A stretch of DNA of 64,000 nt, taken from contig OZ220743.1 of assembly GCA_965116965.1 (NCBI GenBank), positions 111,262-175,261 of the forward strand. The letters run 5' to 3'. Numbering within the stretch: position 1 is the first letter of the stretch; every line of letters starts with the position of its first letter. The translations under genes were made by a program, and so were the position numbers. This document shows positions 1 to 64,000 of this stretch, piece after piece. Below the pieces are notes generated by a model. It saw only the letters and a list, made by a program, of their open reading frames with translations. It did not search any database and had not been told where the DNA came from. This stretch comes from Acidimicrobiales bacterium (GTDB taxonomy: Bacteria > Actinomycetota > Acidimicrobiia > Acidimicrobiales > Aldehydirespiratoraceae).

Positions 1-62
1 GCACTACTAAGGGGATTCAACAGGAACTCGGCAAATCACTAACCGGTCATCAGCTAACCCTA

Positions 63-1226
63 ATGATTGATGAGACTTCGGGTAGCAGGGCGCACTTAGT
101 AAGAGACCCCCGCAATGCTATCGCCTGGGTTGATCTGAGCCGCGTCCAGATGAGTCGTGGCCATGTATTAGCGGCCCGCAAGAGTATAGATGTTGCACTC
201 AGCTTAGCGCCACAGAACCGATTTATCCTTCGCGCTGCCGCTGCGTTCTATGCGGGCATTGATGACCCGGATAGAGCGGCGCATATTCTCGCGCCGGCTG
301 CCTCTGCCAGCAGTGATCCATGGATTATGTCGGCTGAAATCGCGGTATCCTCACTCTCAGGAGGAAAGTCTAGGTCGATCATGAAGGGGCGCTCTCAGTT
401 GCGTTCTGGTGTGTGGGACCAACGTTCCTTGTCAGAGTTGGCTTCTGAGATAGCAACGTTGGAAGCCAAGTCTGGCAAGGATAAGAGCGCCAAGAAGCTC
501 TTTGGTATGTCGCTGGTTGAGCCGACTGAGAATGCCGTAGCACAAGCTGCTTATGTATCTATGGATGAACCTACGCTCGTGCCCGATCATCTCTTGATTG
601 AAGGCACACAACATGCTTGGGGTGCTCATGAAGCGCAGGCGATACAGTCAGAGATGGGATCAGACTTTGCTGGTGCAAGCAGGCACTCGGTGGCTTGGTT
701 TGATGATCAACCCTTCTCGTTACGAGCAGCAACATACGCGTCCTACATTGCTGCATCTGGCACGGAAGACTGGCCGCGTGCTATTCACTTAGCGCACAGG
801 GGCCTGATGATACATAGAGAGAACTCACTACTCCTAAACAATCTTGCCTATGCCATGATCGAATCGGGTGGAGATTTGTCTATAGCACGCCGATTGATTG
901 ATCGATCAGAGAAGGGCAAAGATGCGATCACTTTCGCTGCTACTATCGCTGCAACCAAGGGTCTTCTGGAGTATCGCGTCGGCAATACCGCCGTAGGCCG
1001 TCGCTTGTATGATCTTGCGGCTGCCACCGCAAGGAAGGCGAAGGAACGCGACGTTGAGGCTAGAGCATTGGTGATGCACGCACGCGAAGTAGATAATCGT
1101 CGTGACGCCCTCAGGATGCTTGGGCGGGCCGAACGTATCAGCAGTGACAAGGATACAGTTCTGAAGCTCCTACTGGAGCGCGCAGAGAAGTCGATTCGCG
1201 CAGAGAAGTCGGATCGACAGAGTTGA
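63..1226 (+). CDS. TPR-like helical-repeat hypothetical protein (possibly 5'-partial)
   Basis: 387-aa ORF in a visibly less GC-rich patch. It contains repeated Ala/Leu-rich helix-hairpin stretches (AWVDLSRVQMSRGHVLAARKSIDVALSLAPQN; NNLAYAMIESGGDLSIARRLIDRS). The frame has no stop between nt 3 and the ATG at 63, so the true start may lie upstream of the window. Confidence 0.5.
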   Translation: MIDETSGSRAHLVRDPRNAIAWVDLSRVQMSRGHVLAARKSIDVALSLAPQNRFILRAAAAFYAGIDDPDRAAHILAPAASASSDPWIMSAEIAVSSLSGGKSRSIMKGRSQLRSGVWDQRSLSELASEIATLEAKSGKDKSAKKLFGMSLVEPTENAVAQAAYVSMDEPTLVPDHLLIEGTQHAWGAHEAQAIQSEMGSDFAGASRHSVAWFDDQPFSLRAATYASYIAASGTEDWPRAIHLAHRGLMIHRENSLLLNNLAYAMIESGGDLSIARRLIDRSEKGKDAITFAATIAATKGLLEYRVGNTAVGRRLYDLAAATARKAKERDVEARALVMHAREVDNRRDALRMLGRAERISSDKDTVLKLLLERAEKSIRAEKSDRQS

Positions 1227-1241
1227 CTTCTCTTGGCGTAC

Positions 1242-2393
1242 TCACGTCACCCTGCACGACTCCCGGTAGGAGTCCCGGTACGCAAGTTGGGCTTCGTCAT
1301 TTGCCAAGAACTCGGAGCCGACTGTTGCCCGGTTCGCTTCGAGTCGGGAGTTGGCGGTCTCATCGAATCTGAGCTTGTTTGCGGGTCTGGCGGCTTCGAG
1401 GCCGCTGTCGGCGTAGCGGCGATGCCTGTTCCAGTAGGCAGCGAGTACAACCTCTGCGACACCATCAGACTCGAAATTCTTGAAGGCTGCGAGGTCGCCA
1501 AAATGTGCATCGAAGGTGTCCCACGCACGGGAAGCTGCCACCAACTCGGATTCCTCCATCCGTTCATGCCAGGCCGTGTAGGTGATGCGATCCATCCCCT
1601 GAGCTAGCCGATCCATTCTCTCTGCTACTTCCTCTTCTATGCGGTCGCCTGTGTTGTGCAGGCTGATATCGGCATCGAACTGCTCGTCTTCCCTGATGAT
1701 CTGCTCGATCCAATCGACCACACCAGGAGCTAGCTCGGGAAACGCCACTGCGAGCCGTGTCTCCAACGTGTAGTTGAGGAGGTTCTTGCGCCGTTCGTCG
1801 TGCTCCTTCTCTGCGTCCCGGTGGACTTGCTGCGCTACTTCTACGGCTTCCTTCGCTTCCGCAATGTCCAGTTCGTCGGTGGCAGCAGCGAGCACGTCCT
1901 CGGCTGTTTGGAGTTCTGCTGCGGCTACATCAAGCGTCTCTGACGCGAAGTCGAAGCGATCCCAACGAATCTGCACCCTCCCGCACCACTCGAACCGGTC
2001 ACCCAACCGCTCCGGCTCGGGCACCGTCGTGGTCGTGGTCGTGGTTGTGGTGGCGACCGTCGTTGTGGTGGTGCTCTCCGGCTGGTCGGCTTGCTCCTGG
2101 CTTAGATTGGTCGTGGGGTCTTCCTGCCCCGCCTCAGGCTCCGAGACGGGATCAGGTTGCTCTTGCTGCTCTGCTTCCGGGATGGGGTCAGGCTCATCAG
2201 GAGGCTGCTGCTCAACCTCCGGGATGGGGTCAGGGGCGGCGGTGGTCTCCTGATCGGCTTCGGATGCGATGGTAGTCGTGGGGCTTGTGTCGGCTGTCTG
2301 TTCGGGCTGGGGGCTGTCATCACCCCCACAAGCTGTGGAAGCCAGAGAGACGACTAGGGCAGCTACTACGGGGCGGGCACGGAACGCTGGCAT
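1242..2393 (-). CDS. putative secreted lipoprotein with Thr/Pro/Glu-rich linker
   Basis: The N-terminus MPAFRARPVVAALVVSLASTACGG looks like a signal peptide with a lipobox-like Cys. It is followed by a low-complexity PEQ/poly-Thr linker and a roughly 250-aa acidic helical domain of unknown family. Confidence 0.6.
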   Translation of the reverse strand: MPAFRARPVVAALVVSLASTACGGDDSPQPEQTADTSPTTTIASEADQETTAAPDPIPEVEQQPPDEPDPIPEAEQQEQPDPVSEPEAGQEDPTTNLSQEQADQPESTTTTTVATTTTTTTTTVPEPERLGDRFEWCGRVQIRWDRFDFASETLDVAAAELQTAEDVLAAATDELDIAEAKEAVEVAQQVHRDAEKEHDERRKNLLNYTLETRLAVAFPELAPGVVDWIEQIIREDEQFDADISLHNTGDRIEEEVAERMDRLAQGMDRITYTAWHERMEESELVAASRAWDTFDAHFGDLAAFKNFESDGVAEVVLAAYWNRHRRYADSGLEAARPANKLRFDETANSRLEANRATVGSEFLANDEAQLAYRDSYRESCRVT

Positions 2394-2880
2394 GGTGGTT
2401 CCCTCCGGTGCGGGTTTGGGCGTTCGTGCCAGCGAATGCCTGTGACCGAGCCGAAGGGAACCATGGCGAGGCCCACCCGCGGTAGTCCCCGGTCACTGAT
2501 CAGGGGTTGGCATAACCCCCTGCATTCGCTGGCGAGCGGCACCGTAGCTGTACCTGCGGAAGGGGCGCAAGCTGCTTGGGGTGGACCGTTCGCCATGAAC
2601 GTGGTGGATGGGGCCGAGCATCACCTACATGTCGGCGGGGAGGGGTTCCTTTCCGGCGTGGTGTGGGGAGAGCATCAGGGCCTCCACAAGGGAGTCTCCG
2701 TTGCGCCACTAGGCACACAATTCAGACGCTCGCCAGCTCGGGCAGATTCGCTTTCGCGCCGCTCTGACCTCGGAAGACGTGCTCGGGAGATCATGCTGAA
2801 GTTGCAGTGCTGATCCTGGCAGGGCCAAAATCCGTTTCGCTATAGAGAAAATCCGTTGCAGGCCCTCATCGGTGACCCTT

Positions 2881-2908
2881 CAAGATCGTTGAAATCCCAA
2901 CGATCTTG
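2881..2908. repeat. perfect 10-bp inverted repeat (hairpin) in non-coding DNA
   Basis: caagatcgtt-gaaatccc-aacgatcttg. About 40 nt upstream is a second imperfect palindrome (agggcc...ggccct) containing two direct aaatccgtt copies. Confidence 0.5.
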
Positions 2909-3310
2909 GGACTTACACACCAACCCCACGAGGGCGGAGGGTGCGCGAATCACGGCGCGAAATGCGCTGTGAGGCCGCGATGTTGGGATCTGGAGGTTAG
3001 CGGGGCGCTGTTTGGGGTGTCGCTGGGCCGGTTGGGCGCTGTTGGACGTGTCGGCGCGCGGCGGTGTGGCGCGGGGGCGCGCTGGTTCCGTCTCGGTGTC
3101 GGTTTCGAGCCGGTTAGGCCGCTTGTTGGAGGGGTATGTCCCCCGCGGCGATGCGGTGCTTGCCGAACCAGCGGGTCATGTCCGCGCCGGTGTGTTCGTG
3201 GTGCGCCGCCAACGCAGTGACCAGAACATGGATTTGGTACGCGATCTTGGTGAAGTCGACTCTGTTGTGCCCCAGGGCGCGGCAGCGGCGGTTCCACAGC
3301 CTGGATTTGT

Positions 3311-4720
3311 GGCGCTTCGCGTTTGAGGTCGGAGTGGGGGCGGTAGGGGTCCCCGGCTGAACGCGAGGGATCCCCCAGAATCGGCGCTTCGCGACAGCCG
3401 AGATCTGGAGGATCCCTGTGGAGTGCGACCCTACGCGTGTGTGCGAGCTGATGTTGGGACTGGGCGACGTGGAGGTGCTCGGCGTCGAGGGCGAGGCCGG
3501 TGCGCCGCTGCGGGTGCGTGTGCGGCTGCGGGTGCCGAGGCCGGGCTGTGTGGGCTGCGGCGGGCGGCCGTGGTCAAACGGCGACAGCCGGGTGGAGTTG
3601 GTGGACCTGCCGGCGTTCGGGCGGTCTGTGCGGCTGGTGCAGCAGGCGGCGGTGGCGTTGCGGTGACTGCGACTGCGAGGCGGGCACCGTCACCGAGCAG
3701 GACCCGCGGATCGCGCCCGAGCATGGGAGGCTGACGACGCGGGCGGGACGTTGGGCGACGCGCCAGGCCAAGCTGGGCCGCACCGTGGCGGAGGTCGCCG
3801 ACGAGCTCGGGTGCAGCCGGCACCCGGTGAACGCCTCGGTGCGGCGCTGGGGCGAGGCGCTGCTCGAGGCCGACACTGAGCGCATCTCAGCCGTCGTCGC
3901 GCTGGGGCTCGACGAGCACCTGATGTGGCGGCGGGGACGGTCCCGGACCAAGGCCTGGGCCACCGGCATCGTCGACGCGGGCGGGCCAGCTGTTGGACAT
4001 AGTCCCAGGCCGCACCGCCAAAGCACCCGCAGCGTGGCTGCTTGAGCGGCCCCGCAGCTGGTTGGCCGGCATCCGCTGGGCTGTTCTGGACCTCTCAGGC
4101 CCCTACCGCACGGCCTTCGACACCGCGGTGCCCGACGCGGCCCAGGTCGCGGACCCGTTCCACGTCGTGCGGTTGGGCAACACCGCCCTCGACGAGGTCC
4201 GCCGTCGTGTCCAGAACCAGACCCTCGGGCACCGCGGCCACAAACACGACCCGCTGTATCGGGCCCGCAAACTGCTGGTGTCCGCGTCCGAGAAGACCAC
4301 CGACTCCGGACGCGTCCGGCTGCGGGGCCTGCTCGACGCCGACGACCCCTACGGCGAAGTCAAAGACGCCCGGCACCGCTGAAGAAACCCTGCGCAGCAT
4401 CTATGACATCAACGACGCCGAAGTGGGCGCCGCGACCGTGAACCAGCTCGCCAAGGACCTCCAGGACCCCGGCCTGCCGCCCGAGGTCAACCGGCTCGGC
4501 CGCACCCTGTGGACCTGGAAACACCAGATCGCCAACCGGCACACCGCCAAAGTCACCAACGCCGCTGCCGAAGCCGCCAACAACCTCGTCAAACGCGTCA
4601 AACGCGCCGCCTTCGGGTCCACTGACTTCGCCAACTACCGAATCCGAGCCCTCCTCTACGCCGGCAGACCCAACTGGACACTGCTCGACACCCTCACCCC
4701 GACCTGAAACGCGGAGAGCC
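3311..4720 (+). mobile_element. degenerate ISL3-family insertion sequence
   Basis: Imperfect terminal inverted repeats: ggcgcttcgcgtttgaggtcgg (3311-3332) against the reverse complement of 4699-4720, ggctctccgcgtttcaggtcgg (19/22). They enclose the ISL3-type transposase reading frames. No matching 8-bp target duplication is seen. Confidence 0.75.
3418..4707 (+). pseudogene. ISL3-family transposase, broken by at least three frameshifts
   Basis: Transposase-like segments are spread over several frames. Examples: the N-terminal Zn-finger region CVGCGGRPWSNGDSRVELVDLPAFGR; LGLDEHLMWRRG; AVLDLSGPYRTAFDTAVPDAAQVADPFHVVRLGNTALDEVRRRVQ; and the C-terminal NRHTAKVTNAAAEAANNLVKRVKRAAFGSTDFANYRIRALLYAGRPNW. 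Confidence 0.85.
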
Positions 4721-5165
4721 CGATATCTTGCATGTGATTGCGCACGCAGATCACAAGGAACTCGATGTCGGTATCGCGAAGAAGCGCGTCAAGCATCTGA
4801 ACTCGAACGACAAGCAAAGTCGGGCAAGAGAGTAGCTCCGATTGTCATCTCTACCGCGTGTAGCTTCCAGAGCAGCGCGTGGCAGTCTGCATTTCGCACT
4901 GCGGGAGCTCGGCTGCTGATTGGTGCCAGAGGCAAGGTGTCGCTAACGAATGTTACAGCTTTTGACATGTCATTTTATGGCACCTTGCTGTCGTGTGTGT
5001 ACAAGGGTCATTCGACCGAGTACCGTGTCCGCGAGTCCTTCAAGCTAGCCAGGAACCACTACAACGCCATTCATGCTCACGGGGGACGGCCCCCGGCATT
5101 CACTATGGTTCAGCTGTAGTCATTGGATTCCGGCCAACACAAGCGGGCTCCTCCAACGATGGGAG

Positions 5166-5885
5166 TCAGGTCGTCTGCTTCCGGAACAGGCTCCGTCGAC
5201 GGGGTCTCGGTTCGCGGCGCCGTCGGAGGGCGAGGAACACTGACCCGCACGGCTCGTGGTCGAAGAACTCGAGCACGCCCTTCTGGGGGTGATCCTTGTC
5301 GACCGTCCAGATCGACTTCTGCTTCCACGCGTCGGCGGAATCACTCGCCTGCTGGCGATGCTCGGGCAGGAACACCAGAGAGACCTCCGTCTGGAAGGTC
5401 TCCGCGCCATCGCCCGGCTCTGGTCGGTAGCCGCCGACCCAGGCTTGGCCGGTGCTGAACACGGGAGCCATGAAGATGACCCACTCGCGGAACAGGCGCT
5501 CCTCGTCAATTGGAATCCCGGCGGCCTCCTCATCCCGCTCTGGGGAGACGACCCAAGTGACCGGGAGGTCCGTGCCTGGGAGCGCGACGCAATGGTGGCC
5601 GTCGTCGGGCGTCGCGAAAGTGTCCGTCTCGTCCAGTGTCGGCGAGAACGTGAAGCCTTCGCTGCATTCGACGGCGGCCATCTCGTTGAGCAGCCTTGTG
5701 ATCGGCACCGGTCCGGCAGGCGTGGGCGGCGGCGCGAGAAGGCCCAGTTCGGCCAGGGCTCTGACGGTTGCTTCTGCAATGTCGTTGGGGAACGCCGCTG
5801 CTTTGGCCTCATCGTCTTGGGCCTGCACGGCCAACTCTTGCGCGACCTCGACGGCGCGACGGCAGTCGCCAGGCACCTGACCCAC
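5166..5885 (-). CDS. hypothetical protein
   Basis: 239-aa ORF with ordinary amino-acid composition, unlike the Arg/Pro-rich antisense frames around it. No family recognised. Confidence 0.5.
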   Translation of the reverse strand: MGQVPGDCRRAVEVAQELAVQAQDDEAKAAAFPNDIAEATVRALAELGLLAPPPTPAGPVPITRLLNEMAAVECSEGFTFSPTLDETDTFATPDDGHHCVALPGTDLPVTWVVSPERDEEAAGIPIDEERLFREWVIFMAPVFSTGQAWVGGYRPEPGDGAETFQTEVSLVFLPEHRQQASDSADAWKQKSIWTVDKDHPQKGVLEFFDHEPCGSVFLALRRRREPRPRRRSLFRKQTT

Positions 5886-6043
5886 CTGTCAGTCGCTCCG
5901 GGTATTGGGCGCGGGGGACTCGCGGCGGGGACGAGGATGCATGTTCTCGCCGGGGTCAGCCAGGAGAGCGATACACGGCGCAGCGCTTGGAGTCGCCCGC
6001 GTGCCGACGACCGAGTGCCGAGACTGACAACGTTGTAGGGGTA

Positions 6044-6547
6044 TCAGCCAGCGGCGGGCTTGACGCGAGCCGGCGCTGTCCGCGGTCGGGGCGCGGCGAG
6101 CGTCTCCTCGGCCTCGGTCTCGGAAACGCCGTTGGCCCCGACGGGATCCGGGCTGAATGTTCCCAGTGACGCTTCGGCAGGAGCGATGGGCTTGGGATTC
6201 AGATTGTCGAGCACTTCACGCAGGCGCTCCTTGCGATCCTCTGGGACAGTGGGGTCGGCAATCAGGTCCTCGATGGCCCGCGCCCTGTACGCCTCGCGCT
6301 GATCGGCGTTGCCCCCGCGAGCCCCCATGAAGTTCTCGCACGCGCGCATGAGTTCGTCGTCCTGATGGCCGGCCGTCCCACCGTCCTCGGCCATCTCCGG
6401 ACGCATGTACGCGGGCATCGTGGGGTCGAGGCGCAGCACCCGCTGGGCGGCGAACCTCACACGGATGTGAGCGAGCCTCAACAACCGGAGCCGCGGATGA
6501 AGAATCATCGGCGGCGGCTCTCCGTAGACATTGCGCAGAAGTCTCAT
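6044..6547 (-). CDS. hypothetical protein
   Basis: The internal ATG at 6547 (MRLLRNVYGEPPP...) starts the protein-like part of ORF 6044..6778. The upstream extension is Arg/Pro-rich junk. No family recognised. Confidence 0.4.
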   Translation of the reverse strand: MRLLRNVYGEPPPMILHPRLRLLRLAHIRVRFAAQRVLRLDPTMPAYMRPEMAEDGGTAGHQDDELMRACENFMGARGGNADQREAYRARAIEDLIADPTVPEDRKERLREVLDNLNPKPIAPAEASLGTFSPDPVGANGVSETEAEETLAAPRPRTAPARVKPAAG

Positions 6548-7578
6548 GAGCGTCTTCTCCTGGTCGGGTTGGGGTCGGGCGTGCGTCCATGGCAAGAAAC
6601 TTGCGGTGGGCGCGGCGGCAGGCGGCTCTCCTGACGGGGCTTCCCCAATGGGACGGTGCCTGCAATTCTGGGTCGGGTGGCAGCCTGATCCACCGCGGCC
6701 ACAACGCGCGGCTGCTCGAGGCTCCGTGTCGAGGCTGCGAGGCGGTAACGGGTGCCAGTGCTCCCTAGTGGGCGGCACGATGGGGTGTTCGGAGAGGCTT
6801 GAAAGAGGTGAGCAGCGGTGTCGAATGGCATCACTGCCGCACGACGCGCTCCTGTGAAGGCTGCATCGGTTGGTCTCCTCTCGCTGGCGGGACGCTGGCG
6901 AACCGCCAACGCCCTGCGCTCCCGAATGCTACGGGAAGGTGCCAGGCTAAATCGTGGATACGTCGACCACAAGTCCGCGGCCGCCAAGCCGCCGGCACCT
7001 CCCGATCGCAAGGCCCCACATGGGCGTGCCCATTCCACACTGATTTCATGGCCGCCAACCGGCAGTCGTGTCGGCGACCGTTCCGGTCGGCCATCCCGCC
7101 TGGGGATGACGGCCCGCCAATCGCGCCACGCGTTTGGGCCTGTGACCTGGGCTCTCGCACCACACAGGCCAAGAAAGCGTTCCAGGATTTCGCGAAATCC
7201 GTTCCAAGTCCCTCCTAACTCAAGCCGCTGACCTCGGCGTTTGAATTTCGCGCATGTCCCACGAGGGCAGCGATTGTGCGGGATTGTGTGCGGGATTGGC
7301 CGCTGACCCGCACGTGGGTGTGCTGAGGGTAGTCGAAGCCGCTGTCGGGGCCTGATCGGCTCTCCAAAGGCGCGTTTGGCGGCGCTCGACGCGTGTTGGG
7401 GCGCGCCGAACTGGCGGTGTCCGCTTGGTGGAGCGAGCTATGCGGCTATGGGGACTGGTTCGTCGCCTGCTGGTAGCCGCTGGATGCGGACGGGTCCGGC
7501 GCGTGGCTGCCGCGGGGTGAGCAGCGGGCCGCTGGCGGCTGCGGTGCGTTCGTCGTAGGCGGTCTTGGCTGCGGTGAG

Positions 7579-8433
7579 TTACAGGATGCAATAGGTCAAG
7601 ATGTTGAGTCGGGAGTGGTCGTGTTGGCTGGTGCGTAGCCGGGCGGGCTTGAATGGCAGCAGGTCCTTGATGTGGGAGTTGGTTGATTCCACGTCGGGTC
7701 GCAGGCCGCGTATGCGGGCGTATCTGGGGTCGGATGGGGCGATGCTGCGAGAGGCGCGGGTGCGGCGCTTGTGGGGTTTGGCGTTGATTTCTGTGTGGGT
7801 GCTGTTGAACGGGATGATGGCCTGCGCGCCGATGAGAGGCGTCGGGACTAGGGCGTTGTCGGGCATCTCGAACAAGCCGTAGATGGTGTAGCCGTCTTTG
7901 CGGGCGACGCGTTTGCGTTGCTTGCAGTCCAGCGGCACATAGCAGGCGTCGCCGTTGACGTCGGGGAAGACCACGACGGCGGAGCCGGCTATGGCGATCA
8001 CGGTGTGGTAGCTGATGGCGCCGGTGGTGGTCTTGAAGTTGTAGGCGCCGAGATTGGCGGCGGCGTGGTTGCCTGCGGAGGTCTTGCTGGTCGGAACGAC
8101 GGGGTGTTTGCCCCGGTTGAGGATCCGGTCGACGAGCTCTGAGTCCGCGGCTCCGTCATAGACGAGGCCGTGCACGAGTGCGTCGAGGGCCGGGAACTTG
8201 TCGAGGAGGTCGATGTAGCGGTCGCCGCACACGTCGCCGTTGAGGAACCGTTTGCGGGCCCGCATGTGCTGGTAGCGGCTCGGGGCGTTGGCCGACAGGC
8301 GCCGGTTCGGGTCGTCGGGGTACGCCTCCTCGACCGCGTCGACAAGGCGCTGCCAGTTCTTGGGGTCCCGATAGAGGTTGTTGTGAGCACCAAGGAAGGT
8401 CTTGTACACCCACGACGCCGCCTCGAACAACAT
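7579..8433 (-). CDS. DDE-transposase-like protein (probably incomplete)
   Basis: The C-terminal RPDVESTNSHIK fits the R-x3-E-x6-K part of the Y-R-E-K signature of IS4/IS5/IS1380-type DDE transposases, followed by RLNILTYCIL. No other domain recognised. Confidence 0.4.
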   Translation of the reverse strand: MLFEAASWVYKTFLGAHNNLYRDPKNWQRLVDAVEEAYPDDPNRRLSANAPSRYQHMRARKRFLNGDVCGDRYIDLLDKFPALDALVHGLVYDGAADSELVDRILNRGKHPVVPTSKTSAGNHAAANLGAYNFKTTTGAISYHTVIAIAGSAVVVFPDVNGDACYVPLDCKQRKRVARKDGYTIYGLFEMPDNALVPTPLIGAQAIIPFNSTHTEINAKPHKRRTRASRSIAPSDPRYARIRGLRPDVESTNSHIKDLLPFKPARLRTSQHDHSRLNILTYCIL

Positions 8434-8460
8434 GATGTACCGTGGGGTTCAGGCTCCGGC

Positions 8461-9057
8461 ATGGCCATCAGCAACGGCGAAGGCCCTGGCTACGTGTTCT
8501 GCATCCGGGTCGGCGACTGGCCACAACCAGTGTTCCGCTACGTCACCCTCGCTGACCCCGACAACCCCCAGACAATCTCTGACACGCTCGCCTGTCTCGA
8601 CCGCGCACACCCCGCCGCCGGCTTCGACACACCACGGATGCTCAGCGAAGACACCCACCGAGGCCTCTTTGCCGCCTGGCCCCTGGCAGCCGCCGACGTG
8701 CTCGCGCGATGGAACCACCTAGCCGACAAAGCCAACCTCGAACCGCGGCTACCGGCCGCGCTGATGAGAGCAGCCGACATCGTGCGCGACCACGCCCCCG
8801 ACCGTCTCACACAACAGGAGATCGACCGGGCCGTCGACACGCTGTATGCCCCATACCCCGAACGCACCCTACGCAGCTTCCGGACAGCGATGAACTCCAG
8901 CGCTGAACCCGCCGAGCAGGCAGAACTCATCCTGGGGGTCATCCGCGACCTCGGCCTTGAGCCCTACACACCACCAGAGCCGCTGCCGGAGATCACCGAA
9001 GACGACATCCATCTCGTCTGTTGGCTCGCGCTATCCGCACAGGGCGAAGAGCCATGA
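8461..9057 (+). CDS. hypothetical protein, possibly the C-terminal remnant of a larger protein
   Basis: The ATG at 8461 lies 27 nt from the divergent start at 8433, and the ORF upstream of it is antisense to the neighbouring gene. The protein ends ...PPEPLPEITEDDIHLVCWLALSAQGEEP. Family not recognised with confidence. Confidence 0.4.
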   Translation: MAISNGEGPGYVFCIRVGDWPQPVFRYVTLADPDNPQTISDTLACLDRAHPAAGFDTPRMLSEDTHRGLFAAWPLAAADVLARWNHLADKANLEPRLPAALMRAADIVRDHAPDRLTQQEIDRAVDTLYAPYPERTLRSFRTAMNSSAEPAEQAELILGVIRDLGLEPYTPPEPLPEITEDDIHLVCWLALSAQGEEP

Positions 9058-9247
9058 GGCCAGGGCGTGAGAGCGAGCCAGGCACCGAGAGGATCCCGGC
9101 CGGATTCGATCCCCGGCGGTGATTGGCTCCAACGCCCCCGGGGTGTCAGCACCAGACTGGCTTGGCGAGCGGCCCTGTTGATCATCCGCCCGTCGACGGC
9201 TCAGAAGGCCTCAGCGACAAGGAAGGTCAGATACAGGGCCATGAACA

Positions 9248-9466
9248 TCAAGGGCACCTTCCGTTCGACCCACCCCAAGTCCCTGTACTTGCCCCACCAC
9301 GGATGCGGCGCCTTGCCTCAGCCTTCCATCCGGGCGTTGCCTCCTTTATCGACCAGTCCGCTATCTCAAACGGCGAGTCAGGCATCCTCGCTTGGCCGAC
9401 GAGGGCGTCCTTCAGTTCGCTGTCGTGGTCGTAGTCGAAACTGATGAAGACGCGTTGCCTGCCCAC
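9248..9466 (-). pseudogene. truncated TIR-like (DUF1863/MTH538-type) domain fragment
   Basis: The N-terminal RVFISFDYDHDSELKDALVGQARMPDSPFEIADWSIKE matches the VFISF..D beginning of TIR-like domains. Only 72 codons remain and the tail is nonsensical. Confidence 0.5.
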
Positions 9467-9721
9467 TTCCTCACCCTACAGAGACCACCTGACACCGGCG
9501 ACTAGCCCAACAGGCGACAACAACCGCCTCCTACGACGGCCGCTACCCTCCCGGGACTTCGACGGATCAGACATCTGACGCTCCTCTCACAACGCCACGA
9601 TCCCACCCCCAATGCTGCGTGATCAAACACCCCAAAACGGACACAATCCCAGACTCATTGCACTAGGTGTTTCTGGACATAGAGGTTGGTAGCTCCTTGA
9701 TGGGGTGAGCCTCCTGCATGG

Positions 9722-9846
9722 CGTGAGCGGGGCCGCGAGTTCCGGCTATACATCCAGCAATGGGAACAGCCCGCAACGGCGAGATCGAGATCGCCTACGA
9801 GACCTTCGGCTCGGGCGACGACCCTGCGCTGGTGCTGCTCCACGGC
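9722..9846 (+). repeat. direct repeat copy 1 (promoter-proximal region plus first 29 codons of an alpha/beta-hydrolase gene)
   Basis: About 90% identical over about 125 bp to 11185-11309 by manual alignment (about 13 mismatches). Confidence 0.85.
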
Positions 9847-9990
9847 CTCGGCTCGAGCATGCTCGTGTGGCCCGAGGAGATGTGCGCCGGGTTCGTCGAC
9901 CGCGGCTTCTTCGTGCTGCGGATGGACTACCGCGGCTCAGAACTGTCGACAGTGCTTGCCGACGGCGCCCGCTACACCCTCGACGACTGT
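9760..9990 (+). pseudogene. alpha/beta-hydrolase N-terminal fragment
   Basis: MGTARNGEIEIAYETFGSGDDPALVLLHGLGSSMLVWPEEMCAGFVDRGFFVLRMDYRG is a typical alpha/beta-hydrolase N-terminus. Recognisable similarity ends after about 77 codons. Confidence 0.65.
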
Positions 9991-10444
9991 CGTTCGGGTC
10001 GATCTGGCCTCCGCAGTGCGGGGCGGCGACCCCGATCACCCGCCAACGACGCGTTCGGCCCGCCCGGCGCCGCCTGCGCTGCCGGGCCCGACCTCATCAC
10101 CGTGTCGAGTTCGGAGCTCCCCATGCGGGACCGCTACCTGCACTCGAGCGACCAGCCCCTGCCCGAGGTGCAGCCGCGGTCCGCCGCAGCGGCCGCGGTG
10201 CGCGCCGCTACCTGAACCCGGGCGGCCAGACCCTGCTCGTCGCCCTCACCAGCGTGAGGCGACTGTCCGACGAGACGTCGAGCCTCCGGTACCCAAGAGC
10301 GGACCGCTGGGCCGCTTGACCGGTGCGCTGTGTCGTGATGGTTTGACCTTTGAGGTATGATCTCGTTCCAACAGGTCAATTTCCTGTCTCGAGCCTCGTC
10401 GATGTGGCCGGCTCCTCACGCAGCGCTGCGGAAGGAGCGGGCCC

Positions 10445-10726
10445 ATGGCGAGGGGCGTCCATCCCAAGAAGGAGGTCCGCAAGGCACTTGAGGAGTTGCG
10501 GGCGGCGGGCTGGACCATCGAGGTCGCCGTCGGCGGTCATTCCCACCGGTGGGGGACTGCGACATGCCCGCGCCAGCATCCCGACGCCTCGGGTGAGGCG
10601 ACCCGCTGTGTGCATTTCATACGCAGCACTCCGCGAGACGAGAGCAACCATGCAAAGCAGCTTCGGCACGCGCTCAGCGCGTGCCGAAGGAAGGGCCGGC
10701 ACGATCCGAGCAACAGGAGCGGATAG
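10445..10726 (+). CDS. small HicA-like protein (putative toxin)
   Basis: 93 aa with a GGAAGGAG Shine-Dalgarno upstream. ALEELRAAGWTIEVAVGGHSHRWG resembles the L..GW......GSHH core of HicA/YcfA-type proteins. Similarity was judged by eye only. Confidence 0.35.
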   Translation: MARGVHPKKEVRKALEELRAAGWTIEVAVGGHSHRWGTATCPRQHPDASGEATRCVHFIRSTPRDESNHAKQLRHALSACRRKGRHDPSNRSG

Positions 10727-11128
10727 ATGACCAGAACTAGGCGTATCGAATACGACTTCACGCTTGAGACCAGTGGGCGGGACGTCCTCGACGAGGAGGT
10801 CTTCGATGCTCTCACTGAGGCCGGGTGCGACGACGCCCTGATCGGACGCGTCGGCGGAGTCGACCGCCTCAACTTTATTCGCGAGGCCGGGTCCTACTGC
10901 GAGGCGGTGCGCAGCGCCATGGAGGACGTTCAATCGGTGCCGGGCGTTCGCGTGACCCGTGTGATCAACGAGAACGCCGCTGTCGGCGTTGCCTTCGCGG
11001 AGGCGGTCAATACGGTTCTCGGCTCCCCGCAGCAATGCCCCAACGTGCCAGGTGGCGAGGAGCAAGCCGAGTTGAGGCGCATCCGGGAGATGGCCGTGGA
11101 CGCTCCATCCCGAAGCGGCCTCGGCTGA
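10727..11128 (+). CDS. hypothetical partner protein of the HicA-like gene (putative antitoxin)
   Basis: Its ATG directly abuts the stop of the preceding gene (TAGATG). The N-terminal segment VFDALTEAGCDDALIGRVGGVDRLNFIREAGSYCEAVRSAMEDVQSVPGVRVTRV is a domain I have seen at the N-termini of antitoxin-like proteins. This is recalled from memory and was not searched. Confidence 0.35.
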   Translation: MTRTRRIEYDFTLETSGRDVLDEEVFDALTEAGCDDALIGRVGGVDRLNFIREAGSYCEAVRSAMEDVQSVPGVRVTRVINENAAVGVAFAEAVNTVLGSPQQCPNVPGGEEQAELRRIREMAVDAPSRSGLG

Positions 11129-11184
11129 GCGGCGACCGGTCTCGACGACATCGGCGAAGTGGCGCGCTTGCTTCGCGATCGCGC

Positions 11185-11309
11185 CGTGAGCGGGGCCGCG
11201 AGTTCCGGCTATACATCCGGCCATGGGAACAGCCCGCCACGGCGAGATCGAGATCGCCTACGAGAGCTTCGGCGCTGAGGGCGATCCTGCGCTGATCCTG
11301 CTCCACGGC
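11185..11309 (+). repeat. direct repeat copy 2 (alpha/beta-hydrolase 5' region)
   Basis: See 9722-9846. It encodes MGTARHGEIEIAYESFGAEGDPALILLHG. Confidence 0.85.
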
Positions 11310-11312
11310 TGG
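11223..11312 (+). pseudogene. 30-codon alpha/beta-hydrolase 5' stub
   Basis: Hydrolase similarity stops after LLHGW. The long ORF 11223..12491 is an artefactual fusion with the downstream abiEi frame. Confidence 0.6.
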
Positions 11313-11630
11313 GTCGGCAGGCGGGGATCGCGGCTGAACAGGCCGGTCTGGTCGAAGGTCTCGGTCAGTCGGGCGTTGGTGCGGAAGACCTCCCTACGGG
11401 TCGGGTGCACGTCCAGGAACGGGAAGTTGACGTTGGCATCCTCCGGTGCGGGCACGACGTGGCTTGCCGCCGTCGCGGTCTTGGAGCGCTGTAGTCGGTC
11501 CGGCCAGCTCGCAAGGGAGCCGGCCACGAGACGTCCTTCATGTGCGGCGGCATCACGGACCGCCCTGGCGGGGGGACTGCTCGCCAATGCCCCCCTCTGG
11601 TACGGTTCATGTATCAAACAACCGGGTAAG

Positions 11631-12491
11631 ATGTGGGTGATGGGCGCACCCCGGGCGGTCCAGCCGGCAGTTCTGGCCGATTATCTGATCGAACGCGGCG
11701 ACAGGGTCGTCACCACGGAGCAAGTGGCTGCGCTGCTGGGGGTGCGTGCGGAGCGGGTGACGCGCAGCTTGGCTGTGCCCCGGCGCGACAAGCGCATGCT
11801 GTCGGTCACCAAGGGGCTGTGGGCGCCGGTGAGCGCGGCGCGGCGCGCGGCGGGAACCAACCCGCCGGTGGAGTACATCGATGAGATGATGTCTCATCTG
11901 GGGCACCGCTACTGCCTGGGGTATCGCAGCGCCGCAGCCATGTACGGGGCCGCGCACTTCGGATGGTGGGACCTGCAGGTGATCACCACCGCCCGGCTGC
12001 GCAGCCGCCGCCTGGGCGTCTGGCCGCTGGTGTTCGTGACACGCCCCGACCTCGATCGCCTGCCCCAGCGGACCCTCGCCCGTGCGGGCGCGCCCGTGCA
12101 GGTCGCGTCGCCGGAGACGACCGTGTTCGATCTGGTCGCCCGGCCAGATCTGGCGCTGGGCCTGTCGCACACCGCGACCCTCGTCGCTGAACTGTTGACC
12201 CTCGACGCTCTCGACGGCGGCGCGCTTGTGACCGCGGCGCGTCGGCATCCCGCCGCGGTCGTGCGACGCGGCGGGATGCTCCTTGACCGGTTGCAGTCAG
12301 AGCTCGGCTGGGACATGGACAGCCCGCTGGACCTCGAGCCCCTGGCGGAACACGTCAAGGAACTGCCCCAGCGCACGGTGAGGCTCTCGGCCGGCCGGGA
12401 CTCCTGCCTGCGCGTCGGCAGCGGCGCCGAAGAACGCGTCGATTCCCGCTGGGGCGTGCTCGTCGACATGGACATCGAGTACTCGCTGTGA
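11631..12491 (+). CDS. abiEi: type IV toxin-antitoxin / abortive-infection antitoxin, AbiEi family
   Basis: N-terminal wHTH-like VVTTEQVAALLGVRAERVTRSL...VTKGLWAPV and C-terminal VASPETTVFDLVARPDLALGL. A 4-nt overlap (GTGA) joins it to the downstream AbiEii gene. The start at ATG 11631 (or 11640) was chosen because upstream residues are hydrolase stub and junk. Confidence 0.8.
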   Translation: MWVMGAPRAVQPAVLADYLIERGDRVVTTEQVAALLGVRAERVTRSLAVPRRDKRMLSVTKGLWAPVSAARRAAGTNPPVEYIDEMMSHLGHRYCLGYRSAAAMYGAAHFGWWDLQVITTARLRSRRLGVWPLVFVTRPDLDRLPQRTLARAGAPVQVASPETTVFDLVARPDLALGLSHTATLVAELLTLDALDGGALVTAARRHPAAVVRRGGMLLDRLQSELGWDMDSPLDLEPLAEHVKELPQRTVRLSAGRDSCLRVGSGAEERVDSRWGVLVDMDIEYSL

Positions 12492-13462
12492 TCCCCCGCC
12501 ACGAAATCGACGCGGCGGCGCGGCAGCGCCCGGGCTGGGACACTCAGCAAGTCGAGCAGGACATCGTGCTCACACGGCTGATGGCGGAGGTCGCCGACGA
12601 CAAGTACCTGGCCGGCGCGCTCGTGCTCAAGGGAGGCACCTGCCTGCACAAGCTGTGGCTGCCCGAGCCGTGGCGCTACAGCAAAGACCTCGATTATGCC
12701 CGCACCGAGGACACTCCCATGGGCGCGATCTTTGACGCTTTGCGCGCCGCGGGCCAGCGGGTCGGGCTAGACCCGGACAGGACGCGCGTCAACTCTGGAC
12801 GGTTGGTGTCACATGTCACCTACAGGGCCACCTACGCCGACGGCGCGACCATGAAGATCACAGTCGACATCCCCACCAGCCCGTCGGCGGTCCCGGCCCT
12901 GACGCAGACCCGCGTCCTGGCCCTCCCAGGAGGCAGCCACGTCACATCAGTAGAGATCGTCTCGGTCACCCCCGCTGAGATGATCGCCTCCAAAGCAGCC
13001 GCCGTCTTCGGCCGCAGACAGCCCCGCGACGCATACGACGTGTGGGCGGCCGCAACGGCGGGGCTAACCACAGCCCAGCAGGCTGCGGCGCGCTTCCAGC
13101 ACTATCGAGCCCCCGTCTGGAGCCTACGCCGCGCCGTCTCGAACCTCGACGCCAAGTGGGCCGACCCGAACTACCTCGCCGAGATGAAGGCCTTCGGGGC
13201 GCAGGCGCCGGTGCCGTTCGAGCTCGACGCGTGCCGCTCCGCCGTTGACGAGTTGATGGTCGAATGCTCCTTCAACTCGCACCCTGTGGCCAACCCCGCC
13301 TCCTCAGACACAGCCAACGAGCAGCGACCGCAACGACCCGAAGACCTTGACCCAGCAGCGACGAGACCCCAGAACCCCAAACGGCCACAGATCGAAGACG
13401 CGCTCCGCAAAGGCAACAGAACACAGGCCCAGATCGCGAAGGCGCTAGTGGTCCGTCGCTGA
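12488..13462 (+). CDS. abiEii: nucleotidyltransferase toxin, AbiEii/AbiGii family
   Basis: VEQDIVLTRLMAEV...LVLKGGTCLHKLWLPEPWRYSKDLDY matches the characteristic N-terminal nucleotidyltransferase core of AbiEii. The last five codons and the stop lie inside the MITE-like repeat. Confidence 0.85.
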   Translation: MIPRHEIDAAARQRPGWDTQQVEQDIVLTRLMAEVADDKYLAGALVLKGGTCLHKLWLPEPWRYSKDLDYARTEDTPMGAIFDALRAAGQRVGLDPDRTRVNSGRLVSHVTYRATYADGATMKITVDIPTSPSAVPALTQTRVLALPGGSHVTSVEIVSVTPAEMIASKAAAVFGRRQPRDAYDVWAAATAGLTTAQQAAARFQHYRAPVWSLRRAVSNLDAKWADPNYLAEMKAFGAQAPVPFELDACRSAVDELMVECSFNSHPVANPASSDTANEQRPQRPEDLDPAATRPQNPKRPQIEDALRKGNRTQAQIAKALVVRR

Positions 13463-13545
13463 AATGATCGGGGCGTCCGGAGCGCTCTCAAGCAGGGTCT
13501 CGGTCCTGCTGCGCTGCCCTAGCCATTTCGACGACACAGCACTAG
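13445..13545 (+). mobile_element. 93-bp MITE-like element flanked by CTAG duplications (copy 1)
   Basis: About 97% identical to 47778-47878 (3 mismatches). Both copies have identical left and right limits, and CTAG is present on both sides of both copies. Termini are imperfect inverted repeats (tggtccgtcgctga against the reverse complement of the right end, tgctgtgtcgtcga). Confidence 0.6.
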
Positions 13546-13562
13546 CAGGATGAGGAGATGCC

Positions 13563-13811
13563 ATGTCTGAGACACGTAGACAGTACGACCCGGAGTTCAA
13601 GGCGAGTGCTGTGCGGATTGTCCTGGAGACTCGAAGATCGGTCGCTGAGGTGGCCCGAGAGCTGGGGATCGGTGCGGGCACGTTGGGCAATTGGGTCCGC
13701 AGGGACCGCGCTGAGCGCTCGGGCGAGCGTCTCGACGGCGACGAGCGCGTCGAGTTGGTGCGGCTGCGCCGCCGATGCGCCGAGCTCGGCGGCGGGGCCG
13801 CCGGCAGATGA
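13563..13811 (+). pseudogene. IS3-family transposase OrfA fragment
   Basis: MSETRRQYDPEFKASAVRIVLETRRSVAEVARELGIGAGTLGNWVRRDR is the typical IS3/IS911 OrfA HTH. The ORF breaks off in the leucine-zipper region and no OrfB follows. Confidence 0.8.
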
Positions 13812-13824
13812 GCGGGCGCCGGTT

Positions 13825-14020
13825 CATGACCGGGGGAGGCTGCTGGTGCATGCGGCGTTGATGCTCGCGGGCGGTCTGGAGGCTTGCAGCGATACTGGGC
13901 GCCTGCGGGCCCAGCCGGTGCTGTTCGGGGAGGTGGCGTCGGACTCGACGCTGTATCGCACAGTCCATGGGCTGGGCTCCGACGCGGCGGAGCGGGTCGC
14001 CGCGGCCGCGGCCGGTACGC
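13825..14020 (+). pseudogene. IS1380-family transposase internal fragment
   Basis: HDRGRLLVHAALMLAGGLEACSDTGRLRAQPVLFGEVASDSTLYRTV resembles the conserved N-proximal block of actinobacterial IS1380 transposases, from memory. Only about 65 codons are present. Confidence 0.5.
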
Positions 14021-14530
14021 GACATCGAGACGGTGCTCGAGAGCACCTTCGGCCTGTCGCTCGTCGTGGTGGTGCGCTCGCACCGGCAGCTCCGCAATGT
14101 CGTCACCCGGGCACCGGACGGGTTCGGCGCTGCGCCCGACATCCATCACTCCGATGTGATCTTCCTGAAGGCGCCGCTGACGAGCCGTCAAGCTCTGCGA
14201 GCCGTCGAGTTGCGCGACGGCGTCGACCAGGCGTGGCCCGGCACCGGGGTGCTCTACTTCTCGCGCCTCAGCGAGCGGTTGTCGCAGAGCCGGATGAGCC
14301 GGATCGCCAGCACCTCGCAATACCAGAACATGACCATCCGCAACTGGAGGACGACGACCAGGCTGCTGAGCCTCCTCGACGAGCGGAGGGCCGCTCAGGG
14401 CGCTCGGGGCAAGCAGCGTGGCAATCCGGCCGAATCAATGATCAGCGGGGGCGCCGTGTACGGGCCCATAGCCAGCGCACCCCGCCTACGCAAGTCGCTG
14501 TCAGCGTCGCCACCAACAGCACCCACTTGA
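14021..14530 (+). pseudogene. DUF1697-family protein, N-terminally truncated
   Basis: IETVLESTFGLSLVVVVRSHRQLRNVV...VLYFSRLSE...MTIRNWRTTTRLLSLL matches the central and C-terminal DUF1697 pattern. The N-terminal GINVGG region is missing. Confidence 0.6.
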
Positions 14531-14975
14531 CCAAGGTGAACACCGCGGCCGGCCACGCCAGCCGGGACGGCGTGCCGTCGTGGCTCAGCGCCAGCGCCGC
14601 AATGGTGATGTTCTCCAGCGCATCGGCCAGGGCGACGGCCAGCGGCAGCACAAACAGCCGCGGCCCGCCTCGAAACAGCCGGAACAGCAGGACTGCCAAC
14701 AGCAGGCCGTAGCAGGCCGGAAAGACCATGTCGATGGTAAGCGCGGTCGTCGCATAGACAGCCCTGGCGCTCGCGTCGAGCTGGTCGAGGGCATCGAACA
14801 GGGCCGCCGCCTCTTCAGGTGTGTACCAGCCCCGACCGTCAAGCAGGTCCAATCCCGCCAGCCGCGCCTGCCGCCAGGCAAGGCCCGCCGCGCAGCCAAC
14901 GACACCCACCAATGCCGCGACCGCGGTTCGACGGGTCGCCCATCGATCCACGGCGGCACCGATCGAGAACGCCAT
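14442..14975 (-). CDS. hypothetical integral membrane protein (about 4 TM)
   Basis: Its ATG at 14975-14973 overlaps the stop of the upstream MazF-like gene by 1 nt (TGATG). Hydrophobic segments include VAALVGVVGCAAGLAW, MVFPACYGLLLAVLLF, LFVLPLAVALADAL and VFTLVKWVLLVATLTA. Confidence 0.6.
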   Translation of the reverse strand: MAFSIGAAVDRWATRRTAVAALVGVVGCAAGLAWRQARLAGLDLLDGRGWYTPEEAAALFDALDQLDASARAVYATTALTIDMVFPACYGLLLAVLLFRLFRGGPRLFVLPLAVALADALENITIAALALSHDGTPSRLAWPAAVFTLVKWVLLVATLTATCVGGVRWLWARTRRPR

Positions 14976-15310
14976 CAGACCGACCCACCGAGTTCGAGCA
15001 GGTCGGCGATCAGTTCTCGAATCTGTTGCAGCGCGACGGGCCCGATGTTCGTGCCAGCCGTCTCGACGACGCGGTCGACGCTGATGGTCGTCGGCAGGTG
15101 CGCCTGAGCCACACCGAATCCAGCTATGTCGACCTCGCTCAACCATCCTCGCCTCGTGGTCGTGCAGGGCACGACCACGATCGCGTGCTGCCGGAACCCG
15201 AGCACATCATCGGAGGTGACGACGATGGCCGGCCGGACGAACCCCGGCTCGCCCCGCGCCGGCGTCCCGAAGTCGCAGCGGACGACGTCACCGGCTCGCA
15301 TCGGCGACAT
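14975..15310 (-). CDS. PemK/MazF-family type II toxin (mRNA interferase)
   Basis: MRAGDVVRCDFGTPARGEPGFVRPAIVVTSDDVL...AIVVVPCTTT is a typical PemK/MazF N-terminal pattern. Its start overlaps the end of the upstream antitoxin ORF. Confidence 0.8.
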   Translation of the reverse strand: MSPMRAGDVVRCDFGTPARGEPGFVRPAIVVTSDDVLGFRQHAIVVVPCTTTRRGWLSEVDIAGFGVAQAHLPTTISVDRVVETAGTNIGPVALQQIRELIADLLELGGSV

Positions 15311-15515
15311 CGCTCGCAGACGCATCAAGCACAGCCTCGGCGTCAGCATCGAGCGGGACACTGGCAAGCTGAGCCCCCATGATGCGACGACGTTCCCGTC
15401 GGACCAGCTTCTCGATCTGCGCGTCGAAGGTCAGCCCCTCACGATCGGCGAGCTCACGAAGAGCGTCCCGTGTCTGGACGGAGACCTTAATGGTAGTCGT
15501 ATCAGGCATACCCAA
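15288..15515 (-). CDS. type II antitoxin (RHH/MazE-like) paired with the MazF-like toxin
   Basis: 75 aa. TTIKVSVQTRDALRELADREGLTFDAQIEKLV looks like a ribbon-helix-helix N-terminus, and the tail is acidic. It lies immediately upstream of and overlapping the toxin gene. Confidence 0.7.
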   Translation of the reverse strand: MGMPDTTTIKVSVQTRDALRELADREGLTFDAQIEKLVRRERRRIMGAQLASVPLDADAEAVLDASASDVADASR

Positions 15516-15720
15516 AAGTATACCATACGCGGATGGGTGCCGCTGTTAGCCTCGCCGCGTGAGCAGTGTCATACCCGGTGTGCGGCCGGCTTGGGCATCG
15601 GACGAGTTGTATCCCATGTTCGACGAAGAGGAGGTCACCCAACCGGGATTCATCGACTACTTCGCGGGCGCCTGCCGCACGGCCTCGCCCTACATGGAGT
15701 TCCTGACCCAAGCGGTCGGC

Positions 15721-18700
15721 TTACCGTACTGAAGGAGGCTTGAAGTCCGTGGGTGTGACGCTCGAACTCGACTCTGCCCGCGGTGGCGGTGATCCGCTCG
15801 TTGTTGCGATGTAGCTCGACAGGGCCCGGTCCAGCGCGGCGCGGTATTCGCCCGCACGCCGAACCTTGAGCTCCTCGAAGCCGCGGACCCCGTCGGCGAG
15901 GCCGGCGATGCGCACCGCCTCGTCGAGGGCTTGCGCGCAGAGGCCTGTGAGCAGCACGTCGATGGCGCGCTCGTACTCGACGATGAGGGCCCGTTCCAGT
16001 CGTCGCAGGTGTGTGTGCCCGAACGGGTCCAGGGGCGTGCCCCGCAGTCGCCTGCCGGCTGCCAGGACCCCCAGCAGCGGCCGCGACCAGCGGCCGAACC
16101 GCAGCTTGCGCTTCATCCCGAGGGCCCGCAGCAACGGCGGATGGAGATGCCAGACGATGCGACGGCCCGATCCCCCGACTGCTTTGGCCGCGCGGTGTGC
16201 TTCGGGCGCGACCAGCAGTCGCGCCACCTCGTACTCGTCCTTGTATGCCATCAGGCGGTGCAGGCCATGGGCGACCTCGGCGGTGAGCCGGATCGAGCTG
16301 CCGTCAACCGCCTGCTCGGCTCGGGCGGCAGCCTCCACCCGGTCCAAGAACCTCGCCGCGTAGGCAGCGTTCTGGTAGGCGACCAGGTCGGCGGCCCGCA
16401 GTCGCACAGCGGACTGGAGGTCGTCGACCCGTGGAAGGTTGACGATCCGGTCCTCAAGTTCCGCGGGGAGGTCCGGCACGATGACTTCGGTTTCGAGCGA
16501 CGGTGACCTGGTGGCGGCCTCGGCCTCCACCGCAGCCGCGTCGACGGCCCATCTTCGTCCCCACTCGAACGCGGCGAGGTTGTTTTCGACCGCGACTCCG
16601 TTGAGGTTGATGGCCTGTTCGATGGAGGCGACCGACACGGGGATGGCTCCGGCCTGGAGGGCGACGCCGAGCAGGAAGACATTGGCCGGTGTGGCGTCGC
16701 CTATGAGCCGCCGGGTGAGGTCGTTGGCGTCCATCCACAGATCGTTGGCCCCGTCGCGGATGTTGAACCGGGCCAGCAGCTCGTCCTGGGTCGGGTACTG
16801 GACCTGTGGGTTGGCGATCATGGCTCCGGTGGGCGTCGTGTGGATCGATCCGATGATCCGGGTGTGGGTGTGCGCCGCCGCGAGCACACCGTCGCCGGCG
16901 GCGACCAGTTGATCGAGCACCAAGATCGCGTCGGCCTCCCCGGCGCCGATCACGTTGGTGGATCCCGCGCCCGAGCGGCCGATAATGACGTCGGAGACCA
17001 CAGGCCCGGCCTTCTGGGACAGTCCAGTCTGGTCGAGTCCGGCGACGTCCCAGCCGTCGATCATGGCCGCGGTCGACAGGATCTGGGCCACGGTGACCAC
17101 ACCGGTGCCGCCGACGCCGGCGAGCCGCAGCGCCACGCGCTCGCTGCTCGCTCCGGCGGGCTCCGGATCCGGCAGCGGTGGGTGCGGTCCCGCACCGGTG
17201 ATGCGGTCGGACGGGCCGTCGACGGGCACCGTCATGAACGACGGGCAGTCCCCCTCGAGGCATGACAGATCGTGGTTGCATGTGGCCTGATCGATGAGTG
17301 TCTTGCGTCCCAGCGGCGTGTCGAGAGGCTGGACCGACAGGCAGTTGCTCACGTCGCCGCAGTCGCCGCACCCTTCGCAGATCCGATGGTTGATCACGAT
17401 GCGTGTGCGGGGCGCTTCGGCGCGCCCCCGCTTGCGGGCCCGACGCAGTTCCGCAGCACAGGCCTGATGATGAATCAGAACGGTCACGCCCGGAATCCCG
17501 GCAAGGGTCTCCTGCGCCTCGACGATCCGGGAACGGTCCCAAACCTCGACCGACGGCGGCAGCCCGCCACGGTCGTAGGCGCTGGGATCCTCAGTGGTGA
17601 CGAGCACCCTGGCCGCGCCCTGAGCCTCGAGGATCCGAGCGAGTTCCGGCACCCCGAGCCGATGCACCGGCTCCTGTCCTCCGGTCATTGCGACGGTGTC
17701 GTTGTACAGGATCTTGAAGGTCATGGTCGTGCCGGACCCGATGGCGGCCTGGACGGCCAGCTGCGCGGAGTGCAGGTAGGTGCCGTCGCCGACGTTCTGA
17801 ACGGCATGGCGGGCGTCGACGAAGGGCGCCATGCCGATCCAGTGAGCCCCCTCGTTTCCCATGGCGGTGACGCCGATCGTCTCGCCCACCCGTGCCGGGT
17901 CCATGAGCAGTGACATTCCGTGGCATCCGGTGCCCGCACCGACCAGCGTGTCGTCGGGGACCTTCGTGCCCCAGTTGTGCGGGCAGCCCGAGCAGAAGAA
18001 GGGGGTGCGGCCGACCGACAGCGGTATCAGGCTCCGCCGCGGCCGGAGCCGGACCTGCTCGATCGGCGCGAGCCGATCGGCGAGCCGAGTCTCGAGCCGG
18101 GCGCGCAGACCGGCCACGATGGCGTCCGCGTCCATCCGGCCGTAGCTCGGCATCAACGCATCACCCCGCTCGTCAGTCTTGCCGAGCACGGCGGGACGGT
18201 CCGCGGCCGAGTACAGCGCGTCCTTGATGAGCCATTCCAGCGTCGGGTTCTTCTCCTCGACCACCACCACCTCCCGCAGCCCGCGGGCGAAGCGCCGCAC
18301 GAGCCCGCGGTGCAACGGCACCGGCATCCGCAGCTGCAGCAGCCGGATCCCCGCGGCGCGGACGTCGTCCGGGTGGGCGAGTCCCAGCCGGCGCAGAGCC
18401 TCGATGAGCTGCTGGTAGGTGAAGCCGGTGGCGACGAGCCCGATCCACGCGTCGGCAGGATCGACGGTGATGCGGTTGAGTGTGTTGTCCACCCCGTACT
18501 GCTGGGCCAGCACCGACCGCACCTCGCGGAACTCGCGTTCCAGCTCCACCATTCGAGGCCCCAGGAACACCGCGCTGGGCCGGCTCTCCCACCGCCGGCC
18601 GTCGATCTCCCGCTCGGGCATGACCGGCTCGGCGTCCAGCGCGGGCAGGTCGACGGTGCCTGACCCGTCGGCGACCGGCGTCACGATCTTCATCGCCGAC

Positions 18701-19293
18701 CAGAGCCCGGACGCCCGGCTCATCGCCACCGCGTGCAAGCCCAGCTCGAGGCACTCCTGCGTCGTGCCCGGGTACAGGATCGGCATGTGCAGGTCCACGA
18801 GCGCGGCGTCCGACGACGACGGCATCGTCGAGGACTTCGCCATCGGATCGTCGCCGACCATCACGACCGCGCCGCCGAGACGCGACGACCCGGCGAACAC
18901 GCCGTGGCGCATCGCGTCGGTGGCGCGGTCCAGGCCGGGAGCCTTGCCGTACCAGAAACCCACCACGCCCTCGTAGCGGGCGTCGGGCCGGCCCGCCGCC
19001 AACTGGGAACCCATCACCGCAGTAGCCGCAAGCTCCTCGTTCACCGCGGGCTGATGCACGATCGACAGGTCACCGAACCGGCGCACCACCCGGCTCATCT
19101 CCAAGTCGAAGCCGCCGAGAGGAGACCCGGGGTAGCCCGTCACCAACGCCGCGGTGTCGCGGCCGGCGGCACGGTCGATGCGCATCTGGTCCACCGGCAC
19201 CCGGGCCAGGGCCTGCACACCGGTGAGGAATACCCGGCCTGCCTCTGAGTCATAGCGATCAGCGAGCCGGTAGTCACGCACAGCAGTGGACAT
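15721..19293 (-). CDS. indolepyruvate ferredoxin oxidoreductase family protein (fused alpha/beta)
   Basis: 1190 aa. The N-terminus is YRLADRYDSEAGRVFLTGVQALARVPVDQMRIDRAAGRDTAALVTGYPGSPLGG. It has a TPP-binding region and Cys clusters CEGCGDCGDVSNC...CNHDLSCLEGDCPSF, as in 2-oxoacid:ferredoxin oxidoreductases of the IOR type. Confidence 0.9.
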   Translation of the reverse strand: MSTAVRDYRLADRYDSEAGRVFLTGVQALARVPVDQMRIDRAAGRDTAALVTGYPGSPLGGFDLEMSRVVRRFGDLSIVHQPAVNEELAATAVMGSQLAAGRPDARYEGVVGFWYGKAPGLDRATDAMRHGVFAGSSRLGGAVVMVGDDPMAKSSTMPSSSDAALVDLHMPILYPGTTQECLELGLHAVAMSRASGLWSAMKIVTPVADGSGTVDLPALDAEPVMPEREIDGRRWESRPSAVFLGPRMVELEREFREVRSVLAQQYGVDNTLNRITVDPADAWIGLVATGFTYQQLIEALRRLGLAHPDDVRAAGIRLLQLRMPVPLHRGLVRRFARGLREVVVVEEKNPTLEWLIKDALYSAADRPAVLGKTDERGDALMPSYGRMDADAIVAGLRARLETRLADRLAPIEQVRLRPRRSLIPLSVGRTPFFCSGCPHNWGTKVPDDTLVGAGTGCHGMSLLMDPARVGETIGVTAMGNEGAHWIGMAPFVDARHAVQNVGDGTYLHSAQLAVQAAIGSGTTMTFKILYNDTVAMTGGQEPVHRLGVPELARILEAQGAARVLVTTEDPSAYDRGGLPPSVEVWDRSRIVEAQETLAGIPGVTVLIHHQACAAELRRARKRGRAEAPRTRIVINHRICEGCGDCGDVSNCLSVQPLDTPLGRKTLIDQATCNHDLSCLEGDCPSFMTVPVDGPSDRITGAGPHPPLPDPEPAGASSERVALRLAGVGGTGVVTVAQILSTAAMIDGWDVAGLDQTGLSQKAGPVVSDVIIGRSGAGSTNVIGAGEADAILVLDQLVAAGDGVLAAAHTHTRIIGSIHTTPTGAMIANPQVQYPTQDELLARFNIRDGANDLWMDANDLTRRLIGDATPANVFLLGVALQAGAIPVSVASIEQAINLNGVAVENNLAAFEWGRRWAVDAAAVEAEAATRSPSLETEVIVPDLPAELEDRIVNLPRVDDLQSAVRLRAADLVAYQNAAYAARFLDRVEAAARAEQAVDGSSIRLTAEVAHGLHRLMAYKDEYEVARLLVAPEAHRAAKAVGGSGRRIVWHLHPPLLRALGMKRKLRFGRWSRPLLGVLAAGRRLRGTPLDPFGHTHLRRLERALIVEYERAIDVLLTGLCAQALDEAVRIAGLADGVRGFEELKVRRAGEYRAALDRALSSYIATTSGSPPPRAESSSSVTPTDFKPPSVR

Positions 19294-19394
19294 GGGTCAC
19301 CTCCAGCGCATCGCGGGCTCCAAACCGCGGCTGTCGTCTCGCCGGGTACCTGCATCGCGTCGCGAAGCTTCCCCGAGGTGCTCAACAGCGGAGG

Positions 19395-20285
19395 TCATCC
19401 ACGGTGCCCCAGTCGTTGGCTTATCTGGGTCGTCACCGTGCACAGCTGACGCGCCGTTCGGGCAACGTCGAGAACCTGCGAGCCGGCGGTGACCGACACC
19501 GCCCCGAGGACTCTGCCCCGGAACTCGAACAGAGGAGCGGCTACCGAATTGAAGCCGACCACGAACTCTTCCCGCTCGATCGAATAGCCGCGCCGCCTGG
19601 TCTGGGCGAGGTCGGCCGCGAGAGCCGTGGAGTCCACGATGGTGTTCGGCGTGATCGCCGCCAGCGGTCTGGCCAGTATCTCCAGGATCCTGCCTGGGTC
19701 GCCGAAGGCCAGCACCGCCTTGCCGGTGGCTGACGCGTGCAGCACGACACGCTCGCCCACCTGTGTGGGCGTCGGCGTCGTCGACTGCATCTCGAGCTTC
19801 TCCAGATAGAGGTTCGACTCCCCGCGATCCACCGCGAGGTGGATGGTGTGACCCGTTGAGATGAGCAGCTCTTGGAGGTAGGGAAGCGCCAGATCGCGCA
19901 CACGGCGCTGGCTCGGCACATGGGCCCCGAGTTCGAACAGCTTCGGTCCGAGCCGGAAACCGTCGCCGCTGCGCTCCACCACGCCCCATTCGACCAGCTC
20001 GCCGCATAGCCGGTGAACGCTGGATTTCGCCACCCCGCAGCGGCGCGCCAACTCCGACAGCCCCAGTGTTCCGTCGGCAGCACTCAAGGCATCCAGAATG
20101 AGCGCCACCTTCGCAAGCAGCGACACCGGAGCCGCGTCCGGGGTTTCATTGTCCGCGATCTTGCCAGCACCTCCCGCGGGTTGCCGCCGCACTCGCCGCT
20201 GCTCTTCCGCAGGCAAGCTACTGCAAGCACGTCGGGCGAGGCTGTGGGGCGCAAGGACGGACAGCCCCGCACCCCGCAGCGTCAC
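19395..20285 (-). CDS. IclR-family transcriptional regulator
   Basis: HTH region LGLSELARRCGVAKSSVHRLCGELVEWGVVER followed by an IclR effector domain. The true start may be downstream of 20285, because the N-terminal extension is unusually long. Confidence 0.8.
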   Translation of the reverse strand: MTLRGAGLSVLAPHSLARRACSSLPAEEQRRVRRQPAGGAGKIADNETPDAAPVSLLAKVALILDALSAADGTLGLSELARRCGVAKSSVHRLCGELVEWGVVERSGDGFRLGPKLFELGAHVPSQRRVRDLALPYLQELLISTGHTIHLAVDRGESNLYLEKLEMQSTTPTPTQVGERVVLHASATGKAVLAFGDPGRILEILARPLAAITPNTIVDSTALAADLAQTRRRGYSIEREEFVVGFNSVAAPLFEFRGRVLGAVSVTAGSQVLDVARTARQLCTVTTQISQRLGHRG

Positions 20286-20294
20286 CCAGCGGCG

Positions 20295-21734
20295 TTATGG
20301 CGCGTAGGAGAACACGACGTTGCCGACGCTGGCTTCGACGTTCTCCTCGCCGCCGATGTTCTGCACGACGGTGATGCGGGCCGCGCCGCAGTCGCCGAAT
20401 CCGTCGCAGTTGATCGTGCCGATGATGCCGCTGTATCCCTGAACGCTGTTCAGGTGGTCGCGGACGCCCTGGCGGTCGATCATCAGGCTGCCGTCCTCAA
20501 GCCAGGACGCGGCCTTGACGGCATCGAGCAGCAGCGTGGTGGCGTCGTAGCTGTGGGCCCAGAACGGCGCCGCCGGGATCTCGCCGTAGCGCTCCTCGTA
20601 GACGGCCAGGAAGTCGTCGGCGGTCTTGCCGGTGCTCTGGTTGACGTTGGTGCCGAAGCGGGTGTCCGGACCGGACAGGTACATGCCCGCGGTCTGCGGC
20701 AGCGACAGATAGCTGGTGTTCAACAAGCCGTCGGCGGCCATCAGGATCGTGTCCTCCAGCCCCGGAACCCCCGGCGCCTGGTCGGCCACGAAGTCGCCGG
20801 CCGGCTGGAAGATCGGGAAGAACAGCGCAGCCGGGCTGCCTGCGGCGATCTCGGTGAGCGCCGGCACCATGTCGGTGTCCTCCTTGTTGACTGCGGTGAA
20901 GCCCGTGACCGTTCCGCCTTCGGCCTCGAAGGCGTCCGCGAATGCTTGCGCGAGCCCCTGGGTATAGGGGTCGCCGTCATGGATCGCGGCGGCAGCGCCG
21001 ATGCCCAACTCGGAGAACACGAACCTGGCCATGGCCGCGCCCTGGTACAGGTCGTTGTGAGCCGTGCGGTAGTAGCCGACGCTGTAGTTGTTCCCCGGGT
21101 TCCCGACCAGATCAGACGTCAGCGAGGGTGAGGTGTTGCTCGGGGAGATCAGCACCATTCCAGCGTCGGTGATCAGCGGGGCTGCGGCCGTGGCCGCGCC
21201 CGAGCACGACGTGCCGATCACGCCGACCACATCCTCGTCGGCGACGATGGCCTGGGCCGCGGCCTGCCCGCCGTCGGCGGAGCACAGGTCGTCGAGCCCC
21301 GTGCCCAAGTCCACGTCGAAGCCGTGGATCGAGCCGTAGTCCTCAATGGCCAGGGTGCTGGCCCGCTGGTTGGGAAGACCCAGGAAAGCGACGTCGCCGG
21401 AGATCGCCTGAAGCGAACGGATCTGGATCGCGTCACCCGCCTCGACCTCGACGACGCCCAGCGAGCCGTCACCGAGATGCTCCATCATCGCTTCTTCCTC
21501 AGCAGGAGCCTCCTCGTCGGGCTCCGGCGCCTCCTCGTCAGGAGCCTCCTCGTCGGGCTCCGGCGCCTCCTCGTCGGGCGCCTCCTCGGGCTCCGGCGCG
21601 ACCGGCTCTGCGGGCGCGGCAGGAGCGTCGTCGTCGACATCGTCGTCGCTGCAAGCCGCGGCAATGAGCGATAGCGACGCCAACACTCCAAGAGCGGCCA
21701 GCAGACGCCCGAATTTGCTGCGTCGTGGGTTCAT
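20295..21734 (-). CDS. ABC transporter substrate-binding lipoprotein, LivJ/type-I periplasmic binding protein family
   Basis: The internal ATG at 21734 gives MNPRRSKFGRLLAALGVLASLSLIAAACSDDD (signal peptide plus lipobox). An acidic EEAPDEEAPEPD repeat linker follows, then a Leu/Ile/Val-binding-like domain (VIGTSCSGAATAAAPLITDAGMVLISPSNTSP). Confidence 0.85.
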   Translation of the reverse strand: MNPRRSKFGRLLAALGVLASLSLIAAACSDDDVDDDAPAAPAEPVAPEPEEAPDEEAPEPDEEAPDEEAPEPDEEAPAEEEAMMEHLGDGSLGVVEVEAGDAIQIRSLQAISGDVAFLGLPNQRASTLAIEDYGSIHGFDVDLGTGLDDLCSADGGQAAAQAIVADEDVVGVIGTSCSGAATAAAPLITDAGMVLISPSNTSPSLTSDLVGNPGNNYSVGYYRTAHNDLYQGAAMARFVFSELGIGAAAAIHDGDPYTQGLAQAFADAFEAEGGTVTGFTAVNKEDTDMVPALTEIAAGSPAALFFPIFQPAGDFVADQAPGVPGLEDTILMAADGLLNTSYLSLPQTAGMYLSGPDTRFGTNVNQSTGKTADDFLAVYEERYGEIPAAPFWAHSYDATTLLLDAVKAASWLEDGSLMIDRQGVRDHLNSVQGYSGIIGTINCDGFGDCGAARITVVQNIGGEENVEASVGNVVFSYAP

Positions 21735-22113
21735 GGTTCCCCCTCTGTGGCTGCGACCCAAGTTGATGGGCCATGAGAAGCGGCACAATAAGTCGCCTAC
21801 CGAGACACGCGCGGCCCGTCCGGCCTTGGCCGGTCCACTGAGAGGACCACAGCTTGGGGAGACCGCCGCGAGCCACCGCTGGTTGTCGTGCCGGCTGCCG
21901 GAACGAGCCGCGATTGATGCGTAGGAGCGAAACAACCCGACACCCAGGTTTGCTGAACTGTGCCGGTAGCTCCGCAACGGAGGCGCGTCTCGCCCGCTCC
22001 TCCAACCGCGGTCCACTGAGCAGAACGCCTCCTCGATGTCAGGAGCGTCGAGTTGCGCCTCTCGGACGCCCTTGCCGGTGGATGACCTGCTTCGACGGTC
22101 TGGGAACGTCCCG

Positions 22114-24028
22114 CTAGGCCGGGTTGACGGCACGCCAGCCGCGAGCGGCAACGATCAGGCCGCCGACAACCACAAGGAACGCGCTGGCGCCGGGTGACAG
22201 CGCCGGGGTCGCCAAGCGGACGAAGGAGGCGATCCAGGCCACCCCGATGGCCGCGATGGCGCATCCCAGCCCGAACGTCACGAGGCCGAGGTAGCGCTGG
22301 ACGGCGTGGCTGCGCACCAACCGACCGAGGGTCGCCACCAGGGACACGATCGTCAGGACCAGGACTATGTAACCGATCCCCGGTCCTTCGGTATCCAAGC
22401 CGCGGACTACCACCCGGCGCGTCTCGGCCAGGGCTTCGGCCAGCACCTCGGCCGCCAGGCCGCCCTGATCGGCGCCCTCTGCCTCAGCCGCCAGTTCCGC
22501 GGCGATCTGAGCGGCGTCGCTGCGCTGGTCCAGTATCCAGGATCCCGAAGCTCCCGCGAACACGAGGAACAGGGTCAATACGACCATGCCCGTCAACTCG
22601 CGGGTACTGGCACGGGCCGGCTCGTCGGCAGACCTCATCCGTAGGGCCGCACCGGCGCCACCGCCGAGGACGATCAACGCGCCGACCAGTCCCAGCCACA
22701 CGCCGGGGCCGTGACTGTAGTTCTCGCCCCTCGGCGACACCGTCAGGTAGGCCGCCGCCAGCGAGACCAGCACCAGTCCCGCCGAGAGGAAGGCGGCGCC
22801 GCCGGCCATGAACTTGCCTCGGCTGCGCGGCCGCCATAGCGCCGAAGCACCGCCGAAGGCAACAACCACGGAGACGAGGCCGAACACGATCCCGAACCAG
22901 GAGCCGCCCGTCGCGTCCAGCCCGCTGTGGGCGCCGGGAAGGTCGGTGTCGTCGAAGCGGGCGTGTCCCGACAGCAACCCGGCGTCGTTCCCCCAAGTCA
23001 GCAGCACTGAGAACGCGCCGAGCACACCGCCGATGAGAGCAGCTGCGGCCCCGATGCGGTGCGAGGCGCTCAGCCCGGGCTCAGCCGGTGCAACCGGTGC
23101 GACCGGAGTCCCCGGGTCGGCCTCCATGCCGGGCACAGCAGGGACCGGTGGGTCGGTTCGGGTGGTCCAGGCACTCCGTATGCGCGCCAGCAGGCTGCGC
23201 CGGTCGTCGGTGTCCTCGGGCTGCGAGATCCGGTCGAGGAGCACCCCGACGAAATAGAGGCCTGCACCCGCCGACGCGCCGACGGGAATGTCGGCCGTGT
23301 TCAGCGCGGTGAGGATCGGCTTGCCGAGGCCGCCGCCGGCGATGATCGCCACGATCCCCACCATCGACAGCGACAGCAGCAGGGTCTGGTTGAGTCCGGC
23401 CATGATGGCCGGCCGGGCCAGCGGCATCTGCACCTCGCGCAGGATCCGGGTCTCGGTCGCTCCGAACGCCCGGGCCGCCTCGACAACGTCGGAGGGGACC
23501 TGGCGGATCCCCAGGTTGGTGAGCCGAACGATGGGTGGCAGCGCGAAGACCAGCGTTGCCAGCACGCCGGGAGTCCGGCGCACGCCGAACAGGAAGATGA
23601 TGGGCAGCAGGTACACGAAGGGGTGAATCACCTGCATGCCGTCGAGGACGGGACGCAACCGGCTCCAGAACGCGTCAACGCGCGCCGCCAAGATTCCTAA
23701 GGGGATGCCGAGCACCGTGCAGATCAACACGGCCACGATGATCATCCCGAGCGTCTCCATGGTGAGATCCCAGTACTCGTTTTCGAGCAGCCCGCAGATC
23801 AGCAGGCCGGCCGCGCTGCCCAGCCCCACCAGGAAGTTCCGGGTGGCCAACCCCAGCAGGAAGAACAGCACCAGCACGACCGGCCACGGGACCAGTCCTG
23901 GAGGAGGTTGTCGATGATGAGCTCCAGCAGCTTGTCGACGGGCCACTTGACCGCGTCCAGGAATCCCTTGATGTGGGCGGTCAGCCAGAAGACGATCTCG
24001 AACTCGCCCGGTCTCCCGAACCGTCCTA
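22114..24028 (-). pseudogene. ProW/OpuAB-like glycine-betaine-type ABC permease with a roughly 300-aa extra multi-TM C-terminal region; frameshifted and lacking a start
   Basis: Permease core: MQVIHPFVYLLPIIFLFG...LPPIVRLTNLGIRQVPSDVVEAARAFGATETRILREVQMPLARPAIMAGLNQT. The N-terminal FEIVFWLTAHIKGFLDAVKWPVDKLLELIIDNLLQ is in a different frame, with a 1-nt shift near 23,897. No ATG, GTG or TTG is available upstream before the sequence becomes the antisense of a beta-lactamase-like remnant. Confidence 0.6.
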
Positions 24029-24071
24029 CCCGTCGGGCGGCGGCGGGCTCTACAGCACGGCTGAGGACTAA
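24029..24071 (+). pseudogene. beta-lactamase-family serine hydrolase remnant, part left of the IS5 insertion
   Basis: Encodes SYPSGGGGLYSTAED. This continues in frame across the IS as GRFLQMILGRGSRNGVQVL (25052 onward), the GGGL.ST..D..RF motif region of class-C-type serine hydrolases. Confidence 0.55.
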
Positions 24072-25048
24072 GAGCGAGCGCGGATTGATCATGGGTGGGG
24101 GTTCCATCGGTCGCGGTGGTCGATGAGTTTGGCTGTGATAATGAGGGTTATGGCGAGGGAGAGTTGGGCTCGTCGGTGCTGGGGGCGGCGGTCTGTGTTG
24201 CGGCGCATCTGTCCGAAGTTCGACAGCCACGAGTTGGTGCGCTCGACGCTCCAGCGCAGCCCGAGGGGAGCCGTGTTGGGTTTGCGGCGCTTGGCGTGGC
24301 GGGGGCGCTTCTTCGCGCACACGACGTCGTCGATGCCCATCGCGGCGCACACCGCGCGCGCCGGCGCGTTGTCATATCCGCGGTCGAGGTGCAGGGTCTC
24401 CACGTCGGCTAGCAGCCCTTCGGGGGCGGCTCGCAGTGTGGGTTCCAACAAGATGGTGTCGTGTCGGTTGGCGCCGTCGGCGACCGCCGCGACCGGCACC
24501 CCGGCCCGGTCGGCCAATATGGACCACTTCCAGCCCAGTTTGGCCCGGTCAACAGGGCTTTTGGCGGTGCCTTCGCCGCCGCAGGGCGCCTTGTGGATCG
24601 ACCCGTCCACCGACACCTCGGACAAGTCGAGGCCCACGATGCGGTCATAGGCGCGCAGCGCCTCAGACTCCAGGCCCTCAAAGACTCCGGCCTCGACCCA
24701 CTCGTCGCGGCGGGCGCGCATAGTCGTGTCAGACACGCGCCCGCCCAACAGCCTCTCCGCGGTGACCCACGAGCAGCCCGTCACCAACCGGATCAAGATC
24801 CCCCAGAACACGATCTTGTCCGGTATCCGGCGCCGGTGCCCGCCGGTGGGATGGTTGTCCACAGGCACCGGCACAAGCGGCTCGATCGCCGCCCACACCG
24901 GATCCACCACTTCCGACTCCAACGCGCGCATGATGTGTCTGACCTCCACGGTCGTCTCGTTGACAGGACACCCGACATTCCAGTCGGGACAACCAGACGA
25001 CCCGTGGATGGTCAATCCGCGCGGCCTCTAAGGTCGCTTCCTCCAGAT
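24072..25048 (-). mobile_element. IS5-family insertion sequence (977 bp)
   Basis: Imperfect 21-bp terminal inverted repeats gagcgagcgcggattgatcat / gaggccgcgcggattgaccat (17/21). TAA (within CTAAG) is duplicated on both flanks. A single transposase ORF lies inside. Confidence 0.8.
24089..25015 (-). CDS. IS5-family DDE transposase
   Basis: RRIPDKIVFWGILIRLVTGCSWVTAERLL, VDGSIHKAPCGGEGTAKSPVDRAKLGWKWSILADRAGVPV, LHLDRGYDN and LRWSVERTNSWLSNFGQMRRNTDR are hallmark IS5/IS1182-type motifs. The start may be ATG 24931. Confidence 0.9.
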   Translation of the reverse strand: MTIHGSSGCPDWNVGCPVNETTVEVRHIMRALESEVVDPVWAAIEPLVPVPVDNHPTGGHRRRIPDKIVFWGILIRLVTGCSWVTAERLLGGRVSDTTMRARRDEWVEAGVFEGLESEALRAYDRIVGLDLSEVSVDGSIHKAPCGGEGTAKSPVDRAKLGWKWSILADRAGVPVAAVADGANRHDTILLEPTLRAAPEGLLADVETLHLDRGYDNAPARAVCAAMGIDDVVCAKKRPRHAKRRKPNTAPLGLRWSVERTNSWLSNFGQMRRNTDRRPQHRRAQLSLAITLIITAKLIDHRDRWNPHP

Positions 25049-25433
25049 GATCCTGGGTCGGGGCAGCCGCAACGGCGTGCAGGTGCTGCGCCCGTCCACG
25101 GTCGACCAGATGACGGTCAACAACATCGGGGACCTGCGAGTGGTTCCCCTGCACGCGGTGCGGCGAGAGCTCAGCAACGACGCCGAGTTCTTCCCCGGCG
25201 TGGCCAAGACCTGGGCCCTCACGTTCCAGGTCAACGAGGAGCCACTGCCCACAGGCCGCCCCGCCGGCGGGCTCATGTGGGCGGGCATAGCCAACACCTA
25301 CTTCTGGATCGACATGGAGAACCAGGTCGCCGGCGTGTACCTCAGCCAGCAGCTCCCTTTCGCAGACGCCCGCTCGTATCAGCTCTACCTCGACATCGAG
25401 ACCGCTGCCTACGCCCATCTCGGCCGCGGGTAG
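25049..25433 (+). pseudogene. beta-lactamase-family serine hydrolase, C-terminal remnant right of the IS5 insertion
   Basis: MILGRGSRNGVQVLRPSTVDQMTVNNIGDL...GGLMWAGIANTYFWIDMENQVAGVYLSQQLPF is a typical C-terminal third of esterase/PBP-like serine hydrolases. The roughly 300 N-terminal codons are absent from the window. Confidence 0.75.
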
Positions 25434-25507
25434 CGCGGCCGGCACGAGCCTTTGGCTACGGTTGGTCCAAGCCGAGAGAGGCGAGCTGACCATGCGCCGG
25501 AGCTGAC

Positions 25508-26384
25508 TTGCGGATCGGGATCTCACCGTTCGCCACTACACGTGAGACCACCCTGGAGCTGAGCCGGATCGCGGTCGAGGGCGGCCTCGACACGCTGTGG
25601 CTCGGGGACGGCTATCTCGACCGGCCATGACCAACCCCTACATGCGCCACCGGTTCCACACCGCTTCGGCGCTGGCCACGCTTCAGGAGACAGCCCGTGG
25701 CCGCGTGTTCTGCGGCATCACGGCCGGCGGATCCGAGGTCACCGCAGCGGCCCGCATCTCCCGGCGGGACGCGGCGGAGCGAGTCGCCGAACTGGCCGCC
25801 TTCCTCCGCGAGGTGGCCGCCAGCGGGACACTCGACGCGGCGTCCGGCTGCGGTCTCGACCTCGACCTAGATCCCGTCCCGATCCTGATCGCGGGGCGGA
25901 GCGATCAGGTGCTGCGCACCGCGGGCACGGTGGCCGACCGGGTCCTGCTGTGGGCGATCCCGGCGTCGGACCTCGAGCGCTCCGCTTCGATCGTCGAGGA
26001 GGGCGCCGCTAGTCGGCCCCGGCCGCCGGATCTGATCTGGGCCCCGCTCGTCCACCATGAAGACGCCCGCCGGCATCGATCCAGCACGTCGCCGTGTACG
26101 CGTCCCTCAACACGGCAGCCGCGGTCCGGCGCCGGTGGGGGCTCGACGACGCTCGGGCCGAGGCCATAAGGGCGGAACTCGTGCGGGGAGACATGCCGGC
26201 CGCGGCAGCCCTCGTACCGCCCGCCGCGCTAGAGGATCTGGTCTTCAAAGACGTCGACCCGGCTTCGGTCGCCGCCGTCGCCCGCAGGCTCGGCGTGTCG
26301 TCCGTGGCGGTGCCCGGGTTCGACCCGGCAACCGTCGGCAATCACGTCGGCTGGGCCGCCTCGGTCGAGGCCCTGCTCACCTGA
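25508..26384 (+). pseudogene. LLM-class (luciferase-like) F420-type oxidoreductase with internal deletion and frameshift
   Basis: The TTG-started LRIGISPFATTRETTLELSRIAVEGGLDTLWLGDGYLDRP runs into a stop. The next frame continues TNPYMRHRFHTASALATLQETARGRVFCGITAGG...PILIAGRSDQVLRTAG. A third frame carries the C-terminal ...ALVPPAALEDLVFKD.... Confidence 0.7.
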
Positions 26385-26408
26385 GGAACTGCCGACGCGG
26401 AGCCCCCG

Positions 26409-26999
26409 TCAGTCGTTCCTGCTTGCCTCGGTGAAGACCCGGCGGCTGTGCTCGTCGAGGGCGGCGGCCACGGCAATGGCCTGCTCCCGGCCGGAGGCGC
26501 TCATCTTGGCCAGGGTCTTGGCCAAGATTTGGGTCGCTTTGGTGTCGTCGTCGAGCCGATCCAGCACTGGACGCAATTCCGTCTCCAGGAAGGTCAGGCT
26601 CACCGCATCCTCGAAGGTCTGCACCTCGGGGTCGGAGCCCAAGCCCTTCTTGGCCACGATCTGTACAGCCCGAGCCGAGACCGCACCGTCGGCGCCGGCA
26701 GTGTCGAGGATGGCGGCCAGGTCGCGGGCATGGCGCTCCCCCTGAGCCTTCCGCCACCGCAGGTAGCCGGCCCGACCCTCGGGATAGGCCGAGCGGGGCA
26801 ACGCCCAGCGACGAAGGTGGTGGGCCCGGGCGGCCAGCCTCAGCGCGTCCGACGCGGCCGGATCGAGACGGACCACCCACTCCTCGGCCCGCCAGCCCTG
26901 GTCCAGCGCCAGCGGCGTGCCGTCATGCTCACGGGGATCGGTGGCGTTGGCCGCATCGATCGCGGCCCGGGACTCGGCGACGCTGCCGGAATCGCTCAC
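26409..26999 (-). CDS. DUF4202-family protein
   Basis: RAHHLRRWALPRSAYPEGRAGYLRWRKAQGERHA and EDAVSLTFLETEL match my recollection of the conserved DUF4202 blocks. Confidence 0.65.
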   Translation of the reverse strand: MSDSGSVAESRAAIDAANATDPREHDGTPLALDQGWRAEEWVVRLDPAASDALRLAARAHHLRRWALPRSAYPEGRAGYLRWRKAQGERHARDLAAILDTAGADGAVSARAVQIVAKKGLGSDPEVQTFEDAVSLTFLETELRPVLDRLDDDTKATQILAKTLAKMSASGREQAIAVAAALDEHSRRVFTEASRND

Positions 27000-27024
27000 C
27001 TCGTCAAACCCGCTCGCCCCGCAC

Positions 27025-28400
27025 TCACTGGTTGGCGATCTCGTGCTCCAGCCGAGCCTCGATGTGGGCTCGGGCCGCTTCGGTCCGGGTGGGCAGGTGC
27101 ATCGACGGATAGAAGCCGTCGGAGGGCTTGTACCCCTTGAGCACCTGCTTGGCGATGGTGTCCTTGTGGACCTCGGTCGGGCCGTCGGCGATGCCCATGA
27201 TCGGACCCGACATCCACATTTGAGCCAGCGGCATCTGGTTGGACACGCCGAGCGAGCCGTGGGCGTGCATGGCCCGGTACACCACGTCGATCAGCACCCT
27301 GGGCGTGGCCACCTTCACGCCGGCGATGTGGTGGCGGATCTTGGCGTAGTCGCCCACTTCGTCGATCAGCCAGGCGCAATGCAGCACCTGGAGGCGGAAC
27401 TGCTGGATCTGAACCCACGAGTCGGCGATCCAGTGCTGGATAGCCTGCTTCTCAGCGATCAGCGAGCCCTTGGTCTCCCGTGACAGCACCCGCTCGCACA
27501 TCATGTCCAACGCCCGCTGCGCCGTGCCCACCGAGCGCATGGCGTGATGGACCCGGCCCCCGCCCAGGCGGGTCTGGGCGATCTTGAAGCCCGATCCCTC
27601 CTCACCCAGCAGGTTCTCCGCCGGCACCCGCACGTCGTTGAACCGCAGATGGGGATGGTCGCCCTCGCCCAGAGGCTCGGAGCCCAAGCCCACATCGGTC
27701 ACCACCTCCAGGCCCTCCGCGTCCGAAGGCACCAGGACCATCGACGAGCCCCCAGGCCCTCCAGGCCCCTCGCTTGCCAGTCGACGCGGGACAGCCGGGC
27801 GATGGCCTCCACCACCTCGTAGGCCAGCCCGGCCCGGGCGTCCAGGTCCGAGTAGAACGGCTCGGGCCACTCCGGTTCGCTGATCGGCGACCATCCGTCC
27901 ACGTAGTCCATCAGGTAGAAGGCGGCGCCCAGCACGTCGGGGTCGTCGCAGGCACCGGCGGCGCGGGCGTGGGGCACGTCGGTGCCGTCGAGCGCGGCCA
28001 GGATGCGGAACTCGCGCATCATGGTCTCGTTGCGGCCCGGCGGTACCTGCCTCGGCGGGCGGCGCAAGGCCCAGCGATGCCCGCCCCGGCTCACCTCGAA
28101 GATCTCGTTGGACGCCCCGCCTGTGATGAAACGCACCGCCAAGGGCTCGCCGGCGCCGGGCAGACCCTGATCGTCCATCCAGGCACCGAGCCTCTCGGAG
28201 TCGACCAGACCCTCCGTGCGCTCGCCCTCGGGATCCCGCTTACCGGCGCGGCTTGCGGGAGGACCCTCCGTCTGGCGGCCGGTCGGCGGACTCACAGCGA
28301 CCGAACCTACCGGCGGCCGGTCCGCACCCACCTCTAGAGTCGGGCGGAGTGCGGGTCTAGAGTCGGGCGATGCTGCGGTGTTCTGAGTTCGACGAATCAC
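27025..28400 (-). pseudogene. deletion remnant joining the N-terminal part of an APH-type phosphotransferase to the C-terminal half of an acyl-CoA dehydrogenase
   Basis: Upstream frame: LAVRFITGGASNEIFEVSRGGHRWALRRPP...FYLMDYVDGW...VDWQARGLEG (aminoglycoside-phosphotransferase-like). Near 27,740-27,760 the reading switches frame to SMVLVPSDAEGLEVV...GGGRVHHAMRSVGTAQRALDMMCERVLSRETKGSLIAEKQAIQHWIADSW...GPTEVHKDTIAKQVLKGY, an ACAD10/11-type C-terminal half. Confidence 0.6.
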
Positions 28401-29356
28401 TGCGGATCGCGAGTCCGCCGCTGGCCTCGCTGCGGGTCCGGATACTGCGGCTCTCCGCCATCGGGCTGGCCCGAGTCATCGACGGTGCGGCCTGGATCGG
28501 TTCGCGCCTCCCCGCTTGGGTGGCTCACGGTCTGGCTGCACTGGGCGGGAACATCCAATGGGCCCTGCGGCCCAAGCGACGCCGGGCTCTGGCTGCCAAC
28601 CTTTGCCACGCCGTCGGGGCGCCACCCACCCATCGATCGGTCCGACGAGTGGTGCGCGGGGTGATGATCAACGAGGCCCACGCCGCTGCCGACCTGCTCT
28701 GGGCCATCGGGAAGCCAAGGGAGTTCCTGGACACGGTCGTCTACGAGAACTGGCACTTCGTCGACTCCACCGTCGCCCAGGGCCGGGGTCTGATCCTCGC
28801 AGGAACCCACCTCGGCGGATGGGAGGTGGCCACCGCCATCCCCGGAGAGAAGGTTGCGGTGCCCACGAACGTGATCGTGGCCGACAACTGGATCGCCTGG
28901 GCCATCGAGCACGTACGGGCCGGGGTCGGGCTGCGAGTGATGTACCGGCAGACGGCGGCCCTGCGCAGCGTGCGGCGACTCCAGGCCGGTGAGGCGGTGC
29001 TGCTTCTCGGCGACAACAGCGAGTTCGCCGGACACGCCCATACAGTTCGCTTCCTGGACAGCGAGATGCGGATGGCGGCCGGCGTGGCCGCCTTGGCCCG
29101 GCTGGCAGGCTCGCCCATCATCTCGTTCACGGTCCTGCCGCTAGGTCACCGCCGGTGGAGGGCCACAATGGATCCACCCATCGAGCCGCCGTCGCTTGAG
29201 GCGAGCAGGGCCGGCGAGCAGGCTGTGCTCCAGGAACTGGCGGATCGCTGGTCTGACGCAATCAGGGCCAATCCGGAGCACTGGGCGATGGCTGCCCCCC
29301 TCCATTGGATCGAAACAACCGGCGAAGAGAGGGCCCGGAAGGAGCCGCCGGGATGA
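28370..29356 (+). CDS. lysophospholipid/lipid-A-type acyltransferase (HtrB/LpxL-PatA family)
   Basis: GRGLILAGTHLGGWE (the H-x-G-x-W-E acyltransferase motif) and the overall LABLAT-like layout. Confidence 0.75.
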   Translation: MLRCSEFDESLRIASPPLASLRVRILRLSAIGLARVIDGAAWIGSRLPAWVAHGLAALGGNIQWALRPKRRRALAANLCHAVGAPPTHRSVRRVVRGVMINEAHAAADLLWAIGKPREFLDTVVYENWHFVDSTVAQGRGLILAGTHLGGWEVATAIPGEKVAVPTNVIVADNWIAWAIEHVRAGVGLRVMYRQTAALRSVRRLQAGEAVLLLGDNSEFAGHAHTVRFLDSEMRMAAGVAALARLAGSPIISFTVLPLGHRRWRATMDPPIEPPSLEASRAGEQAVLQELADRWSDAIRANPEHWAMAAPLHWIETTGEERARKEPPG

Positions 29357-30012
29357 AGATCCTCCGGGAGTTCGCCATCGGCGCGTTGTGCATCGGCTGC
29401 TATATGGGCGTCCGCCGGCTGGTGTGGAACGACCGGGGGCGGCAGCGGGCCGCCCGCAACGCCGATCGGGTGGTGGCCCTCGAAGAACGTCTCGGTATGC
29501 GAATCGAGCCCGCGGTCCAGCGGGTGGCCCTGCGCCACCGCTGGCTGGTCGACATGCTCAACGTGGGGTACGCGGTCGGCAACCTCAGTTTCAGCGCCGG
29601 GTGGCTGATCGTGCTCCACCGCCGTGGCAGCCCTGCCTTCTTCCGGGAGCGGCGGGCCGCGGTAGCGGCCTACGCCGCGGCCCTGCCCGTATTCCTGGCC
29701 TTTCCCACCGCACCTCCCCGCAACCGCGACGACCAAGTCGACACACTGCTCGACCGGGGCATCGACCTCGAGCACCAGACGCTGGTCAAGCTCTACAACC
29801 CCATCGCGGCCATGCCCAGCCACCATGTGGCCTTCGCGGTGGTCACCGGGCTCGGGATGGGCCGCTTCGCCCGCAATCCGGCGATGCGCGCCGTCGGGGT
29901 CGTCTACCCGGCCGCCGTGGCCGCGGTGGTGGTGGCCACGGGCAACCATTACACCCTGGATGTGGTCGCCGGGGCCGCTCTAGGCGTCGTGGCGAGGATC
30001 GCCACGCGATGA
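29353..30012 (+). CDS. PAP2_3 / sphingomyelin-IPC-synthase-like phosphotransferase membrane protein
   Basis: Its ATG overlaps the upstream stop (ATGA). Motifs AMPSHHVAFAV and NHYTLDVVAGAALG correspond to the S-x-H and H-Y-T-x-D-V motifs of the PAP2/SMS superfamily. Confidence 0.7.
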   Translation: MKILREFAIGALCIGCYMGVRRLVWNDRGRQRAARNADRVVALEERLGMRIEPAVQRVALRHRWLVDMLNVGYAVGNLSFSAGWLIVLHRRGSPAFFRERRAAVAAYAAALPVFLAFPTAPPRNRDDQVDTLLDRGIDLEHQTLVKLYNPIAAMPSHHVAFAVVTGLGMGRFARNPAMRAVGVVYPAAVAAVVVATGNHYTLDVVAGAALGVVARIATR

Positions 30013-31172
30013 GCCGTCAAACCCCCGCCGGCGACCCAACCCCACCCGACCCCCAGGATCCACCTTCGCCCGAGCCGCCAGATCCGCAGGATCCGCCCTC
30101 GACCGAGTCCATGTCGCCGGCCGCGGCGAACCGGCTCGAAGCATTGCGGGCGCTGCGGCCGGGGCAGGTGATCCTGACCGTCGGGGTGGCCGTGATCGTG
30201 ACCACGGTGCTGGTGGTTTCCATCGGTCGGCTGGCCGGGTTCACCAAGTTGAGCGACACGCTCAGCGGCGCCACCTGGGGCTGGCTCGGCCTGTGCGCTG
30301 TCGGCCAGATCGGGGTCTTCGTCGGCTACGCCGGAGCGTTCCGCATGTCGGTGGCCGCCGGCGGCGCTTCCCTTGCCGAGCCTGGCAGCCACCCGCCCCC
30401 GGTGCGGTTCTGGTACTCGCTCAAGGTGGCCCTGGCGGGATTCGGCCTCACCCAGCTTGTTGCCGCGGGCGGTGCTGCCGGCATGGCGTTCACGTTCTGG
30501 GTGTTCCGCCGGCTGGGGTTCTCCAGGCGCAACGCCATGGTTCAGCTCATCGCCCTCAATACTGCGGTCTACTTGGTCTTCGGCCTGCTGGGATGGCTGG
30601 GCGCGCTGGTGGGCCTGCTGGATCCGGCCATACCGGTAGTCATGGCCGGATGCTGGCTGGCCGGCTTCGCCGCGGCGATCGCGCTGGCTCTCTGGTTCAT
30701 CCACCCCGCCCGCAGAGCCCGGTTCACCGCATCCGAGGACTCGTCCCGCGTGCGCCGGGCTCTCGCAGTCGGCGTCTCAGCTGCGGCCCGGGTGCAGGAA
30801 TTCTCGCACACCGCCGACGGGCGCCGGCTGCTCGCCTGGGCGCTGCTGTACTGGGTCGGCGACCTGGTCAGCCTGTGGGCGGCCCTGCAGGCCTTCGGCG
30901 TGACGGTCTCGGCGCCCGCCATCGTGGTCGCCTACGTGCTGGGATACCTGGCCCAGTCGGTGCCTGTCCCGCTCATCGCTACCGGGGGTGTGGACGCGGT
31001 CACCACCTTCACCCTGCGAGCAGTCGGCGTTCCGATCGAAGTGGCCCTGCTGGGAGTAGTGGCCCACCGGGTGTTCGCCTTCTGGCTGCCCGTGATACCG
31101 GGCCTGTGGTCGGCCACGGCGCTGGCCCGAAACGAGATGCGTGCCGCCGCCCCAACCCCGAAATCCCTGTAG
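30009..31172 (+). CDS. UPF0104 / lysylphosphatidylglycerol-synthase-TM-region (flippase-like) membrane protein
   Basis: Its ATG overlaps the upstream stop (ATGA). It has a Pro-rich N-terminus followed by about 8 TM segments. The C-terminal LIATGGVDAVTTFTLRAVGVPIEVALLGVVAHRVFAFWLP is typical of the family. Confidence 0.7.
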   Translation: MSRQTPAGDPTPPDPQDPPSPEPPDPQDPPSTESMSPAAANRLEALRALRPGQVILTVGVAVIVTTVLVVSIGRLAGFTKLSDTLSGATWGWLGLCAVGQIGVFVGYAGAFRMSVAAGGASLAEPGSHPPPVRFWYSLKVALAGFGLTQLVAAGGAAGMAFTFWVFRRLGFSRRNAMVQLIALNTAVYLVFGLLGWLGALVGLLDPAIPVVMAGCWLAGFAAAIALALWFIHPARRARFTASEDSSRVRRALAVGVSAAARVQEFSHTADGRRLLAWALLYWVGDLVSLWAALQAFGVTVSAPAIVVAYVLGYLAQSVPVPLIATGGVDAVTTFTLRAVGVPIEVALLGVVAHRVFAFWLPVIPGLWSATALARNEMRAAAPTPKSL

Positions 31173-31218
31173 TAGAGGACCGCAGGAGTCCCTGCCGGAA
31201 GGGTTCTTGCTCGGAGGC

Positions 31219-32481
31219 CTACCGCGCGAAGGGATCGGCGGCTCCGGAGCGGGCACTCGGAGCGAACGTCACCGGCATCGACACCACGCCGGTCATCAGA
31301 AGGTTGCCCGGGTACGGCTCGAAACCCTCGGCGTCGACCTCGTAGTCGCCGATGCGTCTGAGCACGTCGCCCAGCATCAGCTCGGACTCGATGCGGGCTA
31401 TCGACGACCCGATGCAGCGGTGGCCGCCCAGACCGAAGGCCAAGTGCTTGTTGACGGCACGGTCGATGCGCACCTCGTCGGCTCCGTCGAACACCGACGG
31501 ATCGTGATTGGCGGCCACCCAGCTGATGAACACCACATCGCCCCGGCGGATCTGGCGGCCTCCCAACTCCACGTCGCGGGTGGCAGTGCGGGTGAGCGTC
31601 TCACTGGGGCTGTAGAAGCGCAGGAACTCCTCCACCGCTCCGCCGATGAGGCCGGGATCGGCGATCAGCCGGGTCCGGTCGGCGGGATGGGTGCCGAGGT
31701 GGTGCAGGCCCCACGACACCAGCGACGTCGTCGTGTCGAGACCGCCGGCCACCAAGTTCCACATGATCCCGGTGATCTCGTCATCGGTCAGGGGCCGACC
31801 GTCGATGACCGCGGCGACCAGGGCGGAGGTCACGTCGTCCGCCGGGTTGGCTCGCCGGAAGGCGGCGAAGCCGGCTAGTTCGGCCCACATGTCGTCGCGG
31901 CGGGCCACGGCGCTCCGGAACCTGTCATCGGAGGGCTCGTAGGACGCGGTGGCGTGGAAGAAGTCGGCGTAGTGTCTCCAGTTGGACGAATCCATGCCCA
32001 TCAGCTCGAGGGTCAGCACCGCCGGCACCGGGGTGGCGTAGTCAAGGACCAGATCGGCGGCGCCGGCCTCGGTGATCTGGTCGAGGAACCAGGCCGAGAC
32101 CGCCTCCATCCTCGGTCGCCGGCACTCGATGACACGAGTGGTCATATGCGGGTTGAGCACCCGGCGCAGGTCGGCGTGCTCGGGTCCGTCGACCTCCGAC
32201 ACCCCCATGCGGGGCACATGAGGCGGCCGGGGAATGCCGCAGACGCCGTGGTAGGAGATCCCGTCGTCGGAGTCGGGCTCGTACTTGTGGGCGAAGGTGT
32301 CGTTGTCGCGGGCCACCGCGGCCACCGACTCGTAGTCGGTGACCATCCAGAAGCCCCCGTAGCGCTGGTTGAACACCACCGGGCACCGGTCCCGCAACTC
32401 GGCATATCGGCCGTGGCGATCAGCAATGAAGCTCGGGGCTTGATGGTCAACATCGATGGTGCCGTGGGGCAGGTCTTGCAT
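31219..32481 (-). CDS. cytochrome P450
   Basis: Heme-binding loop FGLGGHRCIGSSIA, the EEFLRFYSP (E-x-x-R) motif and the I-helix NLVAGGLDTT. Confidence 0.9.
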   Translation of the reverse strand: MQDLPHGTIDVDHQAPSFIADRHGRYAELRDRCPVVFNQRYGGFWMVTDYESVAAVARDNDTFAHKYEPDSDDGISYHGVCGIPRPPHVPRMGVSEVDGPEHADLRRVLNPHMTTRVIECRRPRMEAVSAWFLDQITEAGAADLVLDYATPVPAVLTLELMGMDSSNWRHYADFFHATASYEPSDDRFRSAVARRDDMWAELAGFAAFRRANPADDVTSALVAAVIDGRPLTDDEITGIMWNLVAGGLDTTTSLVSWGLHHLGTHPADRTRLIADPGLIGGAVEEFLRFYSPSETLTRTATRDVELGGRQIRRGDVVFISWVAANHDPSVFDGADEVRIDRAVNKHLAFGLGGHRCIGSSIARIESELMLGDVLRRIGDYEVDAEGFEPYPGNLLMTGVVSMPVTFAPSARSGAADPFAR

Positions 32482-32576
32482 AGGTCTGGCCGATCCCGGT
32501 GCCGCGCATCGTACCCCGGTCGAGAGTCGCAGACAGGACCGGCGAGCCCCCCAACCCGGAGGCCGAGCGGGCAGGC

Positions 32577-32815
32577 GCGCGAGTCGGGGCCCAAGCGGGC
32601 GAGGCCGTGGCCCGAGCAGCCCTCAGGTCGCGGGACGCGCGAGTCGGGGCCCAAGCGGGCGAGGCCGTACGGGCGAGCGGCCCTCAGGTCGCGGGACGCG
32701 CGAGTCGGGGCCCAAGCGGGCGAGGCCGTGGCCCGAGCAGCCCTCAGGTCGCGGGACGCGCGAGTCGGGGCCCAAGCGGGCGAGGCCGTACGGGCGAGCG
32801 GCCCTCAGGTCGCAG
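32577..32815 (+). repeat. tandem array, 4 units of 60/61 bp (two alternating variants), related to the dispersed intergenic element
   Basis: gcgcgagtcggggcccaagcgggcgaggccgtggcccgagcagccctcaggtcgcgggac alternates with a ...gtacgggcgagcggcc... variant. Unit starts are at 32577, 32637, 32698 and 32758. The last unit ends ...cgcagcgaacgagatcgggag, as in the single-copy elements. Confidence 0.9.
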
Positions 32816-33000
32816 CGAACGAGATCGGGAGACACTCCGCCGCACCGTGACTGGCTTCTGCGCGCCCGCGCGTGTTCTAGGGTGAAGACGATCCCGGAGC
32901 GGTTCTTCTTGGCGGCTTGCGCACGCCCGCGCGTGTTCTAGGGTCTTCGGCGGTGACTGACCAGCCAGAAGACCAGGCAGCCGGCCGCGCCGCACCGGCC

Positions 33001-34686
33001 ATGACGGTGGCAGAGGCCGACGCCGCCCTCACCGGCCCGGGCGGGTTCTTCGAGATCGTCACCGAGAACGTCGGCGGGATCGAGATGGGAGTGGTGGCCG
33101 GCCCGCACCAGAGCCTGCGAGACCTGCTGGCCGCCTCGGCAAACCACGGCGGCGACGGCTCGGCCCGCTACTACCTCTTCGACGACGGCCGCCGCGCCAC
33201 TTTCGCCGAGAACATCGACCACGCCGCGGCAGTGGCCGCGGCCCTCTCACAGCGCTACGGGGTGGAGCCCGGCGACCGGGTGGGCCTGCTGGGATCCAAC
33301 CAGCCGGGCTGGATCCAGGCATTCTGGGGGACGGTCAGCGCGGGAGCTGTCGCGGTGGCCATGAACGGCTGGTGGAAGGGCGACGAGATCCGCTACGGCC
33401 TCGGGCTGACCGAGCCCAAGGTGCTGATCGCCGACCGCCGGCGCCTGGAGCGCCTCCACCACGATCCAGGTGTGCCGGTGATCGCCATGGATCCTGATCC
33501 GGACGCGGCGGCAACGATCGACGGCCTGGTCGACGCCTATGCCGGCACTCCCCTTCCCGACTGTGAGATCGCCATCGACGACCCAGCCGCCATCCTGTTC
33601 ACCTCAGGCACGACGGGCAGGCCCCGGGGCGCCATCCAGACCCAGCGCAACTTCTTCGCCTATCTGACCTGCGCTTTCATGATCGGCGCCCGCCAGTTCA
33701 TGCGCTTCCCGGGCGAGACGATGGACGTCGGCGGGCCGACCCTGGCGTGCAGCCCCCTGTTCCACGTGTCCGGCCTGCACGCCTGCGCGGTGATGGCCGT
33801 CGGAGCCGGCTTCAACCATCTGTGGACCACCGGCCGCTACGACGCCGAGAAGATCTTGCGCCTCACCGAGGAGCACGGCATCGCCCGCTGGTCGGGAGTG
33901 ACCACCCAGGTCTGGCGACTGATCGAGCATCCTCGGTTGAGCGACTACGACACCTCGTCAGTCACCAGCATCGGCGGCGGCGGGTCTGTCTGGTCGCCGG
34001 AGCTGCAGGAGACATGCCGGACCGCCCTGCCCCACGCCCGCATCAGCGTCACCATCGGCTACGGGCTCACCGAGAGCTCGGGTCTGGCCACCAGCGCAGC
34101 CGACGATGTGCTGAAGGCCCATCCCGACTCGGTGGGCTACCCGCTGCCCACCGTCGGTGTGCGCATCACCGACGACGACGGCCGCGAGCTTCCCACCGGC
34201 GAGGTCGGCAACATCTGCCTGTCCGGTCCGGTGGTCACCCCCGGCTACTGGAACGACGCCGCCGCCACCGCGGAGACCATCCGCGACGGCTGGCTGCGCA
34301 CCGGCGACTACGGATACCTCCGGGACGGGCTGCTGTTCCTGGTGAGCCGGCGCAGCGACCTCATCATCCGCGGCGGCGAGAACATCTACCCCGCCGAGAT
34401 CGAGCAGCGCCTCGACGCCCACCCCGCGGTGGCCGAGTCGGCCGTGGTGGGCGTGGAGCACCGGGAGCTGGGCCAGGAGGTGAAGGCAGTCGTGGTGGTC
34501 GGCGAGGAGCCGCCCGCCGCCGACCTGATCGGAGAACTCGAGGCCTGGGTGGCCGCTACATTGGCCGACATCAAGGTTCCGGCCCACTGGGAATTGCGGA
34601 CCGGCCCGCTGCCCCGGAACGCCACCGGCAAGATCCTCAAGCAAGTCGTGCGGGGCGACGCCGACTACGACTTCATCGAGGAGTAG
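33001..34686 (+). CDS. AMP-dependent acyl-CoA synthetase/ligase
   Basis: AMP-binding motifs ILFTSGTTGRPRGA, GYGLTESSG and TGDYGYLRDGLLFLVSRRSDLIIRGGENIYPAEIE. The start is set at ATG 33001; the ORF is open from 32917. Confidence 0.85.
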   Translation: MTVAEADAALTGPGGFFEIVTENVGGIEMGVVAGPHQSLRDLLAASANHGGDGSARYYLFDDGRRATFAENIDHAAAVAAALSQRYGVEPGDRVGLLGSNQPGWIQAFWGTVSAGAVAVAMNGWWKGDEIRYGLGLTEPKVLIADRRRLERLHHDPGVPVIAMDPDPDAAATIDGLVDAYAGTPLPDCEIAIDDPAAILFTSGTTGRPRGAIQTQRNFFAYLTCAFMIGARQFMRFPGETMDVGGPTLACSPLFHVSGLHACAVMAVGAGFNHLWTTGRYDAEKILRLTEEHGIARWSGVTTQVWRLIEHPRLSDYDTSSVTSIGGGGSVWSPELQETCRTALPHARISVTIGYGLTESSGLATSAADDVLKAHPDSVGYPLPTVGVRITDDDGRELPTGEVGNICLSGPVVTPGYWNDAAATAETIRDGWLRTGDYGYLRDGLLFLVSRRSDLIIRGGENIYPAEIEQRLDAHPAVAESAVVGVEHRELGQEVKAVVVVGEEPPAADLIGELEAWVAATLADIKVPAHWELRTGPLPRNATGKILKQVVRGDADYDFIEE

Positions 34687-34723
34687 AAGTAAGGCCAGAG
34701 GCCGAGCGGACAGGAAGAGACCC

Positions 34724-34816
34724 ATGAGCAGCTTCGCGAGGCAGACAGCGAGGCCGTGGCCCGAGCGGCCCGCGAGCGCAGCGAACAAGAGCGGGAGTGA
34801 CGCCCCATGGACATGA
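34724..34816 (+). CDS. 30-codon intercistronic mini-ORF carried by the dispersed element
   Basis: Encodes MSSFARQTARPWPERPASAANKSGSDAPWT. Its TGA (34814-34816) overlaps the second ATG (34813) of the downstream amidohydrolase as ATGA. It is homologous to the mini-ORF at 48705-48797. Confidence 0.45.
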   Translation: MSSFARQTARPWPERPASAANKSGSDAPWT

Positions 34817-36081
34817 ACGACATGATCCTGGTGAGCGTCGACGATCACTTGTGCGAGCCGCCTGACATGTTCGACCATCACCTGCCGGCCAAGTGGCGCG
34901 ACGAGGCCCCCAAGATCCTCCACACCGACAACGGCGACGACGTGTGGACCTTCAACGGCTCGATCATCCCCAACATCGGCCTCAACGCGGTGGCCGGCCG
35001 GCCCAAGGAGGAGTACGGCATCGAGCCGACCAGCTTCGACGAGATCCGGCCCGGCTGCTACAACGTCGGCGAGCGTGTCAAGGACATGAGCGCGGGCGGG
35101 GTGCTCGGATCGATGTGCTTCCCGTCGTTCCCCGGCTTCGCCGGGCGGCTGTTCGCCAACCACCCCGACAAGGACTTCGCGGCCGACCTGATCCGGGCCT
35201 ACAACGACTGGCACATCGGCGAGTGGTGCGGCGCCTACCCGGGCCGGTTCATCCCGATGGCGCTGCCCATGATCTGGTCGGCCGACGAGTGCGCGGCCGA
35301 GGTGCGCCGGGTGTCGGAGTTGGGCTGCCACTCGATGACCTTCACCGAGAACCCGGTCCCGCTGGGCCGGCCCAGCTTCCACGACCGCTACTGGGACCCG
35401 CTGTGGGAGGCCCTGGTGGACTGCGGGACGGTGCTGTCCATCCACCTGGGGTCGTCGGGCCAGATGGTGGTGAGCGCACCCGACGCGCCCATGGACGTGA
35501 TGATCCACATGCAGCCCATGAACACGTCGATCGCGGCCTCCGACCTCTTATGGTCGACGGTGCCGAGGCGGTATCCAGGGCTGAAGATCGCCCTGTCGGA
35601 GGGCGGGTCCGGCTGGGTTCCGTACTTCATGGACCGGGCCGACAAGACCTACGACATGCACCACCTGTGGACCGGCCAGTCCTTCGGCGACCTCAAGCCC
35701 AGCGACGTGTTCCGGCGCAACTTCCTCACCTGCTTCATCTCCGACCCGGTGGGGGTGGCCCTGCGTCACGAGATCGGCATCAACAACCTCTGCTGGGAGA
35801 TGGACTACCCCCACTCGGATTCGAACTGGCCCGAAGCCCCCGAGGAGCTGGTGGAGGTGTTCGAGGGCGTGCCCGACGCCGATATCGACCGGATCACCCA
35901 CCTCAACGCCATGGACTGGTTCAACTACGACCCGTTCTCGGTGCTGGACCGCTCAGACTGCACGGTGGGGGCGCTGCGGGCGTCGGTGGCCGGCCACGAC
36001 GTGTCGATCCAGTCGCGCGACACCGGCCGTCACGGCGGCAAGAACACGTCCCTCCAGGACTTCGCCGTCAAGACCCGCTGA
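34807..36081 (+). CDS. amidohydrolase-2 (ACMSD-like metal-dependent hydrolase/decarboxylase) family protein
   Basis: LVSVDDHLCEPPDMF..., MCFPSFPG..., WEMDYPHSDSNWP are typical amidohydrolase_2 blocks. The alternative start ATG 34813 is coupled to the mini-ORF stop. Confidence 0.8.
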   Translation: MDMNDMILVSVDDHLCEPPDMFDHHLPAKWRDEAPKILHTDNGDDVWTFNGSIIPNIGLNAVAGRPKEEYGIEPTSFDEIRPGCYNVGERVKDMSAGGVLGSMCFPSFPGFAGRLFANHPDKDFAADLIRAYNDWHIGEWCGAYPGRFIPMALPMIWSADECAAEVRRVSELGCHSMTFTENPVPLGRPSFHDRYWDPLWEALVDCGTVLSIHLGSSGQMVVSAPDAPMDVMIHMQPMNTSIAASDLLWSTVPRRYPGLKIALSEGGSGWVPYFMDRADKTYDMHHLWTGQSFGDLKPSDVFRRNFLTCFISDPVGVALRHEIGINNLCWEMDYPHSDSNWPEAPEELVEVFEGVPDADIDRITHLNAMDWFNYDPFSVLDRSDCTVGALRASVAGHDVSIQSRDTGRHGGKNTSLQDFAVKTR

Positions 36082-36093
36082 GCCCCCACCCCA

Positions 36094-36147
36094 CCGAAAT
36101 TGATGCGGATATTGGGTGTGGGCTACCCAATTCGTCGCCAATTTCGG
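36094..36147. repeat. long imperfect palindrome (copy 1 of a two-copy element)
   Basis: The outer stem ccgaaattg/caatttcgg and inner stem attgggt/acccaat lie between convergent stops (36081 and 36166). The homologous copy is at 57415-57467. Confidence 0.7.
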
Positions 36148-36165
36148 GGGATGAGCGAGGATGGG

Positions 36166-37389
36166 CTAGCGGGCGGAGGCTGACAGCAATTCGTAGGCGT
36201 TGTCCCGCATCACCTTGCGGACCTCGTCGTCGCTGAAGCCGGCGATGTCGTCCAGGTAGGAGGCCGGCTCGGCCAGACCCTCGGCGTGGGGGTAGTCCGA
36301 GCCGAACAGCATCCGGTCGGCCCCGATGCAGTCCTTGATGAGGGCCATGTCGTCCTCGAAGTAGGGCGACACCCACACGTTCTCGATGAAGACCTCCACC
36401 GGGTGGCGCTTGAACTCCCACGGCATCTTGCCGTGGCAGATCTTGAGGTTGCGCAACAGGTCGGGGACCCACATGGCCCCGTTCTCGATGGTGGCCAGGC
36501 GCAGATCGGGGAAGCGGTCGAGCACGCCGTGGCAGATCAGGGCCGCGAACGTGTCGGAGATCGAGCGGTCCGAGAAGGCCACCAGCGGGAAGGCCATGTG
36601 CTTGAACGCCTCGAACTGGCCCCGGGACGGCTCCCACACCTTGCCGTACTGGACGGTGCCGTTGAGGCCGGCGTGCATGGCCAGCGGCACCCCGGCCTCC
36701 TCCAGCCGGGCCCAGATCGGGTCGTAGTCGGCCATGCCCGGCGACTGGTAGCCGCTTCCGGTGGGCACCGGGCCGGGAACGGTGCACACGATGCGGGCGC
36801 CCATCCCCAGCAGCCGCTCCAGCTCGACCACCGCCAGCTCCGGGTCGGCGAAGGTGAGCATGGGCACAGCGAAGATGCGGCCGTCGCGGTCGAAGCCCCA
36901 GTCCTCGTCGAGCCAGTTGTTGAACGCGCTGAAGGCGGCGTGCAGGGCTGCAATGTCACGCTTGAGGGCCTCCTGCATGCCCACGCCCTGGGTGGGGAAC
37001 AGCAGCACCGACTCCAAACCCTGGCTGTCCATCAGCTCGACGCGGGCGTCGCGGTCGCGGAAGCCGGGGTGGTCCTCTAGGGGATCGAGGTCGCCGAACA
37101 TGGCCGCGATGTCGCGCCCCTCCAGGTTGCGGCCCCGGAAGTAATCCTCGAGGCTGCCCGGCTTGGCGATCGGGTCGAAGGTCGGGTTGGGGATGAACTT
37201 GTTGACCTTGCCGGCCACCATGAAGCGCTTTCGACCGTCGATCTCCGCCCACTGCATGCAGCGCTTCTTCATGGACGGGTCGATGTGGCGAATGAAGGCG
37301 TCGGGCGCCTCGTAGTAGTGCTCGTCCACATCGAACGCCCGGAATCCCAGTGCGGCTTGGGTCGTCATTGCTTCGAGGCTACCGGCCAC
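36166..37389 (-). CDS. amidohydrolase-2 family protein
   Basis: FDVDEHYYEAPDAF..., LLFPTQG..., FGSDYPHAEG. It is a paralog of 61628..62806. The start may be ATG 37368. Confidence 0.8.
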   Translation of the reverse strand: MAGSLEAMTTQAALGFRAFDVDEHYYEAPDAFIRHIDPSMKKRCMQWAEIDGRKRFMVAGKVNKFIPNPTFDPIAKPGSLEDYFRGRNLEGRDIAAMFGDLDPLEDHPGFRDRDARVELMDSQGLESVLLFPTQGVGMQEALKRDIAALHAAFSAFNNWLDEDWGFDRDGRIFAVPMLTFADPELAVVELERLLGMGARIVCTVPGPVPTGSGYQSPGMADYDPIWARLEEAGVPLAMHAGLNGTVQYGKVWEPSRGQFEAFKHMAFPLVAFSDRSISDTFAALICHGVLDRFPDLRLATIENGAMWVPDLLRNLKICHGKMPWEFKRHPVEVFIENVWVSPYFEDDMALIKDCIGADRMLFGSDYPHAEGLAEPASYLDDIAGFSDDEVRKVMRDNAYELLSASAR

Positions 37390-37481
37390 CCTGCCCAGCG
37401 AATCCCAGCATAACCAGCATTATCAGTTTTTTTTTGTGATTATTGTTATATTTCAATATGCACTCTGCTAACTTGCCTGTC

Positions 37482-37841
37482 ATGGACCCGGCGATAACCG
37501 CCACCGTCATCGGCGTGCTGCTAACCGTCGCCTTCGGCGCCTTCGCTACCGCGTTCGCCTGGTTCAGGTCCGACGTGATCGCTCGCTTGGACAAGATGGA
37601 TGAGAAGTCAGACAGCCGGTTCGAGAAGATCGACGGCAGGTTCGAGAAGATCGACGGCAGGTTCGAAGAGATCGACGGCAGGTTCGAAGAGATCGACGGC
37701 AGGTTCGAGAAGATCGACGCCCGGTTCGAGAAGATCGACGCCCGGTTCGACCGGCTGGAGACGACCGTTCAGACCCTGATTGTGACGCTCGCCCAGAGAG
37801 GGCATTTGACGGACCCAGACGACTCGGGGCCCGAAGACTGA
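37482..37841 (+). CDS. small membrane-anchored coiled-coil protein with six and a half 21-bp (heptad) repeats
   Basis: MDPAITATVIGVLLTVAFGAFATAFAWFRSDV (one TM helix), then RFEKIDG x2, RFEEIDG x2, RFEKIDA x2, RFDRLET, and a C-terminal LAQRGHLTDP. It lies behind a roughly 90-bp AT-rich tract. TAACTT sits 7 nt upstream of the ATG, and I saw no Shine-Dalgarno. Confidence 0.65.
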   Translation: MDPAITATVIGVLLTVAFGAFATAFAWFRSDVIARLDKMDEKSDSRFEKIDGRFEKIDGRFEEIDGRFEEIDGRFEKIDARFEKIDARFDRLETTVQTLIVTLAQRGHLTDPDDSGPED

Positions 37842-37848
37842 AGTAGAT

Positions 37849-38025
37849 GTGATCCTTGCCGCCATCGTCATCGGCGGGCTGTACCCGGCCTCACTCGCTG
37901 CCTTCATCATTCAGTTCGTCCGGCTGCGGTCTGACATGCACGCGGGTTTCGACAGGCTCGAGACCCGCTTCGACGAACTGTTCGACCGGCTGGAGAGTCA
38001 GGTGCCGATGACTGACTCTCCGTAA
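37849..38025 (+). CDS. small membrane-anchored coiled-coil protein (58 aa, GTG start; below the ORF-track cutoff)
   Basis: My own translation: VILAAIVIGGLYPASLAAFIIQFVRLRSDMHAGFDRLETRFDELFDRLESQVPMTDSP. It has the same TM, LRSD and RLE layout as the neighbouring paralog. The 3' end overlaps the convergent LLM gene. Confidence 0.4.
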   Translation: MILAAIVIGGLYPASLAAFIIQFVRLRSDMHAGFDRLETRFDELFDRLESQVPMTDSP

Positions 38026-38909
38026 TGCTGGAGGGCCTCTAGGGAGCGGTTCAGGGAGTCGGCGGGGATGGGGGCCGCGCACCAGGTGACGCCTAGCTCG
38101 GCCAACTCCTGCAGGGCCTCCGAGTGGGCGTCGGGATTGAAGTCGTCGGCGACGGGGCTACCGCCGGCCAAGGTCATGAACGAGACGTCGATCTCTGCGG
38201 GGTCGCGACCGGCTGACTCGGCTTGACGCCATAGGTCGTCCAGCATCGCTCTCAAGTCGTCGAGTGTCTCCAGCGGGACCGTTCGGGCGGTGGTGGCCAG
38301 CCGTCGGGGGGCGGGGAACGGGACCCAACCGTCGGCGACGGTCGCGACACGCCGGCGGCTGAGGCGGCTGTTGCCTCCGATCCAGATCGGGATCGGCCGC
38401 TCCGGCTTGGGGTTGGCGGTCTGGCCCCGGGCCGTGAAGTTGCGGCCCTCGTAACTGAAGTCGTCGGTGGTCCACACGCCCCGCACGACCTCGATGGCCT
38501 CGTCGAACAGGTCGTTGCGCTCTTCGAAGTCCACTCCGAGGGCCCGGTACTCGCCCTTGAGGTAGCCGGTGCCCACGGCCAGCACGAACCGGCCGTCGGA
38601 CATAGCGTCGATGGTGGCCGCCGACTTAGCCACCAGGAACGGGTTGCGGTAGGGCAGCACCACCACGTTGGGGATCAACTGCACGCGCTCCGTGACCGCG
38701 GCCGTGAAGGCCAGCGCCGCGAAGGGATCGAGCGCGTCGTGGCCGCCGGCCGCCATCCAGCGGTGAGTCGGGGCGGGATGATCGGTGAAGCCAATCCCGT
38801 CGAAGCCGGCCTCCTCGGCCGCCCGGGCGAACTCCACGAGCCCTTGGCGCGTCGCGAACTCGGGGCTGCAGCGGCCCGCGGCCAGCGGGTACGTCACCGA
38901 GAACTTCAC
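37998..38909 (-). CDS. LLM-class F420-dependent oxidoreductase
   Basis: MKFSVTYPL..., FDGIGFTDHP, VVLPYRNPFLVAKSAATIDAMSDGRFVLAVGTGY and PIWIGGNS are luciferase-like monooxygenase family blocks. It uses a GTG start. Confidence 0.85.
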   Translation of the reverse strand: MKFSVTYPLAAGRCSPEFATRQGLVEFARAAEEAGFDGIGFTDHPAPTHRWMAAGGHDALDPFAALAFTAAVTERVQLIPNVVVLPYRNPFLVAKSAATIDAMSDGRFVLAVGTGYLKGEYRALGVDFEERNDLFDEAIEVVRGVWTTDDFSYEGRNFTARGQTANPKPERPIPIWIGGNSRLSRRRVATVADGWVPFPAPRRLATTARTVPLETLDDLRAMLDDLWRQAESAGRDPAEIDVSFMTLAGGSPVADDFNPDAHSEALQELAELGVTWCAAPIPADSLNRSLEALQHYGESVIGT

Positions 38910-39234
38910 GAACGAACCCTCCCGGCTGCCAACGCGAACCCGGCGATAGGCAAGAGCGCCACCGAGAACTTCACGAACGAACCCTCCCAGCTGCCAACGC
39001 GAACCCGGCGATAGGCAAGAGCGCCACCGAGAACTTCACGAACGAACCCTCCCAGCTGCCAACGCGAACCCGGCGATAGGCAAGAGCGCCACCGAGAACT
39101 TCACGAACGAACCCTCCCAGCTGCCAACGCGAACCCGGCGATAGGCAAGAGCGCCACCGAGAACGTCACGAACGAACTCTCCCAGCTCCCAGCTCGAACG
39201 CAACGGCAGGCACGAGCATCACCGAGAACTTCAC
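38906..39234 (-). repeat. tandem array of five 65-bp units, each a 22-codon mini-cistron (relay between the FGGY kinase stop and the LLM start)
   Basis: Unit starts (GTG) are at 39234, 39169, 39104, 39039 and 38974. Each reads GTG AAG/ACG TTC TCG GTG ... GGG AGG GTT CGT TCG TGA (MKFSVALLPIAGFALAAGRVRS). Each TGA overlaps the next GTG, and the final TGA overlaps the LLM GTG at 38909. Confidence 0.9.
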
Positions 39235-40559
39235 CGGTCGGCGCCCTCACGGAAGCGGCGGTAGCGCCCCTCGGCGCCGGCGGCGTGCCCGGCGCGGGGC
39301 TCCAACCGATGCGACACCCGGCCCCAGCGCCGGGCCTGCGACGTGTCGGCCTCCAGTCCGGCGGTGACCCGGCTGTGGTAGGCCGCACCGAGAGCGGCGC
39401 TATAGGGCTCGGCCGACACGTCCACGGCCAGGCCTGTCGTGTCGGCCAGCGCCTGCATCCAGGCCGGCGACTGGGTCCCGCCGCCGACGGCGACGATCCG
39501 CGAGGCGTCGAGACCGGAGAGCTCTACGTGGTGGCGCACCACGAAGCCGGCCGCCTCGTAGGCGGCCATCAGGACATGGGCCGATGTGTGGCCGACGTGA
39601 AGGTCGAGCAACTCGGCCCGGCGATCGGGATCGTGCAACGGGGTGCGCTCCCCTCTCGGATAGGGCAGCCACACGGGTAGGTCGTCACCGTCGAGCGCCA
39701 GCAGATCTCCAGAGTCCGGGTCGCCCACCAGAGCCCGGACCCGGTCGACGAACAGGCCGCCGGCGTTACTGGCCCCGCCCACGGCCATGATGCCGGCCCG
39801 GGCCGAGGGGAACGTCCACAACCCGTCGACCTCGACCCACTGATCGGTCATCACCCACGGCAGCAGCGTGGTTCCGCACATCACCAGCACGTCGCCGGCA
39901 TCGCCGCAGGGCGCGACGAGCTGCTCCCCCAGCACGTCGATGGTCCCGGCCGACACCAGGGCGCCGTCACGCTCGCCGATGGCGGCCGCCCCCGGGCTGA
40001 TGGCCGGGAGCTGCTCCGAGGTCATGCCGATCTCATCGAGCAACTCGGGCGCCCAGCCCTGCCCGTCGGACATCGGGGTCAGAGCCATGGCGGTGGAGGA
40101 GTCGAGGGCGGCCACGCCGCACAGGGCGCGGTTGGCCGCGGCCTGTGCCGGCCACAGAGCCTCCACCCCGTCACAGCCGGCCAACCAGCGAGCAAACCCG
40201 ACGGCCTCCCCGTCAGTGGCCTCAGTACCGGTTCCGACGCCTCGGCCGCGAGCGTCACCGTAGAGCAGACCAACGGTGACCGGCGTTCCGGCCGAGTCGA
40301 CTCCGCACATGGACGGCACCATGGCGGAGACGGTGACGGCGGCGATGGATCGATCGGCGGTGCCGGCCAGCATCTGGTCCCAGGCGCCGAGCACGCCGTC
40401 GATCCACGCGCCCTGAGGATCGTGCTCGAACTGGCCGGGATCGGTCGACACGACCCGGTGAGGGATCCGGGCCCGGGCCAGGACCGCACCGTCGCCGTCG
40501 GCGGCCACAGCCTTGACCGAGGTCGTCCCGATGTCGATCCCTACCGTCACCTCGTCCAT
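39231..40559 (-). CDS. FGGY-family carbohydrate kinase (xylulokinase-like)
   Basis: N-terminal VTVGIDIGTTSVKAVA, and C-terminal VAVGGGTQSPAWMQALADTTGLAV. Confidence 0.85.
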   Translation of the reverse strand: MDEVTVGIDIGTTSVKAVAADGDGAVLARARIPHRVVSTDPGQFEHDPQGAWIDGVLGAWDQMLAGTADRSIAAVTVSAMVPSMCGVDSAGTPVTVGLLYGDARGRGVGTGTEATDGEAVGFARWLAGCDGVEALWPAQAAANRALCGVAALDSSTAMALTPMSDGQGWAPELLDEIGMTSEQLPAISPGAAAIGERDGALVSAGTIDVLGEQLVAPCGDAGDVLVMCGTTLLPWVMTDQWVEVDGLWTFPSARAGIMAVGGASNAGGLFVDRVRALVGDPDSGDLLALDGDDLPVWLPYPRGERTPLHDPDRRAELLDLHVGHTSAHVLMAAYEAAGFVVRHHVELSGLDASRIVAVGGGTQSPAWMQALADTTGLAVDVSAEPYSAALGAAYHSRVTAGLEADTSQARRWGRVSHRLEPRAGHAAGAEGRYRRFREGADR

Positions 40560-40785
40560 ACGCCCTCCTCGCCACGGATGACTGCCACCCTTCGAACATC
40601 TCCGCGACAGTCATCTCCGCAACAGTCATCCCCGCTCCCTGACGCTACGCCACCGAAGCCACGCTTTGGTCCGATTCTTGCCGTGAAGCGGCCTCCTCAC
40701 CCCGAAGAGCCGCAAGACGGTCAACATCTCGGTCGAGTTGGCCGACAAGCCCCACGACGGGTAATGCGCTGGCTACGGTGGCGGT

Positions 40786-41691
40786 ATGAGTTCGCCGATT
40801 TGGGATCCGCACGGGCCAAGCCTCGTAGTGCTGAGGGACAATCTCCCCATACTCGCCGAACTCCCGGACGAGTCAATCACGTTGGTGTACATCGACCCTC
40901 CGTTCAACACCGGCCGTCGGCAGTCGAGGCAGACGCTGCGAACCACCAGAAGCGAGAAAGGCGATCGCGTCGGGTTCAAGGGTGCAACCTACAAGACAGT
41001 GAAGGGCTCGCTGTCGGCATATGACGACGCCTTCGGTGACTACTGGTCGTTCTTGGAGCCCAGGCTGGAGCAGGCATGGCGACTGCTGACAGACGATGGC
41101 ACGCTGTACCTGCACCTCGACTACCGCGAAGTCCACTACGCCAAGGTCGTGCTTGACTCACTGTTTGGCCGGGAGTGTTTCCTGAACGAGATTATTTGGG
41201 CCTACGACTACGGTGCTCGGGCGCGAAGCCGCTGGCCAGCCAAGCACGACAACATCCTCGTCTACGTGAAGAACCCCGACGCCTACCACTTCGACAACGC
41301 CACCGTCGACCGCGAGCCCTACATGGCTCCGGGCCTAGTAACACCCGAGAAGGCGGCCAAAGGCAAGTTGCCCACCGATGTCTGGTGGCACACCATCGTG
41401 TCGCCGACAGGCAAAGAGAAGACCGGCTATCCAACTCAGAAACCCGAGGGCATCCTCCGCCGTATCGTGCAAGCCAGCAGCCGACAGGGCGACTGGGTGC
41501 TCGACTTCTTCGCTGGCAGTGGCACGGCTGGTGCTGTCGCGGCTCAACTCGACCGTCGCTTCATAATGGTCGACAACAACCCAGAGGCCTACGAAGTGAT
41601 GCAAAGGCGCCTCGGGAACGGAGGGTTGCTAACATCGATCAAGTATCTGGACCTAAGCACCGACCAGCCCGCGGAGCAGACGGTTGCCTGA
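40786..41691 (+). CDS. type II DNA methyltransferase, beta-class amino-methyltransferase (N6-A or N4-C)
   Basis: Motif IV LVYIDPPFNTG near the N-terminus. TGYPTQKPEGILRRIV and AdoMet motif I VLDFFAGSGTAGAVA near the C-terminus. Confidence 0.85.
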   Translation: MSSPIWDPHGPSLVVLRDNLPILAELPDESITLVYIDPPFNTGRRQSRQTLRTTRSEKGDRVGFKGATYKTVKGSLSAYDDAFGDYWSFLEPRLEQAWRLLTDDGTLYLHLDYREVHYAKVVLDSLFGRECFLNEIIWAYDYGARARSRWPAKHDNILVYVKNPDAYHFDNATVDREPYMAPGLVTPEKAAKGKLPTDVWWHTIVSPTGKEKTGYPTQKPEGILRRIVQASSRQGDWVLDFFAGSGTAGAVAAQLDRRFIMVDNNPEAYEVMQRRLGNGGLLTSIKYLDLSTDQPAEQTVA

Positions 41692-42238
41692 CCACGAGAT
41701 TATAGATCCGGAGGTCACCCTCCTAGCGGAGATCGCGACGACACTCGAAGGTCAGTATTCAGACGACTTTTCGATGTGGGCGGGGAGTCCGTTCCGCTGG
41801 ATCAAGACCCGGCCATCAAGACACGTCGGTGCCATAGCCGAGAAGCTCGTGAGCCATTGGTGTGCCGCCAAGGATCTGAACGTGTCACGTTCCCCGGATA
41901 GCCAGGCCGACCTTGTGATCGACGGGGCGAGGGTAGAAGTGAAGTACTCCAGCCTCTGGACCGACAACGGCATCTACAAGTTCCAACAGATTCGAGACCA
42001 GAATTACGACTACTGCTTCTGTCTGGGCGTCTCGCCATTCGAAGCACACGCCTGGTTCATTCCAAAGCCGGTGTTGATGACAGACAAGCCGCCGTCTTTG
42101 GTGCCACAGCATGGCGGGCAAGCCGGTCGAGATACGAAGTGGCTGTCGTTTCCCGCCACCTCGCCCCCGGATTGGCTGGCCCCGTTCGGTGGCACGCTTT
42201 CGGAGGTTCAAGGGCTGATCTTGGAGGCCGTCCGCTAG
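41684..42238 (+). CDS. putative type II restriction endonuclease (PD-(D/E)XK-like)
   Basis: It overlaps the methyltransferase stop by 8 nt. The candidate catalytic core is PDSQADLVIDGARVEVKYSS (D...E-x-K). No other family similarity recognised. Confidence 0.5.
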   Translation: MPDHEIIDPEVTLLAEIATTLEGQYSDDFSMWAGSPFRWIKTRPSRHVGAIAEKLVSHWCAAKDLNVSRSPDSQADLVIDGARVEVKYSSLWTDNGIYKFQQIRDQNYDYCFCLGVSPFEAHAWFIPKPVLMTDKPPSLVPQHGGQAGRDTKWLSFPATSPPDWLAPFGGTLSEVQGLILEAVR

Positions 42239-42247
42239 TTTCGGCTC

Positions 42248-43219
42248 ATGAGTCGGCCTCGGGTGTTGGTTACCGCGCCCCTTCGGGGCCCTGCCCTCGA
42301 CGAGTTGCGCGACATCGCCGACGTGGTGTTCGAACCCTGGATCGAACACCAGCCGATCAAGCTCTACCGATCCCGAGACTTCGCGGCCAAGATCCGCCAC
42401 GAGGGAGCCGACATCGTCGTGTGCGAGGCCGACTCGTGCAAGGGTCCGGTGCTGGAGCTGCCGCTGACGGCCATCGCCTCCACCCGGGCCCGGCCCACCA
42501 ACGTCGATGTCGACGCGGCCACCGCGGCCGGCATTCCCGTGCTGCGCACACCTGGCCGCAACTCCGACGCCGTGGCCGAGATGACGGTGGCTCTGCTGAT
42601 GGCAGTGACCCGGTTCGTGGTCGCCGGCGACCGCGACGTGCGAGCGGGCACGATGTTCGGCGAGACCCTCCCCTACCAGCGCTACCGGGCCTGGCAGGTG
42701 GCGGGACGCACTGCCGGGCTGGTGGGACTGGGTGCCGTGGGTCGGGCCGCCAAGTGGCGCCTGGAGGGCCTGGGCATGACGATGATCGCCGCCGATCCCT
42801 ATGCCGCCGACGCCACCCACGGCCTCGACGACCTCCTGGCGACCGCTGACGTGGTGTCGATGCACGCCGCCGTAACGCCGGAGACGTCACAGATGATGGG
42901 CTCGGACCAGTTCGCGGCGATGAAGCCGGGGGCGATCTACCTCAACACGGCTCGGGCCGCACTGCACGACACCGACGCCCTGGTGGCCGCCCTGGAGTCG
43001 GGCCATCTGGCCGGCGCCGGCCTCGACCACTTCGAGGGCGAGATCCTGCCCACCGACCATCCCCTCACCGCCATGGACAACGTGGTGCTCACACCTCACA
43101 TCGGCGGGGCCACCTACGACGTGGAGAGCAAGCAGGCGGCCATCGTGGTGGCCGACATCAAGGCCATCCTGTCGGGCGGCAAGCCGCTCCACTGCGCCAA
43201 CCCGGAGGTCCTCGAGTGA
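42248..43219 (+). CDS. D-isomer-specific 2-hydroxyacid dehydrogenase (phosphoglycerate-dehydrogenase-like)
   Basis: NAD-binding GRTAGLVGLGAVGRAAKWRLEGLGM, catalytic region NTARAALHDTDALVAAL and TPHIGGAT. Confidence 0.85.
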   Translation: MSRPRVLVTAPLRGPALDELRDIADVVFEPWIEHQPIKLYRSRDFAAKIRHEGADIVVCEADSCKGPVLELPLTAIASTRARPTNVDVDAATAAGIPVLRTPGRNSDAVAEMTVALLMAVTRFVVAGDRDVRAGTMFGETLPYQRYRAWQVAGRTAGLVGLGAVGRAAKWRLEGLGMTMIAADPYAADATHGLDDLLATADVVSMHAAVTPETSQMMGSDQFAAMKPGAIYLNTARAALHDTDALVAALESGHLAGAGLDHFEGEILPTDHPLTAMDNVVLTPHIGGATYDVESKQAAIVVADIKAILSGGKPLHCANPEVLE

Positions 43220-43260
43220 GCATCGCTGCCAGCCATCCCAACCCGGAGGTCCTCGAGTGA
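43216..43260 (+). repeat. 41-bp duplicated gene junction forming one 14-codon relay mini-cistron
   Basis: caacccggaggtcctcgagtgagcatcg occurs at 43198 and again at 43239. GTG AGC ATC GCT GCC AGC CAT CCC AAC CCG GAG GTC CTC GAG TGA encodes MSIAASHPNPEVLE. Its GTG overlaps the dehydrogenase TGA, and its TGA overlaps the aldolase GTG at 43257. Confidence 0.85.
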
Positions 43261-43916
43261 GCATCGAAGGAGACCGTCAGGATCCTGTCCACCAGGAGGT
43301 AGCCGACGTCTCGCAGCAGATGGAGCGGGCCGGACTGGTGGTGGGCACGGCCGGCAACGTGTCGGGCCGCCGCAGCGACGGCTCGGTCTGCCTCACCCCG
43401 TCGTCCACCCCCTACCCCGACGTCACCGCCGGCAACCTCGCCGTCCTCAGCCTCGAGGGCGAGCACCTGGCCGGATCGGGCCAGCCGTCCACCGAGAAGG
43501 CCATGCACCTGGCCTGCTACAACGCCTTCGAAGAGGTCGGCGGCGTCGTCCACTGCCATCCGCCCCACGCCTCGATGTTCGCGGTGGCCCACCAGCCCAT
43601 CCCGGCCAGCATCGAGGAGGTGATCGTCTACGTGGGCGGCGACGTGCCGGTGGCCGACTACGCCACCACCGGCACCGACGAACTGGCCGCAGAGGTGGTG
43701 CGCCACCTGGCCGACCGGGGCGCGGTGCTGATGGCCAACCACGGCCTGCTGTGCGTGGGCAAGTCGCCGTCCGACGCGCTGCACACTGCCCTGGTGGTGG
43801 AGCACACCGCCAAGATCATGTTCGGGGCCCGCGTCCTGGGCGGCGTCGTATCCCTGCCCGAGAAGATCGCCAGGGACTTCGCCGGCATTTACGGCTACAT
43901 CCGCAGCACCTGGTGA
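43257..43916 (+). CDS. class II aldolase/adducin-family protein
   Basis: GTAGNVSGRR..., EKAMHLACY and HCHPPHASMFA are motifs of L-fuculose-phosphate-aldolase-like proteins. Confidence 0.85.
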   Translation: MSIEGDRQDPVHQEVADVSQQMERAGLVVGTAGNVSGRRSDGSVCLTPSSTPYPDVTAGNLAVLSLEGEHLAGSGQPSTEKAMHLACYNAFEEVGGVVHCHPPHASMFAVAHQPIPASIEEVIVYVGGDVPVADYATTGTDELAAEVVRHLADRGAVLMANHGLLCVGKSPSDALHTALVVEHTAKIMFGARVLGGVVSLPEKIARDFAGIYGYIRSTW

Positions 43917-43930
43917 CCGAAGGAGGACAC

Positions 43931-44770
43931 ATGCAGCACATGCTCTACGAGACCGACGGGCGGGTGGCGGTGATCACCCTTAACCGTCCCGAGAAAGCCA
44001 ACGCGGTCAGCGGCCTGACGCTCAACGAGATGGACGAGTGCTTCACCCGAGCCGCCGACGACGCCGACGTGAGGGTGATCGTGCTGCGGTCGGTCGGCAA
44101 GCACTTCTGCGCCGGTCACGACCTCTCCGGCAGCGACGAGGCCCTGGAGAAGGCCGCGGCAGGCGAGGGCAGCCCGGCCAAGGGCAGCTTCGTGGACTGG
44201 AAGGAGCGGGGCCTCGAAGCCATCTACGAATGGGAGACGATCCACTACCTCGGCTACAGCCGGCGCTGGCGCGACATCCCCAAGCCCACCATCGCGGCGG
44301 TGCAGGGCCAGTGCATCGCCGGGGGACTGATGCTGTGCTGGCCCTGCGATCTGATCATCGCCGCCGACAACGCCATGTTCTCCGATCCGGTGGCCCGCAT
44401 GGGCATCGGCGGGGTGGAGTACCACGGCCACACCTGGGAGCTCGGCCCCCGCAAGGCCAAGGAGATGCTGTTCACCGCTCGCCGGATCGGCGCGGCGGAG
44501 GCCGAGGCGGCCGGCATGGTCAACAGGGTCGTTCCCCTCGACGACCTCCACACCGAGACCATGGCGCTGGCCCATGAGATCGCCCAGATGCACCCCTTCG
44601 CTCTGGCCCAGTCCAAGCGGGCCGTCAACCGCACCATGGACATCCAGGGCTTCTACTCGGCGCTCCAGGCCGTGTTCGACATCCACCAGACGGGCCACGG
44701 CAACGCCCTGTCGGTGGGCGGATACCCGATCCTCACCGGCCTGACCGACATGAAGAAGTCCCAGTCCTGA
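43931..44770 (+). CDS. enoyl-CoA hydratase/isomerase (crotonase) family protein
   Basis: AGGAGGA lies upstream of ATG 43931. VAVITLNRPEKANAV, FCAGHDL and AAVQGQCIAGGLML are crotonase blocks. Confidence 0.85.
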   Translation: MQHMLYETDGRVAVITLNRPEKANAVSGLTLNEMDECFTRAADDADVRVIVLRSVGKHFCAGHDLSGSDEALEKAAAGEGSPAKGSFVDWKERGLEAIYEWETIHYLGYSRRWRDIPKPTIAAVQGQCIAGGLMLCWPCDLIIAADNAMFSDPVARMGIGGVEYHGHTWELGPRKAKEMLFTARRIGAAEAEAAGMVNRVVPLDDLHTETMALAHEIAQMHPFALAQSKRAVNRTMDIQGFYSALQAVFDIHQTGHGNALSVGGYPILTGLTDMKKSQS

Positions 44771-44810
44771 GAACCGTCAGCTAGGGGAGCCCCCCACCGG
44801 CTGACCTAGC

Positions 44811-46394
44811 GTGAGCCGTGTGAGTCTCTGGGAGCGGCCGGACGTTCACGCCCGGCGCTGGTTCCTGCTCGGCGTGCTGAGCCTGACCCTGGTGCTGGTG
44901 GTCATGTCGGTCTCGGGCCTGAACGTGGCCCTGGCCACCTTGCAGCGGGATGTGGGTGTCACCGGGCCGCAGCTGCAGTGGATCGTCAACACCTACGCGC
45001 TCGCCTTCGGCGGGCTGCTGATGACCGGCGGAGCCATCGGCGACCGCTACGGCCGCAAGGGCGCCCTGCTCGGAGGCCTGCTCGTGTTCGGGCTCGGCGC
45101 GCTCCTCGGAGGCTTGGCCGACTCGGCCGAGGTCATCCTGGTCGCCCGGGGAGCCATGGGGGTGGCGGCCGCCTTCGTCATGCCGGCCACGCTGTCGCTG
45201 CTGATCGAGATCTTCCCGCCGCCGGAGAGGCCGACCGCCATCGCGGTGTGGTCGGGCTTCGCCGGGGGCGGCGCCGCCATCGGGCCCGCGCTGACCGGCC
45301 TGTTCGTGACCGGATGGTGGTTCGTGCCGTCGTGGGGCTGGGAGGCCGGCTTCCTCTACAACGTCCCGGTGGTGGCGGTGGTGATGGTCGCGGTGGTGCT
45401 GTGGCTGCCCCGATCCCGGGACGAGCACCCCCGGCATCTCGACCCTGCCGGAGCGGCGCTGTCCATCGTGGCCATGACCGCCCTCATCTACGGCATCATC
45501 GAGGGACCCGAGCAGGGCTGGACATCGGCACCGGTGCTCTCGGCCTTCGCGGTGGCGGTCGTCTTCGGTGCGGTCCTGCTGGGGTGGCAGCAGCGAGCCC
45601 GCCATCCGATGCTGCCGCTGGAACTGTTCGGCGACCGGCGCTTCAGCATCGGCTCGGCCGTGGTCACCATGACGTTCGTCGTGATGATCGGGTTCTGGTT
45701 CCTGTTCGCGCTCTACGTGCAGTTCGTCCTGGGATACTCCGCCCTGGAGGCGGGGCTGGCGACCATGCCGGAGGCGCTGGCGTCGATGGTTGTGGCCCCG
45801 TTCACCGCCCCGCTCGCCGCCAGGTACGGATCGCGCCGGATCATGGCGGTCGGCTTCGCGGTGTTGGCGCTCACATTCCTGCCGCTGGCGATGGTCGACA
45901 CCGATACCAGCTATTGGTTCCTTCTGGGACCGCTGGTGCTGGCCGGGGCGGGTCTCAGCCTGGCCATGACCCCGGCCACCAACGACATCATGGTCGCCAC
46001 TCCCTACGACAAGGCCGGCATCGGCTCGGCCGTCAACGACACCGCCCGCGAGCTGGGGGCGGCGCTGGGCATCGCCACGCTGGGCGCCCTGTCCACCTCG
46101 ATCTACCGCAGCACGGTGGACGTGGCCCAGCTACCGCCCGAGGTGGCCTCCCCGGCGGCCGAGTCGATGGGTGCGGCCATCGAGGCCGCCTACCAGCTGT
46201 CCCGATCGGGCACGCTGGGCGAGGCCGCGGCTCAGGCGACGATCACCGAGACGGGGCAGGCCTTCACCACTGCCTTCGCCCAGACGATGGCGATATCGGG
46301 CGTAGTGTCGGCCCTGGCCGCGGTCGCGCTGCTAGTCGGCCACCTCGCCGAGGCCCGCGCCCGCCCCAGAGGCCGACTGGTAGGCGGCGGATGA
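44811..46394 (+). CDS. MFS transporter, DHA2 (EmrB/QacA, 14-TM) type
   Basis: 527 aa with about 14 hydrophobic segments. Motif GAIGDRYGRKGALLGGL (the MFS motif A-like G-x-x-x-D-R-x-G-R-K). Confidence 0.85.
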   Translation: MSRVSLWERPDVHARRWFLLGVLSLTLVLVVMSVSGLNVALATLQRDVGVTGPQLQWIVNTYALAFGGLLMTGGAIGDRYGRKGALLGGLLVFGLGALLGGLADSAEVILVARGAMGVAAAFVMPATLSLLIEIFPPPERPTAIAVWSGFAGGGAAIGPALTGLFVTGWWFVPSWGWEAGFLYNVPVVAVVMVAVVLWLPRSRDEHPRHLDPAGAALSIVAMTALIYGIIEGPEQGWTSAPVLSAFAVAVVFGAVLLGWQQRARHPMLPLELFGDRRFSIGSAVVTMTFVVMIGFWFLFALYVQFVLGYSALEAGLATMPEALASMVVAPFTAPLAARYGSRRIMAVGFAVLALTFLPLAMVDTDTSYWFLLGPLVLAGAGLSLAMTPATNDIMVATPYDKAGIGSAVNDTARELGAALGIATLGALSTSIYRSTVDVAQLPPEVASPAAESMGAAIEAAYQLSRSGTLGEAAAQATITETGQAFTTAFAQTMAISGVVSALAAVALLVGHLAEARARPRGRLVGGG

Positions 46395-46556
46395 GCGGCG
46401 CCTCTCACCCACCCAGCGAGGCCGTGGCCCGAGCGGCCCGTGAGCGAAGCGAACAACAGCGGGAAGCAACATGCTTCATCGCGACGTCGTTCGATTCATT
46501 TGCACGGACCGGATAACCGTCGAACAACAGCGGGAAGCAACACGCCTCATCGCGAC
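46395..46556 (+). repeat. copy of the dispersed intergenic element plus an internal 36-nt direct duplication
   Basis: agcgaggccgtggcccgagcggcccgtgagcgaagcgaacaacagcggga, then cgaacaacagcgggaagcaaca(t/c)gc(t/c)tcatcgcgac at 46450 and 46521. Confidence 0.8.
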
Positions 46557-46564
46557 TCCGTCAT

Positions 46565-46580
46565 GGCCCAATGATGGGCC
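46565..46580. terminator. short perfect hairpin between convergent MFS genes (possible bidirectional terminator)
   Basis: ggccca-atga-tgggcc. No U-tract follows, so a terminator function is only a guess. Confidence 0.25.
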
Positions 46581-46608
46581 ACGGGCCAGTGCGATGGGGT
46601 CAGCGGAG

Positions 46609-47754
46609 TCAGAAGCGGTCGGCTACACAGATCGACACGGCTGCGCCGGCCACCGACGAGGCAGCCACGGCCAGCCACATCGCCGGGTAGCCGGAGTGCT
46701 CGATCAGCCATCCCGTGACCAGAGGCCCGATGAATACCCCTACGTAGACGCCCATCTGCGTGATCCCGGTGGCGCTGCCGGCAGCCCGGGGGTTGGCCCG
46801 CACGATCCCGTAGTTGGTGAACACCGGCCAGATCCAGCCGCATCCGAACGACAGCAGCATGGCGGCCACATGGGTGGCCGGCGAGCGCAGCGCCAGCCCG
46901 GCCATGCCTATCGAGCCGAACAGGGCGGTGATGCCCCCCACCCGGAACGGCTTGACCCTCATCGTGTCCGACAGCCGGCCGCTCGCCACTCTCATCGCGA
47001 TGCCGGTGGCCGCCCCGACACTAAGGAACAGTCCGGCGGTGCCGGGTCCCAGCCCGGCGTCGACGCCGGAGCCGACCCCCCACGCGACGAGCGATCCAGC
47101 ACTGAAGGCCAGGAACGCACCCACCGCGGCGCCCAGGAAGAGGTCCCGGGACGACGACTCCGGCTCGGCTGCGCGGGCCGGAGTCCGGAACACCGACGAC
47201 CCGACGGCCGCCCTGACCAGCACCAGCGACATCAGCGCGAACACCGCGCCGGCCACATAGGCCCAGCGCCAGCCCACACCGACGGCCAGCGAGGGCACTG
47301 CGAAGCCCGCCAGCAGGGTGGCCGTGGGCAGGCCCGACTGCTTGATCGACACGGCCAGACCCAGCCGAGGCAGTTGAGCCTGGGCCAGGGCCAGGTTGAC
47401 CGACGTCTGGTTGGCGGCGTTGGCCAGCCCGGCCAGCACCAGGAAGCCGATCACCGCCAGGAACGAGCGGGCGCTGGCGGCCAGAGCCAGCTGCACCGCT
47501 ATGGACACTGAGAGCGCGAGGGTCATCTGGTTGAGCGGCCCGATCCGCTGGGCCAGCCGGCCCAGCATGACCGACCCGACCATGGCGGCCCCGAAGAACG
47601 ATCCGAGACCCCATCCGTACACCCCCTCGGAGACGCCCATCTCCGCACTCACCTGCACCGACATGGCGCCGATGAGGAACCCGGGCAGCACGGTGGACAC
47701 GGTGGCCATCACCGCGGCACCGATCACCAGGGACGGACGCGCTTCAGCAGACAC
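46609..47754 (-). CDS. MFS transporter (12-TM type)
   Basis: The start is set at GTG 47754, with GAGAGGGAAG upstream. The longer ORF to 47859 would read through the MITE-like repeat. Multiple TM segments are present throughout. Confidence 0.75.
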   Translation of the reverse strand: MSAEARPSLVIGAAVMATVSTVLPGFLIGAMSVQVSAEMGVSEGVYGWGLGSFFGAAMVGSVMLGRLAQRIGPLNQMTLALSVSIAVQLALAASARSFLAVIGFLVLAGLANAANQTSVNLALAQAQLPRLGLAVSIKQSGLPTATLLAGFAVPSLAVGVGWRWAYVAGAVFALMSLVLVRAAVGSSVFRTPARAAEPESSSRDLFLGAAVGAFLAFSAGSLVAWGVGSGVDAGLGPGTAGLFLSVGAATGIAMRVASGRLSDTMRVKPFRVGGITALFGSIGMAGLALRSPATHVAAMLLSFGCGWIWPVFTNYGIVRANPRAAGSATGITQMGVYVGVFIGPLVTGWLIEHSGYPAMWLAVAASSVAGAAVSICVADRF

Positions 47755-47777
47755 GGCGCGAACTCTTCCCTCTCGCT

Positions 47778-47878
47778 CTAGTGGTCCGTCGCTGAAATGA
47801 TCGGGGTGTCCGGAGCGCTCCCAAGCAGGGTCTCGGTCCTGCTGCGCTGCCCTAGCCATTTCGACGACACAGCTCTAG
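47778..47878 (+). mobile_element. 93-bp MITE-like element flanked by CTAG duplications (copy 2)
   Basis: See 13445-13545. It occupies almost the whole spacer between the thioesterase stop (the right-hand CTAG contains that stop codon) and the MFS start. Confidence 0.6.
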
Positions 47879-48705
47879 CCCAGGTCGATGGGACGGATCA
47901 TGCACTCCTGGGCGAAGGAGGCGAGCAGCGCACCGCCGGCGTCGAAGGCGTGGCCCTGGCCGAAGCCCCGGGCCCGGGCCAGCGTGGGCGAGTGCTGCGT
48001 GATCAGGCACCACTGGTCGAGGCGGAACGGGCGGTGGAACCAGACGGTGTGGCTGGTCACTGCGGTGTGGAGGGTGCGGTAGGAGTCGGCCTGGCTCACG
48101 CCCTCGACCGGGAGCAGCACGGTCCCGACGATGGTGAGGTCGGTGGCGTGGGCCAGCAGCGCCTGGTGAACGGCCGGGTCGTCGCCCAACCTCCGGTCCT
48201 CGACGCGGGTCCAGAAGGCGTAGCGGGGAGGAGCCGGTGCGGGGTCCCGCAGGTCTGCGCCGCCCGTCACCCTGGTCGTCCAGGGGATCATGGACATCTC
48301 CGTCGCGGCGGCCTCGTCGGGGTGGCCCGCCTCGGGGGCGGGCTTCTGATGCTCGAAGGCCGACGCGGGCTCCAGCGCGTGCATCGAGAGCAGGGCGGCG
48401 AAGATGGTCCTGCCATGCTGGCCGGCCCGGACCCGGCGCAGCGCGAAGGTCCGTCCGGTCTGGGTCTCCTCCACCTCGAACTCGATTGGATCGGTGGTCG
48501 AACCCTCCCGCGGGAACAGGCAGCTCAACGACTTGACAACCTTGCCCTCGGTGGTGGCCGCCCCCAGCGCGACCGCTTGGGCCAGTAGCTGGCCGCCGAA
48601 GATCCGGGGATAGTCCATCTCGATGTTGGGCGCGGTCCACACGCCCGGCCGCACCGGCTCCACTTCCAGGCAGCCGAGCAGGTCGTCGATGGTGATGACC
48701 GCCAT
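47875..48705 (-). CDS. acyl-CoA thioesterase II (TesB-like, double hot-dog)
   Basis: IFGGQLLAQAV..., SLSCLFPREG... and HTVWFHRPFRLDQW are characteristic of TesB-type thioesterases. Confidence 0.85.
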   Translation of the reverse strand: MAVITIDDLLGCLEVEPVRPGVWTAPNIEMDYPRIFGGQLLAQAVALGAATTEGKVVKSLSCLFPREGSTTDPIEFEVEETQTGRTFALRRVRAGQHGRTIFAALLSMHALEPASAFEHQKPAPEAGHPDEAAATEMSMIPWTTRVTGGADLRDPAPAPPRYAFWTRVEDRRLGDDPAVHQALLAHATDLTIVGTVLLPVEGVSQADSYRTLHTAVTSHTVWFHRPFRLDQWCLITQHSPTLARARGFGQGHAFDAGGALLASFAQECMIRPIDLG

Positions 48706-48797
48706 CAGGACGTCTCGGCGGTTTCATGCCCGCTCTTGTTCGCTGCGCTCACGGGCCGCTCGGGCCACGGCCTCGCTGAGCGTCTCGCCGGGATCAC
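48705..48797 (-). CDS. 30-codon intercistronic mini-ORF carried by the dispersed element
   Basis: Its GTG (48797-48795) overlaps the DUF35 stop (GTGA). It encodes VIPARRSARPWPERPVSAANKSGHETAETS. Its TGA (48707-48705) overlaps the thioesterase ATG at 48705 (TGATG). Confidence 0.5.
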   Translation of the reverse strand: MIPARRSARPWPERPVSAANKSGHETAETS

Positions 48798-49231
48798 CGG
48801 GCGTCACCGCCCAACCGCTCGGCCTCTGCAGGACGGAACAGCGGAACGTGCCACTCGCCGCTCTCCTCGAACAGCACCTCGACCCGCATCCCGATCTCGA
48901 CCTCGTCGATGTCGCAGTCCACGATGTTGGTGCCGATCCGCACCGTCGGATCCTCGTCGAGTTCGACGAGCGCGAAGACATAGGGCGGCGTGAACCCCGG
49001 GATCCACTCCTTGCGATTGATCGTGTACGTGGCCACGGTGCCGGTTCCGGCCACCGGCTCGGGGCCGACCCGGCGCGAGTGGCAGAAGGGGCAGGCCGGG
49101 CCGGGCGGGTGGACCCAGCGGGAGCATTCGCCGCAACGCTGGATCCTGAGCCGGCCGTCGGCCCCGGAACGCCAGTAGAACTCGCTCTCGGGCGAGGCCA
49201 GCACGAACCGGGGCGGGTTGTCCGCGCTCAT
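48794..49231 (-). CDS. Zn-ribbon/OB-fold protein (DUF35), thiolase partner
   Basis: Rubredoxin-like CGECSRWVHPPGPACPFC followed by an OB-fold region. It lies immediately downstream of an SCP-x-type thiolase. Confidence 0.85.
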   Translation of the reverse strand: MSADNPPRFVLASPESEFYWRSGADGRLRIQRCGECSRWVHPPGPACPFCHSRRVGPEPVAGTGTVATYTINRKEWIPGFTPPYVFALVELDEDPTVRIGTNIVDCDIDEVEIGMRVEVLFEESGEWHVPLFRPAEAERLGGDAR

Positions 49232-49511
49232 GACGGTCCCCTGGTCAGCCGGTTGTCCGCGCTCACGACAGGCACCGAGTCAGCCGGTTGTCCGCGCTCA
49301 TGACGGTCCCCTGGTCAGCCGGTTGTCGGCGCTCACGACAGGCACCGAGTCAGCCGGTTGTCCGCGCTCATGACGGTCCCCTGGTCAGCCGGTTGTCGGC
49401 GCTCACGACAGGCACCGAGTCAGCCGGTTGTCCGCGCTCATGACGGTCCCCTGGTCAGCCGGTTGTCGGCGCTCACGACAGGCACCGAGTCAGCCGGTTG
49501 TCGGCGCTCAT
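49228..49511 (-). repeat. tandem array of eight 35-bp units (four 70-bp double units), each a 12-codon mini-cistron (relay between the thiolase stop and the DUF35 start)
   Basis: Starts at 49511, 49476, 49441, 49406, 49371, 49336, 49301 and 49266 alternate ATG and GTG. ATG AGC GCS GAC AAC CGG CTG ACT CGG TGC CTG TCG TGA encodes MSADNRLTRCLS, and GTG AGC GCC GAC AAC CGG CTG ACC AGG GGA CCG TCA TGA encodes SADNRLTRGPS. Every stop overlaps the next start, and the last overlaps the DUF35 ATG at 49231. Confidence 0.9.
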
Positions 49512-50686
49512 GACGGTCCCCTGGTCAGCAGCAGGCATCCGGTCTCGGGGCCGCCGCCGGCTCCGACCGCGACCACCTCGCAGCCGGGGACCTGGACGTT
49601 GGCTGTGCCCCGCAACTGCATCACTGCCTCGTGAAGGTGGCCGAAGCCGTGCAGCCGGCCCGCGGAGAGCTGGCCGCCGGACGTGTTGAGCGGCGCCGGG
49701 CCGTCGGGGCCGATGTTGGCGCCGCCCTCCACGAAGGCCCCGCTCTCCCCCTTGCCGCAGAAGCCCATGGCCTCGATCCAGGCCAGGGTCAACCAGCTGA
49801 AGCCGTCGTACAGCTGAGCGGTGTCCACGTCGTCGACCGTCAGCTCGGTGCGCTCCCACATCGAGGCGGCGGTGTGGCGCATCATCATCGACGTCAGGTC
49901 GTCGAACTGGTCCCAGGAGGGCCGGCCCCGGATGGCGGTCCCCATGGCGTTGACGCCGACCGCGCCCGCCGGGGCGTCGGGTGAGTGGTCGCGGTGCGAG
50001 ACCACCACCGCGGTGGACCCGTCGCAGGGAACATCACAGTCGTAGAGGCACAGCGGGTCGCTGATCATCCGCACGGCCAGGTAGTCGTCGATGGTCATGG
50101 GATCGGTGTAGACGGCCTGGGGGTTGGCCGCCGCGTTGGCCCGCCCGTTGATCGCAATGGCGCCGAGCTGCGTGCGGGTGGTGCCGTAGTCGTGCATGTG
50201 GCGGCGGGCGTAGCAGGCGACCCAGCAGGCGGCCGACGCCGCTCCGTAGGGGATCATGAACTGGAACGGACCGGCCGAGCCGGCCATCGGGCCGCCCCCA
50301 CCGCCGCCGCCGGGGCGCAACGGCCCTCCGCTGCCCTCCACCACGGTGCGGAACACCAGCACGTGGCGAGCCAGGCCGGTCGCCACCGCCAGGATGGCGT
50401 TGTGGACCGCGCCCAGCGGGCCGGCAGTCTCCACGCCCGAGCTGCGCCAGTTGAGCGCCAACCGCAGCGCCTCGTGCAGTTCAGCCCCCATGGCCCCTCC
50501 GAAGGAGCCGCCGAAGCCCGGATAGGTGGACACCCCGTCGATGTCGGCCGTCGTCAGCCCGGCGTCGGCGACCGCCCGGAGTGCGGCCTCGACGGTGAGG
50601 TCGATGCCGGTGCGGTACAGCCGGCGGCCGATCTCAGACTGGGCCGCGCCGCTGATAACGGCCCGCCGCTCCCGAGGCTCACCCAT
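49508..50686 (-). CDS. thiolase-like lipid-transfer (SCP-x-type) protein
   Basis: 392 aa with a thiolase-superfamily fold pattern (VISGAAQSEIGR..., GVSTYPG..., CDVPCDGSTAVVV, GGQLSAGRLHGFGHLHEAVMQLRG). It is paired with a DUF35 gene. Confidence 0.8.
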   Translation of the reverse strand: MGEPRERRAVISGAAQSEIGRRLYRTGIDLTVEAALRAVADAGLTTADIDGVSTYPGFGGSFGGAMGAELHEALRLALNWRSSGVETAGPLGAVHNAILAVATGLARHVLVFRTVVEGSGGPLRPGGGGGGGPMAGSAGPFQFMIPYGAASAACWVACYARRHMHDYGTTRTQLGAIAINGRANAAANPQAVYTDPMTIDDYLAVRMISDPLCLYDCDVPCDGSTAVVVSHRDHSPDAPAGAVGVNAMGTAIRGRPSWDQFDDLTSMMMRHTAASMWERTELTVDDVDTAQLYDGFSWLTLAWIEAMGFCGKGESGAFVEGGANIGPDGPAPLNTSGGQLSAGRLHGFGHLHEAVMQLRGTANVQVPGCEVVAVGAGGGPETGCLLLTRGPS

Positions 50687-50783
50687 CAGCCTCGCCTCCG
50701 GCGACCGATCGAACTCCTGTCAAGAATCCACCTCTCAGGTGGGAGACCCGCGGGTAGTTCGGCCCGAGGCTCCGCAACCATCA

Positions 50784-51512
50784 TCAACGGGCTGCTCCCG
50801 ACTCGAACAGGCGGGATTCCAGGAGGGCTCCTGCCTCGGCCGTCGGGCCCTGCCAGGTGATCAGCCCGTGCTCCAGGACTGCAGCCCGGTCGCACAGTTC
50901 CAGCGCGTGGCCGACCTGCTGCTCCACGATCAGCAAAGCTGTCCCCGCCCCCCGGATCTGCGAGAGCGTCCCGAACACCTGGTCCACAACCATCGGAGCG
51001 AGACCGAGGGAGAGTTCGTCGGCGATCAGCAGCCGGGGCGACTCCACCAGCACCCGGGCCAGCGAGAGCATCCTCTGCTCGCCGCCCGACATCGTGCCGG
51101 CCATCTGGCCGCGGCGCTCGCCCAGCCGGGGGAACAGCTCGTAGGCCCGGTCCAGCCCGCCGGCCAGCCCGGCTCGGCCGAAGGCCCTTTGGAACGACAG
51201 CGCCAGATTCTCCTGCACGGTCAGCGAAGCGAACACCGAGCGACCCTCGGGCGCATGGGCCACCCCTCGGCGCACGAAGTACCAGGCCGACGAGCGGCCG
51301 TCCGAGACCGGCTCGCCGTCCACCAGCACCCGCCCCGCCGTCGGCGTTACCAGCCCGCTGGCTACCCGGGCCAGAGTGGTCTTGCCCGCGCCGTTGGCAC
51401 CGACCAAGGCCACCGCCTCTCCCAGGCCGACCGACAGGGACACGCCGAACAGCGCCCGGAACGGGCCATAGCCGGCCTCCACGTCGCGCAACTCAAGGAT
51501 CGGCGCGCTCAC
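50784..51512 (-). CDS. ABC transporter ATP-binding protein, LivF-like
   Basis: Walker A GANGAGKTT, signature SGGEQRML and Walker B LLIADE. GTG 51512 (GGAGA upstream) is preferred over ATG 51566, which would add an atypical N-terminal extension. Confidence 0.8.
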   Translation of the reverse strand: MSAPILELRDVEAGYGPFRALFGVSLSVGLGEAVALVGANGAGKTTLARVASGLVTPTAGRVLVDGEPVSDGRSSAWYFVRRGVAHAPEGRSVFASLTVQENLALSFQRAFGRAGLAGGLDRAYELFPRLGERRGQMAGTMSGGEQRMLSLARVLVESPRLLIADELSLGLAPMVVDQVFGTLSQIRGAGTALLIVEQQVGHALELCDRAAVLEHGLITWQGPTAEAGALLESRLFESGAAR

Positions 51513-51614
51513 GACACGATCTCCCCAGGCCTGGGTCAGCGCAAGAAGGCGCGCGTGCCGCCGCATTCCGCACAGAGAACCTCACAACGCGCCGAAACGG
51601 GCCTTCGCACCTGC

Positions 51615-52382
51615 TCACGAGACCTCGAAGCTACCGAGATAGGCCCGACGGACCGAGGGATCGGCCAGCACGCCCGCGGTTGAACCCTCCGCGATGAGCG
51701 CGCCGGAGTCGAGCACGTAGGCCCGTTCAGTGAAATCGGCCACCAACGACACATCATGCTCCACCAGCAGCACCGCATAGCCGCGGGCGTCCTGCACGGC
51801 CCGCAGGGTGGCGGCCAAGGCCTGGGTCTCGTCCCGGTCGAGTCCCGACGAGGGCTCGTCGAGCAGCAGGACCTGTGGACCCGTCATCAGCGCCCGCCCG
51901 ACCTCCACCAGCCGGCTCTGCCCCAGGCTGAGCGACTCGACCGGCTTGGCGGCGAGATCGGCGACGCCCAGCAGTTCCAGCACCTCGTCGCACGCGGCGA
52001 CCTCGTCGGGCGTCGGCCGGCCCCGGCCGATCAGGTCCTTCCAGAATGCGCCCGTGCCGTTGCGGATCCGCTCCGCGATCAGCAGGTGCTCGCGCACGGT
52101 GGTGTCGGCGAACAGCTCGACCCGCTGGAACGTCCGGCCCATGCCGGCGCGGGCCCGGCGATGGGCGGGCCAGCCGCCGACATCGACGCCGTTGAGCAAC
52201 ACCCGACCGGCGTCGGGCCGCAGAATCCCGAGCAGGCAGTTGAACAGAGTGGTCTTGCCCGCGCCGTTGGGGCCGATCAGACCCACGCGCTCCGTGGCCG
52301 CGACGCTCACGCTCACATCGTCGAGGGCGCGGATACCCGCAAAGGCCACACTCACGCCGGAAACCTCCAGCAGCCGCGTCAT
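51615..52382 (-). CDS. ABC transporter ATP-binding protein, LivG-like
   Basis: Walker A GPNGAGKTT, signature LSLGQSRLVEV and Walker B LLLDEPSSGL. Its ATG overlaps the permease stop (ATGA). Confidence 0.9.
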   Translation of the reverse strand: MTRLLEVSGVSVAFAGIRALDDVSVSVAATERVGLIGPNGAGKTTLFNCLLGILRPDAGRVLLNGVDVGGWPAHRRARAGMGRTFQRVELFADTTVREHLLIAERIRNGTGAFWKDLIGRGRPTPDEVAACDEVLELLGVADLAAKPVESLSLGQSRLVEVGRALMTGPQVLLLDEPSSGLDRDETQALAATLRAVQDARGYAVLLVEHDVSLVADFTERAYVLDSGALIAEGSTAGVLADPSVRRAYLGSFEVS

Positions 52383-54433
52383 GTCGCGGCCCCCTGGCGG
52401 GCCTCGAGCCAGCGGTTGATGCGGGCAGCCGAGCGCCGCTTGCCGTGCTCCACCAGGCCCTCGGGATGGCGGGCGAACTGCATGGCCATGAGACCGAACA
52501 GGATCAGCCGCCAGTTGCCCGACAGGGGGAAGAACTCAGGGAGACGCTCCTCCCCCCGCACGATCCAGCCGAGCAGCTCGCCCTGCAGTATCAGCGGCTC
52601 GAACAGGGCGAAGGCCGCACCGGCCTGGATGGCTCCCTCCACGGTGCGAGCCCCGAGCGCGACCACCACCACCAGCCAGAACAACGCGACGACAGGAGCG
52701 AAGTTGAGCGCGTAGTTCACATTCTGCTGATGCATCGCCAGCAGCGCTCCGCCCAACCCGGCGATGGCGGCCGACACCGCGAAGGCGACGATGCGGGCCC
52801 GAGCCGCGGAGACGCCGATCGACGCGGCGGCCACCTCGCTGCCCCGGAGGGCGGCCAGAGTGCGCCCGATCGTGCCCTCGCGCAGCTGTATCACCACCAC
52901 CGACGCCACCACCAGCGCCACCACCGCCAGCACCAGGAAGGCCCGGTCGCTGGCGAAGTCGATCGGCCCGATCAGCGGGCGGGGCACCTGGGTGCCGGTG
53001 AGCAGGGCGGTGCTTCCGCCGCCCACCCAGGAGAACCTCACCATCACCGCGTCGAAGAAGAAGGCGAACGCCAGCGTGGCGATGGCGAGCCACACTCCCC
53101 CCAACCGCAGGACCGGAAGCGACAGCAACGCTCCGACTACAGCGGCCAGGGCCGCTCCGATCAGCGCGGCGGCCAGAACCGACATGTTGAACCGGTCCGC
53201 CATCTGGAAGACGGTGAAGCCTCCGATGGCCGCGAACGTCCCCTGGCACAGCGAGATCTGGCCGCCCATGCCGGTGATGACGGTGACCGACAGGTAGATG
53301 AGCGCGATGATCACCGCCTTCGTCACGAGGCTCATCCACAGGACGTCGGCCCGGAACCACACCACCAGCCCGACGACGGTCACGAAGAACACCCCGAACA
53401 GCCTGGTGAACAGCGTCAACTGGGGGTGACGCTCGAGGGCGGCCAACGCCGGAGGCGGGGGGTCCACGCCGGCCAGGGGATCGGACGCCTCGCGCTGCCG
53501 GCCGACGGCGCGCCACAGCACGAGGATGGCGAACAGCACGACGAACGGCAGCGACGGGGTGAGATTCTCCTGGAAGGGCCGCAGCCAGGTGTGGTCGTCG
53601 GCCAGTCCGGGCAGGAAGGTGTTGAACACCGCGATGAACCATCCCAGTCCGAGCCCGCCCAGCAGAGCCCGGGGCAGGCTGACGAGCAGTCCTGTGGCCG
53701 CCGCGGCCACCGCGATGATCACCAGCGTGAAGTAGTCCCCCGAGCTGAGCGAGTTGAACCGGGGCGCGATCAGCACGCCGGCCATGCCCGCGAACGTGCT
53801 CGACAGGGCCCAGGCGAACGCCGAGACCCGGTCGGCGTTGATGCCGCTCAACTCGGTCATCCGGGGACTCTCCACCACCGCCCGCATGGACAGGCCCATC
53901 ATCGTGAAGCGGAACAGGGCGGCCAACAGCAGCGTGCCGGCCAGCGCCACCGCCATCATGGCCACCTCGTCGCGGTTGAAGCGGTAGACCCCGAACGGGT
54001 CGTAGTACACGCCGGCGCCGTCACCCACGATGCCGGTTATCCGCCGACCGGCGACGGCGCTGAACCGGGCTGCCCAGTTGAAGATCTCGGGCAGGGCCAC
54101 GCTGAGACCGATGGTGACGACCAGCTTCGACACCGCCGAAGCGGTGCGGAGGTGGCGGAAGACAGCTCGCTCGAGCACCAGGCCCACCAGCGGCGCCAGC
54201 ACGAACACCGACACGAGGAGGGCCGCCCACTTGGGCCAGCCCCACACGCTGTGGGCTTTGAAGTACATGGCGGCCGAGATGTAGGCCTGCGCGCCGAACG
54301 CCAGGTTGAACACGCCGGAGGTCTTGTAGGTGAGCACGAAGCCGAGGGCGATGAGCGCGTAGACCGCTCCGGGCGGCGTGCCCTGCAAGACGCCTCGGAA
54401 GAGGTCCTCGAAGAACCCGGAAGCGAGGATCAC
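52379..54433 (-). CDS. fused branched-chain-amino-acid-type ABC permease (LivH-LivM fusion)
   Basis: The GTG 54433 start gives VILASGFFEDLFRGVLQGTPPGAVYALIALGFVLTYKTSGVFNLAFGAQ (LivH-like), then a second permease domain (...GGQISLCQGTFAAIGGF..., LivM-like). 684 aa. Confidence 0.8.
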   Translation of the reverse strand: MILASGFFEDLFRGVLQGTPPGAVYALIALGFVLTYKTSGVFNLAFGAQAYISAAMYFKAHSVWGWPKWAALLVSVFVLAPLVGLVLERAVFRHLRTASAVSKLVVTIGLSVALPEIFNWAARFSAVAGRRITGIVGDGAGVYYDPFGVYRFNRDEVAMMAVALAGTLLLAALFRFTMMGLSMRAVVESPRMTELSGINADRVSAFAWALSSTFAGMAGVLIAPRFNSLSSGDYFTLVIIAVAAAATGLLVSLPRALLGGLGLGWFIAVFNTFLPGLADDHTWLRPFQENLTPSLPFVVLFAILVLWRAVGRQREASDPLAGVDPPPPALAALERHPQLTLFTRLFGVFFVTVVGLVVWFRADVLWMSLVTKAVIIALIYLSVTVITGMGGQISLCQGTFAAIGGFTVFQMADRFNMSVLAAALIGAALAAVVGALLSLPVLRLGGVWLAIATLAFAFFFDAVMVRFSWVGGGSTALLTGTQVPRPLIGPIDFASDRAFLVLAVVALVVASVVVIQLREGTIGRTLAALRGSEVAAASIGVSAARARIVAFAVSAAIAGLGGALLAMHQQNVNYALNFAPVVALFWLVVVVALGARTVEGAIQAGAAFALFEPLILQGELLGWIVRGEERLPEFFPLSGNWRLILFGLMAMQFARHPEGLVEHGKRRSAARINRWLEARQGAAT

Positions 54434-54480
54434 ACTGCGGCGCTCAAGGCTCGGCTGCGGTCGAGCGAGCGTGCCAGGGG

Positions 54481-56028
54481 TCAGGCTGCGAAGTCGGTGG
54501 GCGCCGGCTCGGACCATTCCTCGGTGTCGCCGGGCCAGCACATCCACGGCGCGGGTTGGAACCCGACGAATCCCCCGCCCTCGATCCGCACCGAGGACGT
54601 GCAATGAAGCTCGTAAGCGTGGTCGTAGACGAACGGCTCGACCGCGGTGTGCTGGCGGCTCCAGTCGACGGGGTTGATCAGGCCGCCGGCGTCGTAGGTG
54701 ATCTGGTTGAGCGAGTCGATGACGGACTGCCGGTCGAATTCGGGACCGGCCTCCAACAGGCCGGTGACGAACAGGTCGGCGTTGATCCAGCCGATCAGCG
54801 TCTGCTCGGCCACCGGGCCTCCGTTGGCCGGCACCCACTGGTCGTAGGCCCGGCGCAGCGGGCTGTCGACCTCGTACTCGAACGCGGCGAACACCAGCAG
54901 GGCGTAGTCGCCATCGAACAGATCGCCGGCCGCCGCCACGAACTCATAGTTGTAGGAGTTCGGATGGAGCAGCGTGATCTGGTCCCTCGCGCCCTGGCGC
55001 TCGAGTTCCTGGGCCAGGGTCAGCATGGCGTTCAGGTCCATGCAGGTGGCGATGAAGTCGACGCCTGCGTCGATCATCTGGGTCACCTCGGGCCCGATGC
55101 CGTTGGGCAGGCCGTAGGCCATGTCGTCGTTGAAGTAGGCGACCTCCATACCGAGCGCAGGCCCGTAGAGGTCGATCGAGTCGGAGAAGGCTTTGGCGCA
55201 CACCTTGGAGGTCTCGGTGATGCCGTAGCCGAGCAGCCCGACCCTGGTGGCGCCGGCCTGTGACGCGATCCAGACGAAGCTCCGGATGGTGCAGGGGGGG
55301 CATCCGATGACGTGGTTGCCGAAGATGTTGTCGCGGTTGACGGCGTCGGCGCCGTGGATGTTCCACACGAAGGTCGGAACCCCTGCGTCGTTGAGGTCGC
55401 CCCATCCCGAGGGAAGGAGCGTCGCCTGGAAAGCTGCCAGGCTGCTGTTGTCGGCGATGACCTTGAGGGCGTGCTCCTGGTTGCGGAACAGCTCGTCGTC
55501 GAGGATCTCGTCGATGACCAGGTTGCGGCCGTAGACGCCGCCCGAGTCGTTGACGTAGTCGAAGTAGGACTGGATCCCGGTGACGTAGCAGTCGAGAATG
55601 CAGGTTCCCAGCGGGTTGTTCTGCTTGATGCCCACGACCGACGCCCGGATCTCGTCGTCGGCGACTCCCGGCACGCCCTCGAGGGCCACGAACGTGTGGC
55701 GCTCCGGGTAGGGGTCGACCGGCTCCTCGACGATGACCTCCACGGCAAGAGTGGTAGTTGATTCCGCGGGTTCGGGTGCCTCGTCACTGGTGGCGCCGGT
55801 CCCAGGGGCCTCGTCGGGAGCGTCCGGAGTCGCCGCGACGGTCTCGGTCGGCTCGGGAGCGGGCTCCTCGCCGGGAGCGGCCGGTGCGGCCGCGGTCGGA
55901 GCGGCCGTAGTCGGAGCGGCCGGGTCGGGGGTCGGGGAGACTCCGTCGCCGCTGGGGCTGTTGCCGCAGGCCGCGGCCAGCATGGCTGTGGCGAAGAGGG
56001 CTGTGAGTGTGCGTCGGCCTCGATTCAT
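54481..56028 (-). CDS. ABC transporter substrate-binding lipoprotein (LivJ-like type-I PBP)
   Basis: MNRGRRTLTALFATAMLAAACGNS (signal peptide plus lipobox), an Ala/Pro-rich linker, then a periplasmic-binding-protein-like domain. Confidence 0.8.
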   Translation of the reverse strand: MNRGRRTLTALFATAMLAAACGNSPSGDGVSPTPDPAAPTTAAPTAAAPAAPGEEPAPEPTETVAATPDAPDEAPGTGATSDEAPEPAESTTTLAVEVIVEEPVDPYPERHTFVALEGVPGVADDEIRASVVGIKQNNPLGTCILDCYVTGIQSYFDYVNDSGGVYGRNLVIDEILDDELFRNQEHALKVIADNSSLAAFQATLLPSGWGDLNDAGVPTFVWNIHGADAVNRDNIFGNHVIGCPPCTIRSFVWIASQAGATRVGLLGYGITETSKVCAKAFSDSIDLYGPALGMEVAYFNDDMAYGLPNGIGPEVTQMIDAGVDFIATCMDLNAMLTLAQELERQGARDQITLLHPNSYNYEFVAAAGDLFDGDYALLVFAAFEYEVDSPLRRAYDQWVPANGGPVAEQTLIGWINADLFVTGLLEAGPEFDRQSVIDSLNQITYDAGGLINPVDWSRQHTAVEPFVYDHAYELHCTSSVRIEGGGFVGFQPAPWMCWPGDTEEWSEPAPTDFAA

Positions 56029-56192
56029 GAGTCCCCCTAGGTGTCGCGCCGCAATACTGCCGTCCCGGCGCGGATCAGGGCGACTCGCGCCGCGGTCAGA
56101 TGCCTTCCCATCGCTGATGCTAGAGGGAGCCCTCCACTCGGCCTCTGACGGCTTGCCGATACAGTCGCTCCGGTGGACGCCCGGGGGATGGT

Positions 56193-57395
56193 GTGCGGCT
56201 GACCTATACCTCAGAGGTCGAGGCGTTCAGGGCTGAGTTCTCGGCCTGGCTCGACGCCAACCTGCCCGACCCGGCCTCCACGACGGTGCGGCCGCGGTCG
56301 AGCGGCGACATCCCGGCCTGGGCTCGGGAATTCCAGCGCCGCATGTTCGACGACGGCTGGCTGGTGCCGGGATACCCGCCCGAGTTCGGTGGGCGCAACG
56401 CCGGCCTCTACGAGCAGGCGGCGTTCTGGGAGGAGCTGGGCCGGCGCCGGGTGACCCAGAGCTTCAACCCCCAGGGTCTGGGCATCGTCAGCGCCTCGAT
56501 CATCACCTTCGGCACTGAGGAGCAGAAGCACCGCTGGGCGGTGCCGATCATGCGGGCGGAGAGGACCGCCGCGCTGGGCATGAGCGAGCCGGGCGCGGGC
56601 AGCGACCTGGCCGGGCTGTCCACCCGGGCCGTTCTCGACGGCGACCGCTTCATCGTCAACGGCCAGAAGGTGTGGACCTCCGGCGCCCATCAAGCCGACG
56701 TCCTGCTGGCCTTCGTGCGCACCGATCCCGATGTGCCCAAGCACAAGGGCATCTCGGCGCTGATCATCGAGACCGACACGCCCGGTCTGGAGCGCCGGCC
56801 GTTCCAGGACATCACGGCCCGTCAGCCCGACTTCAACGAGGTGTTCTTCGACGATGTGGAGGTGCCGGCCGAGAATCTGGTCGGTGAGCTCAACGACGGC
56901 TGGCGGGTCTGCACCGGCTCACTGGCCCACGAGCGCGAGATGCTGTGGATCCTGTGGTCGCAGGGCCTCGACCAGATGCTGGACGCCATGCTGTCGCAGC
57001 TGAACGACGGGGCCGGCGCGGGGGCGGCCGACGATCCGGTGGTGCTCGACGGGTTGGGAAGCTCGATCATGGACTCCTGGGCCCTGCGCCTGCTGGGCCA
57101 GCGTCAACTGGCCCGCAGCCAGAGAGGCCTGCACGTGGCCGACCAGTCGCTGCTGAAGCTGCTGGGCTCGGAGGCCCAGCAGAAGCTGGCGCTGCTGATG
57201 CTGGAGTCGCTGGGCCCGGCCGCGCTGGACCGCAGCGTGCCCGAAGGTGCGCAGTCGCCCTACGAGAGCGACCGTTCGGCGCTGTCGTGGGCCGACCGGT
57301 ACTGGTTCACATTCGCCGGCACCATCAGCGGGGGCACCAGCGAGATCCACCGCAACATCATCGCCGAGCGCGTCCTCGGCCAGCCCAGGGGCTAG
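56193..57395 (+). CDS. acyl-CoA dehydrogenase family protein
   Basis: ALGMSEPGAGSDLAGLSTRA, NGQKVWTSGA and C-terminal GGTSEIHRNIIAERVLG. Confidence 0.85.
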   Translation: MRLTYTSEVEAFRAEFSAWLDANLPDPASTTVRPRSSGDIPAWAREFQRRMFDDGWLVPGYPPEFGGRNAGLYEQAAFWEELGRRRVTQSFNPQGLGIVSASIITFGTEEQKHRWAVPIMRAERTAALGMSEPGAGSDLAGLSTRAVLDGDRFIVNGQKVWTSGAHQADVLLAFVRTDPDVPKHKGISALIIETDTPGLERRPFQDITARQPDFNEVFFDDVEVPAENLVGELNDGWRVCTGSLAHEREMLWILWSQGLDQMLDAMLSQLNDGAGAGAADDPVVLDGLGSSIMDSWALRLLGQRQLARSQRGLHVADQSLLKLLGSEAQQKLALLMLESLGPAALDRSVPEGAQSPYESDRSALSWADRYWFTFAGTISGGTSEIHRNIIAERVLGQPRG

Positions 57396-57414
57396 GGCGA
57401 TGACCACCACCGCT

Positions 57415-57467
57415 CGAAATTGGTGCGGATCCGGGCCCTCAGAGGGCCGATTCGTCGTCAGTTTCGG
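57415..57467. repeat. long imperfect palindrome (copy 2 of the two-copy element)
   Basis: The outer stem cgaaattg/cagtttcg is conserved with copy 1. The inner stem is replaced by ggccc/gggcc. The flanks caccac...cgaaat and tttcgg...ggggctag are shared with 36085-36170. Confidence 0.7.
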
Positions 57468-57495
57468 CCGGGGGCGTCACCGGAGGGGCTAGACG

Positions 57496-58617
57496 ATGGA
57501 GTTCGAGTTCACCGACGACCAGTTGGAGCTCCAACGAGCGGTGCGCGACGTACTAGACGCCGAGGCGCCGCCCGAGCTGGCCCGGGCGGTGGCCGACGGC
57601 CAGTCCGACGCCGCCGACCTCTGGCAGACGCTGGCGAGCCTGGAATGGCCCGCCATGGCGCTGCCGACCGATGCCGGCGGCCTCGGCTACGGCTGGGTGG
57701 AGCTGGCCATCGTGCTGGAGGAGCTGGGCCGCCACGCCGCGCCGGGTCCGTTCGTGGCCACCGTCACCCAGTTCGCCTCGCTGGTGGCCGAAGCCGCCGC
57801 GCCCTCCCAGGCCACTGAGCTGCTGGCGCCGGTGGCCGCGGGCCGAACCACCGGCACCATCGCGGTCGACGAGGGCGCCGGAACCTGGGATCCGGCAGAG
57901 GTGAGCGCCACCGCTCGCCGCGACGGCGACGATCTGGTGCTGTCAGGCACGAAGCAATATGTGCTCGACGGAGCCACCGCCGATGAGATCGCGGTCGCGG
58001 TCCGGATCGACGGCGAGTTGCGGGTGGTCACCGTGCCGGGCTCGTCGGTCCAAGCCACCGGCGGCATCCCCGTGGATCCCGGCGTCCGCCACGCCACCGT
58101 CACCCTCGACGGGGTGCGCGTGCCCGCCGAGAGACTGCTCGGCGACGGCGACGCCGCCGATGCGGTCCGCCGGGCGCTGGAGGAGTCGGTGACCGCGGTC
58201 GCCGCGGTCACGCTGGGCGCCTGCCAGCGGATCTTCGACATCATCAACGGCTACGCCAAGGAGCGCATCCAGTTCGGCGTGCCCATCGGCTCGTTCCAGG
58301 CCGTGAAGCACAAGCTGGCCGACATGTACCGCGACATCGAACGGGCCCGGGTGCTCGTCTACTACGCGGCCCTGACCCTGGCCGAGGACCACCCGGACCG
58401 GACGCTGGCCGCCTCGATGGCCAAGGCGGCTACGGGCGAGGCCCAACGCCGTTGCGTGCAGGACGGACTCCAGCTCGCGGGCGGGATCGGCTACACCTGG
58501 GAGCACGACCTGCACCTGTTCCTGCGCCGGGCCAAGGTGGGCGAGCTCCACTTCGGCTCGGCCTCCCACCACCGCCGGAGAGTCGCCCGCCTAGCCCTCC
58601 AATCCCAGCCCGCCTAG
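57496..58617 (+). CDS. acyl-CoA dehydrogenase family protein
   Basis: MEFEFTDDQLELQRAVRDVL..., ERIQFGVPIGSFQAVKHKLADM and GGIGYTWEHDLHLFLRRAK. Confidence 0.85.
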   Translation: MEFEFTDDQLELQRAVRDVLDAEAPPELARAVADGQSDAADLWQTLASLEWPAMALPTDAGGLGYGWVELAIVLEELGRHAAPGPFVATVTQFASLVAEAAAPSQATELLAPVAAGRTTGTIAVDEGAGTWDPAEVSATARRDGDDLVLSGTKQYVLDGATADEIAVAVRIDGELRVVTVPGSSVQATGGIPVDPGVRHATVTLDGVRVPAERLLGDGDAADAVRRALEESVTAVAAVTLGACQRIFDIINGYAKERIQFGVPIGSFQAVKHKLADMYRDIERARVLVYYAALTLAEDHPDRTLAASMAKAATGEAQRRCVQDGLQLAGGIGYTWEHDLHLFLRRAKVGELHFGSASHHRRRVARLALQSQPA

Positions 58618-58817
58618 GCCGGCGCCGAGTCCGCCGGCGGCTCCGGCATCTGAGGGTCGGTCAGATAGCCAGACCCGGCCAACGCCAGAACCAGATTGTC
58701 CAGCTTGCCTTCCACTCGACGGATGTCGGAGCGAAGCAGATGGAACGCCCCCGTCAGCACGCCAACGAGTGCGCTCCCCAGCACGCCGATGAGAGTCGCG
58801 GCGATCGCTGGATCCAC
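58614..58817 (-). CDS. small membrane-anchored coiled-coil protein (67 aa)
   Basis: VDPAIAATLIGVLGSALVGVLTGAFHLLRSDIRRVEGKLDNLVLALAGSGYLTDP. GTG start with AGGAA upstream. Paralog of 58827..59081 and 37482..37841. Confidence 0.6.
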   Translation of the reverse strand: MDPAIAATLIGVLGSALVGVLTGAFHLLRSDIRRVEGKLDNLVLALAGSGYLTDPQMPEPPADSAPA

Positions 58818-58826
58818 GACGCGTTC

Positions 58827-59081
58827 CTAACCCTGCGGCTCGGCAGGCGGCTGCGGCGGCTGGGGTTGGGCAGGGAATCCGGCTTGTGCCATCGCCCAGA
58901 TCAGCCCGTCCAGCTTCCCCTCGAGCCGGTCGATCCTCCGGTTGGTTTCGCGATGGTCGGCGCGGTTCTCGGCGCGCAACTCCTTGAGATCGGAGCGAAG
59001 TAGATGAAACGCGCCAGTTAGCACGCCGATGAGCCCAGTGCCCAAGACGCCGATGAGCGTTGCTGCGATGGCGGGGTCCAT
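58827..59081 (-). CDS. small membrane-anchored coiled-coil protein (84 aa)
   Basis: MDPAIAATLIGVLGTGLIGVLTGAFHLLRSDLKELRAENRADHRETNRRIDRLEGKLDGLIWAMAQAGF with a Pro/Gln-rich tail. It appears to be leaderless. Confidence 0.65.
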   Translation of the reverse strand: MDPAIAATLIGVLGTGLIGVLTGAFHLLRSDLKELRAENRADHRETNRRIDRLEGKLDGLIWAMAQAGFPAQPQPPQPPAEPQG

Positions 59082-59087
59082 GCAGTC

Positions 59088-59116
59088 ACATTACTGGCAG
59101 ACGCTCACTGGTGCAA
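59088..59116 (-). promoter_or_regulatory. sigma-70-like promoter positioned for a leaderless transcript of the small-protein gene
   Basis: On the minus strand: TTGCAC, 17 nt, TAATGT, 6 nt (gactgc), then ATG. A perfect palindrome CATGAT-n5-ATCATG (59120-59136) and a TTGACA lie just upstream in an AT-rich tract. Confidence 0.5.
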
Positions 59117-59163
59117 CTACATGATATGAAATCATGTCAAAAAGACTTTAAGACTGGGCAGAT

Positions 59164-60375
59164 TCACGGCGGGTCGAAGAGGACCGGGAGGCTCAGGGGG
59201 CCGCGGAAGGCGTAGCCGCTGATGGTCGGGGCCTCGGCGTGGGGGTCGAGGCGCAGATTGGGCAGGCGGTCGAGCACTGCGTTGATCCCCACCTCGAGTT
59301 CCATGCGGGCCAGGTGCATGCCCAGGCACTGGTGCGGCCCGGTGCCGAAGGCCATGTGCCGCTGCGGCTCCCGGTCGAGGTCCCACTCCCCGGGATCGTC
59401 CCAGCGGGCCTCGTCGTGTGATGCCGAGCCGTTCATCACCGAGACCGATGATCCCGCCGGCACCGGGCAGCCGCCGATCTCCGTGCCAGCTGCCGCCACC
59501 CGGGCCACCATCGTCACCGACGTCTCCCAGCGCAATGTCTCCTCAACCGCGGCGGGCACCAGCGACCGGTCGGCCCGCACCCGGGCCATCGCCTCGGCAC
59601 GCTCCAGCAGGGCCAGCAGGCAGGATCCGAAGGCCCGGTAGGTGGTCTCGGCCCCCGCCGGCAGCAGCAGCCGCAGGAACCCGTAGATCTTCTCGTCGGT
59701 GAGGCGGGCACCGTCGATCTCGGCGTGCACCAGCTCCGAGAGCAGGTCGCCGGTGGGCTCCGTCCGTCTGGCTTCCACCAGCGGCTCCAGGTAGTCGCGC
59801 ATGGCCTGGGACGCGGCCCGTCCCTCCTCGGGGTACAGCGGCCCGTAGTTGATTCGCATGGCCCAGTCGTTGAACTTCTCGTGGTCGGTGGTGGGCACGC
59901 CCACGATCCCGCAGATCACCTGCACCGGGAACTTGCTGGTGACCTGGTCGACCAGGTCGGCCCGCCCGGCCGGGGCTATGGAGTCCAGCAGCGTCTGGAT
60001 CACGGGCTCCACCAGCTCGCCCCGCCACCGTTCCAGGGTCGAGCGGCGGAAGGCGTAGGCCACCAGGTTGCGGTAGCGGCGGTGCTCGTCGCCGTCGAGG
60101 CCGAGCATCAGCTCCCCCATGTAGGGACCCATGACCTCGCCGTTGATCGACGCCGAGAACGAGCGCCAGTCCCGCAGCACCTGGTCGGCGTCGTCGAAAG
60201 TCGTGACCGTGAACCTCGGCAGCGCCGGATCCTCGGTGAGACTGAACCCCTCCTCCCGGATGACGGGGCAGTGCCGGCGGGCATGGTCCCACTGGCCGTA
60301 GGGCTGGGCCGAATCCCACTGGTCGTAAGGAGGCGCCGAGTAGTCCATCGCGTCCTCCACGTCGGCGCTCTCCAT
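59164..60375 (-). CDS. cytochrome P450
   Basis: Heme loop FGTGPHQCLGMHLA, E-x-x-R motif AVEETLRWET and I-helix LLLPAGAETT. Confidence 0.9.
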   Translation of the reverse strand: MESADVEDAMDYSAPPYDQWDSAQPYGQWDHARRHCPVIREEGFSLTEDPALPRFTVTTFDDADQVLRDWRSFSASINGEVMGPYMGELMLGLDGDEHRRYRNLVAYAFRRSTLERWRGELVEPVIQTLLDSIAPAGRADLVDQVTSKFPVQVICGIVGVPTTDHEKFNDWAMRINYGPLYPEEGRAASQAMRDYLEPLVEARRTEPTGDLLSELVHAEIDGARLTDEKIYGFLRLLLPAGAETTYRAFGSCLLALLERAEAMARVRADRSLVPAAVEETLRWETSVTMVARVAAAGTEIGGCPVPAGSSVSVMNGSASHDEARWDDPGEWDLDREPQRHMAFGTGPHQCLGMHLARMELEVGINAVLDRLPNLRLDPHAEAPTISGYAFRGPLSLPVLFDPP

Positions 60376-60377
60376 AC

Positions 60378-61601
60378 CTAGAGGATGGCTCCGCGGGACT
60401 TGAGAGCGGCGATCTCGTCCCAGTCGATGCCCAGCTCGGCCAGCACCAGCTCAGTGTGCTCGCCCAGCTCCGGCGCCCGGTCCACTTCCACAGGCGTCTC
60501 GTCGAACTGGGCGGGGCTGGCCACGAGCTGAACCGGGTTCCCGGCGGCGTCCTCGGTGGCGGGCAGGTAGTTGTTGGCCACCACCTGGGGGTCGTCGTGG
60601 AGCTCGGCCAGGGTCTGGAACGGGGTCCACACCCCCTCGAAGTCGGCCAGTCGCTCCCTCCACTCTTCGAGAGTGCGCCCGGCGAAGGCCTCGTCGATGA
60701 TGTCGATGCACTCCGGTCCGTTCTTCGAGCGGGCCTCGGAGGTGTTGAACCGCTCGTCGTCCACCAGGATCGGCCGCTCCAGCCGGGCCGCGAAGTCGTC
60801 CCAGTACCGGTCGCTCTGCAGCAGGATGAGGCTGATGTAGCGGTCGTCGGCGGTGCGGAACACGCCCACCCCCGGATTGGGGTTCCTGCGCCGGTCGCCC
60901 CGGGGCAGCGAGGTGAGCCCGAACAGCTTGGCCGCCACCACCAGCGGCGAGACCTGCCACATCGCGGTGGCCAGCAGCGACACGTCGATCACGCTGGGCT
61001 CGCCGGTGCGCTCCCGCTTGAGCAGCGCCGCGGCGATGGCGCCGGCCAGCGCCATTCCTCCCATCACGTCGCCGAAGGCCGGGGAGGGCTGGCCCTGGGG
61101 CCAGCCGGCCGCGTCGGGCGGGAACACCGCGGCCACCGCGCCCCGGGCCCAGAACGAGGCCCCGTCGAAACCGCCCTTCTCCGCGTCGGGACCGGCCGGA
61201 CCCTGCCCGGTGCCCCGGGCGATGACGATGGACGGGTTGCGGGCCCGGATCGCCTCGTTGTCGACGCCCAACCGGCGCCGCACCGGCTCCAGGTAGTTGG
61301 TGAGGAACACGTCGGCCGTCTCGACCAGCTTCATCAGGGCCTCCCGGCCGTCGGGGTGGGCGATGTTGAGCGCCGCCGAGCGCTTTCCCCGGTTGGGCTG
61401 CTCGACCATGAAGTTCACGGTGCCGGCTGGGATCAGCCCGGAGGTGATCAGACCCCGCTGCGGGTCGCCGCCGGCCGGGTTCTCGACCTTGATGACGTCG
61501 GCGCCCCAGTCCACCAGCACCGACCCGCCCGAGGGCACGAACATCCAGGACGCGACCTCGACGACCCTGACGCCCTCCAAGGGCCCCGCCACGGTTGGCA
61601 C
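60378..61601 (-). CDS. CaiB/BaiF family III CoA-transferase
   Basis: GVRVVEVASWMFVPSGGSVLVDWGADVIKVENPAGGDP and ADVFLTNYLEPVRRRLG are typical family III CoA-transferase N-terminal blocks. Confidence 0.85.
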   Translation of the reverse strand: MPTVAGPLEGVRVVEVASWMFVPSGGSVLVDWGADVIKVENPAGGDPQRGLITSGLIPAGTVNFMVEQPNRGKRSAALNIAHPDGREALMKLVETADVFLTNYLEPVRRRLGVDNEAIRARNPSIVIARGTGQGPAGPDAEKGGFDGASFWARGAVAAVFPPDAAGWPQGQPSPAFGDVMGGMALAGAIAAALLKRERTGEPSVIDVSLLATAMWQVSPLVVAAKLFGLTSLPRGDRRRNPNPGVGVFRTADDRYISLILLQSDRYWDDFAARLERPILVDDERFNTSEARSKNGPECIDIIDEAFAGRTLEEWRERLADFEGVWTPFQTLAELHDDPQVVANNYLPATEDAAGNPVQLVASPAQFDETPVEVDRAPELGEHTELVLAELGIDWDEIAALKSRGAIL

Positions 61602-61627
61602 GCTAATGGTGTGTCGCGCGCCGGCGG

Positions 61628-62806
61628 TCAGACCGCCAGCAGCTCCTTCAGGTTCCCGCCCATGATCTTGGCGGTATCGGCCCGCGGCAGCGACAGCGGC
61701 AGGTCGTCGTAGAAGCTCACCGGATCGCCCAGGCCCTCGGGGTGGGGGTAGTCGGAGCCGAACAGGATCCGGTCGGGGCTCATGACGTCGATCAGCCCCT
61801 CCAGCCCGTCCTCCCAGAAGGGATTGACGTAGACGTTGCGCCGGAACGCCTCGAGGGGATGCTCACCGAAGTCCTGAGGCAGCTTCTTGTAGACGCCCTC
61901 GAGCTTCTCCAGAAGGGGCCTCACCCAGGTGCCGCCGTTCTCGATGGTGGCGATGCGCAGGTCGGGGAACCGGGTGAAGGCCCCGTGGCAGATCATCGCG
62001 GTCATCATGTCGCTGACGGCCCGGTTCTGCATCACCAGCAGGCGCAGAGGGTTGGGCTTGAACGGCAGGAACTCGGTCTTGCCCTCCCAGATCGAGGCCA
62101 GGTCGGCGTAGCCCGAGTCCGACGCGTGCATGCCCACCAGCACCCCGGCCTCCTGCACCCGGGCCCAGAACGGATCGAACTCGGGCAGGCCCGGCGAGCG
62201 CGGCCCCCGCAGGCCCCAGGCCGGGGCGGGACGGATCAGGATGCAGCGGGCGCCCTTGTCCAGGCACCAGTCCAGTTCCTCGATGGCCTTCTCCACGATG
62301 GGCAGGGTGATGATGGGGGTGGCGAAGATCCGGTCGCGGTAGTTGAACGTCCACTCGTCGTAGATCCACTCGTTGAATGAATGGACGACCACGTGGGTCA
62401 GGTCGGGATCGTCGCGCATGCGCTCCTCGAGCAGGCTGGCCAGCGTCGGGAACATGAGCGAGCCCTGGATGCCGAGTTCGTCGAGATGGGGCAGCCGGGC
62501 CTCGGCGTTGCGGGCCCAGTCGGGACAGCGGATGGGCTCGCCGAAGATCTCCCGCAGCGACTTTCCCTCGGGGTTGCCGTGCCGGTAGTACTCCTCCTGA
62601 GCGCCGGGAGGGGCCACCACCTCGAAGGTCGGGTTGGGTATGTAATCCGATATCAGGCCCTTGATGGCGATCTTGGTGCGGCCGTCGACCTGCACGTAGC
62701 GGATGGCGCCCTTGTAGTCGGCGGGGAGATGCCGGGTGAAGGCGTCCTCCGTCTCGTACATGTGGTTGTCGGAGTCGTATACCGGAAAGCCGAGGTCGCG
62801 AGCCAT
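61628..62806 (-). CDS. amidohydrolase-2 family protein
   Basis: ATG 62806 is preceded by GAAGGAGGG. MARDLGFPVYDSDNHMYE..., LFGSDYPHPEG. Paralog of 36166..37389. Confidence 0.8.
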   Translation of the reverse strand: MARDLGFPVYDSDNHMYETEDAFTRHLPADYKGAIRYVQVDGRTKIAIKGLISDYIPNPTFEVVAPPGAQEEYYRHGNPEGKSLREIFGEPIRCPDWARNAEARLPHLDELGIQGSLMFPTLASLLEERMRDDPDLTHVVVHSFNEWIYDEWTFNYRDRIFATPIITLPIVEKAIEELDWCLDKGARCILIRPAPAWGLRGPRSPGLPEFDPFWARVQEAGVLVGMHASDSGYADLASIWEGKTEFLPFKPNPLRLLVMQNRAVSDMMTAMICHGAFTRFPDLRIATIENGGTWVRPLLEKLEGVYKKLPQDFGEHPLEAFRRNVYVNPFWEDGLEGLIDVMSPDRILFGSDYPHPEGLGDPVSFYDDLPLSLPRADTAKIMGGNLKELLAV

Positions 62807-62924
62807 GACGGTCCCTCCTTCACGGACGCCGATAGATCTCCAACCATATCCGTGCTCGGTCCTGGTCGGCATGAGCGTGCGCTGGATCTGCTGGCCATAT
62901 CAGGTTATTTGATGCTTTTTAGTG

Positions 62925-62954
62925 TTGCATCATTGCGCTGCGGCCTTCTATAGT
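62925..62954 (+). promoter_or_regulatory. sigma-70-like promoter positioned for a leaderless transcript of the small-protein gene
   Basis: TTGCAT (62925), 18 nt, TATAGT (62949), 6 nt (gacgct), then GTG 62961. A T-rich tract lies upstream. The layout and part of the sequence are shared with the promoter at 59088-59116. Confidence 0.5.
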
Positions 62955-62960
62955 GACGCT

Positions 62961-63458
62961 GTGGACGCGATCACGCTCACGGACCTCTTGGCAGTCGTAG
63001 CCGCTGTCCTCGGCCCGACGCTGGCCGCCGTCTTGGCTTTGGCCCGTTACCAGCACAAGGACAGCATCGAGACCCACCGATTGATCGCAGAGGCCAGAGA
63101 CGAGTTCCGCACCGGGATCGCAGAGGCCAGAGACGAGTTCCGCACCGGGATCGCAGAGGCCAGAGACGAGTTCCGCACCGGGATCGCAGAGGCCAGAGAC
63201 GAGTTCCGCACCGGGATCGCAGAGGCCAGAGACGAAACCCGCCAACTGTTCGACAAGGCCGTCGACGAAACCCGCAACCTGTTCGGAGAGGCCAGGGACG
63301 AGAACCGCGAGCACCGCCGCGAGAACGGTGAGATCCTCAAGGAAGTGATCCGGAGCCTCGCCGACGCCCGCGAGAGGCTGGCGCGCATCGAGGGACACTT
63401 CGGCATCGGGGGGAGTCCGAGAGACGAGGATGGTCGAGGCACGGCTGACGCCGCCTGA
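62961..63458 (+). CDS. membrane-anchored coiled-coil protein with four and a half 33-bp (11-residue) repeats
   Basis: The GTG start gives VDAITLTDLLAVVAAVLGPTLAAVLALA (TM), then IAEARDEFRTG x4, IAEARDETRQLF..., and RERLARIEGHFGIGG. The start was chosen by analogy with the MDPAI... N-termini of the paralogs and by the promoter spacing. Confidence 0.55.
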   Translation: MDAITLTDLLAVVAAVLGPTLAAVLALARYQHKDSIETHRLIAEARDEFRTGIAEARDEFRTGIAEARDEFRTGIAEARDEFRTGIAEARDETRQLFDKAVDETRNLFGEARDENREHRRENGEILKEVIRSLADARERLARIEGHFGIGGSPRDEDGRGTADAA

Positions 63459-64000
63459 GAGACCGCTGGAGCCGAGCACTCGTGGCGCGGTTGGCCACGA
63501 CTCGGAGGAGAGACGGGTCCGGGAGCCCGCGTACCTGCCAACCGCTGAGCGATTCGTGCGCCATGTGGCGGGTGAATGGGGGGACCGGGCCTTGGTGCTG
63601 CTGGGCGAGCGACGCTTGAGCTACCGGGAGCTGGAGGCGGAGTCCCGGCGGATGGCGCGGGCTCTGCTGGCGAGCGGCGTGACCCGCGGCAGCCGGGTGG
63701 GGCTGCTGGCGCCGAACGGGCCGGAGTGGGTGGTGGCCTGGCTGGCCGCGGCCCGGATCGGGGCCGTGGTGGTGCTGCTCAACACGTTCTACAAGGCGCG
63801 GGAGCTGGGCTGGGCGCTGGCCCACTGCGAAGCCGAGGTGCTGCTCACCGTGGACCGGTACCTCAACCACGACTACGCCGCCCGGCTGGAAGAAGCCATG
63901 GGAGGCCTGGCCGGCGCGAGCCGCGAGACGCTCTCCTGCGGGACCCATCCGCGCCTGCGGTCGGTGTGGATGTGGAGCGACGCCGGGTCCGCGCCGTCCT
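63430..64000 (+). CDS. AMP-dependent acyl-CoA synthetase/ligase, 3'-partial (runs off the window)
   Basis: My own translation has no stop from ATG 63430 to the window end: ...PTAERFVRHVAGEWGDRALVLLGERRLSYRELEAESRRMARALLASGVTRGSRVGLLAPNGPEWVVAWLAAARIGAVVVLLNTFYKARELGWAL. This is a typical N-terminal region of adenylate-forming enzymes. The start position is uncertain. Confidence 0.65.
   Translation, partial: MVEARLTPPERPLEPSTRGAVGHDSEERRVREPAYLPTAERFVRHVAGEWGDRALVLLGERRLSYRELEAESRRMARALLASGVTRGSRVGLLAPNGPEWVVAWLAAARIGAVVVLLNTFYKARELGWALAHCEAEVLLTVDRYLNHDYAARLEEAMGGLAGASRETLSCGTHPRLRSVWMWSDAGSAPS

Follow-up and report, generated by a model that had tools for sequence, protein, structure and literature searches.

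An eight-unit array of overlapping 12-codon reading frames between thiolase and DUF35 genes of an Acidimicrobiales bacterium: a putative translational relay derived from its own gene junction

The 64-kb window (the whole stretch of DNA that was analyzed, 64,000 nt) comes from an Acidimicrobiales bacterium near Candidatus Aldehydirespirator, in a sponge-associated family. One operon on its minus strand includes co-directional genes for an SCP-x/lipid-transfer-type thiolase and a DUF35/ChsH2-type protein, and between these two genes lies an array of short tandem repeats (Table 1). The thiolase matches Pfam family Thiolase_C_1 (PF22691, 1.2e-30); its best NCBIfam match is the "lipid-transfer protein" thiolase subfamily, at a score under that model's curated cut-off, and it has a weak match to BbsB. 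The DUF35 protein consists of a zf-ChsH2 domain (PF12172) and an OB_ChsH2_C domain (PF01796, formerly called DUF35). Physical complexes are known for other members of the thiolase/DUF35 group, namely Ltp2–ChsH2, the archaeal thiolase/HMGCS/DUF35 complex and BbsAB. The adjacency of the two genes is kept in same-order orthologues (loci L002–L011) and in close relatives (L082–L089); locus L012 is without the DUF35 gene. All three of the operon junctions (ABC ATPase to thiolase, thiolase to DUF35, and DUF35 to thioesterase) are bridged by open reading frames, and the DUF35-to-thioesterase spacer also holds one copy of a dispersed ∼50-nt element. No promoter-like or terminator-like sites were found between positions 48500 and 51000, the array strand folds no better than shuffled sequences (z = +0.64) and forms no stable hairpin, and an Rfam E-value scan of positions 37500–52500 returned a chance miRNA match alone (E = 0.88).

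Table 1. Positions of the thiolase/DUF35 array, its flanking genes and other bridged junctions in the window
Feature	Position	Strand	Description
SCP-x/lipid-transfer-type thiolase	49508–50686	minus	392 aa; ends ...LLLTRGPS and stop, with GTCATGA; ORF list, Pfam PF22691
DUF35/ChsH2-type protein	48794–49231	minus	145 aa; zinc ribbon + OB fold; ORF list, Pfam
Array	49228–49507	minus	Eight 35-nt units, which make four 70-nt A+B double units, 99% alike
Mini-ORF 1	49473–49511	minus	ATG start overlapping the thiolase TGA; MSADNRLTRCLS and stop
Mini-ORF 2	49438–49476	minus	GTG start, GTGA overlap; VSADNRLTRGPS and stop
Mini-ORF 3	49403–49441	minus	ATG start; MSADNRLTRCLS and stop
Mini-ORF 4	49368–49406	minus	GTG start; VSADNRLTRGPS and stop
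Mini-ORF 5	49333–49371	minus	ATG start; MSADNRLTRCLS and stop
Mini-ORF 6	49298–49336	minus	GTG start; VSADNRLTRGPS and stop
Mini-ORF 7	49263–49301	minus	ATG start; MSADNRLTRCLS and stop
Mini-ORF 8	49228–49266	minus	GTG start; VSADNRLTRGPS and stop; TGA overlaps the DUF35 ATG
ABC ATPase-to-thiolase bridging ORF	50686–50784	minus	32 codons (MMVAEPRAEL...RRRG and stop); TGATG (-1) overlaps at both ends
DUF35-to-acyl-CoA thioesterase bridging ORF	48705–48797	minus	30 codons (VIPARRSARPWPERP...); GTGA upstream, TGATG downstream
Second relay, FGGY kinase to luciferase-like monooxygenase	38906–39234 (units 38906–39230)	minus	Five 65-nt units; GTGA overlaps throughout
Junction-derived mini-cistron, 2-hydroxyacid dehydrogenase to class II aldolase	43216–43260	plus	41 nt; VSIAASHPNPEVLE and stop

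Minus-strand reading and mechanical cutting of the sequence place the 3′ end of the thiolase open reading frame at ...CTGACCAGGGGACCGTCATGA, with its stop codon at 49510–49508 and an ATG that overlaps this stop at 49511. Eight mini-ORFs of 12 codons each follow (minus-strand starts at 49511, 49476, 49441, 49406, 49371, 49336, 49301, and 49266), in which ATG-initiated MSADNRLTRCLS alternates with GTG-initiated VSADNRLTRGPS. In nine of the nine links from the thiolase stop to the DUF35 start, the stop codon overlaps the next start as RTGA (ATGA or GTGA), the last of them at the DUF35 ATG itself (position 49231; MSADNPPRF...). A first-pass annotation made from the sequence had described just such a series of eight 35-nt units, 12-codon reading frames and stop/start overlaps running from the thiolase to DUF35, and the reading and cutting bear this out exactly. 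Tandem Repeats Finder (TRF) reports the array with a period of 70 (4.5 copies, 99% matches, score 614) and also with a period of 35 (81%, score 432), and a degenerate pattern for the unit has eight matches in the window versus 0.00 expected from 100 shuffles.

Each 35-nt unit is laid out as a 12-nt DUF35 head (GCGCSGACAACC), the sequence GGCTGAC and a 16-nt tail. The tail of the B units, CAGGGGACCGTCATGA, is that of the thiolase gene, and the tail of the A units is TCGGTGCCTGTCGTGA; the two kinds of unit are 80–83% identical, not about 70% as given at first, and their six differences all lie within the last 16 nt. The original description of every unit as a chimera of both gene ends is thus exact for the B units, whose tails equal the thiolase tail over 22 nt and whose heads are the DUF35 5′ codons, but it fails for the A tail (..RCLS), which has no match among the C-termini of 120 thiolase homologues. 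Among the changes in the A tail are the replacement of ATG by GTG and a weakening of the Shine–Dalgarno (SD)-like AGGGGA. The divergence between A and B is uneven, with differences at 6 of 16 tail positions and identical 19-nt heads (Fisher P = 0.005–0.03), and simple neutral divergence is not an explanation of this contrast; the A tail may be a copy that diverged long ago, a patch left by gene conversion, or a variant under selection. Orthology of the A tail with the tails of the 47-nt spacers found in relatives (see below), with which it has GGTGCC in common, was considered and discarded, as a count by eye in register gives the A and B tails equal agreement with those spacers (11/16 each). 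Unit position 5 is either C or G, in an ordered series along the array (C,C / G,C / G,C / G,G), and at the downstream end the 22 nt that the last unit places ahead of the DUF35 start are exactly its native upstream context (GCTGACCAGGGGACCGTCATGA).

In the nearest sequenced relatives, whose thiolase DNA is ∼7–11% diverged, the thiolase/DUF35 junction is either a plain 4-nt RTGA overlap (L002, L082, L084, and L085/L086) or a single 47-nt spacer (L003, L083, L087, and L088), so that among these relatives and the window the number of units is 0, 1 (47 nt) or 8. The more distant same-order orthologues have the plain 4-nt overlap in 5/6 cases (L004–L008, L011; L009 may also be -4). The 47-nt spacer has a 3n-1 length, RTGA at both ends and an open 16-codon reading frame. 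The peptides encoded by these spacers are unrelated to one another (VSADKTSASCSLKVPS, VSADKNPAPRSQRGLA, VSRGAGAGAQLERVPL) and their length is constant, so it is the geometry of the spacer that is conserved and not its sequence. Since the relatives show a plain overlap or a single spacer, the ancestral junction was most simply an ATGA/GTGA overlap and the eight-unit array is lineage-specific; by the same token, eight units are not needed at this junction. A neighbor-joining tree built from the thiolase genes comes close to a star, with the junction states scattered over it in patches, and does not resolve their gains and losses.

A second relay of this kind lies 10 kb from the thiolase/DUF35 array, between genes for an FGGY kinase (39231–40559) and a luciferase-like monooxygenase (LLM; 37998–38909). 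Its five reading frames have 22 sense codons and a stop each (VKFSVALLPIAGFALAAGRVRS), and its units open with the first five codons of the monooxygenase gene (with one substitution in unit 2); GGGAGG stands 8 nt ahead of the next GTG in units 2–5, and GGGAGA in unit 1. The FGGY/LLM junction also varies among the relatives, with no units in L082 and L083, one 65-nt unit in L085, and diverged single mini-ORFs of 71 nt in L087 and 62 nt in L088. Two further junctions carry smaller examples. The mini-cistron between the 2-hydroxyacid dehydrogenase (HADH) and class II aldolase genes of the window ends with 23 nt that are an exact duplicate of the dehydrogenase tail, and the permease-to-ABC junction of L084 has a 68-nt period, with two units fitting between its genes and 3.2 copies counted by TRF. 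When overlapping stop/start links were followed from each coding-looking open reading frame, bridged junctions were found throughout the clade. In the window, 7 of the 17 co-directional junctions with gaps of 8–400 nt are bridged versus 1.25 expected from shuffled, length-jittered spacers, and 0 of 200,000 such simulations reached seven.

One pair of close relatives bears directly on whether the frame of these spacers matters. L089 differs from L088 by 0.56% and has a 5-nt insertion in each relay spacer, so that one grows from 47 to 52 nt and the other from 62 to 67 nt and neither keeps its frame; zero frame-breaking or single-base indels separate the genes of the two (∼11 kb of coding sequence in 13 kb compared). 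One indel that the aligner placed at the 5′ end of HADH looks like an alignment artefact. Because the rest of the L089 coding sequence is clean, the two insertions are probably real variants, and as they break the relay at both junctions, the relay frame would seem to be favored but not strictly required. Relatives that depart from the 3n-1 spacing without consequence had been named in the first-pass annotation as evidence that would count against its reading; the 47-nt spacers keep that spacing, but L089 departs from it at both junctions and so comes close to such evidence.

The units appear to be of local origin. No copies of them were found elsewhere in the 64-kb window or in ∼0.8 Mb of related loci (pattern search with 3 mismatches, and blastn-short); blastn-short against all of the DNA compared and an all-against-all comparison of spacers matched them to their own arrays and orthologous junctions only, and the units of one junction bear no relation to those of another. 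A period-blind search, which looked for copies of the last 16 nt of an open reading frame just downstream of it, picked up duplications of a junction or a gene tail at periods of 41 (HADH to aldolase in the window), 35/70 (the array), 68 (L084) and 59 (the aldolase tail of L088/L089), and no 3n+1 period among them; one 102-nt insertion of a hairpin element (L003) and one trivial 11-nt case were excluded. On inspection the 41- and 68-nt units, like the 35-nt unit, prove to be chimeras of a downstream-gene head and an upstream-gene tail. The independent junction-derived periods are 35, 41, 65, and 68, and four of four are 3n-1 (P about 0.012, on four events). Tandem arrays in uncoupled intergenic DNA have periods of 34, 60/61, 66/67, and 18. 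The 34-nt (3n+1) array of L084 was considered as a counter-example; it sits in an uncoupled spacer (CTGA stop, no overlapping start) and so serves as a control. When a segment of length L is duplicated across an RTGA overlap, a self-terminating mini-ORF with its stop on the next start codon results only if L = 3n-1; a length of 3n adds codons to the downstream protein, and with 3n+1 ribosomes run across the start of that protein in the wrong frame. The evidence for a reading-frame filter on junction duplications is suggestive, not conclusive.

It seems reasonably probable that the thiolase/DUF35 array is a locus-specific minisatellite that arose from its own gene junction, a tolerated product of duplication that works as a passive translational relay. 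The ancestral state would have been the 4-nt RTGA stop/start overlap of the two genes, across which a 35-nt segment would have been tandemly duplicated by slippage or unequal recombination, giving a chimeric mini-cistron of the first five DUF35 codons and the last 6–7 thiolase codons. The tail of one copy would then have diverged to give the A variant, and the 70-nt A+B pair would have been amplified to four copies, presumably recently because the copies are 99% alike. As the period is 3n-1, the reading frame of each unit ends exactly on the next start codon. A ribosome leaving the thiolase gene could then reinitiate, translate 12 codons, terminate and reinitiate again, unit after unit, until the last unit hands it to the DUF35 start in its restored native context of 22 nt. 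Such a relay would keep DUF35 translatable, keep the 280-nt insert covered by ribosomes and prevent out-of-frame readthrough across the DUF35 start, which would explain why 3n-1 duplications survive, and we infer from the spacers compared here that selection may act on them as a reading-frame filter.

Translational coupling is most efficient at spacings of -4 to +3 nt (PMC12548453), and reinitiation from unit to unit is suggested here by the reading frames of the mycobacterial MIRU repeats, which are coupled at the same -4 nt spacing (PMC12548453). The proposal of the first-pass annotation that the units are translationally coupled mini-cistrons is likewise supported by their geometry, their recurrence at other junctions, the 3n-1 periods and the MIRU precedent. 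Pairing of the unit tails with the anti-SD sequence is weak (-6.5 kcal/mol for B and -5.3 kcal/mol for A versus a background mean of -4.2 kcal/mol), and de novo initiation within the array may be poor. The upstream pairing at the DUF35 start is also weak (-6.5 kcal/mol), so that DUF35 probably relies on coupling. By arithmetic only, nine serial links would pass on 0.39 of the ribosomes if each link passed on 0.9 of them (0.9^9) and 0.04 if each passed on 0.7 (0.7^9), and the nine links could therefore attenuate DUF35 unless each is very efficient. The effect of the relay is likely to be passive and its copy number is most likely not tuned; copy number, if it has any effect, would weaken the coupling of DUF35 to the thiolase.

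Several other readings of the array were weighed against a junction-derived passive relay. One of them is that the array is an assembly artefact of a low-coverage long-read contig, or that the repeat is real but its copies miscounted. The thiolase protein is recorded on two contigs, of which one is readable (L001; ENA ERZ25072196, ctg193710_6x_l). It has an identical array and differs from the window solely by two G-homopolymer indels, so it is taken to be the window's own 6x long-read assembly in another polishing state and not independent support; the gaps that MAFFT introduced within the array when the two were aligned are an alignment artefact (two cancelling 70-nt shifts), and direct comparison finds the arrays identical. 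Exact-protein look-ups for DUF35 and the aldolase found neither on record, and a scan of JGI metagenomes for the diagnostic head-to-tail joint gave three chance single matches inside unrelated genes. The array rests on one 6x long-read assembly, then, and is carried by no independent one, and G-homopolymer indels such as those between the window and L001 are typical of long-read consensus error. On the other hand, there are zero indels within the array, the variants at unit position 5 are ordered as a real array would show, 280 nt fits well inside one long read, and independent assemblies hold comparable structures: a homologous single unit at the FGGY/LLM junction in the short-read scaffold L085, and the two-unit relay in L084. 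An artefact is for these reasons quite improbable.

A real array might instead be an adaptive device, in which the number of relay links is selected or phase-variable and sets the thiolase:DUF35 translation ratio. The two genes are conserved neighbors with an ancestral -4 overlap, the probable dependence of DUF35 on coupling means that copy number could alter its output, and unit number does vary among relatives (0, 1, and 8 here; 0, 1, and 5 at the FGGY/LLM junction). However, relatives manage with zero or one unit, similar arrays stand between unrelated gene pairs (FGGY/LLM and permease/ABC) with no evident stoichiometric logic, the frame is broken at both junctions of L089, and neither same-species copy-number variation nor a same-species genome was found. 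A tuned ratio is not favored, finds no support here, and seems to us unlikely. The array might also be a mobile MIRU-like or REP-like element that was inserted and amplified at the DUF35 start codon, as MIRUs behave in this way and the genome does hold the dispersed ∼50-nt element of the DUF35-to-thioesterase spacer. This we consider very improbable, as the whole 35-nt B unit is accounted for by the ends of the two flanking genes, it forms no hairpin, and the searches of the window, the related loci and the JGI metagenomes turned up nothing beyond the three chance matches. Just as little probability attaches to an element that acts as DNA or RNA (iterons bound by a protein, or a structured regulatory RNA) and contains its reading frames incidentally. 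Tandem repeats at promoters can be regulatory in Mycobacterium tuberculosis (PMC12817950) and the TCATGA motif of the B tails is palindromic, but this array is intra-operonic, between genes of the overlapping type and free of promoter-like or terminator-like sites; it has no Rfam match and no unusual folding, and such an element would leave unexplained the 3n-1 bias and the RTGA overlaps at both ends in the diverged relatives. It is least credible of all that the 12-residue peptides are themselves the functional products. In favor of this, an eightfold repeat would supply such a peptide in quantity, and actinobacteria commonly make small proteins (cited in PMC12548453). Against it, the peptide amounts to no more than the N-terminal end of DUF35 joined to the C-terminal end of the thiolase, relatives with a single unit at this junction encode peptides of unrelated sequence, and the closest relatives do not have the array.

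The known system most like the array, read as a junction-derived relay, is the MIRU family. Both consist of short tandem units between co-directional operon genes, with small reading frames that overlap their neighbors at -4 nt and copy numbers that differ between lineages. At 53 and 77 bp, the classic MIRUs likewise have 3n-1 lengths. However, MIRUs are a dispersed and apparently mobile family with a common consensus in mycobacteria, whereas the present unit, in a marine member of the Acidimicrobiia (Aldehydirespiratoraceae), is pieced together from the adjoining ends of the genes on either side, is shorter (35 nt) and comes in two alternating variants with ATG and GTG starts. Interspersion at many loci, a MIRU trait, was not seen in the window, the ∼0.8 Mb of related loci or the JGI metagenomes, and homology to the MIRU consensus is not expected because the flanking gene ends account for the unit; the hairpins and dispersed copies of REP- or MITE-like elements were likewise not found (fold z = +0.64). 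The MIRU reading frames are thought to preserve downstream translation by their coupling (Supply et al. 1997, as summarized in PMC12548453). Each link of the array, like the ancestral thiolase/DUF35 junction, is an ordinary ATGA/GTGA 4-nt overlap, but there are nine consecutive links with 12-codon reading frames between them instead of a single one; we know of no measurement of serial reinitiation over nine links. Bicistronic-design and leader-ORF cassettes, like the array units, use a short upstream reading frame that ends on a gene's start to deliver ribosomes to it, which removes dependence on the local SD sequence or mRNA structure (PMC12548453); they are single engineered or natural reading frames, whereas the array is a naturally amplified tandem series between two genes. 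The promoter and intergenic variable-number tandem repeats (VNTRs) of M. tuberculosis share with the array the expansion and contraction of a minisatellite near genes and possible effects on expression, but they are phase-variable and act on transcription at promoters, whereas the array lies between cistrons and is defined by translational features, namely frame and stop/start overlaps (PMC12817950). The array is best classed as an intercistronic VNTR of MIRU-like build that derives from its own junction and occurs in a new phylogenetic setting, and as one case of the broader class of ORF-bridged junctions in this clade.

A wider generalization is possible, although it goes well beyond what we would call probable: in this clade of Acidimicrobiia, 4-nt overlaps may be birth sites of intercistronic DNA, at which only 3n-1 duplications survive as relay mini-cistrons, diverge into ORF-bridged spacers (as at ∼40% of the operon junctions that have a gap) and now and then expand into VNTRs. 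If this were true, it would describe a general, selection-filtered route to operon spacers, to de novo small open reading frames and possibly to MIRU-type elements, and the copy numbers at the two junctions (0, 1, and 8; 0, 1, and 5) would be a natural series for the study of serial termination–reinitiation and subunit stoichiometry. The locus indicates that an architecture like that of MIRUs can form in place out of the bases of a junction, with no mobile element involved, and it suggests that there may be a reading-frame filter on the duplications that operons tolerate. The mechanism of translational coupling is debated, with scanning by 70S or 30S ribosomes on one side and mRNA unfolding on the other, and to our knowledge the efficiency of repeated reinitiation is largely unmeasured. 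In the window and its relatives the thiolase and DUF35 genes are joined by 1, 2 or 9 successive -4 links, and another gene pair provides a second series; the value of the locus lies in this natural copy-number series and the apparent 3n-1 filter, and any regulatory role is only putative. If the arrays are neutral passengers, they could serve in practice as VNTR markers with which to type the uncultured Acidimicrobiia of sponges and corals. In genome annotation, arrays and single bridging mini-ORFs of this kind would otherwise be taken for plain intergenic gaps.

Mini-ORFs also bridge other co-directional junctions in the window, where stop and start codons overlap at both ends; 7 of the 17 gapped co-directional junctions are bridged in this way, against 1.25 expected. 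The features discussed here are collected in the table, in which loci with L numbers belong to related genomes. One bridge, a 41-nt mini-ORF on the forward strand, is a further junction chimera, built from the head of its downstream gene and the tail of its upstream gene, and most of the bridging ORF between the DUF35 and thioesterase genes consists of one copy of a dispersed ∼50-nt element, a copy that is conserved in L083.

Locations of relays, bridging mini-ORFs, repeats and inserts in the window and in related loci
Feature	Location	Strand	Context or content
Second relay: 65-nt units (3n-1), five copies	window 38906-39234	-	between FGGY kinase and luciferase-like monooxygenase
Single bridging mini-ORF	window 43216-43260	+	stop/start overlaps on both sides
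Single bridging mini-ORF	window 50686-50784	-	stop/start overlaps on both sides
Bridging mini-ORF	window 48705-48797	-	DUF35-to-thioesterase spacer; stop/start overlaps on both sides
Single bridging mini-ORF	window 26999-27028	-	stop/start overlaps on both sides
Chain of three bridging mini-ORFs	window 19143-19398	-	overlapping stop/start
68-nt relay	L084 8318-8535		between ABC permease and ATPase; peptide VTAVLEAREGARATPVAPDGAAP plus stop
59-nt duplication	L088 16503-16624; L089 16508-16629		aldolase 3′ tail
Dispersed ∼50-nt element	window 48718-48796, 34746-34795, 46414-46463, and inside 32576-32813		
105-bp dispersed repeat, two copies	window 47773-47877 and 13442-13546		96% identical
102-nt insert	L003 2899-3001		between ABC ATPase and thiolase
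60/61-nt tandem array	window 32576-32813		divergent region, P450 gene/AMP-binding enzyme gene
66/67-nt tandem array	L088 18345-18546; L089 18314-18571; L087 17962-18157		divergent promoter region, 2-hydroxyacid dehydrogenase/FGGY kinase
Coding repeat, 33-nt units, in frame	window 63083-63306		IAEARDEFRTG × 4.6, 100% identical
Coding repeat, 21-nt heptad units, in frame	window 37602-37750		FEKIDGR-like × 7
Coding repeat, 36-nt units, in frame	window 21496-21599		acidic/proline-rich
N6/N4 DNA methyltransferase gene	window 40786-41691	+	flanked by FGGY kinase and 2-hydroxyacid dehydrogenase

Each ORF of the second relay has 22 sense codons and a stop, neighbors are joined by GTGA overlaps, and a strong GGGAGG is present in units 2–5. 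In relatives this junction holds no unit, a single 65-nt unit, or a diverged single unit of 62 or 71 nt. The 68-nt relay of L084 has two units between its genes (3.2 copies by TRF). In L088 and L089 the second mini-ORF of the duplicated aldolase tail crosses the enoyl-CoA hydratase start out of frame. Both relay spacers of L089 (11228-11275 and 20038-20100) are 5 nt longer than in L088; the inserts (GGGGC and GCCGA), each within a simple GC-rich run, disrupt the mini-ORF frames of both, and no frame-breaking indels relative to L088 were found in L089 coding sequence.

The GC-rich ∼50-nt element (CAGCGAGGCCGTGGCCCGAGCGGCCCG.GAGCG.AGCGAACAA.AGCGGG; copies 96–98% identical) has a predicted hairpin of −18.6 kcal/mol and resembles intergenic repeats of the REP type. 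A 24-nt core is common to this element and the 60/61-nt array, which is not a relay, has a double period of 121 nt (doubles 100% alike), and is absent from the corresponding gap in L082 and L083, there merely 40–126 nt. One copy of the 105-bp repeat takes in the stop codon of the thioesterase gene together with the 5′ end of the gene for the MFS transporter. The L003 insert contains a perfect inverted repeat of 18 bp (TTCTTGACGTAGTTGTGC...GCACAACTACGTCAAGAA), is flanked by a duplicated junction (...CCCCGCTGATG), and resembles a small palindromic element accompanied by a duplication of its target.

The 66/67-nt array is likely a live VNTR, since its copy number differs between L088 (3.1) and L089 (3.9), which are merely 0.56% diverged; L087 has 3.0 copies. 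Repeats lie within genes as well, and these coding repeats, taken with the intergenic arrays, show this genome to be unusually minisatellite-rich. The small ORF that contains the heptad repeat matches the DUF7310 coiled-coil family weakly, below the cut-off. At the position of the methyltransferase gene L082, L083 and L085 have no gene, and L084 has one that adjoins its dehydrogenase gene, a pattern that suggests a local insertion or rearrangement.

Follow-up and report, generated by a model that had tools for sequence, protein, structure and literature searches.

A predicted leaderless promoter and a pair of tandem genes for small membrane coiled-coil proteins in a marine and sponge-associated lineage of Acidimicrobiia

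The locus described here lies on the minus strand of a 64-kb stretch of DNA from an Acidimicrobiales bacterium, the whole of which is called the window below. It holds two small tandem genes in the interval between a P450 gene and a convergent ACAD gene, preceded by a short block with the elements of a promoter. The features, all read from the sequence, are as follows.

58614-58617: CTAG, in which the stop codons of gene 2 and of the convergent ACAD gene overlap by 4 nt
58614-58817, minus strand: gene 2, a 67-aa open reading frame with a GTG start, the short paralogue
58824-58828, minus strand: AGGAA, Shine-Dalgarno of gene 2, overlapping the TAG (58827-58829) that ends gene 1
58827-59081, minus strand: gene 1, an 84-aa open reading frame with an ATG start
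59079-59081, minus strand: ATG of gene 1; its A, at 59081, is the predicted transcription start
59088-59093, minus strand: TAATGT, the -10 hexamer (TANNNT), beginning 12 nt ahead of the start codon
59111-59116, minus strand: -35 hexamer TTGCAC (family consensus GTTGC(A/T)T)
59119-59137, minus strand: 7+7 palindrome, ACATGAT (59137-59131), loop ttcat, ATCATGT (59125-59119)
59126-59131, minus strand: TTTCAT, an upstream element that is conserved and has its centre at about -50, in a T-rich stretch
59135-59140, minus strand: a further TTGACA, read directly

A preliminary description of this DNA had proposed two tandem paralogues, of 84 aa and of 67 aa with a GTG start, an AGGAA ribosome-binding sequence, a 9-nt gap and a 4-nt overlap with the ACAD stop, and all of these are present. 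Its reading of gene 2 as a second cistron with its own Shine-Dalgarno is likewise borne out, the gap being kept in orthologous arrays, where the genes are separated by 7-12 nt and each gap begins TAGG(A/G). Since an in-frame TAA lies three codons 5' of its ATG, a longer reading frame for gene 1 is impossible. Upstream, 82 nt separate gene 1 from the P450 gene on the same strand. The order from P450 gene to promoter to one to three tandem genes (possibly four in one genome) to convergent ACAD gene describes the synteny of the locus, whose neighbours comprise P450, ACAD and CoA-transferase genes, and the syntenic position is kept in 17 species-level genomes. The 67-aa paralogue, which is without the 18-residue (7+11) stalk segment of the longer one, closes the array in the window and in nine other genomes, and the same 4-nt stop overlap, with the ACAD frame confirmed, recurs at six orthologous loci. 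No terminator was predicted downstream of gene 2 or in the spacer, either by scanning or by RNA folding, which showed nothing unusual in these regions (z about 0), and an Rfam scan of 58300-59500 at E up to 1 gave no match. The gene structure is sound and fairly ordinary. Compared by eye, the tandem paralogues also offer a lead on concerted evolution of the transmembrane segment.

The protein encoded by gene 1 combines a transmembrane helix at its N-terminus with a single hendecad-type unit, the sequence RIDRLE (R-hxxhE), the sequence LIWAMAQAGF and a P/Q-rich tail. It has 231 homologues, and the family, represented by only 46 clusters among 1.84 billion representatives, is an uncharacterised one confined to marine and sponge-associated Acidimicrobiia. 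Scans of five window proteins and 24 relatives with Pfam, NCBIfam, PHROGs and PADLOC gave nothing at a curated cut-off, only generic coiled-coil noise, and the 84-aa protein, looked up as an exact sequence among public assemblies, had no entry there. The coding sequence, with dN/dS of 0.18-0.25 and GC3 above GC2, shows the signature of purifying selection. Length varies in the stalk, where orthologues differ by +7, +11, +22, +33, +44 and -18 residues, and in the tail, which in relatives is rich in P, S, T and A and reaches about 70-80 residues.

Conservation within the protein is strongest in the transmembrane helix, where G19 and G23 are invariant (a GxxxG motif), and in the juxtamembrane motif GVxxGAFHLLRSD. 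This pattern is what would be expected if the proteins were accessory subunits or modulators of some larger membrane protein, with the coiled coil secondary; yet the cytoplasmic RIDRLEGK-LILALARAG block is conserved just as strongly, and no conserved partner gene pointing to a function, a membrane protein or otherwise, adjoins any of the three loci of the window that are compared below, so that we regard a subunit role as unlikely.

An N-out/C-in topology is predicted for the family. The flank N-terminal to the helix carries a mean of 0.19 K/R residues and the C-terminal flank 3.9, the latter being higher in 163 of 168 sequences, and by the positive-inside rule this excess favours a cytoplasmic C-terminus. 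AF2, run on the monomer, gave a single helix over residues 3-66 at moderate confidence (pLDDT 78, pTM 0.38). Residues R49-I-D-R-L-E54 of the 84-aa protein form an R-hxxhE motif, with its positions conserved to 90% or more in A1; the strict motif is found in 125 of 168 sequences and is absent from the 67-aa paralogue. R-hxxhE is a trimerisation motif that occurs also in some dimers (PMC3653964). The family profile weakly matches the trimers of Lpp (chains at E-values of 0.15-0.43), YadA, HA2 and coronin, and, again weakly, five stretches of trimeric autotransporter (YadA-type) stalk. Taken together, the motif and these sub-threshold matches suggest a parallel trimeric coiled coil.

The same weak matches to Lpp and adhesin stalks, along with the variable stalk length and the long P/S/T/A-rich tails of relatives, which resemble wall-spanning linkers, could be read in favour of a reversed topology (N-in/C-out), in which the coiled coil, with the proline-rich tail, would reach into the cell envelope and serve as a spacer like Lpp or as a structure of the cell surface. 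We consider this improbable, given the acidic N-flank with its dearth of K/R and the fact that the sequences, read directly, carry no lipobox, signal-peptide n-region, sortase signal or C-terminal Lys signal.

The promoter ahead of these genes was compared over 20 blocks, three from the window and 17 from Acidimicrobiales MAGs. At gene 1 a 17-nt spacer separates TTGCAC from TAATGT, and gactgc then leads to the ATG. TANNNT occurs in every one of the 20 blocks, at -12 in 17 and at -13 in three, and TTGNNN stands at -35/-36 in 19, its TTG being invariant in the orthologue alignment. Further upstream, TT(T/C)CAT is found at -50 to -52 in 15/20 blocks, with one TTTGAT and one TTTCGT besides; this element may be UP-like or an activator site. 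Roughly half of the promoters also show a direct repeat, TTyCAT ... TyCAT, with its copies about 20 nt apart. Synonymous sites are near saturation, while the hexamers and the distance from -10 box to start codon have been kept across the 20 blocks. The first genes start with ATG (17) or GTG (3), never with TTG or CTG, and the 6-7 nt between -10 box and start are not purine-rich; the six after the -10 box of gene 1 (gactgc; gccggc in orthologues) hold no Shine-Dalgarno.

To call this promoter "near-consensus," as had been done, overstates the case. TTGCAC and TAATGT each match the E. coli hexamers at 3/6 positions, and a scan of 58300-59500 for sigma-70 promoters of E. coli consensus (at least 4/6 matches per hexamer, 9/12 overall) found no site; both hexamers do fit the actinobacterial TTGnnn/TAnnnT. 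The upstream TTGACA had also been listed among the promoter sequences. It has no TANNNT 16-18 nt downstream and is not conserved, and for these reasons it was rejected as a -35 element.

A palindrome, CATGAT-n5-ATCATG, had been put forward just upstream of the -35 as an operator. The perfect repeat stands, and is in fact one base longer in each arm (7+7); the operator role is not supported. A dimeric repressor or activator binding here would be in keeping with the position of the repeat, which ends 2 nt before the -35, and with an imperfect TGAr-N4-5-TTCA seen by eye around TTTCAT in about half of the orthologues. Among shuffles of the 82-nt spacer, 4% contain an inverted repeat of 7+7, so that the palindrome is only marginally unusual. 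In the 17 orthologous promoters the best inverted repeat is never longer than 6, and most of them have one of 4 or less or none at all; in L001, the closest relative, whose protein is 90% identical, the left arm is gone. Conservation covers the loop, which overlaps TTTCAT, and the T-rich stretch, but not the arms. On this comparison the palindrome is specific to the window genome and outside the conserved mechanism, and we judge an operator here very doubtful.

The claim that the gene 1 mRNA is leaderless fared better. [quoted passage not shown] Gene 1 shows both sequence characters of an actinobacterial leaderless promoter-gene unit, TAATGT at -12 and an ATG/GTG start without a Shine-Dalgarno. 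When the window's 3,801 ATG/GTG triplets were scanned for the full pattern (TTGNNN-N16-19-TANNNT-N6-7-ATG/GTG), it was found at two, both of them family loci. The conservation over 20 blocks of both hexamers and of the -10-to-start distance, together with the restriction of the pattern in the window to two family loci, makes a leaderless sigma-A-type promoter with a predicted start at 59081 well supported. The 5' end of the predicted mRNA is open, its first 8 nt being unpaired and its first 60 nt less stable than shuffles (z +1.6). Leaderlessness as such is common in this genome and ordinary for Actinomycetota: the window has 16 TANNNT-6/7-RTG sites, of which 12 head open reading frames of at least 57 aa (7 of these frames being of at least 283 aa), so that it is no special property of the locus.

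Were the genes instead transcribed together with the P450 gene, with translation beginning inside that message, they would not be leaderless at all. The short spacer, the shared strand, the lack of a predicted terminator between the genes and the adjacency of a P450 gene at no fewer than 11 of 17 related loci all speak for such an arrangement. Against it, an internal start would find no Shine-Dalgarno before the ATG, the hexamers keep fixed positions relative to the start codon throughout the 20 blocks, and the promoter block persists where the P450 gene is missing (L001, L006 and L015), following a CoA-transferase gene in L006. We think this explanation highly improbable, while read-through from the P450 gene could add to expression without replacing the promoter. 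A functional link to the P450 or ACAD enzymes was considered and rejected, because the other loci adjoin unrelated enzymes and the L006 cassette follows the CoA-transferase gene.

Two further loci in the window share this architecture (the locus described so far being locus 2):

37446-37482, plus strand: locus 1 promoter, TTATAT (37446-51), 17 nt, TAACTT (37469-74), 7 nt, ATG at 37482
37482-37841, plus strand: first gene of locus 1 (37446-38025), 119 aa with about seven 7-aa RFEKIDG repeats
37849-38025, plus strand: second gene of locus 1, 58 aa with a GTG start
62908-62961, plus strand: locus 3 promoter, TTTGAT (62908-13), TTGCAT (62925-30), 18 nt, TATAGT (62949-54), 6 nt, GTG at 62961
62961-63458, plus strand: gene of locus 3 (62908-63458), 165 codons

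An AT-rich promoter block had been described at all three, and this is confirmed by AT-rich islands at 37385-37500, 59080-59183 and 62892-62958, where GC falls to minima of 0.27-0.40 against 0.68 for the window. Orthologues of locus 1 (L018-L020) show GTTGTAT-N16/17-TAGNNT-N6/7-ATG in the same synteny. The idea that the three loci may carry one protein family was examined by sequence comparison. Loci 1 and 2 are homologous (tblastn E = 6e-7) and both match the family profile. The protein of locus 3, whose gene contains a 33-bp repeat in 4.6 copies that are 100% identical, has no HMM match to the family; direct profile homology between the locus-2 and locus-3 families was rejected (hhalign probability 2.8%), and the link runs only through a mosaic protein, P0151, which matches both profiles (98% and 92%). 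A relationship among the window's three non-coding tandem arrays was also considered and rejected. The neighbouring genes differ among the three loci. Because the three loci and their orthologues have the same architecture, the most economical reading is that promoter and small gene were duplicated together as a unit, as had been suggested.

How these parts might work together can be outlined, and we put the probability of the outline as a whole at about 0.6: a sigma-A promoter would drive a leaderless bicistronic mRNA encoding two bitopic membrane coiled-coil proteins with a scaffold-like role. In this scheme the 82-bp spacer after the P450 gene would act as a sigma-A-like housekeeping promoter (T-rich/TTTCAT, TTGCAC, 17 nt, TAATGT), and transcription would most likely start at the A of the ATG at 59081. 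Gene 1 would then be translated from the 5'-terminal AUG and gene 2 by way of the AGGAA, which, as it overlaps the stop of gene 1, implies that the two proteins would be made together. Each protein would cross the membrane once, N-out/C-in, with a 3-residue acidic N-terminus followed by the GxxxG helix, and would continue as a long helix. On the cytoplasmic side of the membrane these helices would form a parallel and probably trimeric coiled coil, which would end in a hydrophobic cap that is conserved (LILALARAGFL-DP) and a tail rich in proline. The stalk would have gained and lost units of 7 or 11 residues over evolution with the coiled-coil register kept, and we infer that long and short paralogues may form mixed oligomers. 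As to the role, our best guess is not an enzyme, a toxin or an RNA element but a structural or scaffolding stalk, tethered to the membrane, whose C-terminal peptide would be offered to a partner. Least probable of all the explanations is a type I toxin-antitoxin system or a prophage remnant whose products would be small membrane toxins or lysis proteins of the holin kind, for although they are small single-pass proteins with a charged C-terminal part and weak PHROG matches (some labelled 'hol-like chemotaxis'), they have kept their synteny in 17 species-level genomes under purifying selection, have metabolic rather than phage genes as neighbours and no Rfam RNA, viral-contig relative or PADLOC family above noise, and their long soluble coiled coil and several constitutive-looking copies would not suit a toxin.

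A bolder and rather unlikely extension of the scaffold reading would make these loci a lineage-specific, multi-locus superfamily of trimeric "molecular ruler" stalks, tuned in length by steps of 7 and 11 residues and co-expressed from a duplicated strong promoter; the stalks would form a scaffold close to the membrane or, were the topology reversed, an Lpp-like envelope spacer or a host-facing surface layer. On such a view the identical 33-bp repeats of locus 3 would mean that stalk expansion is ongoing, and the system, if real, would be a structural one not yet described in Actinomycetota. For this uncultured lineage of marine and sponge-associated actinobacteria the locus provides a clean promoter model (T-rich/TTTCAT, GTTGCwT, 17 nt, TAnnnT, 6 nt, ATG/GTG), which is backed by genome comparison and can serve to correct gene starts, as gene callers currently over-extend or miss genes of this family. 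The comparison also flags an uncharacterised and narrowly distributed family with several copies in a single 64-kb window, where they are probably highly expressed. A role, if found, would add to the few small membrane proteins of bacteria that are understood, and the family would then provide a natural series of stalk-length variants for studies of coiled-coil register.

Several known systems resemble parts of this picture. The best Pfam matches, those of repeat-rich members, are to CCDC90-like proteins (DUF1640, PF07798; gathering threshold 33.5 bits) and DUF7310 (PF23991; 40 bits), but the scores are sub-threshold and the matches span generic coiled coil only: for PF07798 the 84-aa and 67-aa proteins have no match and the best member, P0018, reaches 24.6 bits, while for PF23991 the 119-aa protein of locus 1 reaches 22.8 bits and P0151 33.7. 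DUF1640 proteins have their transmembrane helix at the C-terminus. PspB, YhcB/ZapG and LapA are small bitopic coiled-coil membrane proteins, like the present family in size, N-terminal transmembrane helix and cytoplasmic coiled coil; tandem repeat modules, an R-hxxhE-G block and a proline-rich tail are not known from those proteins, and matches to LapA_dom are sub-threshold, no threshold for any of them being reached. The b/b' subunits of F-type ATP synthase share an N-out transmembrane anchor, a long cytoplasmic helix, 11-residue periodicity and tandem paralogous genes, but they form a dimer, whereas our family carries a trimer-type motif, is not encoded in an atp operon and has much shorter proteins with a proline-rich tail; among the NCBIfam/TIGRFAM b/b' models, only the locus-3 protein scored, at 10-16 bits against cut-offs of 65-198.

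Lpp and YadA-type stalks resemble the predicted form of the family: they are membrane-tethered coiled coils, short and trimeric with parallel strands, and their stalk lengths change in register-preserving units. The likeness is one of form and of weak profile matches, and there are differences: the anchor here is a transmembrane helix rather than a lipid or a beta-barrel, the stalk is predicted to be cytoplasmic, the host is a monoderm actinobacterium, and the hallmarks of Lpp are absent from the family, which has no Cys and no lipobox and ends in G or A. A further parallel is with the leaderless genes of actinobacteria, with which the family shares TANNNT at -12/-13, the absence of a Shine-Dalgarno, ATG or GTG as the 5'-most codon and a small product; to these, around a start that is predicted, the family promoter adds a conserved -35 (GTTGCwT) and an AT-rich TTTCAT upstream element set in a genome of 68% GC.

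Locus 2, the small-protein locus under study, lies beside a cytochrome P450 gene, with two acyl-CoA dehydrogenases (ACADs) and a family III CoA-transferase as its other neighbors. Its elements, and the two similar loci in the window, are as follows:

59140-59135, minus strand: TTGACA, followed by tgatttcatatcatgtag
59116-59111, minus strand: TTGCAC, followed by 17 nt
59093-59088, minus strand: TAATGT, followed by gactgc and the ATG at 59081
58827-59081, minus strand: gene 1, 84-aa ORF
58614-58817, minus strand: gene 2, 67-aa ORF, GTG start
59164-60375, minus strand: cytochrome P450
37482-37841 and 37849-38025: locus 1
62961-63458: locus 3

The three hexamers, the two tandem ORFs, the 9-nt gap between them, the AGGAA (partly shared with gene 1's TAG stop) and the 4-nt overlap of stops (CTAG, 58614-58617, common to gene 2 and the convergent ACAD) were all found where the preliminary description had placed them. 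An in-frame TAA three codons 5' of the gene 1 ATG leaves that ORF no start further upstream. The AT-rich block described at all three loci was also recovered, as islands of minimum GC 0.27-0.40, against 68% for the window, 5' of locus 2 and of the loci at 37482 and 62961.

Scanning reference genomes with the family alignment retrieved 17 related loci, all from MAGs of Acidimicrobiales or “Candidatus Aldehydirespirator,” a family with sponge-symbiotic as well as free-living lineages (PMC11706023). Since the same P450 C-terminus precedes the small gene at 11 or more of these loci, and the array terminates at the same convergent ACAD in at least seven, the locus is syntenic, not mobile. The orthologous loci carry arrays of 1-3 tandem paralogues (possibly four in one genome) separated by gaps of 7-12 nt starting TAGG(A/G), so that the stop codon contributes to a Shine-Dalgarno-like AGGA/AGGGG sequence; this suggests translational coupling of the tandem genes. 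The 67-aa form is a separate orthologue group, constant at 67 aa across nine other genomes and always last in the array; the long paralogues vary in length. The 4-nt overlap recurs at every locus with a confirmed ACAD reading frame (the window, L004, L006, L007, L008, L010, and L012), the convergent stops being encoded by the palindromic tetranucleotide CTAG or, in some orthologues, by TTAG. A terminator scan and RNA folding found no terminator-like structure 3' of the array.

The small genes show dN/dS of 0.18-0.25 against same-length orthologues and GC3 of 0.77-0.88 vs. GC2 of 0.39-0.49. The 84-aa protein has 231 homologues, every one unnamed or “hypothetical,” and an exact look-up in public assemblies did not find the protein itself. 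Alignments give the following architecture, from N- to C-terminus:

transmembrane helix, from residue 3, after an acidic MDP; invariant G19xxxG23 and AFHLLRSD
variable stalk, in units of 11 residues (LQEFRTENRAD) or 7 (RIDRLEG; at locus 1, RFEKIDG)
conserved block, R-I-D-R-L-E-G-K-(L/V)-D-x-L-I-L-A-L-A-R-A-G-F-L-x-D-P
P/Q-rich tail, mostly ending DPQG

Orthologue lengths differ by +7, +11, +22, +33, +44, or -18 (7+11) residues, steps that preserve the coiled-coil register, and AF2 run with the alignment gives a single helix (residues 3-66) followed by a disordered tail, at pLDDT 78. RIDRLE fits the R-hxxhE trimerization motif (PMC3653964), present in strict form in 125 of 168 sequences; the family profile finds weak matches in the PDB to Lpp, YadA, HA2, and coronin trimers and also matches five stretches of a YadA-type autotransporter stalk. 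All three observations hint at a parallel trimer.

We favor, at a probability of about 0.6, an explanation in which a conserved sigma-A-type leaderless promoter would drive a coupled bicistronic operon. In this view the operon's products, both bitopic and N-out/C-in, would come together through their transmembrane helix (GxxxG) and coiled coil (R-hxxhE) as stalks, probably trimeric and possibly combining long with short paralogues, on the cytoplasmic side of the membrane; these would display the conserved proline-rich C-terminus, in a role that is likely structural or scaffolding. That the proteins instead serve a larger membrane protein as accessory subunits is a minor possibility. K/R residues average 0.19 in the N-flank vs. 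3.9 in the C-flank, with the C-flank greater in 163/168 sequences, so that the positive-inside rule predicts N-out/C-in with a cytoplasmic stalk; the reversed topology, with the proteins as an envelope spacer, is unlikely.

An HMMER scan of 1.84 billion representatives, run without a prior word filter, returned only 46 clusters at E 1e-3 or better. No Pfam, NCBIfam, PHROG, or PADLOC model reached its cut-off with the family, Rfam gave no match, and viral contigs held no relative; the family is narrow in range, structurally simple, and without prior characterization. Locus 1 is homologous to locus 2 (tblastn E = 6e-7, and a profile match), and its orthologues retain synteny and the promoter GTTGTAT-N16/17-TAGNNT-N6/7-ATG. 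Locus 3 has the architecture and promoter of locus 2 and a family of 58 matches with the invariant motif LADARERLARIEG. It has no direct match to the locus-2 profile (hhalign 2.8%). A mosaic metagenomic relative, P0151, matches both profiles (98% and 92%), which suggests that the two families belong to a modular superfamily; its residues 3-96 align with the locus-1/2 proteins, and its residues 92-119 match ERLARIEG, the motif that is invariant at the C-terminus of locus-3 proteins. Joint duplication of promoter and gene as a unit, as proposed earlier, is the economical reading, and convergence on one strong promoter type is the formal alternative.

Within the locus-3 gene, a 33-bp repeat (63083-63235; 11 aa, IAEARDEFRTG; 4.6 copies) is 100% identical between copies, which implies that the expansion is very recent and that length may vary within the population. 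For three public relatives of locus 3 (P0167, P0169, and P0171), gene calls start 13-16 residues before the conserved (M/V)DAITL start; the leaderless GTG start goes unrecognized by gene callers. The most interesting features of the system are its repeat-driven variation in stalk length and a promoter duplicated over several loci.

Elsewhere in the window, a non-coding tandem array (38895-39234, 65 bp x 5.2) fills the intergenic space adjoining locus 1, and two others lie at 49216-49529 (70 bp x 4.5) and 32576-32813 (121 bp x 2); their repeat units show no kinship to one another. Positions 1-5100, possibly of mobile or foreign origin, contain AT-rich islands at 14-78, 782-934, and 4917-5013 (the last holding TTGACATGTCATTTTATGG) and an ORF (3993-4707) for a putative transposase.

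The upstream 100 nt, anchored at the start codon, align nearly gap-free across the related loci. In 20 promoter blocks (three from the window and 17 related), the hexamers stand at fixed distances from the start codon: TANNNT at -12 (17 blocks) or -13 (three blocks) in all 20 and TTGNNN, consensus GTTGC(A/T)T, at -35/-36 in 19, with TT(T/C)CAT within a T-rich stretch at -50 to -52 in 15. These positions are held despite a synonymous divergence of 0.7-1.0 among the same genomes and are therefore under selection. The upstream TTGACA was rejected as a promoter element, being neither conserved nor followed by TANNNT 16-18 nt downstream.

The palindrome proposed as an operator is present and even longer than noted (ACATGAT-ttcat-ATCATGT, 7+7, one base more per arm), but inverted repeats of 7 or longer are absent from all 17 orthologous promoters (most have at most 4), and shuffling the 82-nt spacer yields 7+7 in about 4% of cases. 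L001, the closest relative (90% protein identity), partly keeps the right arm and not the left; conservation lies in the loop (TTTCAT) and T-rich stretch, which look more like an UP-type element or activator site. An operator is thus quite improbable; the palindrome may serve a regulator confined to this one lineage and is outside the family's mechanism. A second T(T/C)CAT occurs at -30/-31, about 20 nt 3' of the first, in L001, L002, L003, L007, L009, L011, L013, L014, and L016, giving a direct repeat that a tandem-binding regulator could recognize; the locus-2 promoter of the window does not have it. Read-through from the P450, with no promoter of the locus's own, is very unlikely, as the block accompanies the small gene where another gene lies upstream (a CoA-transferase in L006, other contexts in L001 and L015). 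A toxin or holin is the least probable explanation.

Of the window's 3,801 ATG/GTG triplets, counting both strands, only those at 59081 and 62961 carry the full pattern TTGNNN-N16-19-TANNNT-N6-7-ATG/GTG, and each belongs to a small-protein locus. TANNNT alone stands 6-7 nt before 16 start-like triplets, 12 of them opening ORFs of 57 aa or longer and seven opening ORFs of 283 aa or longer. The signature is thus specific, and leaderless genes seem to be common in this genome; several annotated starts in the window may need adjusting. The long ORFs (283-524 aa) lie at 11640(+), 28370(+), 40786(+), 42248(+), 44820(+), 61592(-), and 37368(-). Divergent small ORFs at 15509(-) and 15533/15559(+) carry leaderless-type -10 boxes (TATACT, TACCAT, and TAGCCT), and a 73-aa product among them, starting MPDTTTIKVSVQTRDALRELADREG, looks antitoxin-like.

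TTGCAC and TAATGT score 3/6 each against the E. coli consensus and an E. coli-type scan found no site, so that “near-consensus” was an overstatement; both hexamers agree with the TTGnnn/TAnnnT pattern of Actinobacteria. Folding of the predicted mRNA over its first 60 nt is less stable than that of shuffles (z +1.6), with the first 8 nt unpaired. Together with the conserved hexamers and first-gene starts that are ATG in 17 blocks, GTG in three, and never TTG or CTG, this supports the leaderless promoter proposed earlier, and we strongly infer a leaderless mRNA with a predicted start at 59081. The published actinobacterial leaderless signal is TANNNT about 12 nt 5' of the start codon (PMC3160421), and in mycobacteria a 5' ATG or GTG is necessary and sufficient for leaderless translation (PMC4633059). 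The small-protein blocks share both this distance and the restriction to ATG/GTG; the commonness of leaderless genes backs the leaderless reading and also makes locus 2 less novel, its arrangement being a further instance of a well-known actinobacterial pattern.

Follow-up and report, generated by a model that had tools for sequence, protein, structure and literature searches.

A small gene with a leaderless-type promoter and an in-frame 33-bp repeat array between an amidohydrolase and an acyl-CoA ligase gene of an Acidimicrobiales bacterium

A short open reading frame (ORF), locus 3 of the original prediction, lies near the end of the analyzed window, a 64,000-nt stretch of an Acidimicrobiales genome. 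It stands between an amidohydrolase gene and an acyl-CoA ligase gene and contains a tandem DNA repeat. Is it a gene, what would its product look like, and what does it do to its neighbors? The ORF was located as follows.

62961..63458, + strand: small gene of 165 codons plus stop, starting with GTG, mRNA probably leaderless
63456-63458, + strand: TGA stop codon of the small gene, read from the sequence

Homology searches returned about 58 close homologues of the small gene (E-values 8e-78 to 1e-5), and 216 cluster representatives matched its family (E <= 1e-3). Species genomes contained 132 loci, every one from Acidimicrobiia metagenome-assembled genomes. The GC contents at codon positions 1/2/3 were 0.69/0.48/0.82, which is a coding pattern, and synonymous differences outnumbered non-synonymous ones (80:62 and 77:51). 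Together with a C-terminal motif conserved at the protein level, these features indicated that ORF 62961-63458 is, by sequence criteria, a real protein-coding gene that has a conserved promoter of its own. Searches of Pfam, NCBIfam, PDB sequences, PADLOC, PHROGs and Rfam gave no family assignment, and Rfam had no match at the locus. The original prediction had allowed that homology searches might tie the ORF to an unrelated family; none of the homologues or cluster representatives was named, and none had a Pfam, NCBIfam or PDB match.

About 18 genes of the source genome matched the locus 3 profile, and about 12 more matched the profile of loci 1 and 2, the other two loci of the original prediction. 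By these matches, the small gene is a member of a lineage-specific multigene family. The distribution of homologues indicated that this family is restricted to a handful of genera within a single family of Acidimicrobiia, marine and sponge-associated, and it is expanded in sponge symbionts. No fused domains were found in the family. A 608-aa open frame matching the profile (C1:911089) was considered as a fused domain and rejected, because it is one more small paralogue, preceded by a spurious open frame. The homologues occupy dozens of unrelated contexts, often with a convergent gene after them, and a tally of Pfam domains in 57 upstream and 59 downstream neighbors showed no recurrent partner gene. 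An unnamed family with no relative in Pfam, NCBIfam or PDB thus joins the small-protein inventory of uncultured sponge-associated Acidimicrobiia.

The promoter consists of three elements.

62897..62921, + strand: A+T-rich block directly 5' of the -35 box, conserved in same-locus copies, at the position of a UP element or activator site
62925..62930, + strand: -35-like hexamer TTGCAT; GTGTTGCATC invariant in 7 copies of the locus, spacer variable
62949..62954, + strand: -10 hexamer TATAGT (TANNNT type); CTATAGTG invariant in 7 copies, ending 6 nt before the start codon

Direct reading confirmed the predicted layout at 62925-62963: TTGCAT, an 18-nt spacer, TATAGT, the six nucleotides gacgct and GTG (62961-62963). 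The claimed resemblance to the locus 2 promoter was also found, with gTTGCAYCAnTG, then GTGACnnn, the start codon and GAC in common. GTG 62961 was supported as the start by distant homologues, which open with M(D/E)xITL, and by the invariant boxes upstream of it. The spacer between these boxes varies among same-locus copies and has a 1-nt indel, so coding cannot start at the upstream GTG 62922. The -10 box is centered 9.5 nt before G62961, a geometry that fits a start codon doubling as transcription start. On this geometry, transcription probably starts on or beside the GTG, and the mRNA is probably leaderless.

The leaderless layout proposed for this locus turned out to be family-wide. TTGNNN-N16-18-TANNNT-N6-8-start was present in 38 of 44 family genes; in 30 of these 38, six nucleotides separate the -10 box from the start codon, and TTGCAT was the commonest -35 hexamer (15/38). 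The upstream consensus of the family was aattTcAt.at.ttT.a.GTTGCaTc. The 28 nt 5' of the -35 box averaged 66% A+T, against 32% for the genome (68% G+C). No operator-like inverted repeats were detected in 62800-63520.

The stricter pattern TTGCA[TC]-N16-19-TANNNT-N5-8-ATG/GTG occurred 16 times in the genome and 0-3 times in five first-order Markov simulations. Ten of its 14 ORF-associated occurrences precede small genes whose products combine a transmembrane helix with a coiled coil, locus 2a among them. About two thirds of the genome-wide occurrences mark one protein superfamily. The leaderless-type promoter is common to about 30 related mini-genes in the source genome. A strict sigma-70 scan with the TTGACA/TATAAT consensus missed the small-gene promoter, because TTGCAT matches TTGACA at only three of six positions. 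In Mycobacterium tuberculosis, TANNNT is centered 7-12 bp upstream of transcription start sites (PMC3898074). Its leaderless genes are similar to the small gene in that a TANNNT -10 box is centered ~9-10 nt before a GTG or ATG that would double as the transcription start, whereas M. tuberculosis promoters have no conserved -35 box (PMC3898074) and the small-gene family has a conserved TTGCAT and an A+T-rich block. The genome-wide promoter class is new. A conserved -35 box with an A+T-rich upstream block is unusual for Actinobacteria, and the class offers a way into the study of regulation in uncultivable organisms.

The relation of the small gene to its neighbors was analyzed with these features.

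61628..62806, - strand: amidohydrolase-2 gene, divergent neighbor (PF04909, E 1.1e-23), likely start ATG 62806 after GGAGG
62821..63500, + strand: lineage-specific insert with upstream region, promoter, small gene and ~40-60 nt past the stop, boundaries approximate
63430..63458, + strand: 29-nt overlap of the small-gene end and the ligase start, ATG conserved in 6/6 ligase-retaining copies
63430..64000, + strand: acyl-CoA ligase gene (PF00501, E 2.6e-29), continuing past the window end, full genomic ORF 572 codons

Seven other species of the genus lack the small gene at this site and have the amidohydrolase and ligase genes side by side, separated by 70-610 nt. Homology of these species to the window extends to about 62820 on the amidohydrolase side and begins again from 63498-63523. 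The comparison gave new evidence that the small gene, together with its promoter, entered between the two genes as a lineage-specific insertion in a recent ancestor, and that the ligase gene thereby starts inside the 3' end of the small gene.

The predicted 29-nt overlap held, with ATG 63430 conserved in all six ligase-retaining copies. The original prediction had left the ligase start at 63430 or further downstream. It was placed at 63430; no other in-frame ATG, GTG or TTG precedes the conserved ERR(F/V)REPxY segment. A CTG start at 63535 behind GGGAG was rejected because the segment 5' of it (ERRFREPGY) is conserved at the protein level in ligase orthologs of other species. No terminator was found on the + strand between the small gene and the ligase gene, and ATG 63430 had no good Shine-Dalgarno sequence at the usual spacing. 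From this arrangement, the small gene and the ligase gene are probably transcribed together, and ligase translation is probably coupled to that of the small gene. The inserted mini-gene supplies the start codon, and probably the promoter too, of a neighboring enzyme gene.

The conserved overlap, the missing terminator and the poor Shine-Dalgarno context would also suit an ORF that serves the ligase just as its 5' leader or upstream ORF, translated only to bring ribosomes to ATG 63430 and yielding no functional protein. We consider this very improbable. Homologues of the small gene are scattered over dozens of unrelated settings, and other species of the genus have ligase orthologs that do without it. 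Purifying selection at the protein level is strong, and the gene's flanks are 92-97% conserved at the nucleotide level, compared with 82-88% for the ligase. Of the substitutions in the overlap, 3/4 are synonymous in the small-gene frame and 4/4 are non-synonymous in the ligase frame. The apparently different context of one copy (L091) prompted the idea that locus 3 is a multicopy mobile cassette, which BLAST rejected by showing that L091 and locus 3 are one locus. Downstream, L091 matches the DNA that follows the ligase; the ligase itself is missing at a scaffold gap, and the upstream part of L091 matches elsewhere in G000. BLAST found no other copies of the locus 3 flanks in the genome.

The predicted protein was divided into the following parts. 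Alignment A1 comprises the RYQH...RLARIEG subfamily, and alignment A2 the locus 1/2 family.

62976..63044, + strand: transmembrane helix, ~residues 6-28, acidic N flank, N-out/C-cytoplasm predicted
63045..63080, + strand: juxtamembrane motif RYQHKDSIETHR, Q31 and D34 nearly invariant in A1
63081..63311, + strand: rod of seven 11-residue (hendecad) units, residues 41-117, from periodicity and codon layout
63083..63235, + strand: perfect 33-bp x 4.6 tandem array (GIAEARDEFRT units), TRF score 306
63354..63401, + strand: conserved C-terminal motif SLADARERLARIEGHF, residues 132-147, ten invariant residues
63402..63455, + strand: disordered Gly/Pro/acidic tail ending ...TADAA, pLDDT about 50, no secondary structure

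The AlphaFold 2 model (monomer) was one continuous helix over residues 6-146 with a pLDDT of 87. The N flank of the membrane helix contained no Lys or Arg in 55/55 homologues, and the C flank contained 3.4 on average and was the more positive one in all of them. By the positive-inside rule alone, the small protein is predicted to be single-pass, with a short acidic N-terminus outside and the remainder in the cytoplasm. No signal peptide, lipobox or LPXTG motif was found.

The opposite orientation (N-in, C-out) would export the rod and make the protein a surface-exposed fibril of variable length, its repeat variation driven by interaction with host, phage or envelope width. Streptococcal M proteins have coiled coils sized by in-frame tandem repeats, and Braun's lipoprotein Lpp is a length-setting tether; both are exported and anchored to the wall or by lipid. 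The likeness is that recombination between in-frame DNA repeats changes the rod length and thereby sets a distance from the membrane or wall. In favor of export, this lineage-specific family has expanded in sponge symbionts, and hypervariable repeats that stay in frame are a common trait of surface proteins. In some distant relatives with a long N-terminal extension, positive charges precede the membrane helix, a pattern that suggests the opposite orientation for them. C-terminal Ala-Ala could also be read by an extracytoplasmic tail-specific protease. However, the flanking charges of the small protein are the reverse of those of a signal anchor, and a highly charged helix of 135 residues would have to be exported with no recognizable export signal, neither a signal peptide nor a lipobox. 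An exported rod is therefore judged unlikely, and the small protein differs from M proteins and Lpp in being predicted cytoplasmic, without signal peptide, lipobox or LPXTG.

For the predicted cytoplasmic rod, TRF confirmed the 33-bp x 4.6 coding repeat at 63083-63235 with 100% matches, and the degenerate units reported after the array were also present, running on as 33-bp units to 63306. The hydrophobic periodicity of the rod was 3.66 residues (power 112, versus 1.6 at 3.50). We infer from this periodicity alone, which is also the sole basis for an oligomeric state, that the rod would pair into a hendecad (11/3) coiled coil.

The same 3.66-residue periodicity is of the 11/3 type seen in apolipoproteins, LEA proteins, perilipins and alpha-synuclein, and the 11-residue units might lie flat on the inner membrane surface as amphipathic helices, protecting or shaping the membrane under stress. 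The protein is already membrane-tethered, and its best Pfam matches were Apolipoprotein A1/A4/E (PF01442) and ApoLp-III. The former scored 22.5 bits, far below its 90-bit gathering threshold, and 1/28 family members matched it at E <= 0.1. Moreover, the helix has a narrow hydrophobic stripe (I/L, A, F), bordered equally by acidic and basic residues rather than by Lys/Arg. A repeat-less ortholog, P0010, has a single unit and retains the membrane helix and the C-terminal motif, indicating that the repeats are dispensable, whereas the motif is invariant. Membrane-lying helices are thus a rather improbable reading, and the paired, upright rod is kept below.

The suggested repeat-number polymorphism proved real among same-locus copies of related bacteria. 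In seven copies of the locus, the variable region measured 77, 55, 11, 77, 77, 59 and 26 aa. The rod had 1 to 7 units in six same-locus copies, and each lineage had amplified a different unit. A DNA tandem array was carried by 42/49 family ORFs, with all periods divisible by 3 and a period of 33 bp in 28. These copies mark the rod region as a hotspot, where 33-bp units are gained and lost in frame and some steps are of 21 bp. The length variation could be neutral rather than adaptive. It provides a clean natural case of repeat evolution confined to whole coiled-coil units (33, 21, 54 bp).

The C-terminal motif behaved differently from the rod. Ten residues (L133, D135, R137, R139, L140, A141, R142, I143, E144 and G145) were invariant in 28/28 sequences, and the near-invariant form of the motif was SLADARERLARIEGH(L/F). 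A DNA-level element was rejected as its explanation because 37 distinct DNA versions encode DARERLARIEG across 52 loci. The C-terminus was Ala-Ala in 49/58 homologues, and the tmRNA tag of the source genome is AEDDALVLAA. The Ala-Ala end could be an ssrA-like turnover signal, a type of degron read by ClpXP or FtsH; this role is uncertain because the residue before Ala-Ala is charged in the small protein, in contrast to the Leu of the tmRNA tag.

The original prediction had called locus 3 a distant family member. This probably holds, at the superfamily level only. Comparison of A1 with A2 by hhalign gave a probability of 87.7% (E 3.4e-6, 44 columns) and a score of 39.4, versus 11.5 +/- 2.4 with shuffled columns and 21 when reversed. 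Locus 3 also has the promoter of the locus 1/2 family (TTGCAY, 17-18 nt, TANNNT, 6 nt, start codon), and the paralogue C1:2426630 carries both motifs, SLKSD and IRERLARIEA. Membership of the same family did not stand, because the HMM of either family failed to find the genes of the other at E < 0.01. Locus 3 is accordingly best described, at the sequence level, as its own subfamily (RYQH...RLARIEG), probably a remote relative of loci 1 and 2.

This newly defined subfamily is marked by M(D/E)xITL, a membrane helix, RYQHxD(S/G)xKTR, tandem 11-/7-residue units, SL(A/G)DARERLARIEGHLGIG and a tail ending in Ala-Ala, and locus 3 has every element. Loci 1 and 2 come from the same Acidimicrobiia clade with the same TTGCAY-N17/18-TANNNT-N6 leaderless-type promoter. 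In their products, too, an N-terminal membrane helix begins no more than a few residues after the start; they carry a variable number of tandem units of 11 or 7 residues and, before a Pro/acidic tail, an R(I/L)xR(L/I)EGxL motif. The differences are that locus 3 has a juxtamembrane RYQHxDS instead of LLRSD (the LLRSD motif is absent, and ALARYQHKDS stands there), that its C-terminal motif (SLADARERLARIEGHLGIG) is longer and far better conserved, and that most members of its subfamily end in Ala-Ala.

What could such a protein do? Sub-threshold matches were mostly to peripheral-stalk and stator proteins, namely AhaH, F-type ATP synthase b and b', FliH and SctL. For F-type ATP synthase subunit b, PF00430 scored 10.5 against a cut-off of 28 bits, and the NCBIfam PRK05759-type model 15.6 against 131. 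The setting of an atp operon is absent, the neighbors being an amidohydrolase and an acyl-CoA ligase gene. The b subunit dimerizes through hendecads in a right-handed coiled coil (PMC6131620). At ~160 aa, it resembles the predicted small protein in its short external N-terminus, its single membrane helix at the N-terminal end and the long, charged helix that follows in the cytoplasm; the small gene differs in being multicopy and length-variable and in having its own invariant C-terminal motif. Subunit b (PF00430) is thus an architectural analogue, not a family member. The DivIVA-like domain (DivIVA, GpsB, FilP, Scy) is marked by an N-terminal RGYDxxEVD motif before the coiled coil (PMC9858780). 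The small protein lacks this motif, and the Wag31 model scored 20.4 bits against a cut-off of 260. PADLOC and PHROGs gave weak repeat-driven matches only (ZorA tail, E 0.0025; phrog_9415, E 1.8e-7), and repeat-less P0010 gave none.

By analogy with the b stator, we tentatively propose that the small protein may be an abundant, length-tunable membrane stalk or tether. One long cytoplasmic helix would pair into a coiled coil and present the C-terminal motif with a flexible Ala-Ala tail. At 1.5 Å per residue, the motif would sit roughly 8-18 nm off the membrane, depending on the unit number. Slipped-strand or unequal recombination between 33-bp units would alter the rod length in whole helical repeats, and the helix register would be kept while the distance changes, as 11 residues make 3 turns and 7 make 2. 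The motif would then dock a putative partner, or the small protein itself. We are highly confident in the statements on gene, architecture and evolution taken together; the whole explanation, in which these are blended with the stalk or tether role, seems somewhat probable.

A more speculative extension, which we regard as a long shot, would make the ~30 leaderless mini-genes one promoter-defined regulon of homo-oligomeric stalks. These would act as rulers holding a shared RLARIEG-binding cytoplasmic partner at a repeat-set distance. Slippage by 11 or 7 residues would be selected retuning, and the Ala-Ala end would lead to rapid turnover.

With its clear sequence signature, the small-gene family can be annotated. 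Gene callers misplace the start of its closest homologues, and the codon they choose falls inside the -35 box.

The small gene of locus 3 lies in a 4.12-Mb genome of Acidimicrobiia with 68% G+C, of which the window spans C1:111262-175261. The following features were read from the sequence.

62925-62930 (+), -35-like box TTGCAT
62949-62954 (+), -10 box TATAGT, followed by gacgct and the GTG at 62961-62963
62961-62963 (GTG) to 63456-63458 (TGA) (+), small-gene ORF

A search of a collection of 5.8 billion proteins returned 58 homologous proteins, all without a name. Among 1.84 billion cluster representatives, a profile search matched 216 at E <= 1e-3, of which 90 reached E <= 1e-10. For the closest homologues, gene callers set the start upstream (MLHHCAAAFYSDAV...); in more distant homologues the start is precisely M(D/E)xITL, which corresponds to GTG 62961. 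The locus was compared in seven copies, that of the window and six others, L089-L094, and GTGTTGCATC and CTATAGTG were unchanged in all of them. The spacer between them was variable and carried a 1-nt indel, so the stretch upstream of 62961 cannot be coding. GC contents at codon positions 1, 2 and 3 of the small gene were 0.69, 0.48 and 0.82. Synonymous and non-synonymous codon differences between copies were 80:62 in the N-terminal 40 codons and 77:51 in the C-terminal 38 codons, an excess indicating purifying selection. Between these lineages, the conserved ends of the small gene shared 92-97% DNA identity, the adjoining ligase only 82-88%. This evidence establishes a genuine gene, as originally predicted, with its start at GTG 62961. 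We hold the statements on the gene, its architecture and its evolution, taken jointly, with high confidence. For the small gene and the homologues closest to it, automatic gene callers choose a GTG or ATG farther upstream, inside the -35 box (window 62922), and so add 13-16 spurious residues (MLHHCAAAFYSDA...).

All elements of the predicted promoter layout, TTGCAT, a spacer of 18 nt, TATAGT, gacgct and GTG, were found at 62925-62963. A strict sigma-70 scan did not call this promoter, because TTGCAT agrees with TTGACA at only three of six positions. The missed call is weak evidence against the promoter and is outweighed by comparative evidence. The pattern TTGNNN-N16-18-TANNNT-N6-8-start was present in 38 of the 44 family genes with a clear start, and in 30 of these 38 the -10 box ended 6 nt before the start codon. 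TTGCAT was the commonest -35 box in the family. The 28 nt upstream of it averaged 66% A+T (consensus aattTcAt.at.ttT.a.GTTGCaTc). Leaderless genes of actinobacteria have the same geometry, their TANNNT being centred 7-12 bp ahead of the transcription start (PMC3898074). However, the conserved -35 box is unusual, since Mycobacterium tuberculosis has no -35 consensus (PMC3898074). TTGCA[TC]-N16-19-TANNNT-N5-8-ATG/GTG occurred 16 times in the host genome versus 0-3 times in five Markov-simulated genomes. An ORF of 40 codons or more followed fourteen of the matches; ten of these ORFs, including locus 3 and gene 2a of locus 2, encoded small proteins that combine a membrane helix with a repeat-rich one.

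The proteins of the family share a signature (alignment A1): an acidic N-terminus, then a hydrophobic helix, RYQHxD(S/G)xKTR, 11- or 7-residue units in variable number, SL(A/G)DARERLARIEGH(L/F)GIG and a Pro/Gly/acidic tail. The C-terminal motif has ten residues that were invariant in 28 of 28 sequences, which otherwise shared 36-93% identity with the window protein. DARERLARIEG was encoded by 37 distinct DNA versions at 52 loci, so conservation acts on the peptide and not on the DNA. Ala-Ala ended 49 of 58 homologues; it is a possible ssrA-like turnover signal, although the window protein has a charged antepenultimate residue. The tmRNA gene of the genome is at C1:3068399-3068794, with the predicted tag AEDDALVLAA.

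Tandem Repeats Finder gave the 33-bp unit and 4.6 copies originally predicted, at 63083-63235 (100% matches), and beyond these copies degenerate units of 33 bp run on to 63306. Repeat number is polymorphic. Counted by codon, the variable region had 77 residues in the window, L092 and L093, 59 in L094, 55 in L089, 26 in L091 and 11 in L090. The unit amplified differed by lineage.

Amplified units in copies of the locus
Window: GIAEARDEFRT x 4
L089: LLDKARDENRQ x 2
L092: GIAESRDEFRT x 2 and LFDKASDQSRQ x 2
L093: GIADARDEFRT x 2
L090 (protein P0010): one unit only

A DNA tandem array was detectable in 42 of 49 full-length family genes taken from species-representative genomes. All periods were divisible by 3 (33 bp in 28 genes, 21 bp in four, 66 and 99 bp in three, and 54 bp, or 33 + 21, in three), so most changes in rod length are steps of entire coiled-coil units. 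Taking 1.5 A per residue, the rod from membrane to motif end would be about 18 nm long in the window and about 8 nm in L090. This variation may be selected or merely tolerated.

AlphaFold2 modeling of the monomer with the A1 alignment gave a single continuous helix at residues 6-146 (mean pLDDT 87) and a disordered tail. Residues 41-117 had a hydrophobic periodicity of 3.66 residues (power 112 versus 1.6 at 3.50), a hendecad (11/3) pattern that places I/L, A and F at positions a, d and h. Over the last 30 residues the periodicity was 3.57, nearer the heptad pattern. An apolipoprotein- or LEA-like amphipathic helix lying on a surface would also be periodic; we regard it as improbable. The nine residues preceding the membrane helix contained no Lys or Arg in 55 of 55 homologues, and the 15 following it averaged 3.4. 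By the positive-inside rule, the N-terminus would be outside and the rod cytoplasmic. An exported surface fibril would likewise be a long rod; with the charges so distributed, it is unlikely, if somewhat less so than the surface-lying helix.

In architecture, the nearest analogue of the protein is subunit b of F-type ATP synthase, which has a short N-terminus outside, a single membrane helix and, in the cytoplasm, a hendecad coiled coil (PMC6131620). Sub-threshold library matches were mostly peripheral-stalk and stator proteins. All membership tests failed, so the likeness is analogy only. By that analogy, a stalk or tether role is tentatively possible. In this working model, a strongly expressed, homo-oligomeric stalk would present the invariant motif on the inner side of the membrane, at a distance from it set by the repeats.

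HMMs of A1 and of the locus 1/2 family (A2) matched 18 and 12 ORFs of the genome, respectively, and no ORF was matched by both at E < 0.01. Profile-profile comparison linked the two families with 87.7% probability in an alignment of 44 columns that takes in the repeats and RLARIEG ~ RIDRLEG. It scored 39.4; 60 column-shuffled controls scored 11.5 +/- 2.4 (maximum 18.7), and the alignment when reversed scored 21. A 99-aa paralogue at C1:2426630 (+) combines SLKSD, juxtamembrane as in loci 1 and 2, with the locus 3-type IRERLARIEA, and by these motifs it naturally links the two subfamilies; it also has HGRLLAD x 3 repeats. From these comparisons we conclude that locus 3 represents a distinct subfamily within one superfamily, which bears out its prediction as a distant member. 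Two near-identical genes 4.6 kb apart, C1:1795983 (-) and C1:1800637 (-), encode proteins of 216 and 223 aa with a Pro/Ala-rich N-terminus, a single membrane helix and TKLEDDIDTRF 11-residue repeats in unequal number; to judge from their charges, these proteins may sit in the membrane the other way round. The tandem WHQQR...RLSRIEGFLGIG mini-genes at C1:1488022 (+) and C1:1488292 (+) (87 and 73 aa) have a leaderless-type promoter at the first and none at the second, resembling the tandem pairs of loci 1 and 2.

Five metagenomic contigs showed one gene arrangement: CoA-transferase, amidohydrolase (-), small gene (+), ligase (+). The amidohydrolase directly adjoins the ligase (spacer 70-610 nt) in seven other species of the genus; in these, no family gene could be found ahead of the ligase, and homology to the window stops at about 62820 and restarts at 63498-63523. 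The simplest reading is therefore a lineage-specific insertion of about 680 nt with the promoter and the small gene; alternatively, the small gene may have been lost repeatedly in other species. The AMP-binding ligase has an ATG at 63430, and the small-gene ORF ends 29 nt past it, an overlap that had been predicted and was identical in the five contigs. Ligases of other species begin about ten codons ahead of the conserved ERRFREPGY(V/E)PTAERF segment. In this genome and close relatives, no in-frame ATG, GTG or TTG other than ATG 63430 precedes that segment, and all six copies that retain the ligase keep ATG 63430, which favours it over a start farther downstream. Synonymous and non-synonymous differences were 38:103 in ligase codons 11-37 and 305:138 in codons 41-126; judged by these counts, codons 11-37 evolve almost neutrally. 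The almost neutral stretch covers about the first 37 codons (window 63459-63540), which are a new N-terminal extension, presumably made when the small gene inserted. Between small gene and ligase, no terminator-like site was found on the + strand, and we infer that the ligase is probably co-transcribed from the small gene's promoter and translationally coupled. A mere leader ORF for the ligase would share this arrangement; beside overlap substitutions of which three of four are synonymous in the small-gene frame and four of four alter the ligase frame, we consider it highly improbable.

All 132 loci in species genomes were from metagenome-assembled genomes of Acidimicrobiia, labeled Ca. Aldehydirespirator(aceae), Poriferisocius, Spongiisociaceae or unclassified. 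Matches occurred in 4 of 301 genomes evenly sampled from the class, 60 of 107 of the window's own family (restricted to 4 of 11 genera) and 36 of 38 others of its genus, with several copies per matching genome. Known defence and phage families gave no match independent of the repeats. The neighbours of 57-59 loci showed no recurrent partner or orientation. Amidohydro_2 paralogues lie divergent to locus 1 (36166-37389 (-)/37482 (+)) and locus 3 (61628-62806 (-)/62961 (+)). Because no neighbour recurs family-wide, this adjacency is probably coincidence or reflects divergent promoter regions tolerating insertions. A dispersed repeat of about 55-105 nt has more than 200 copies (77-97% identity) in contig C1, for example at C1:146058, C1:157725 and C1:159990 (window 34797, 46464 and 48729), and also occurs at L091:492-597.
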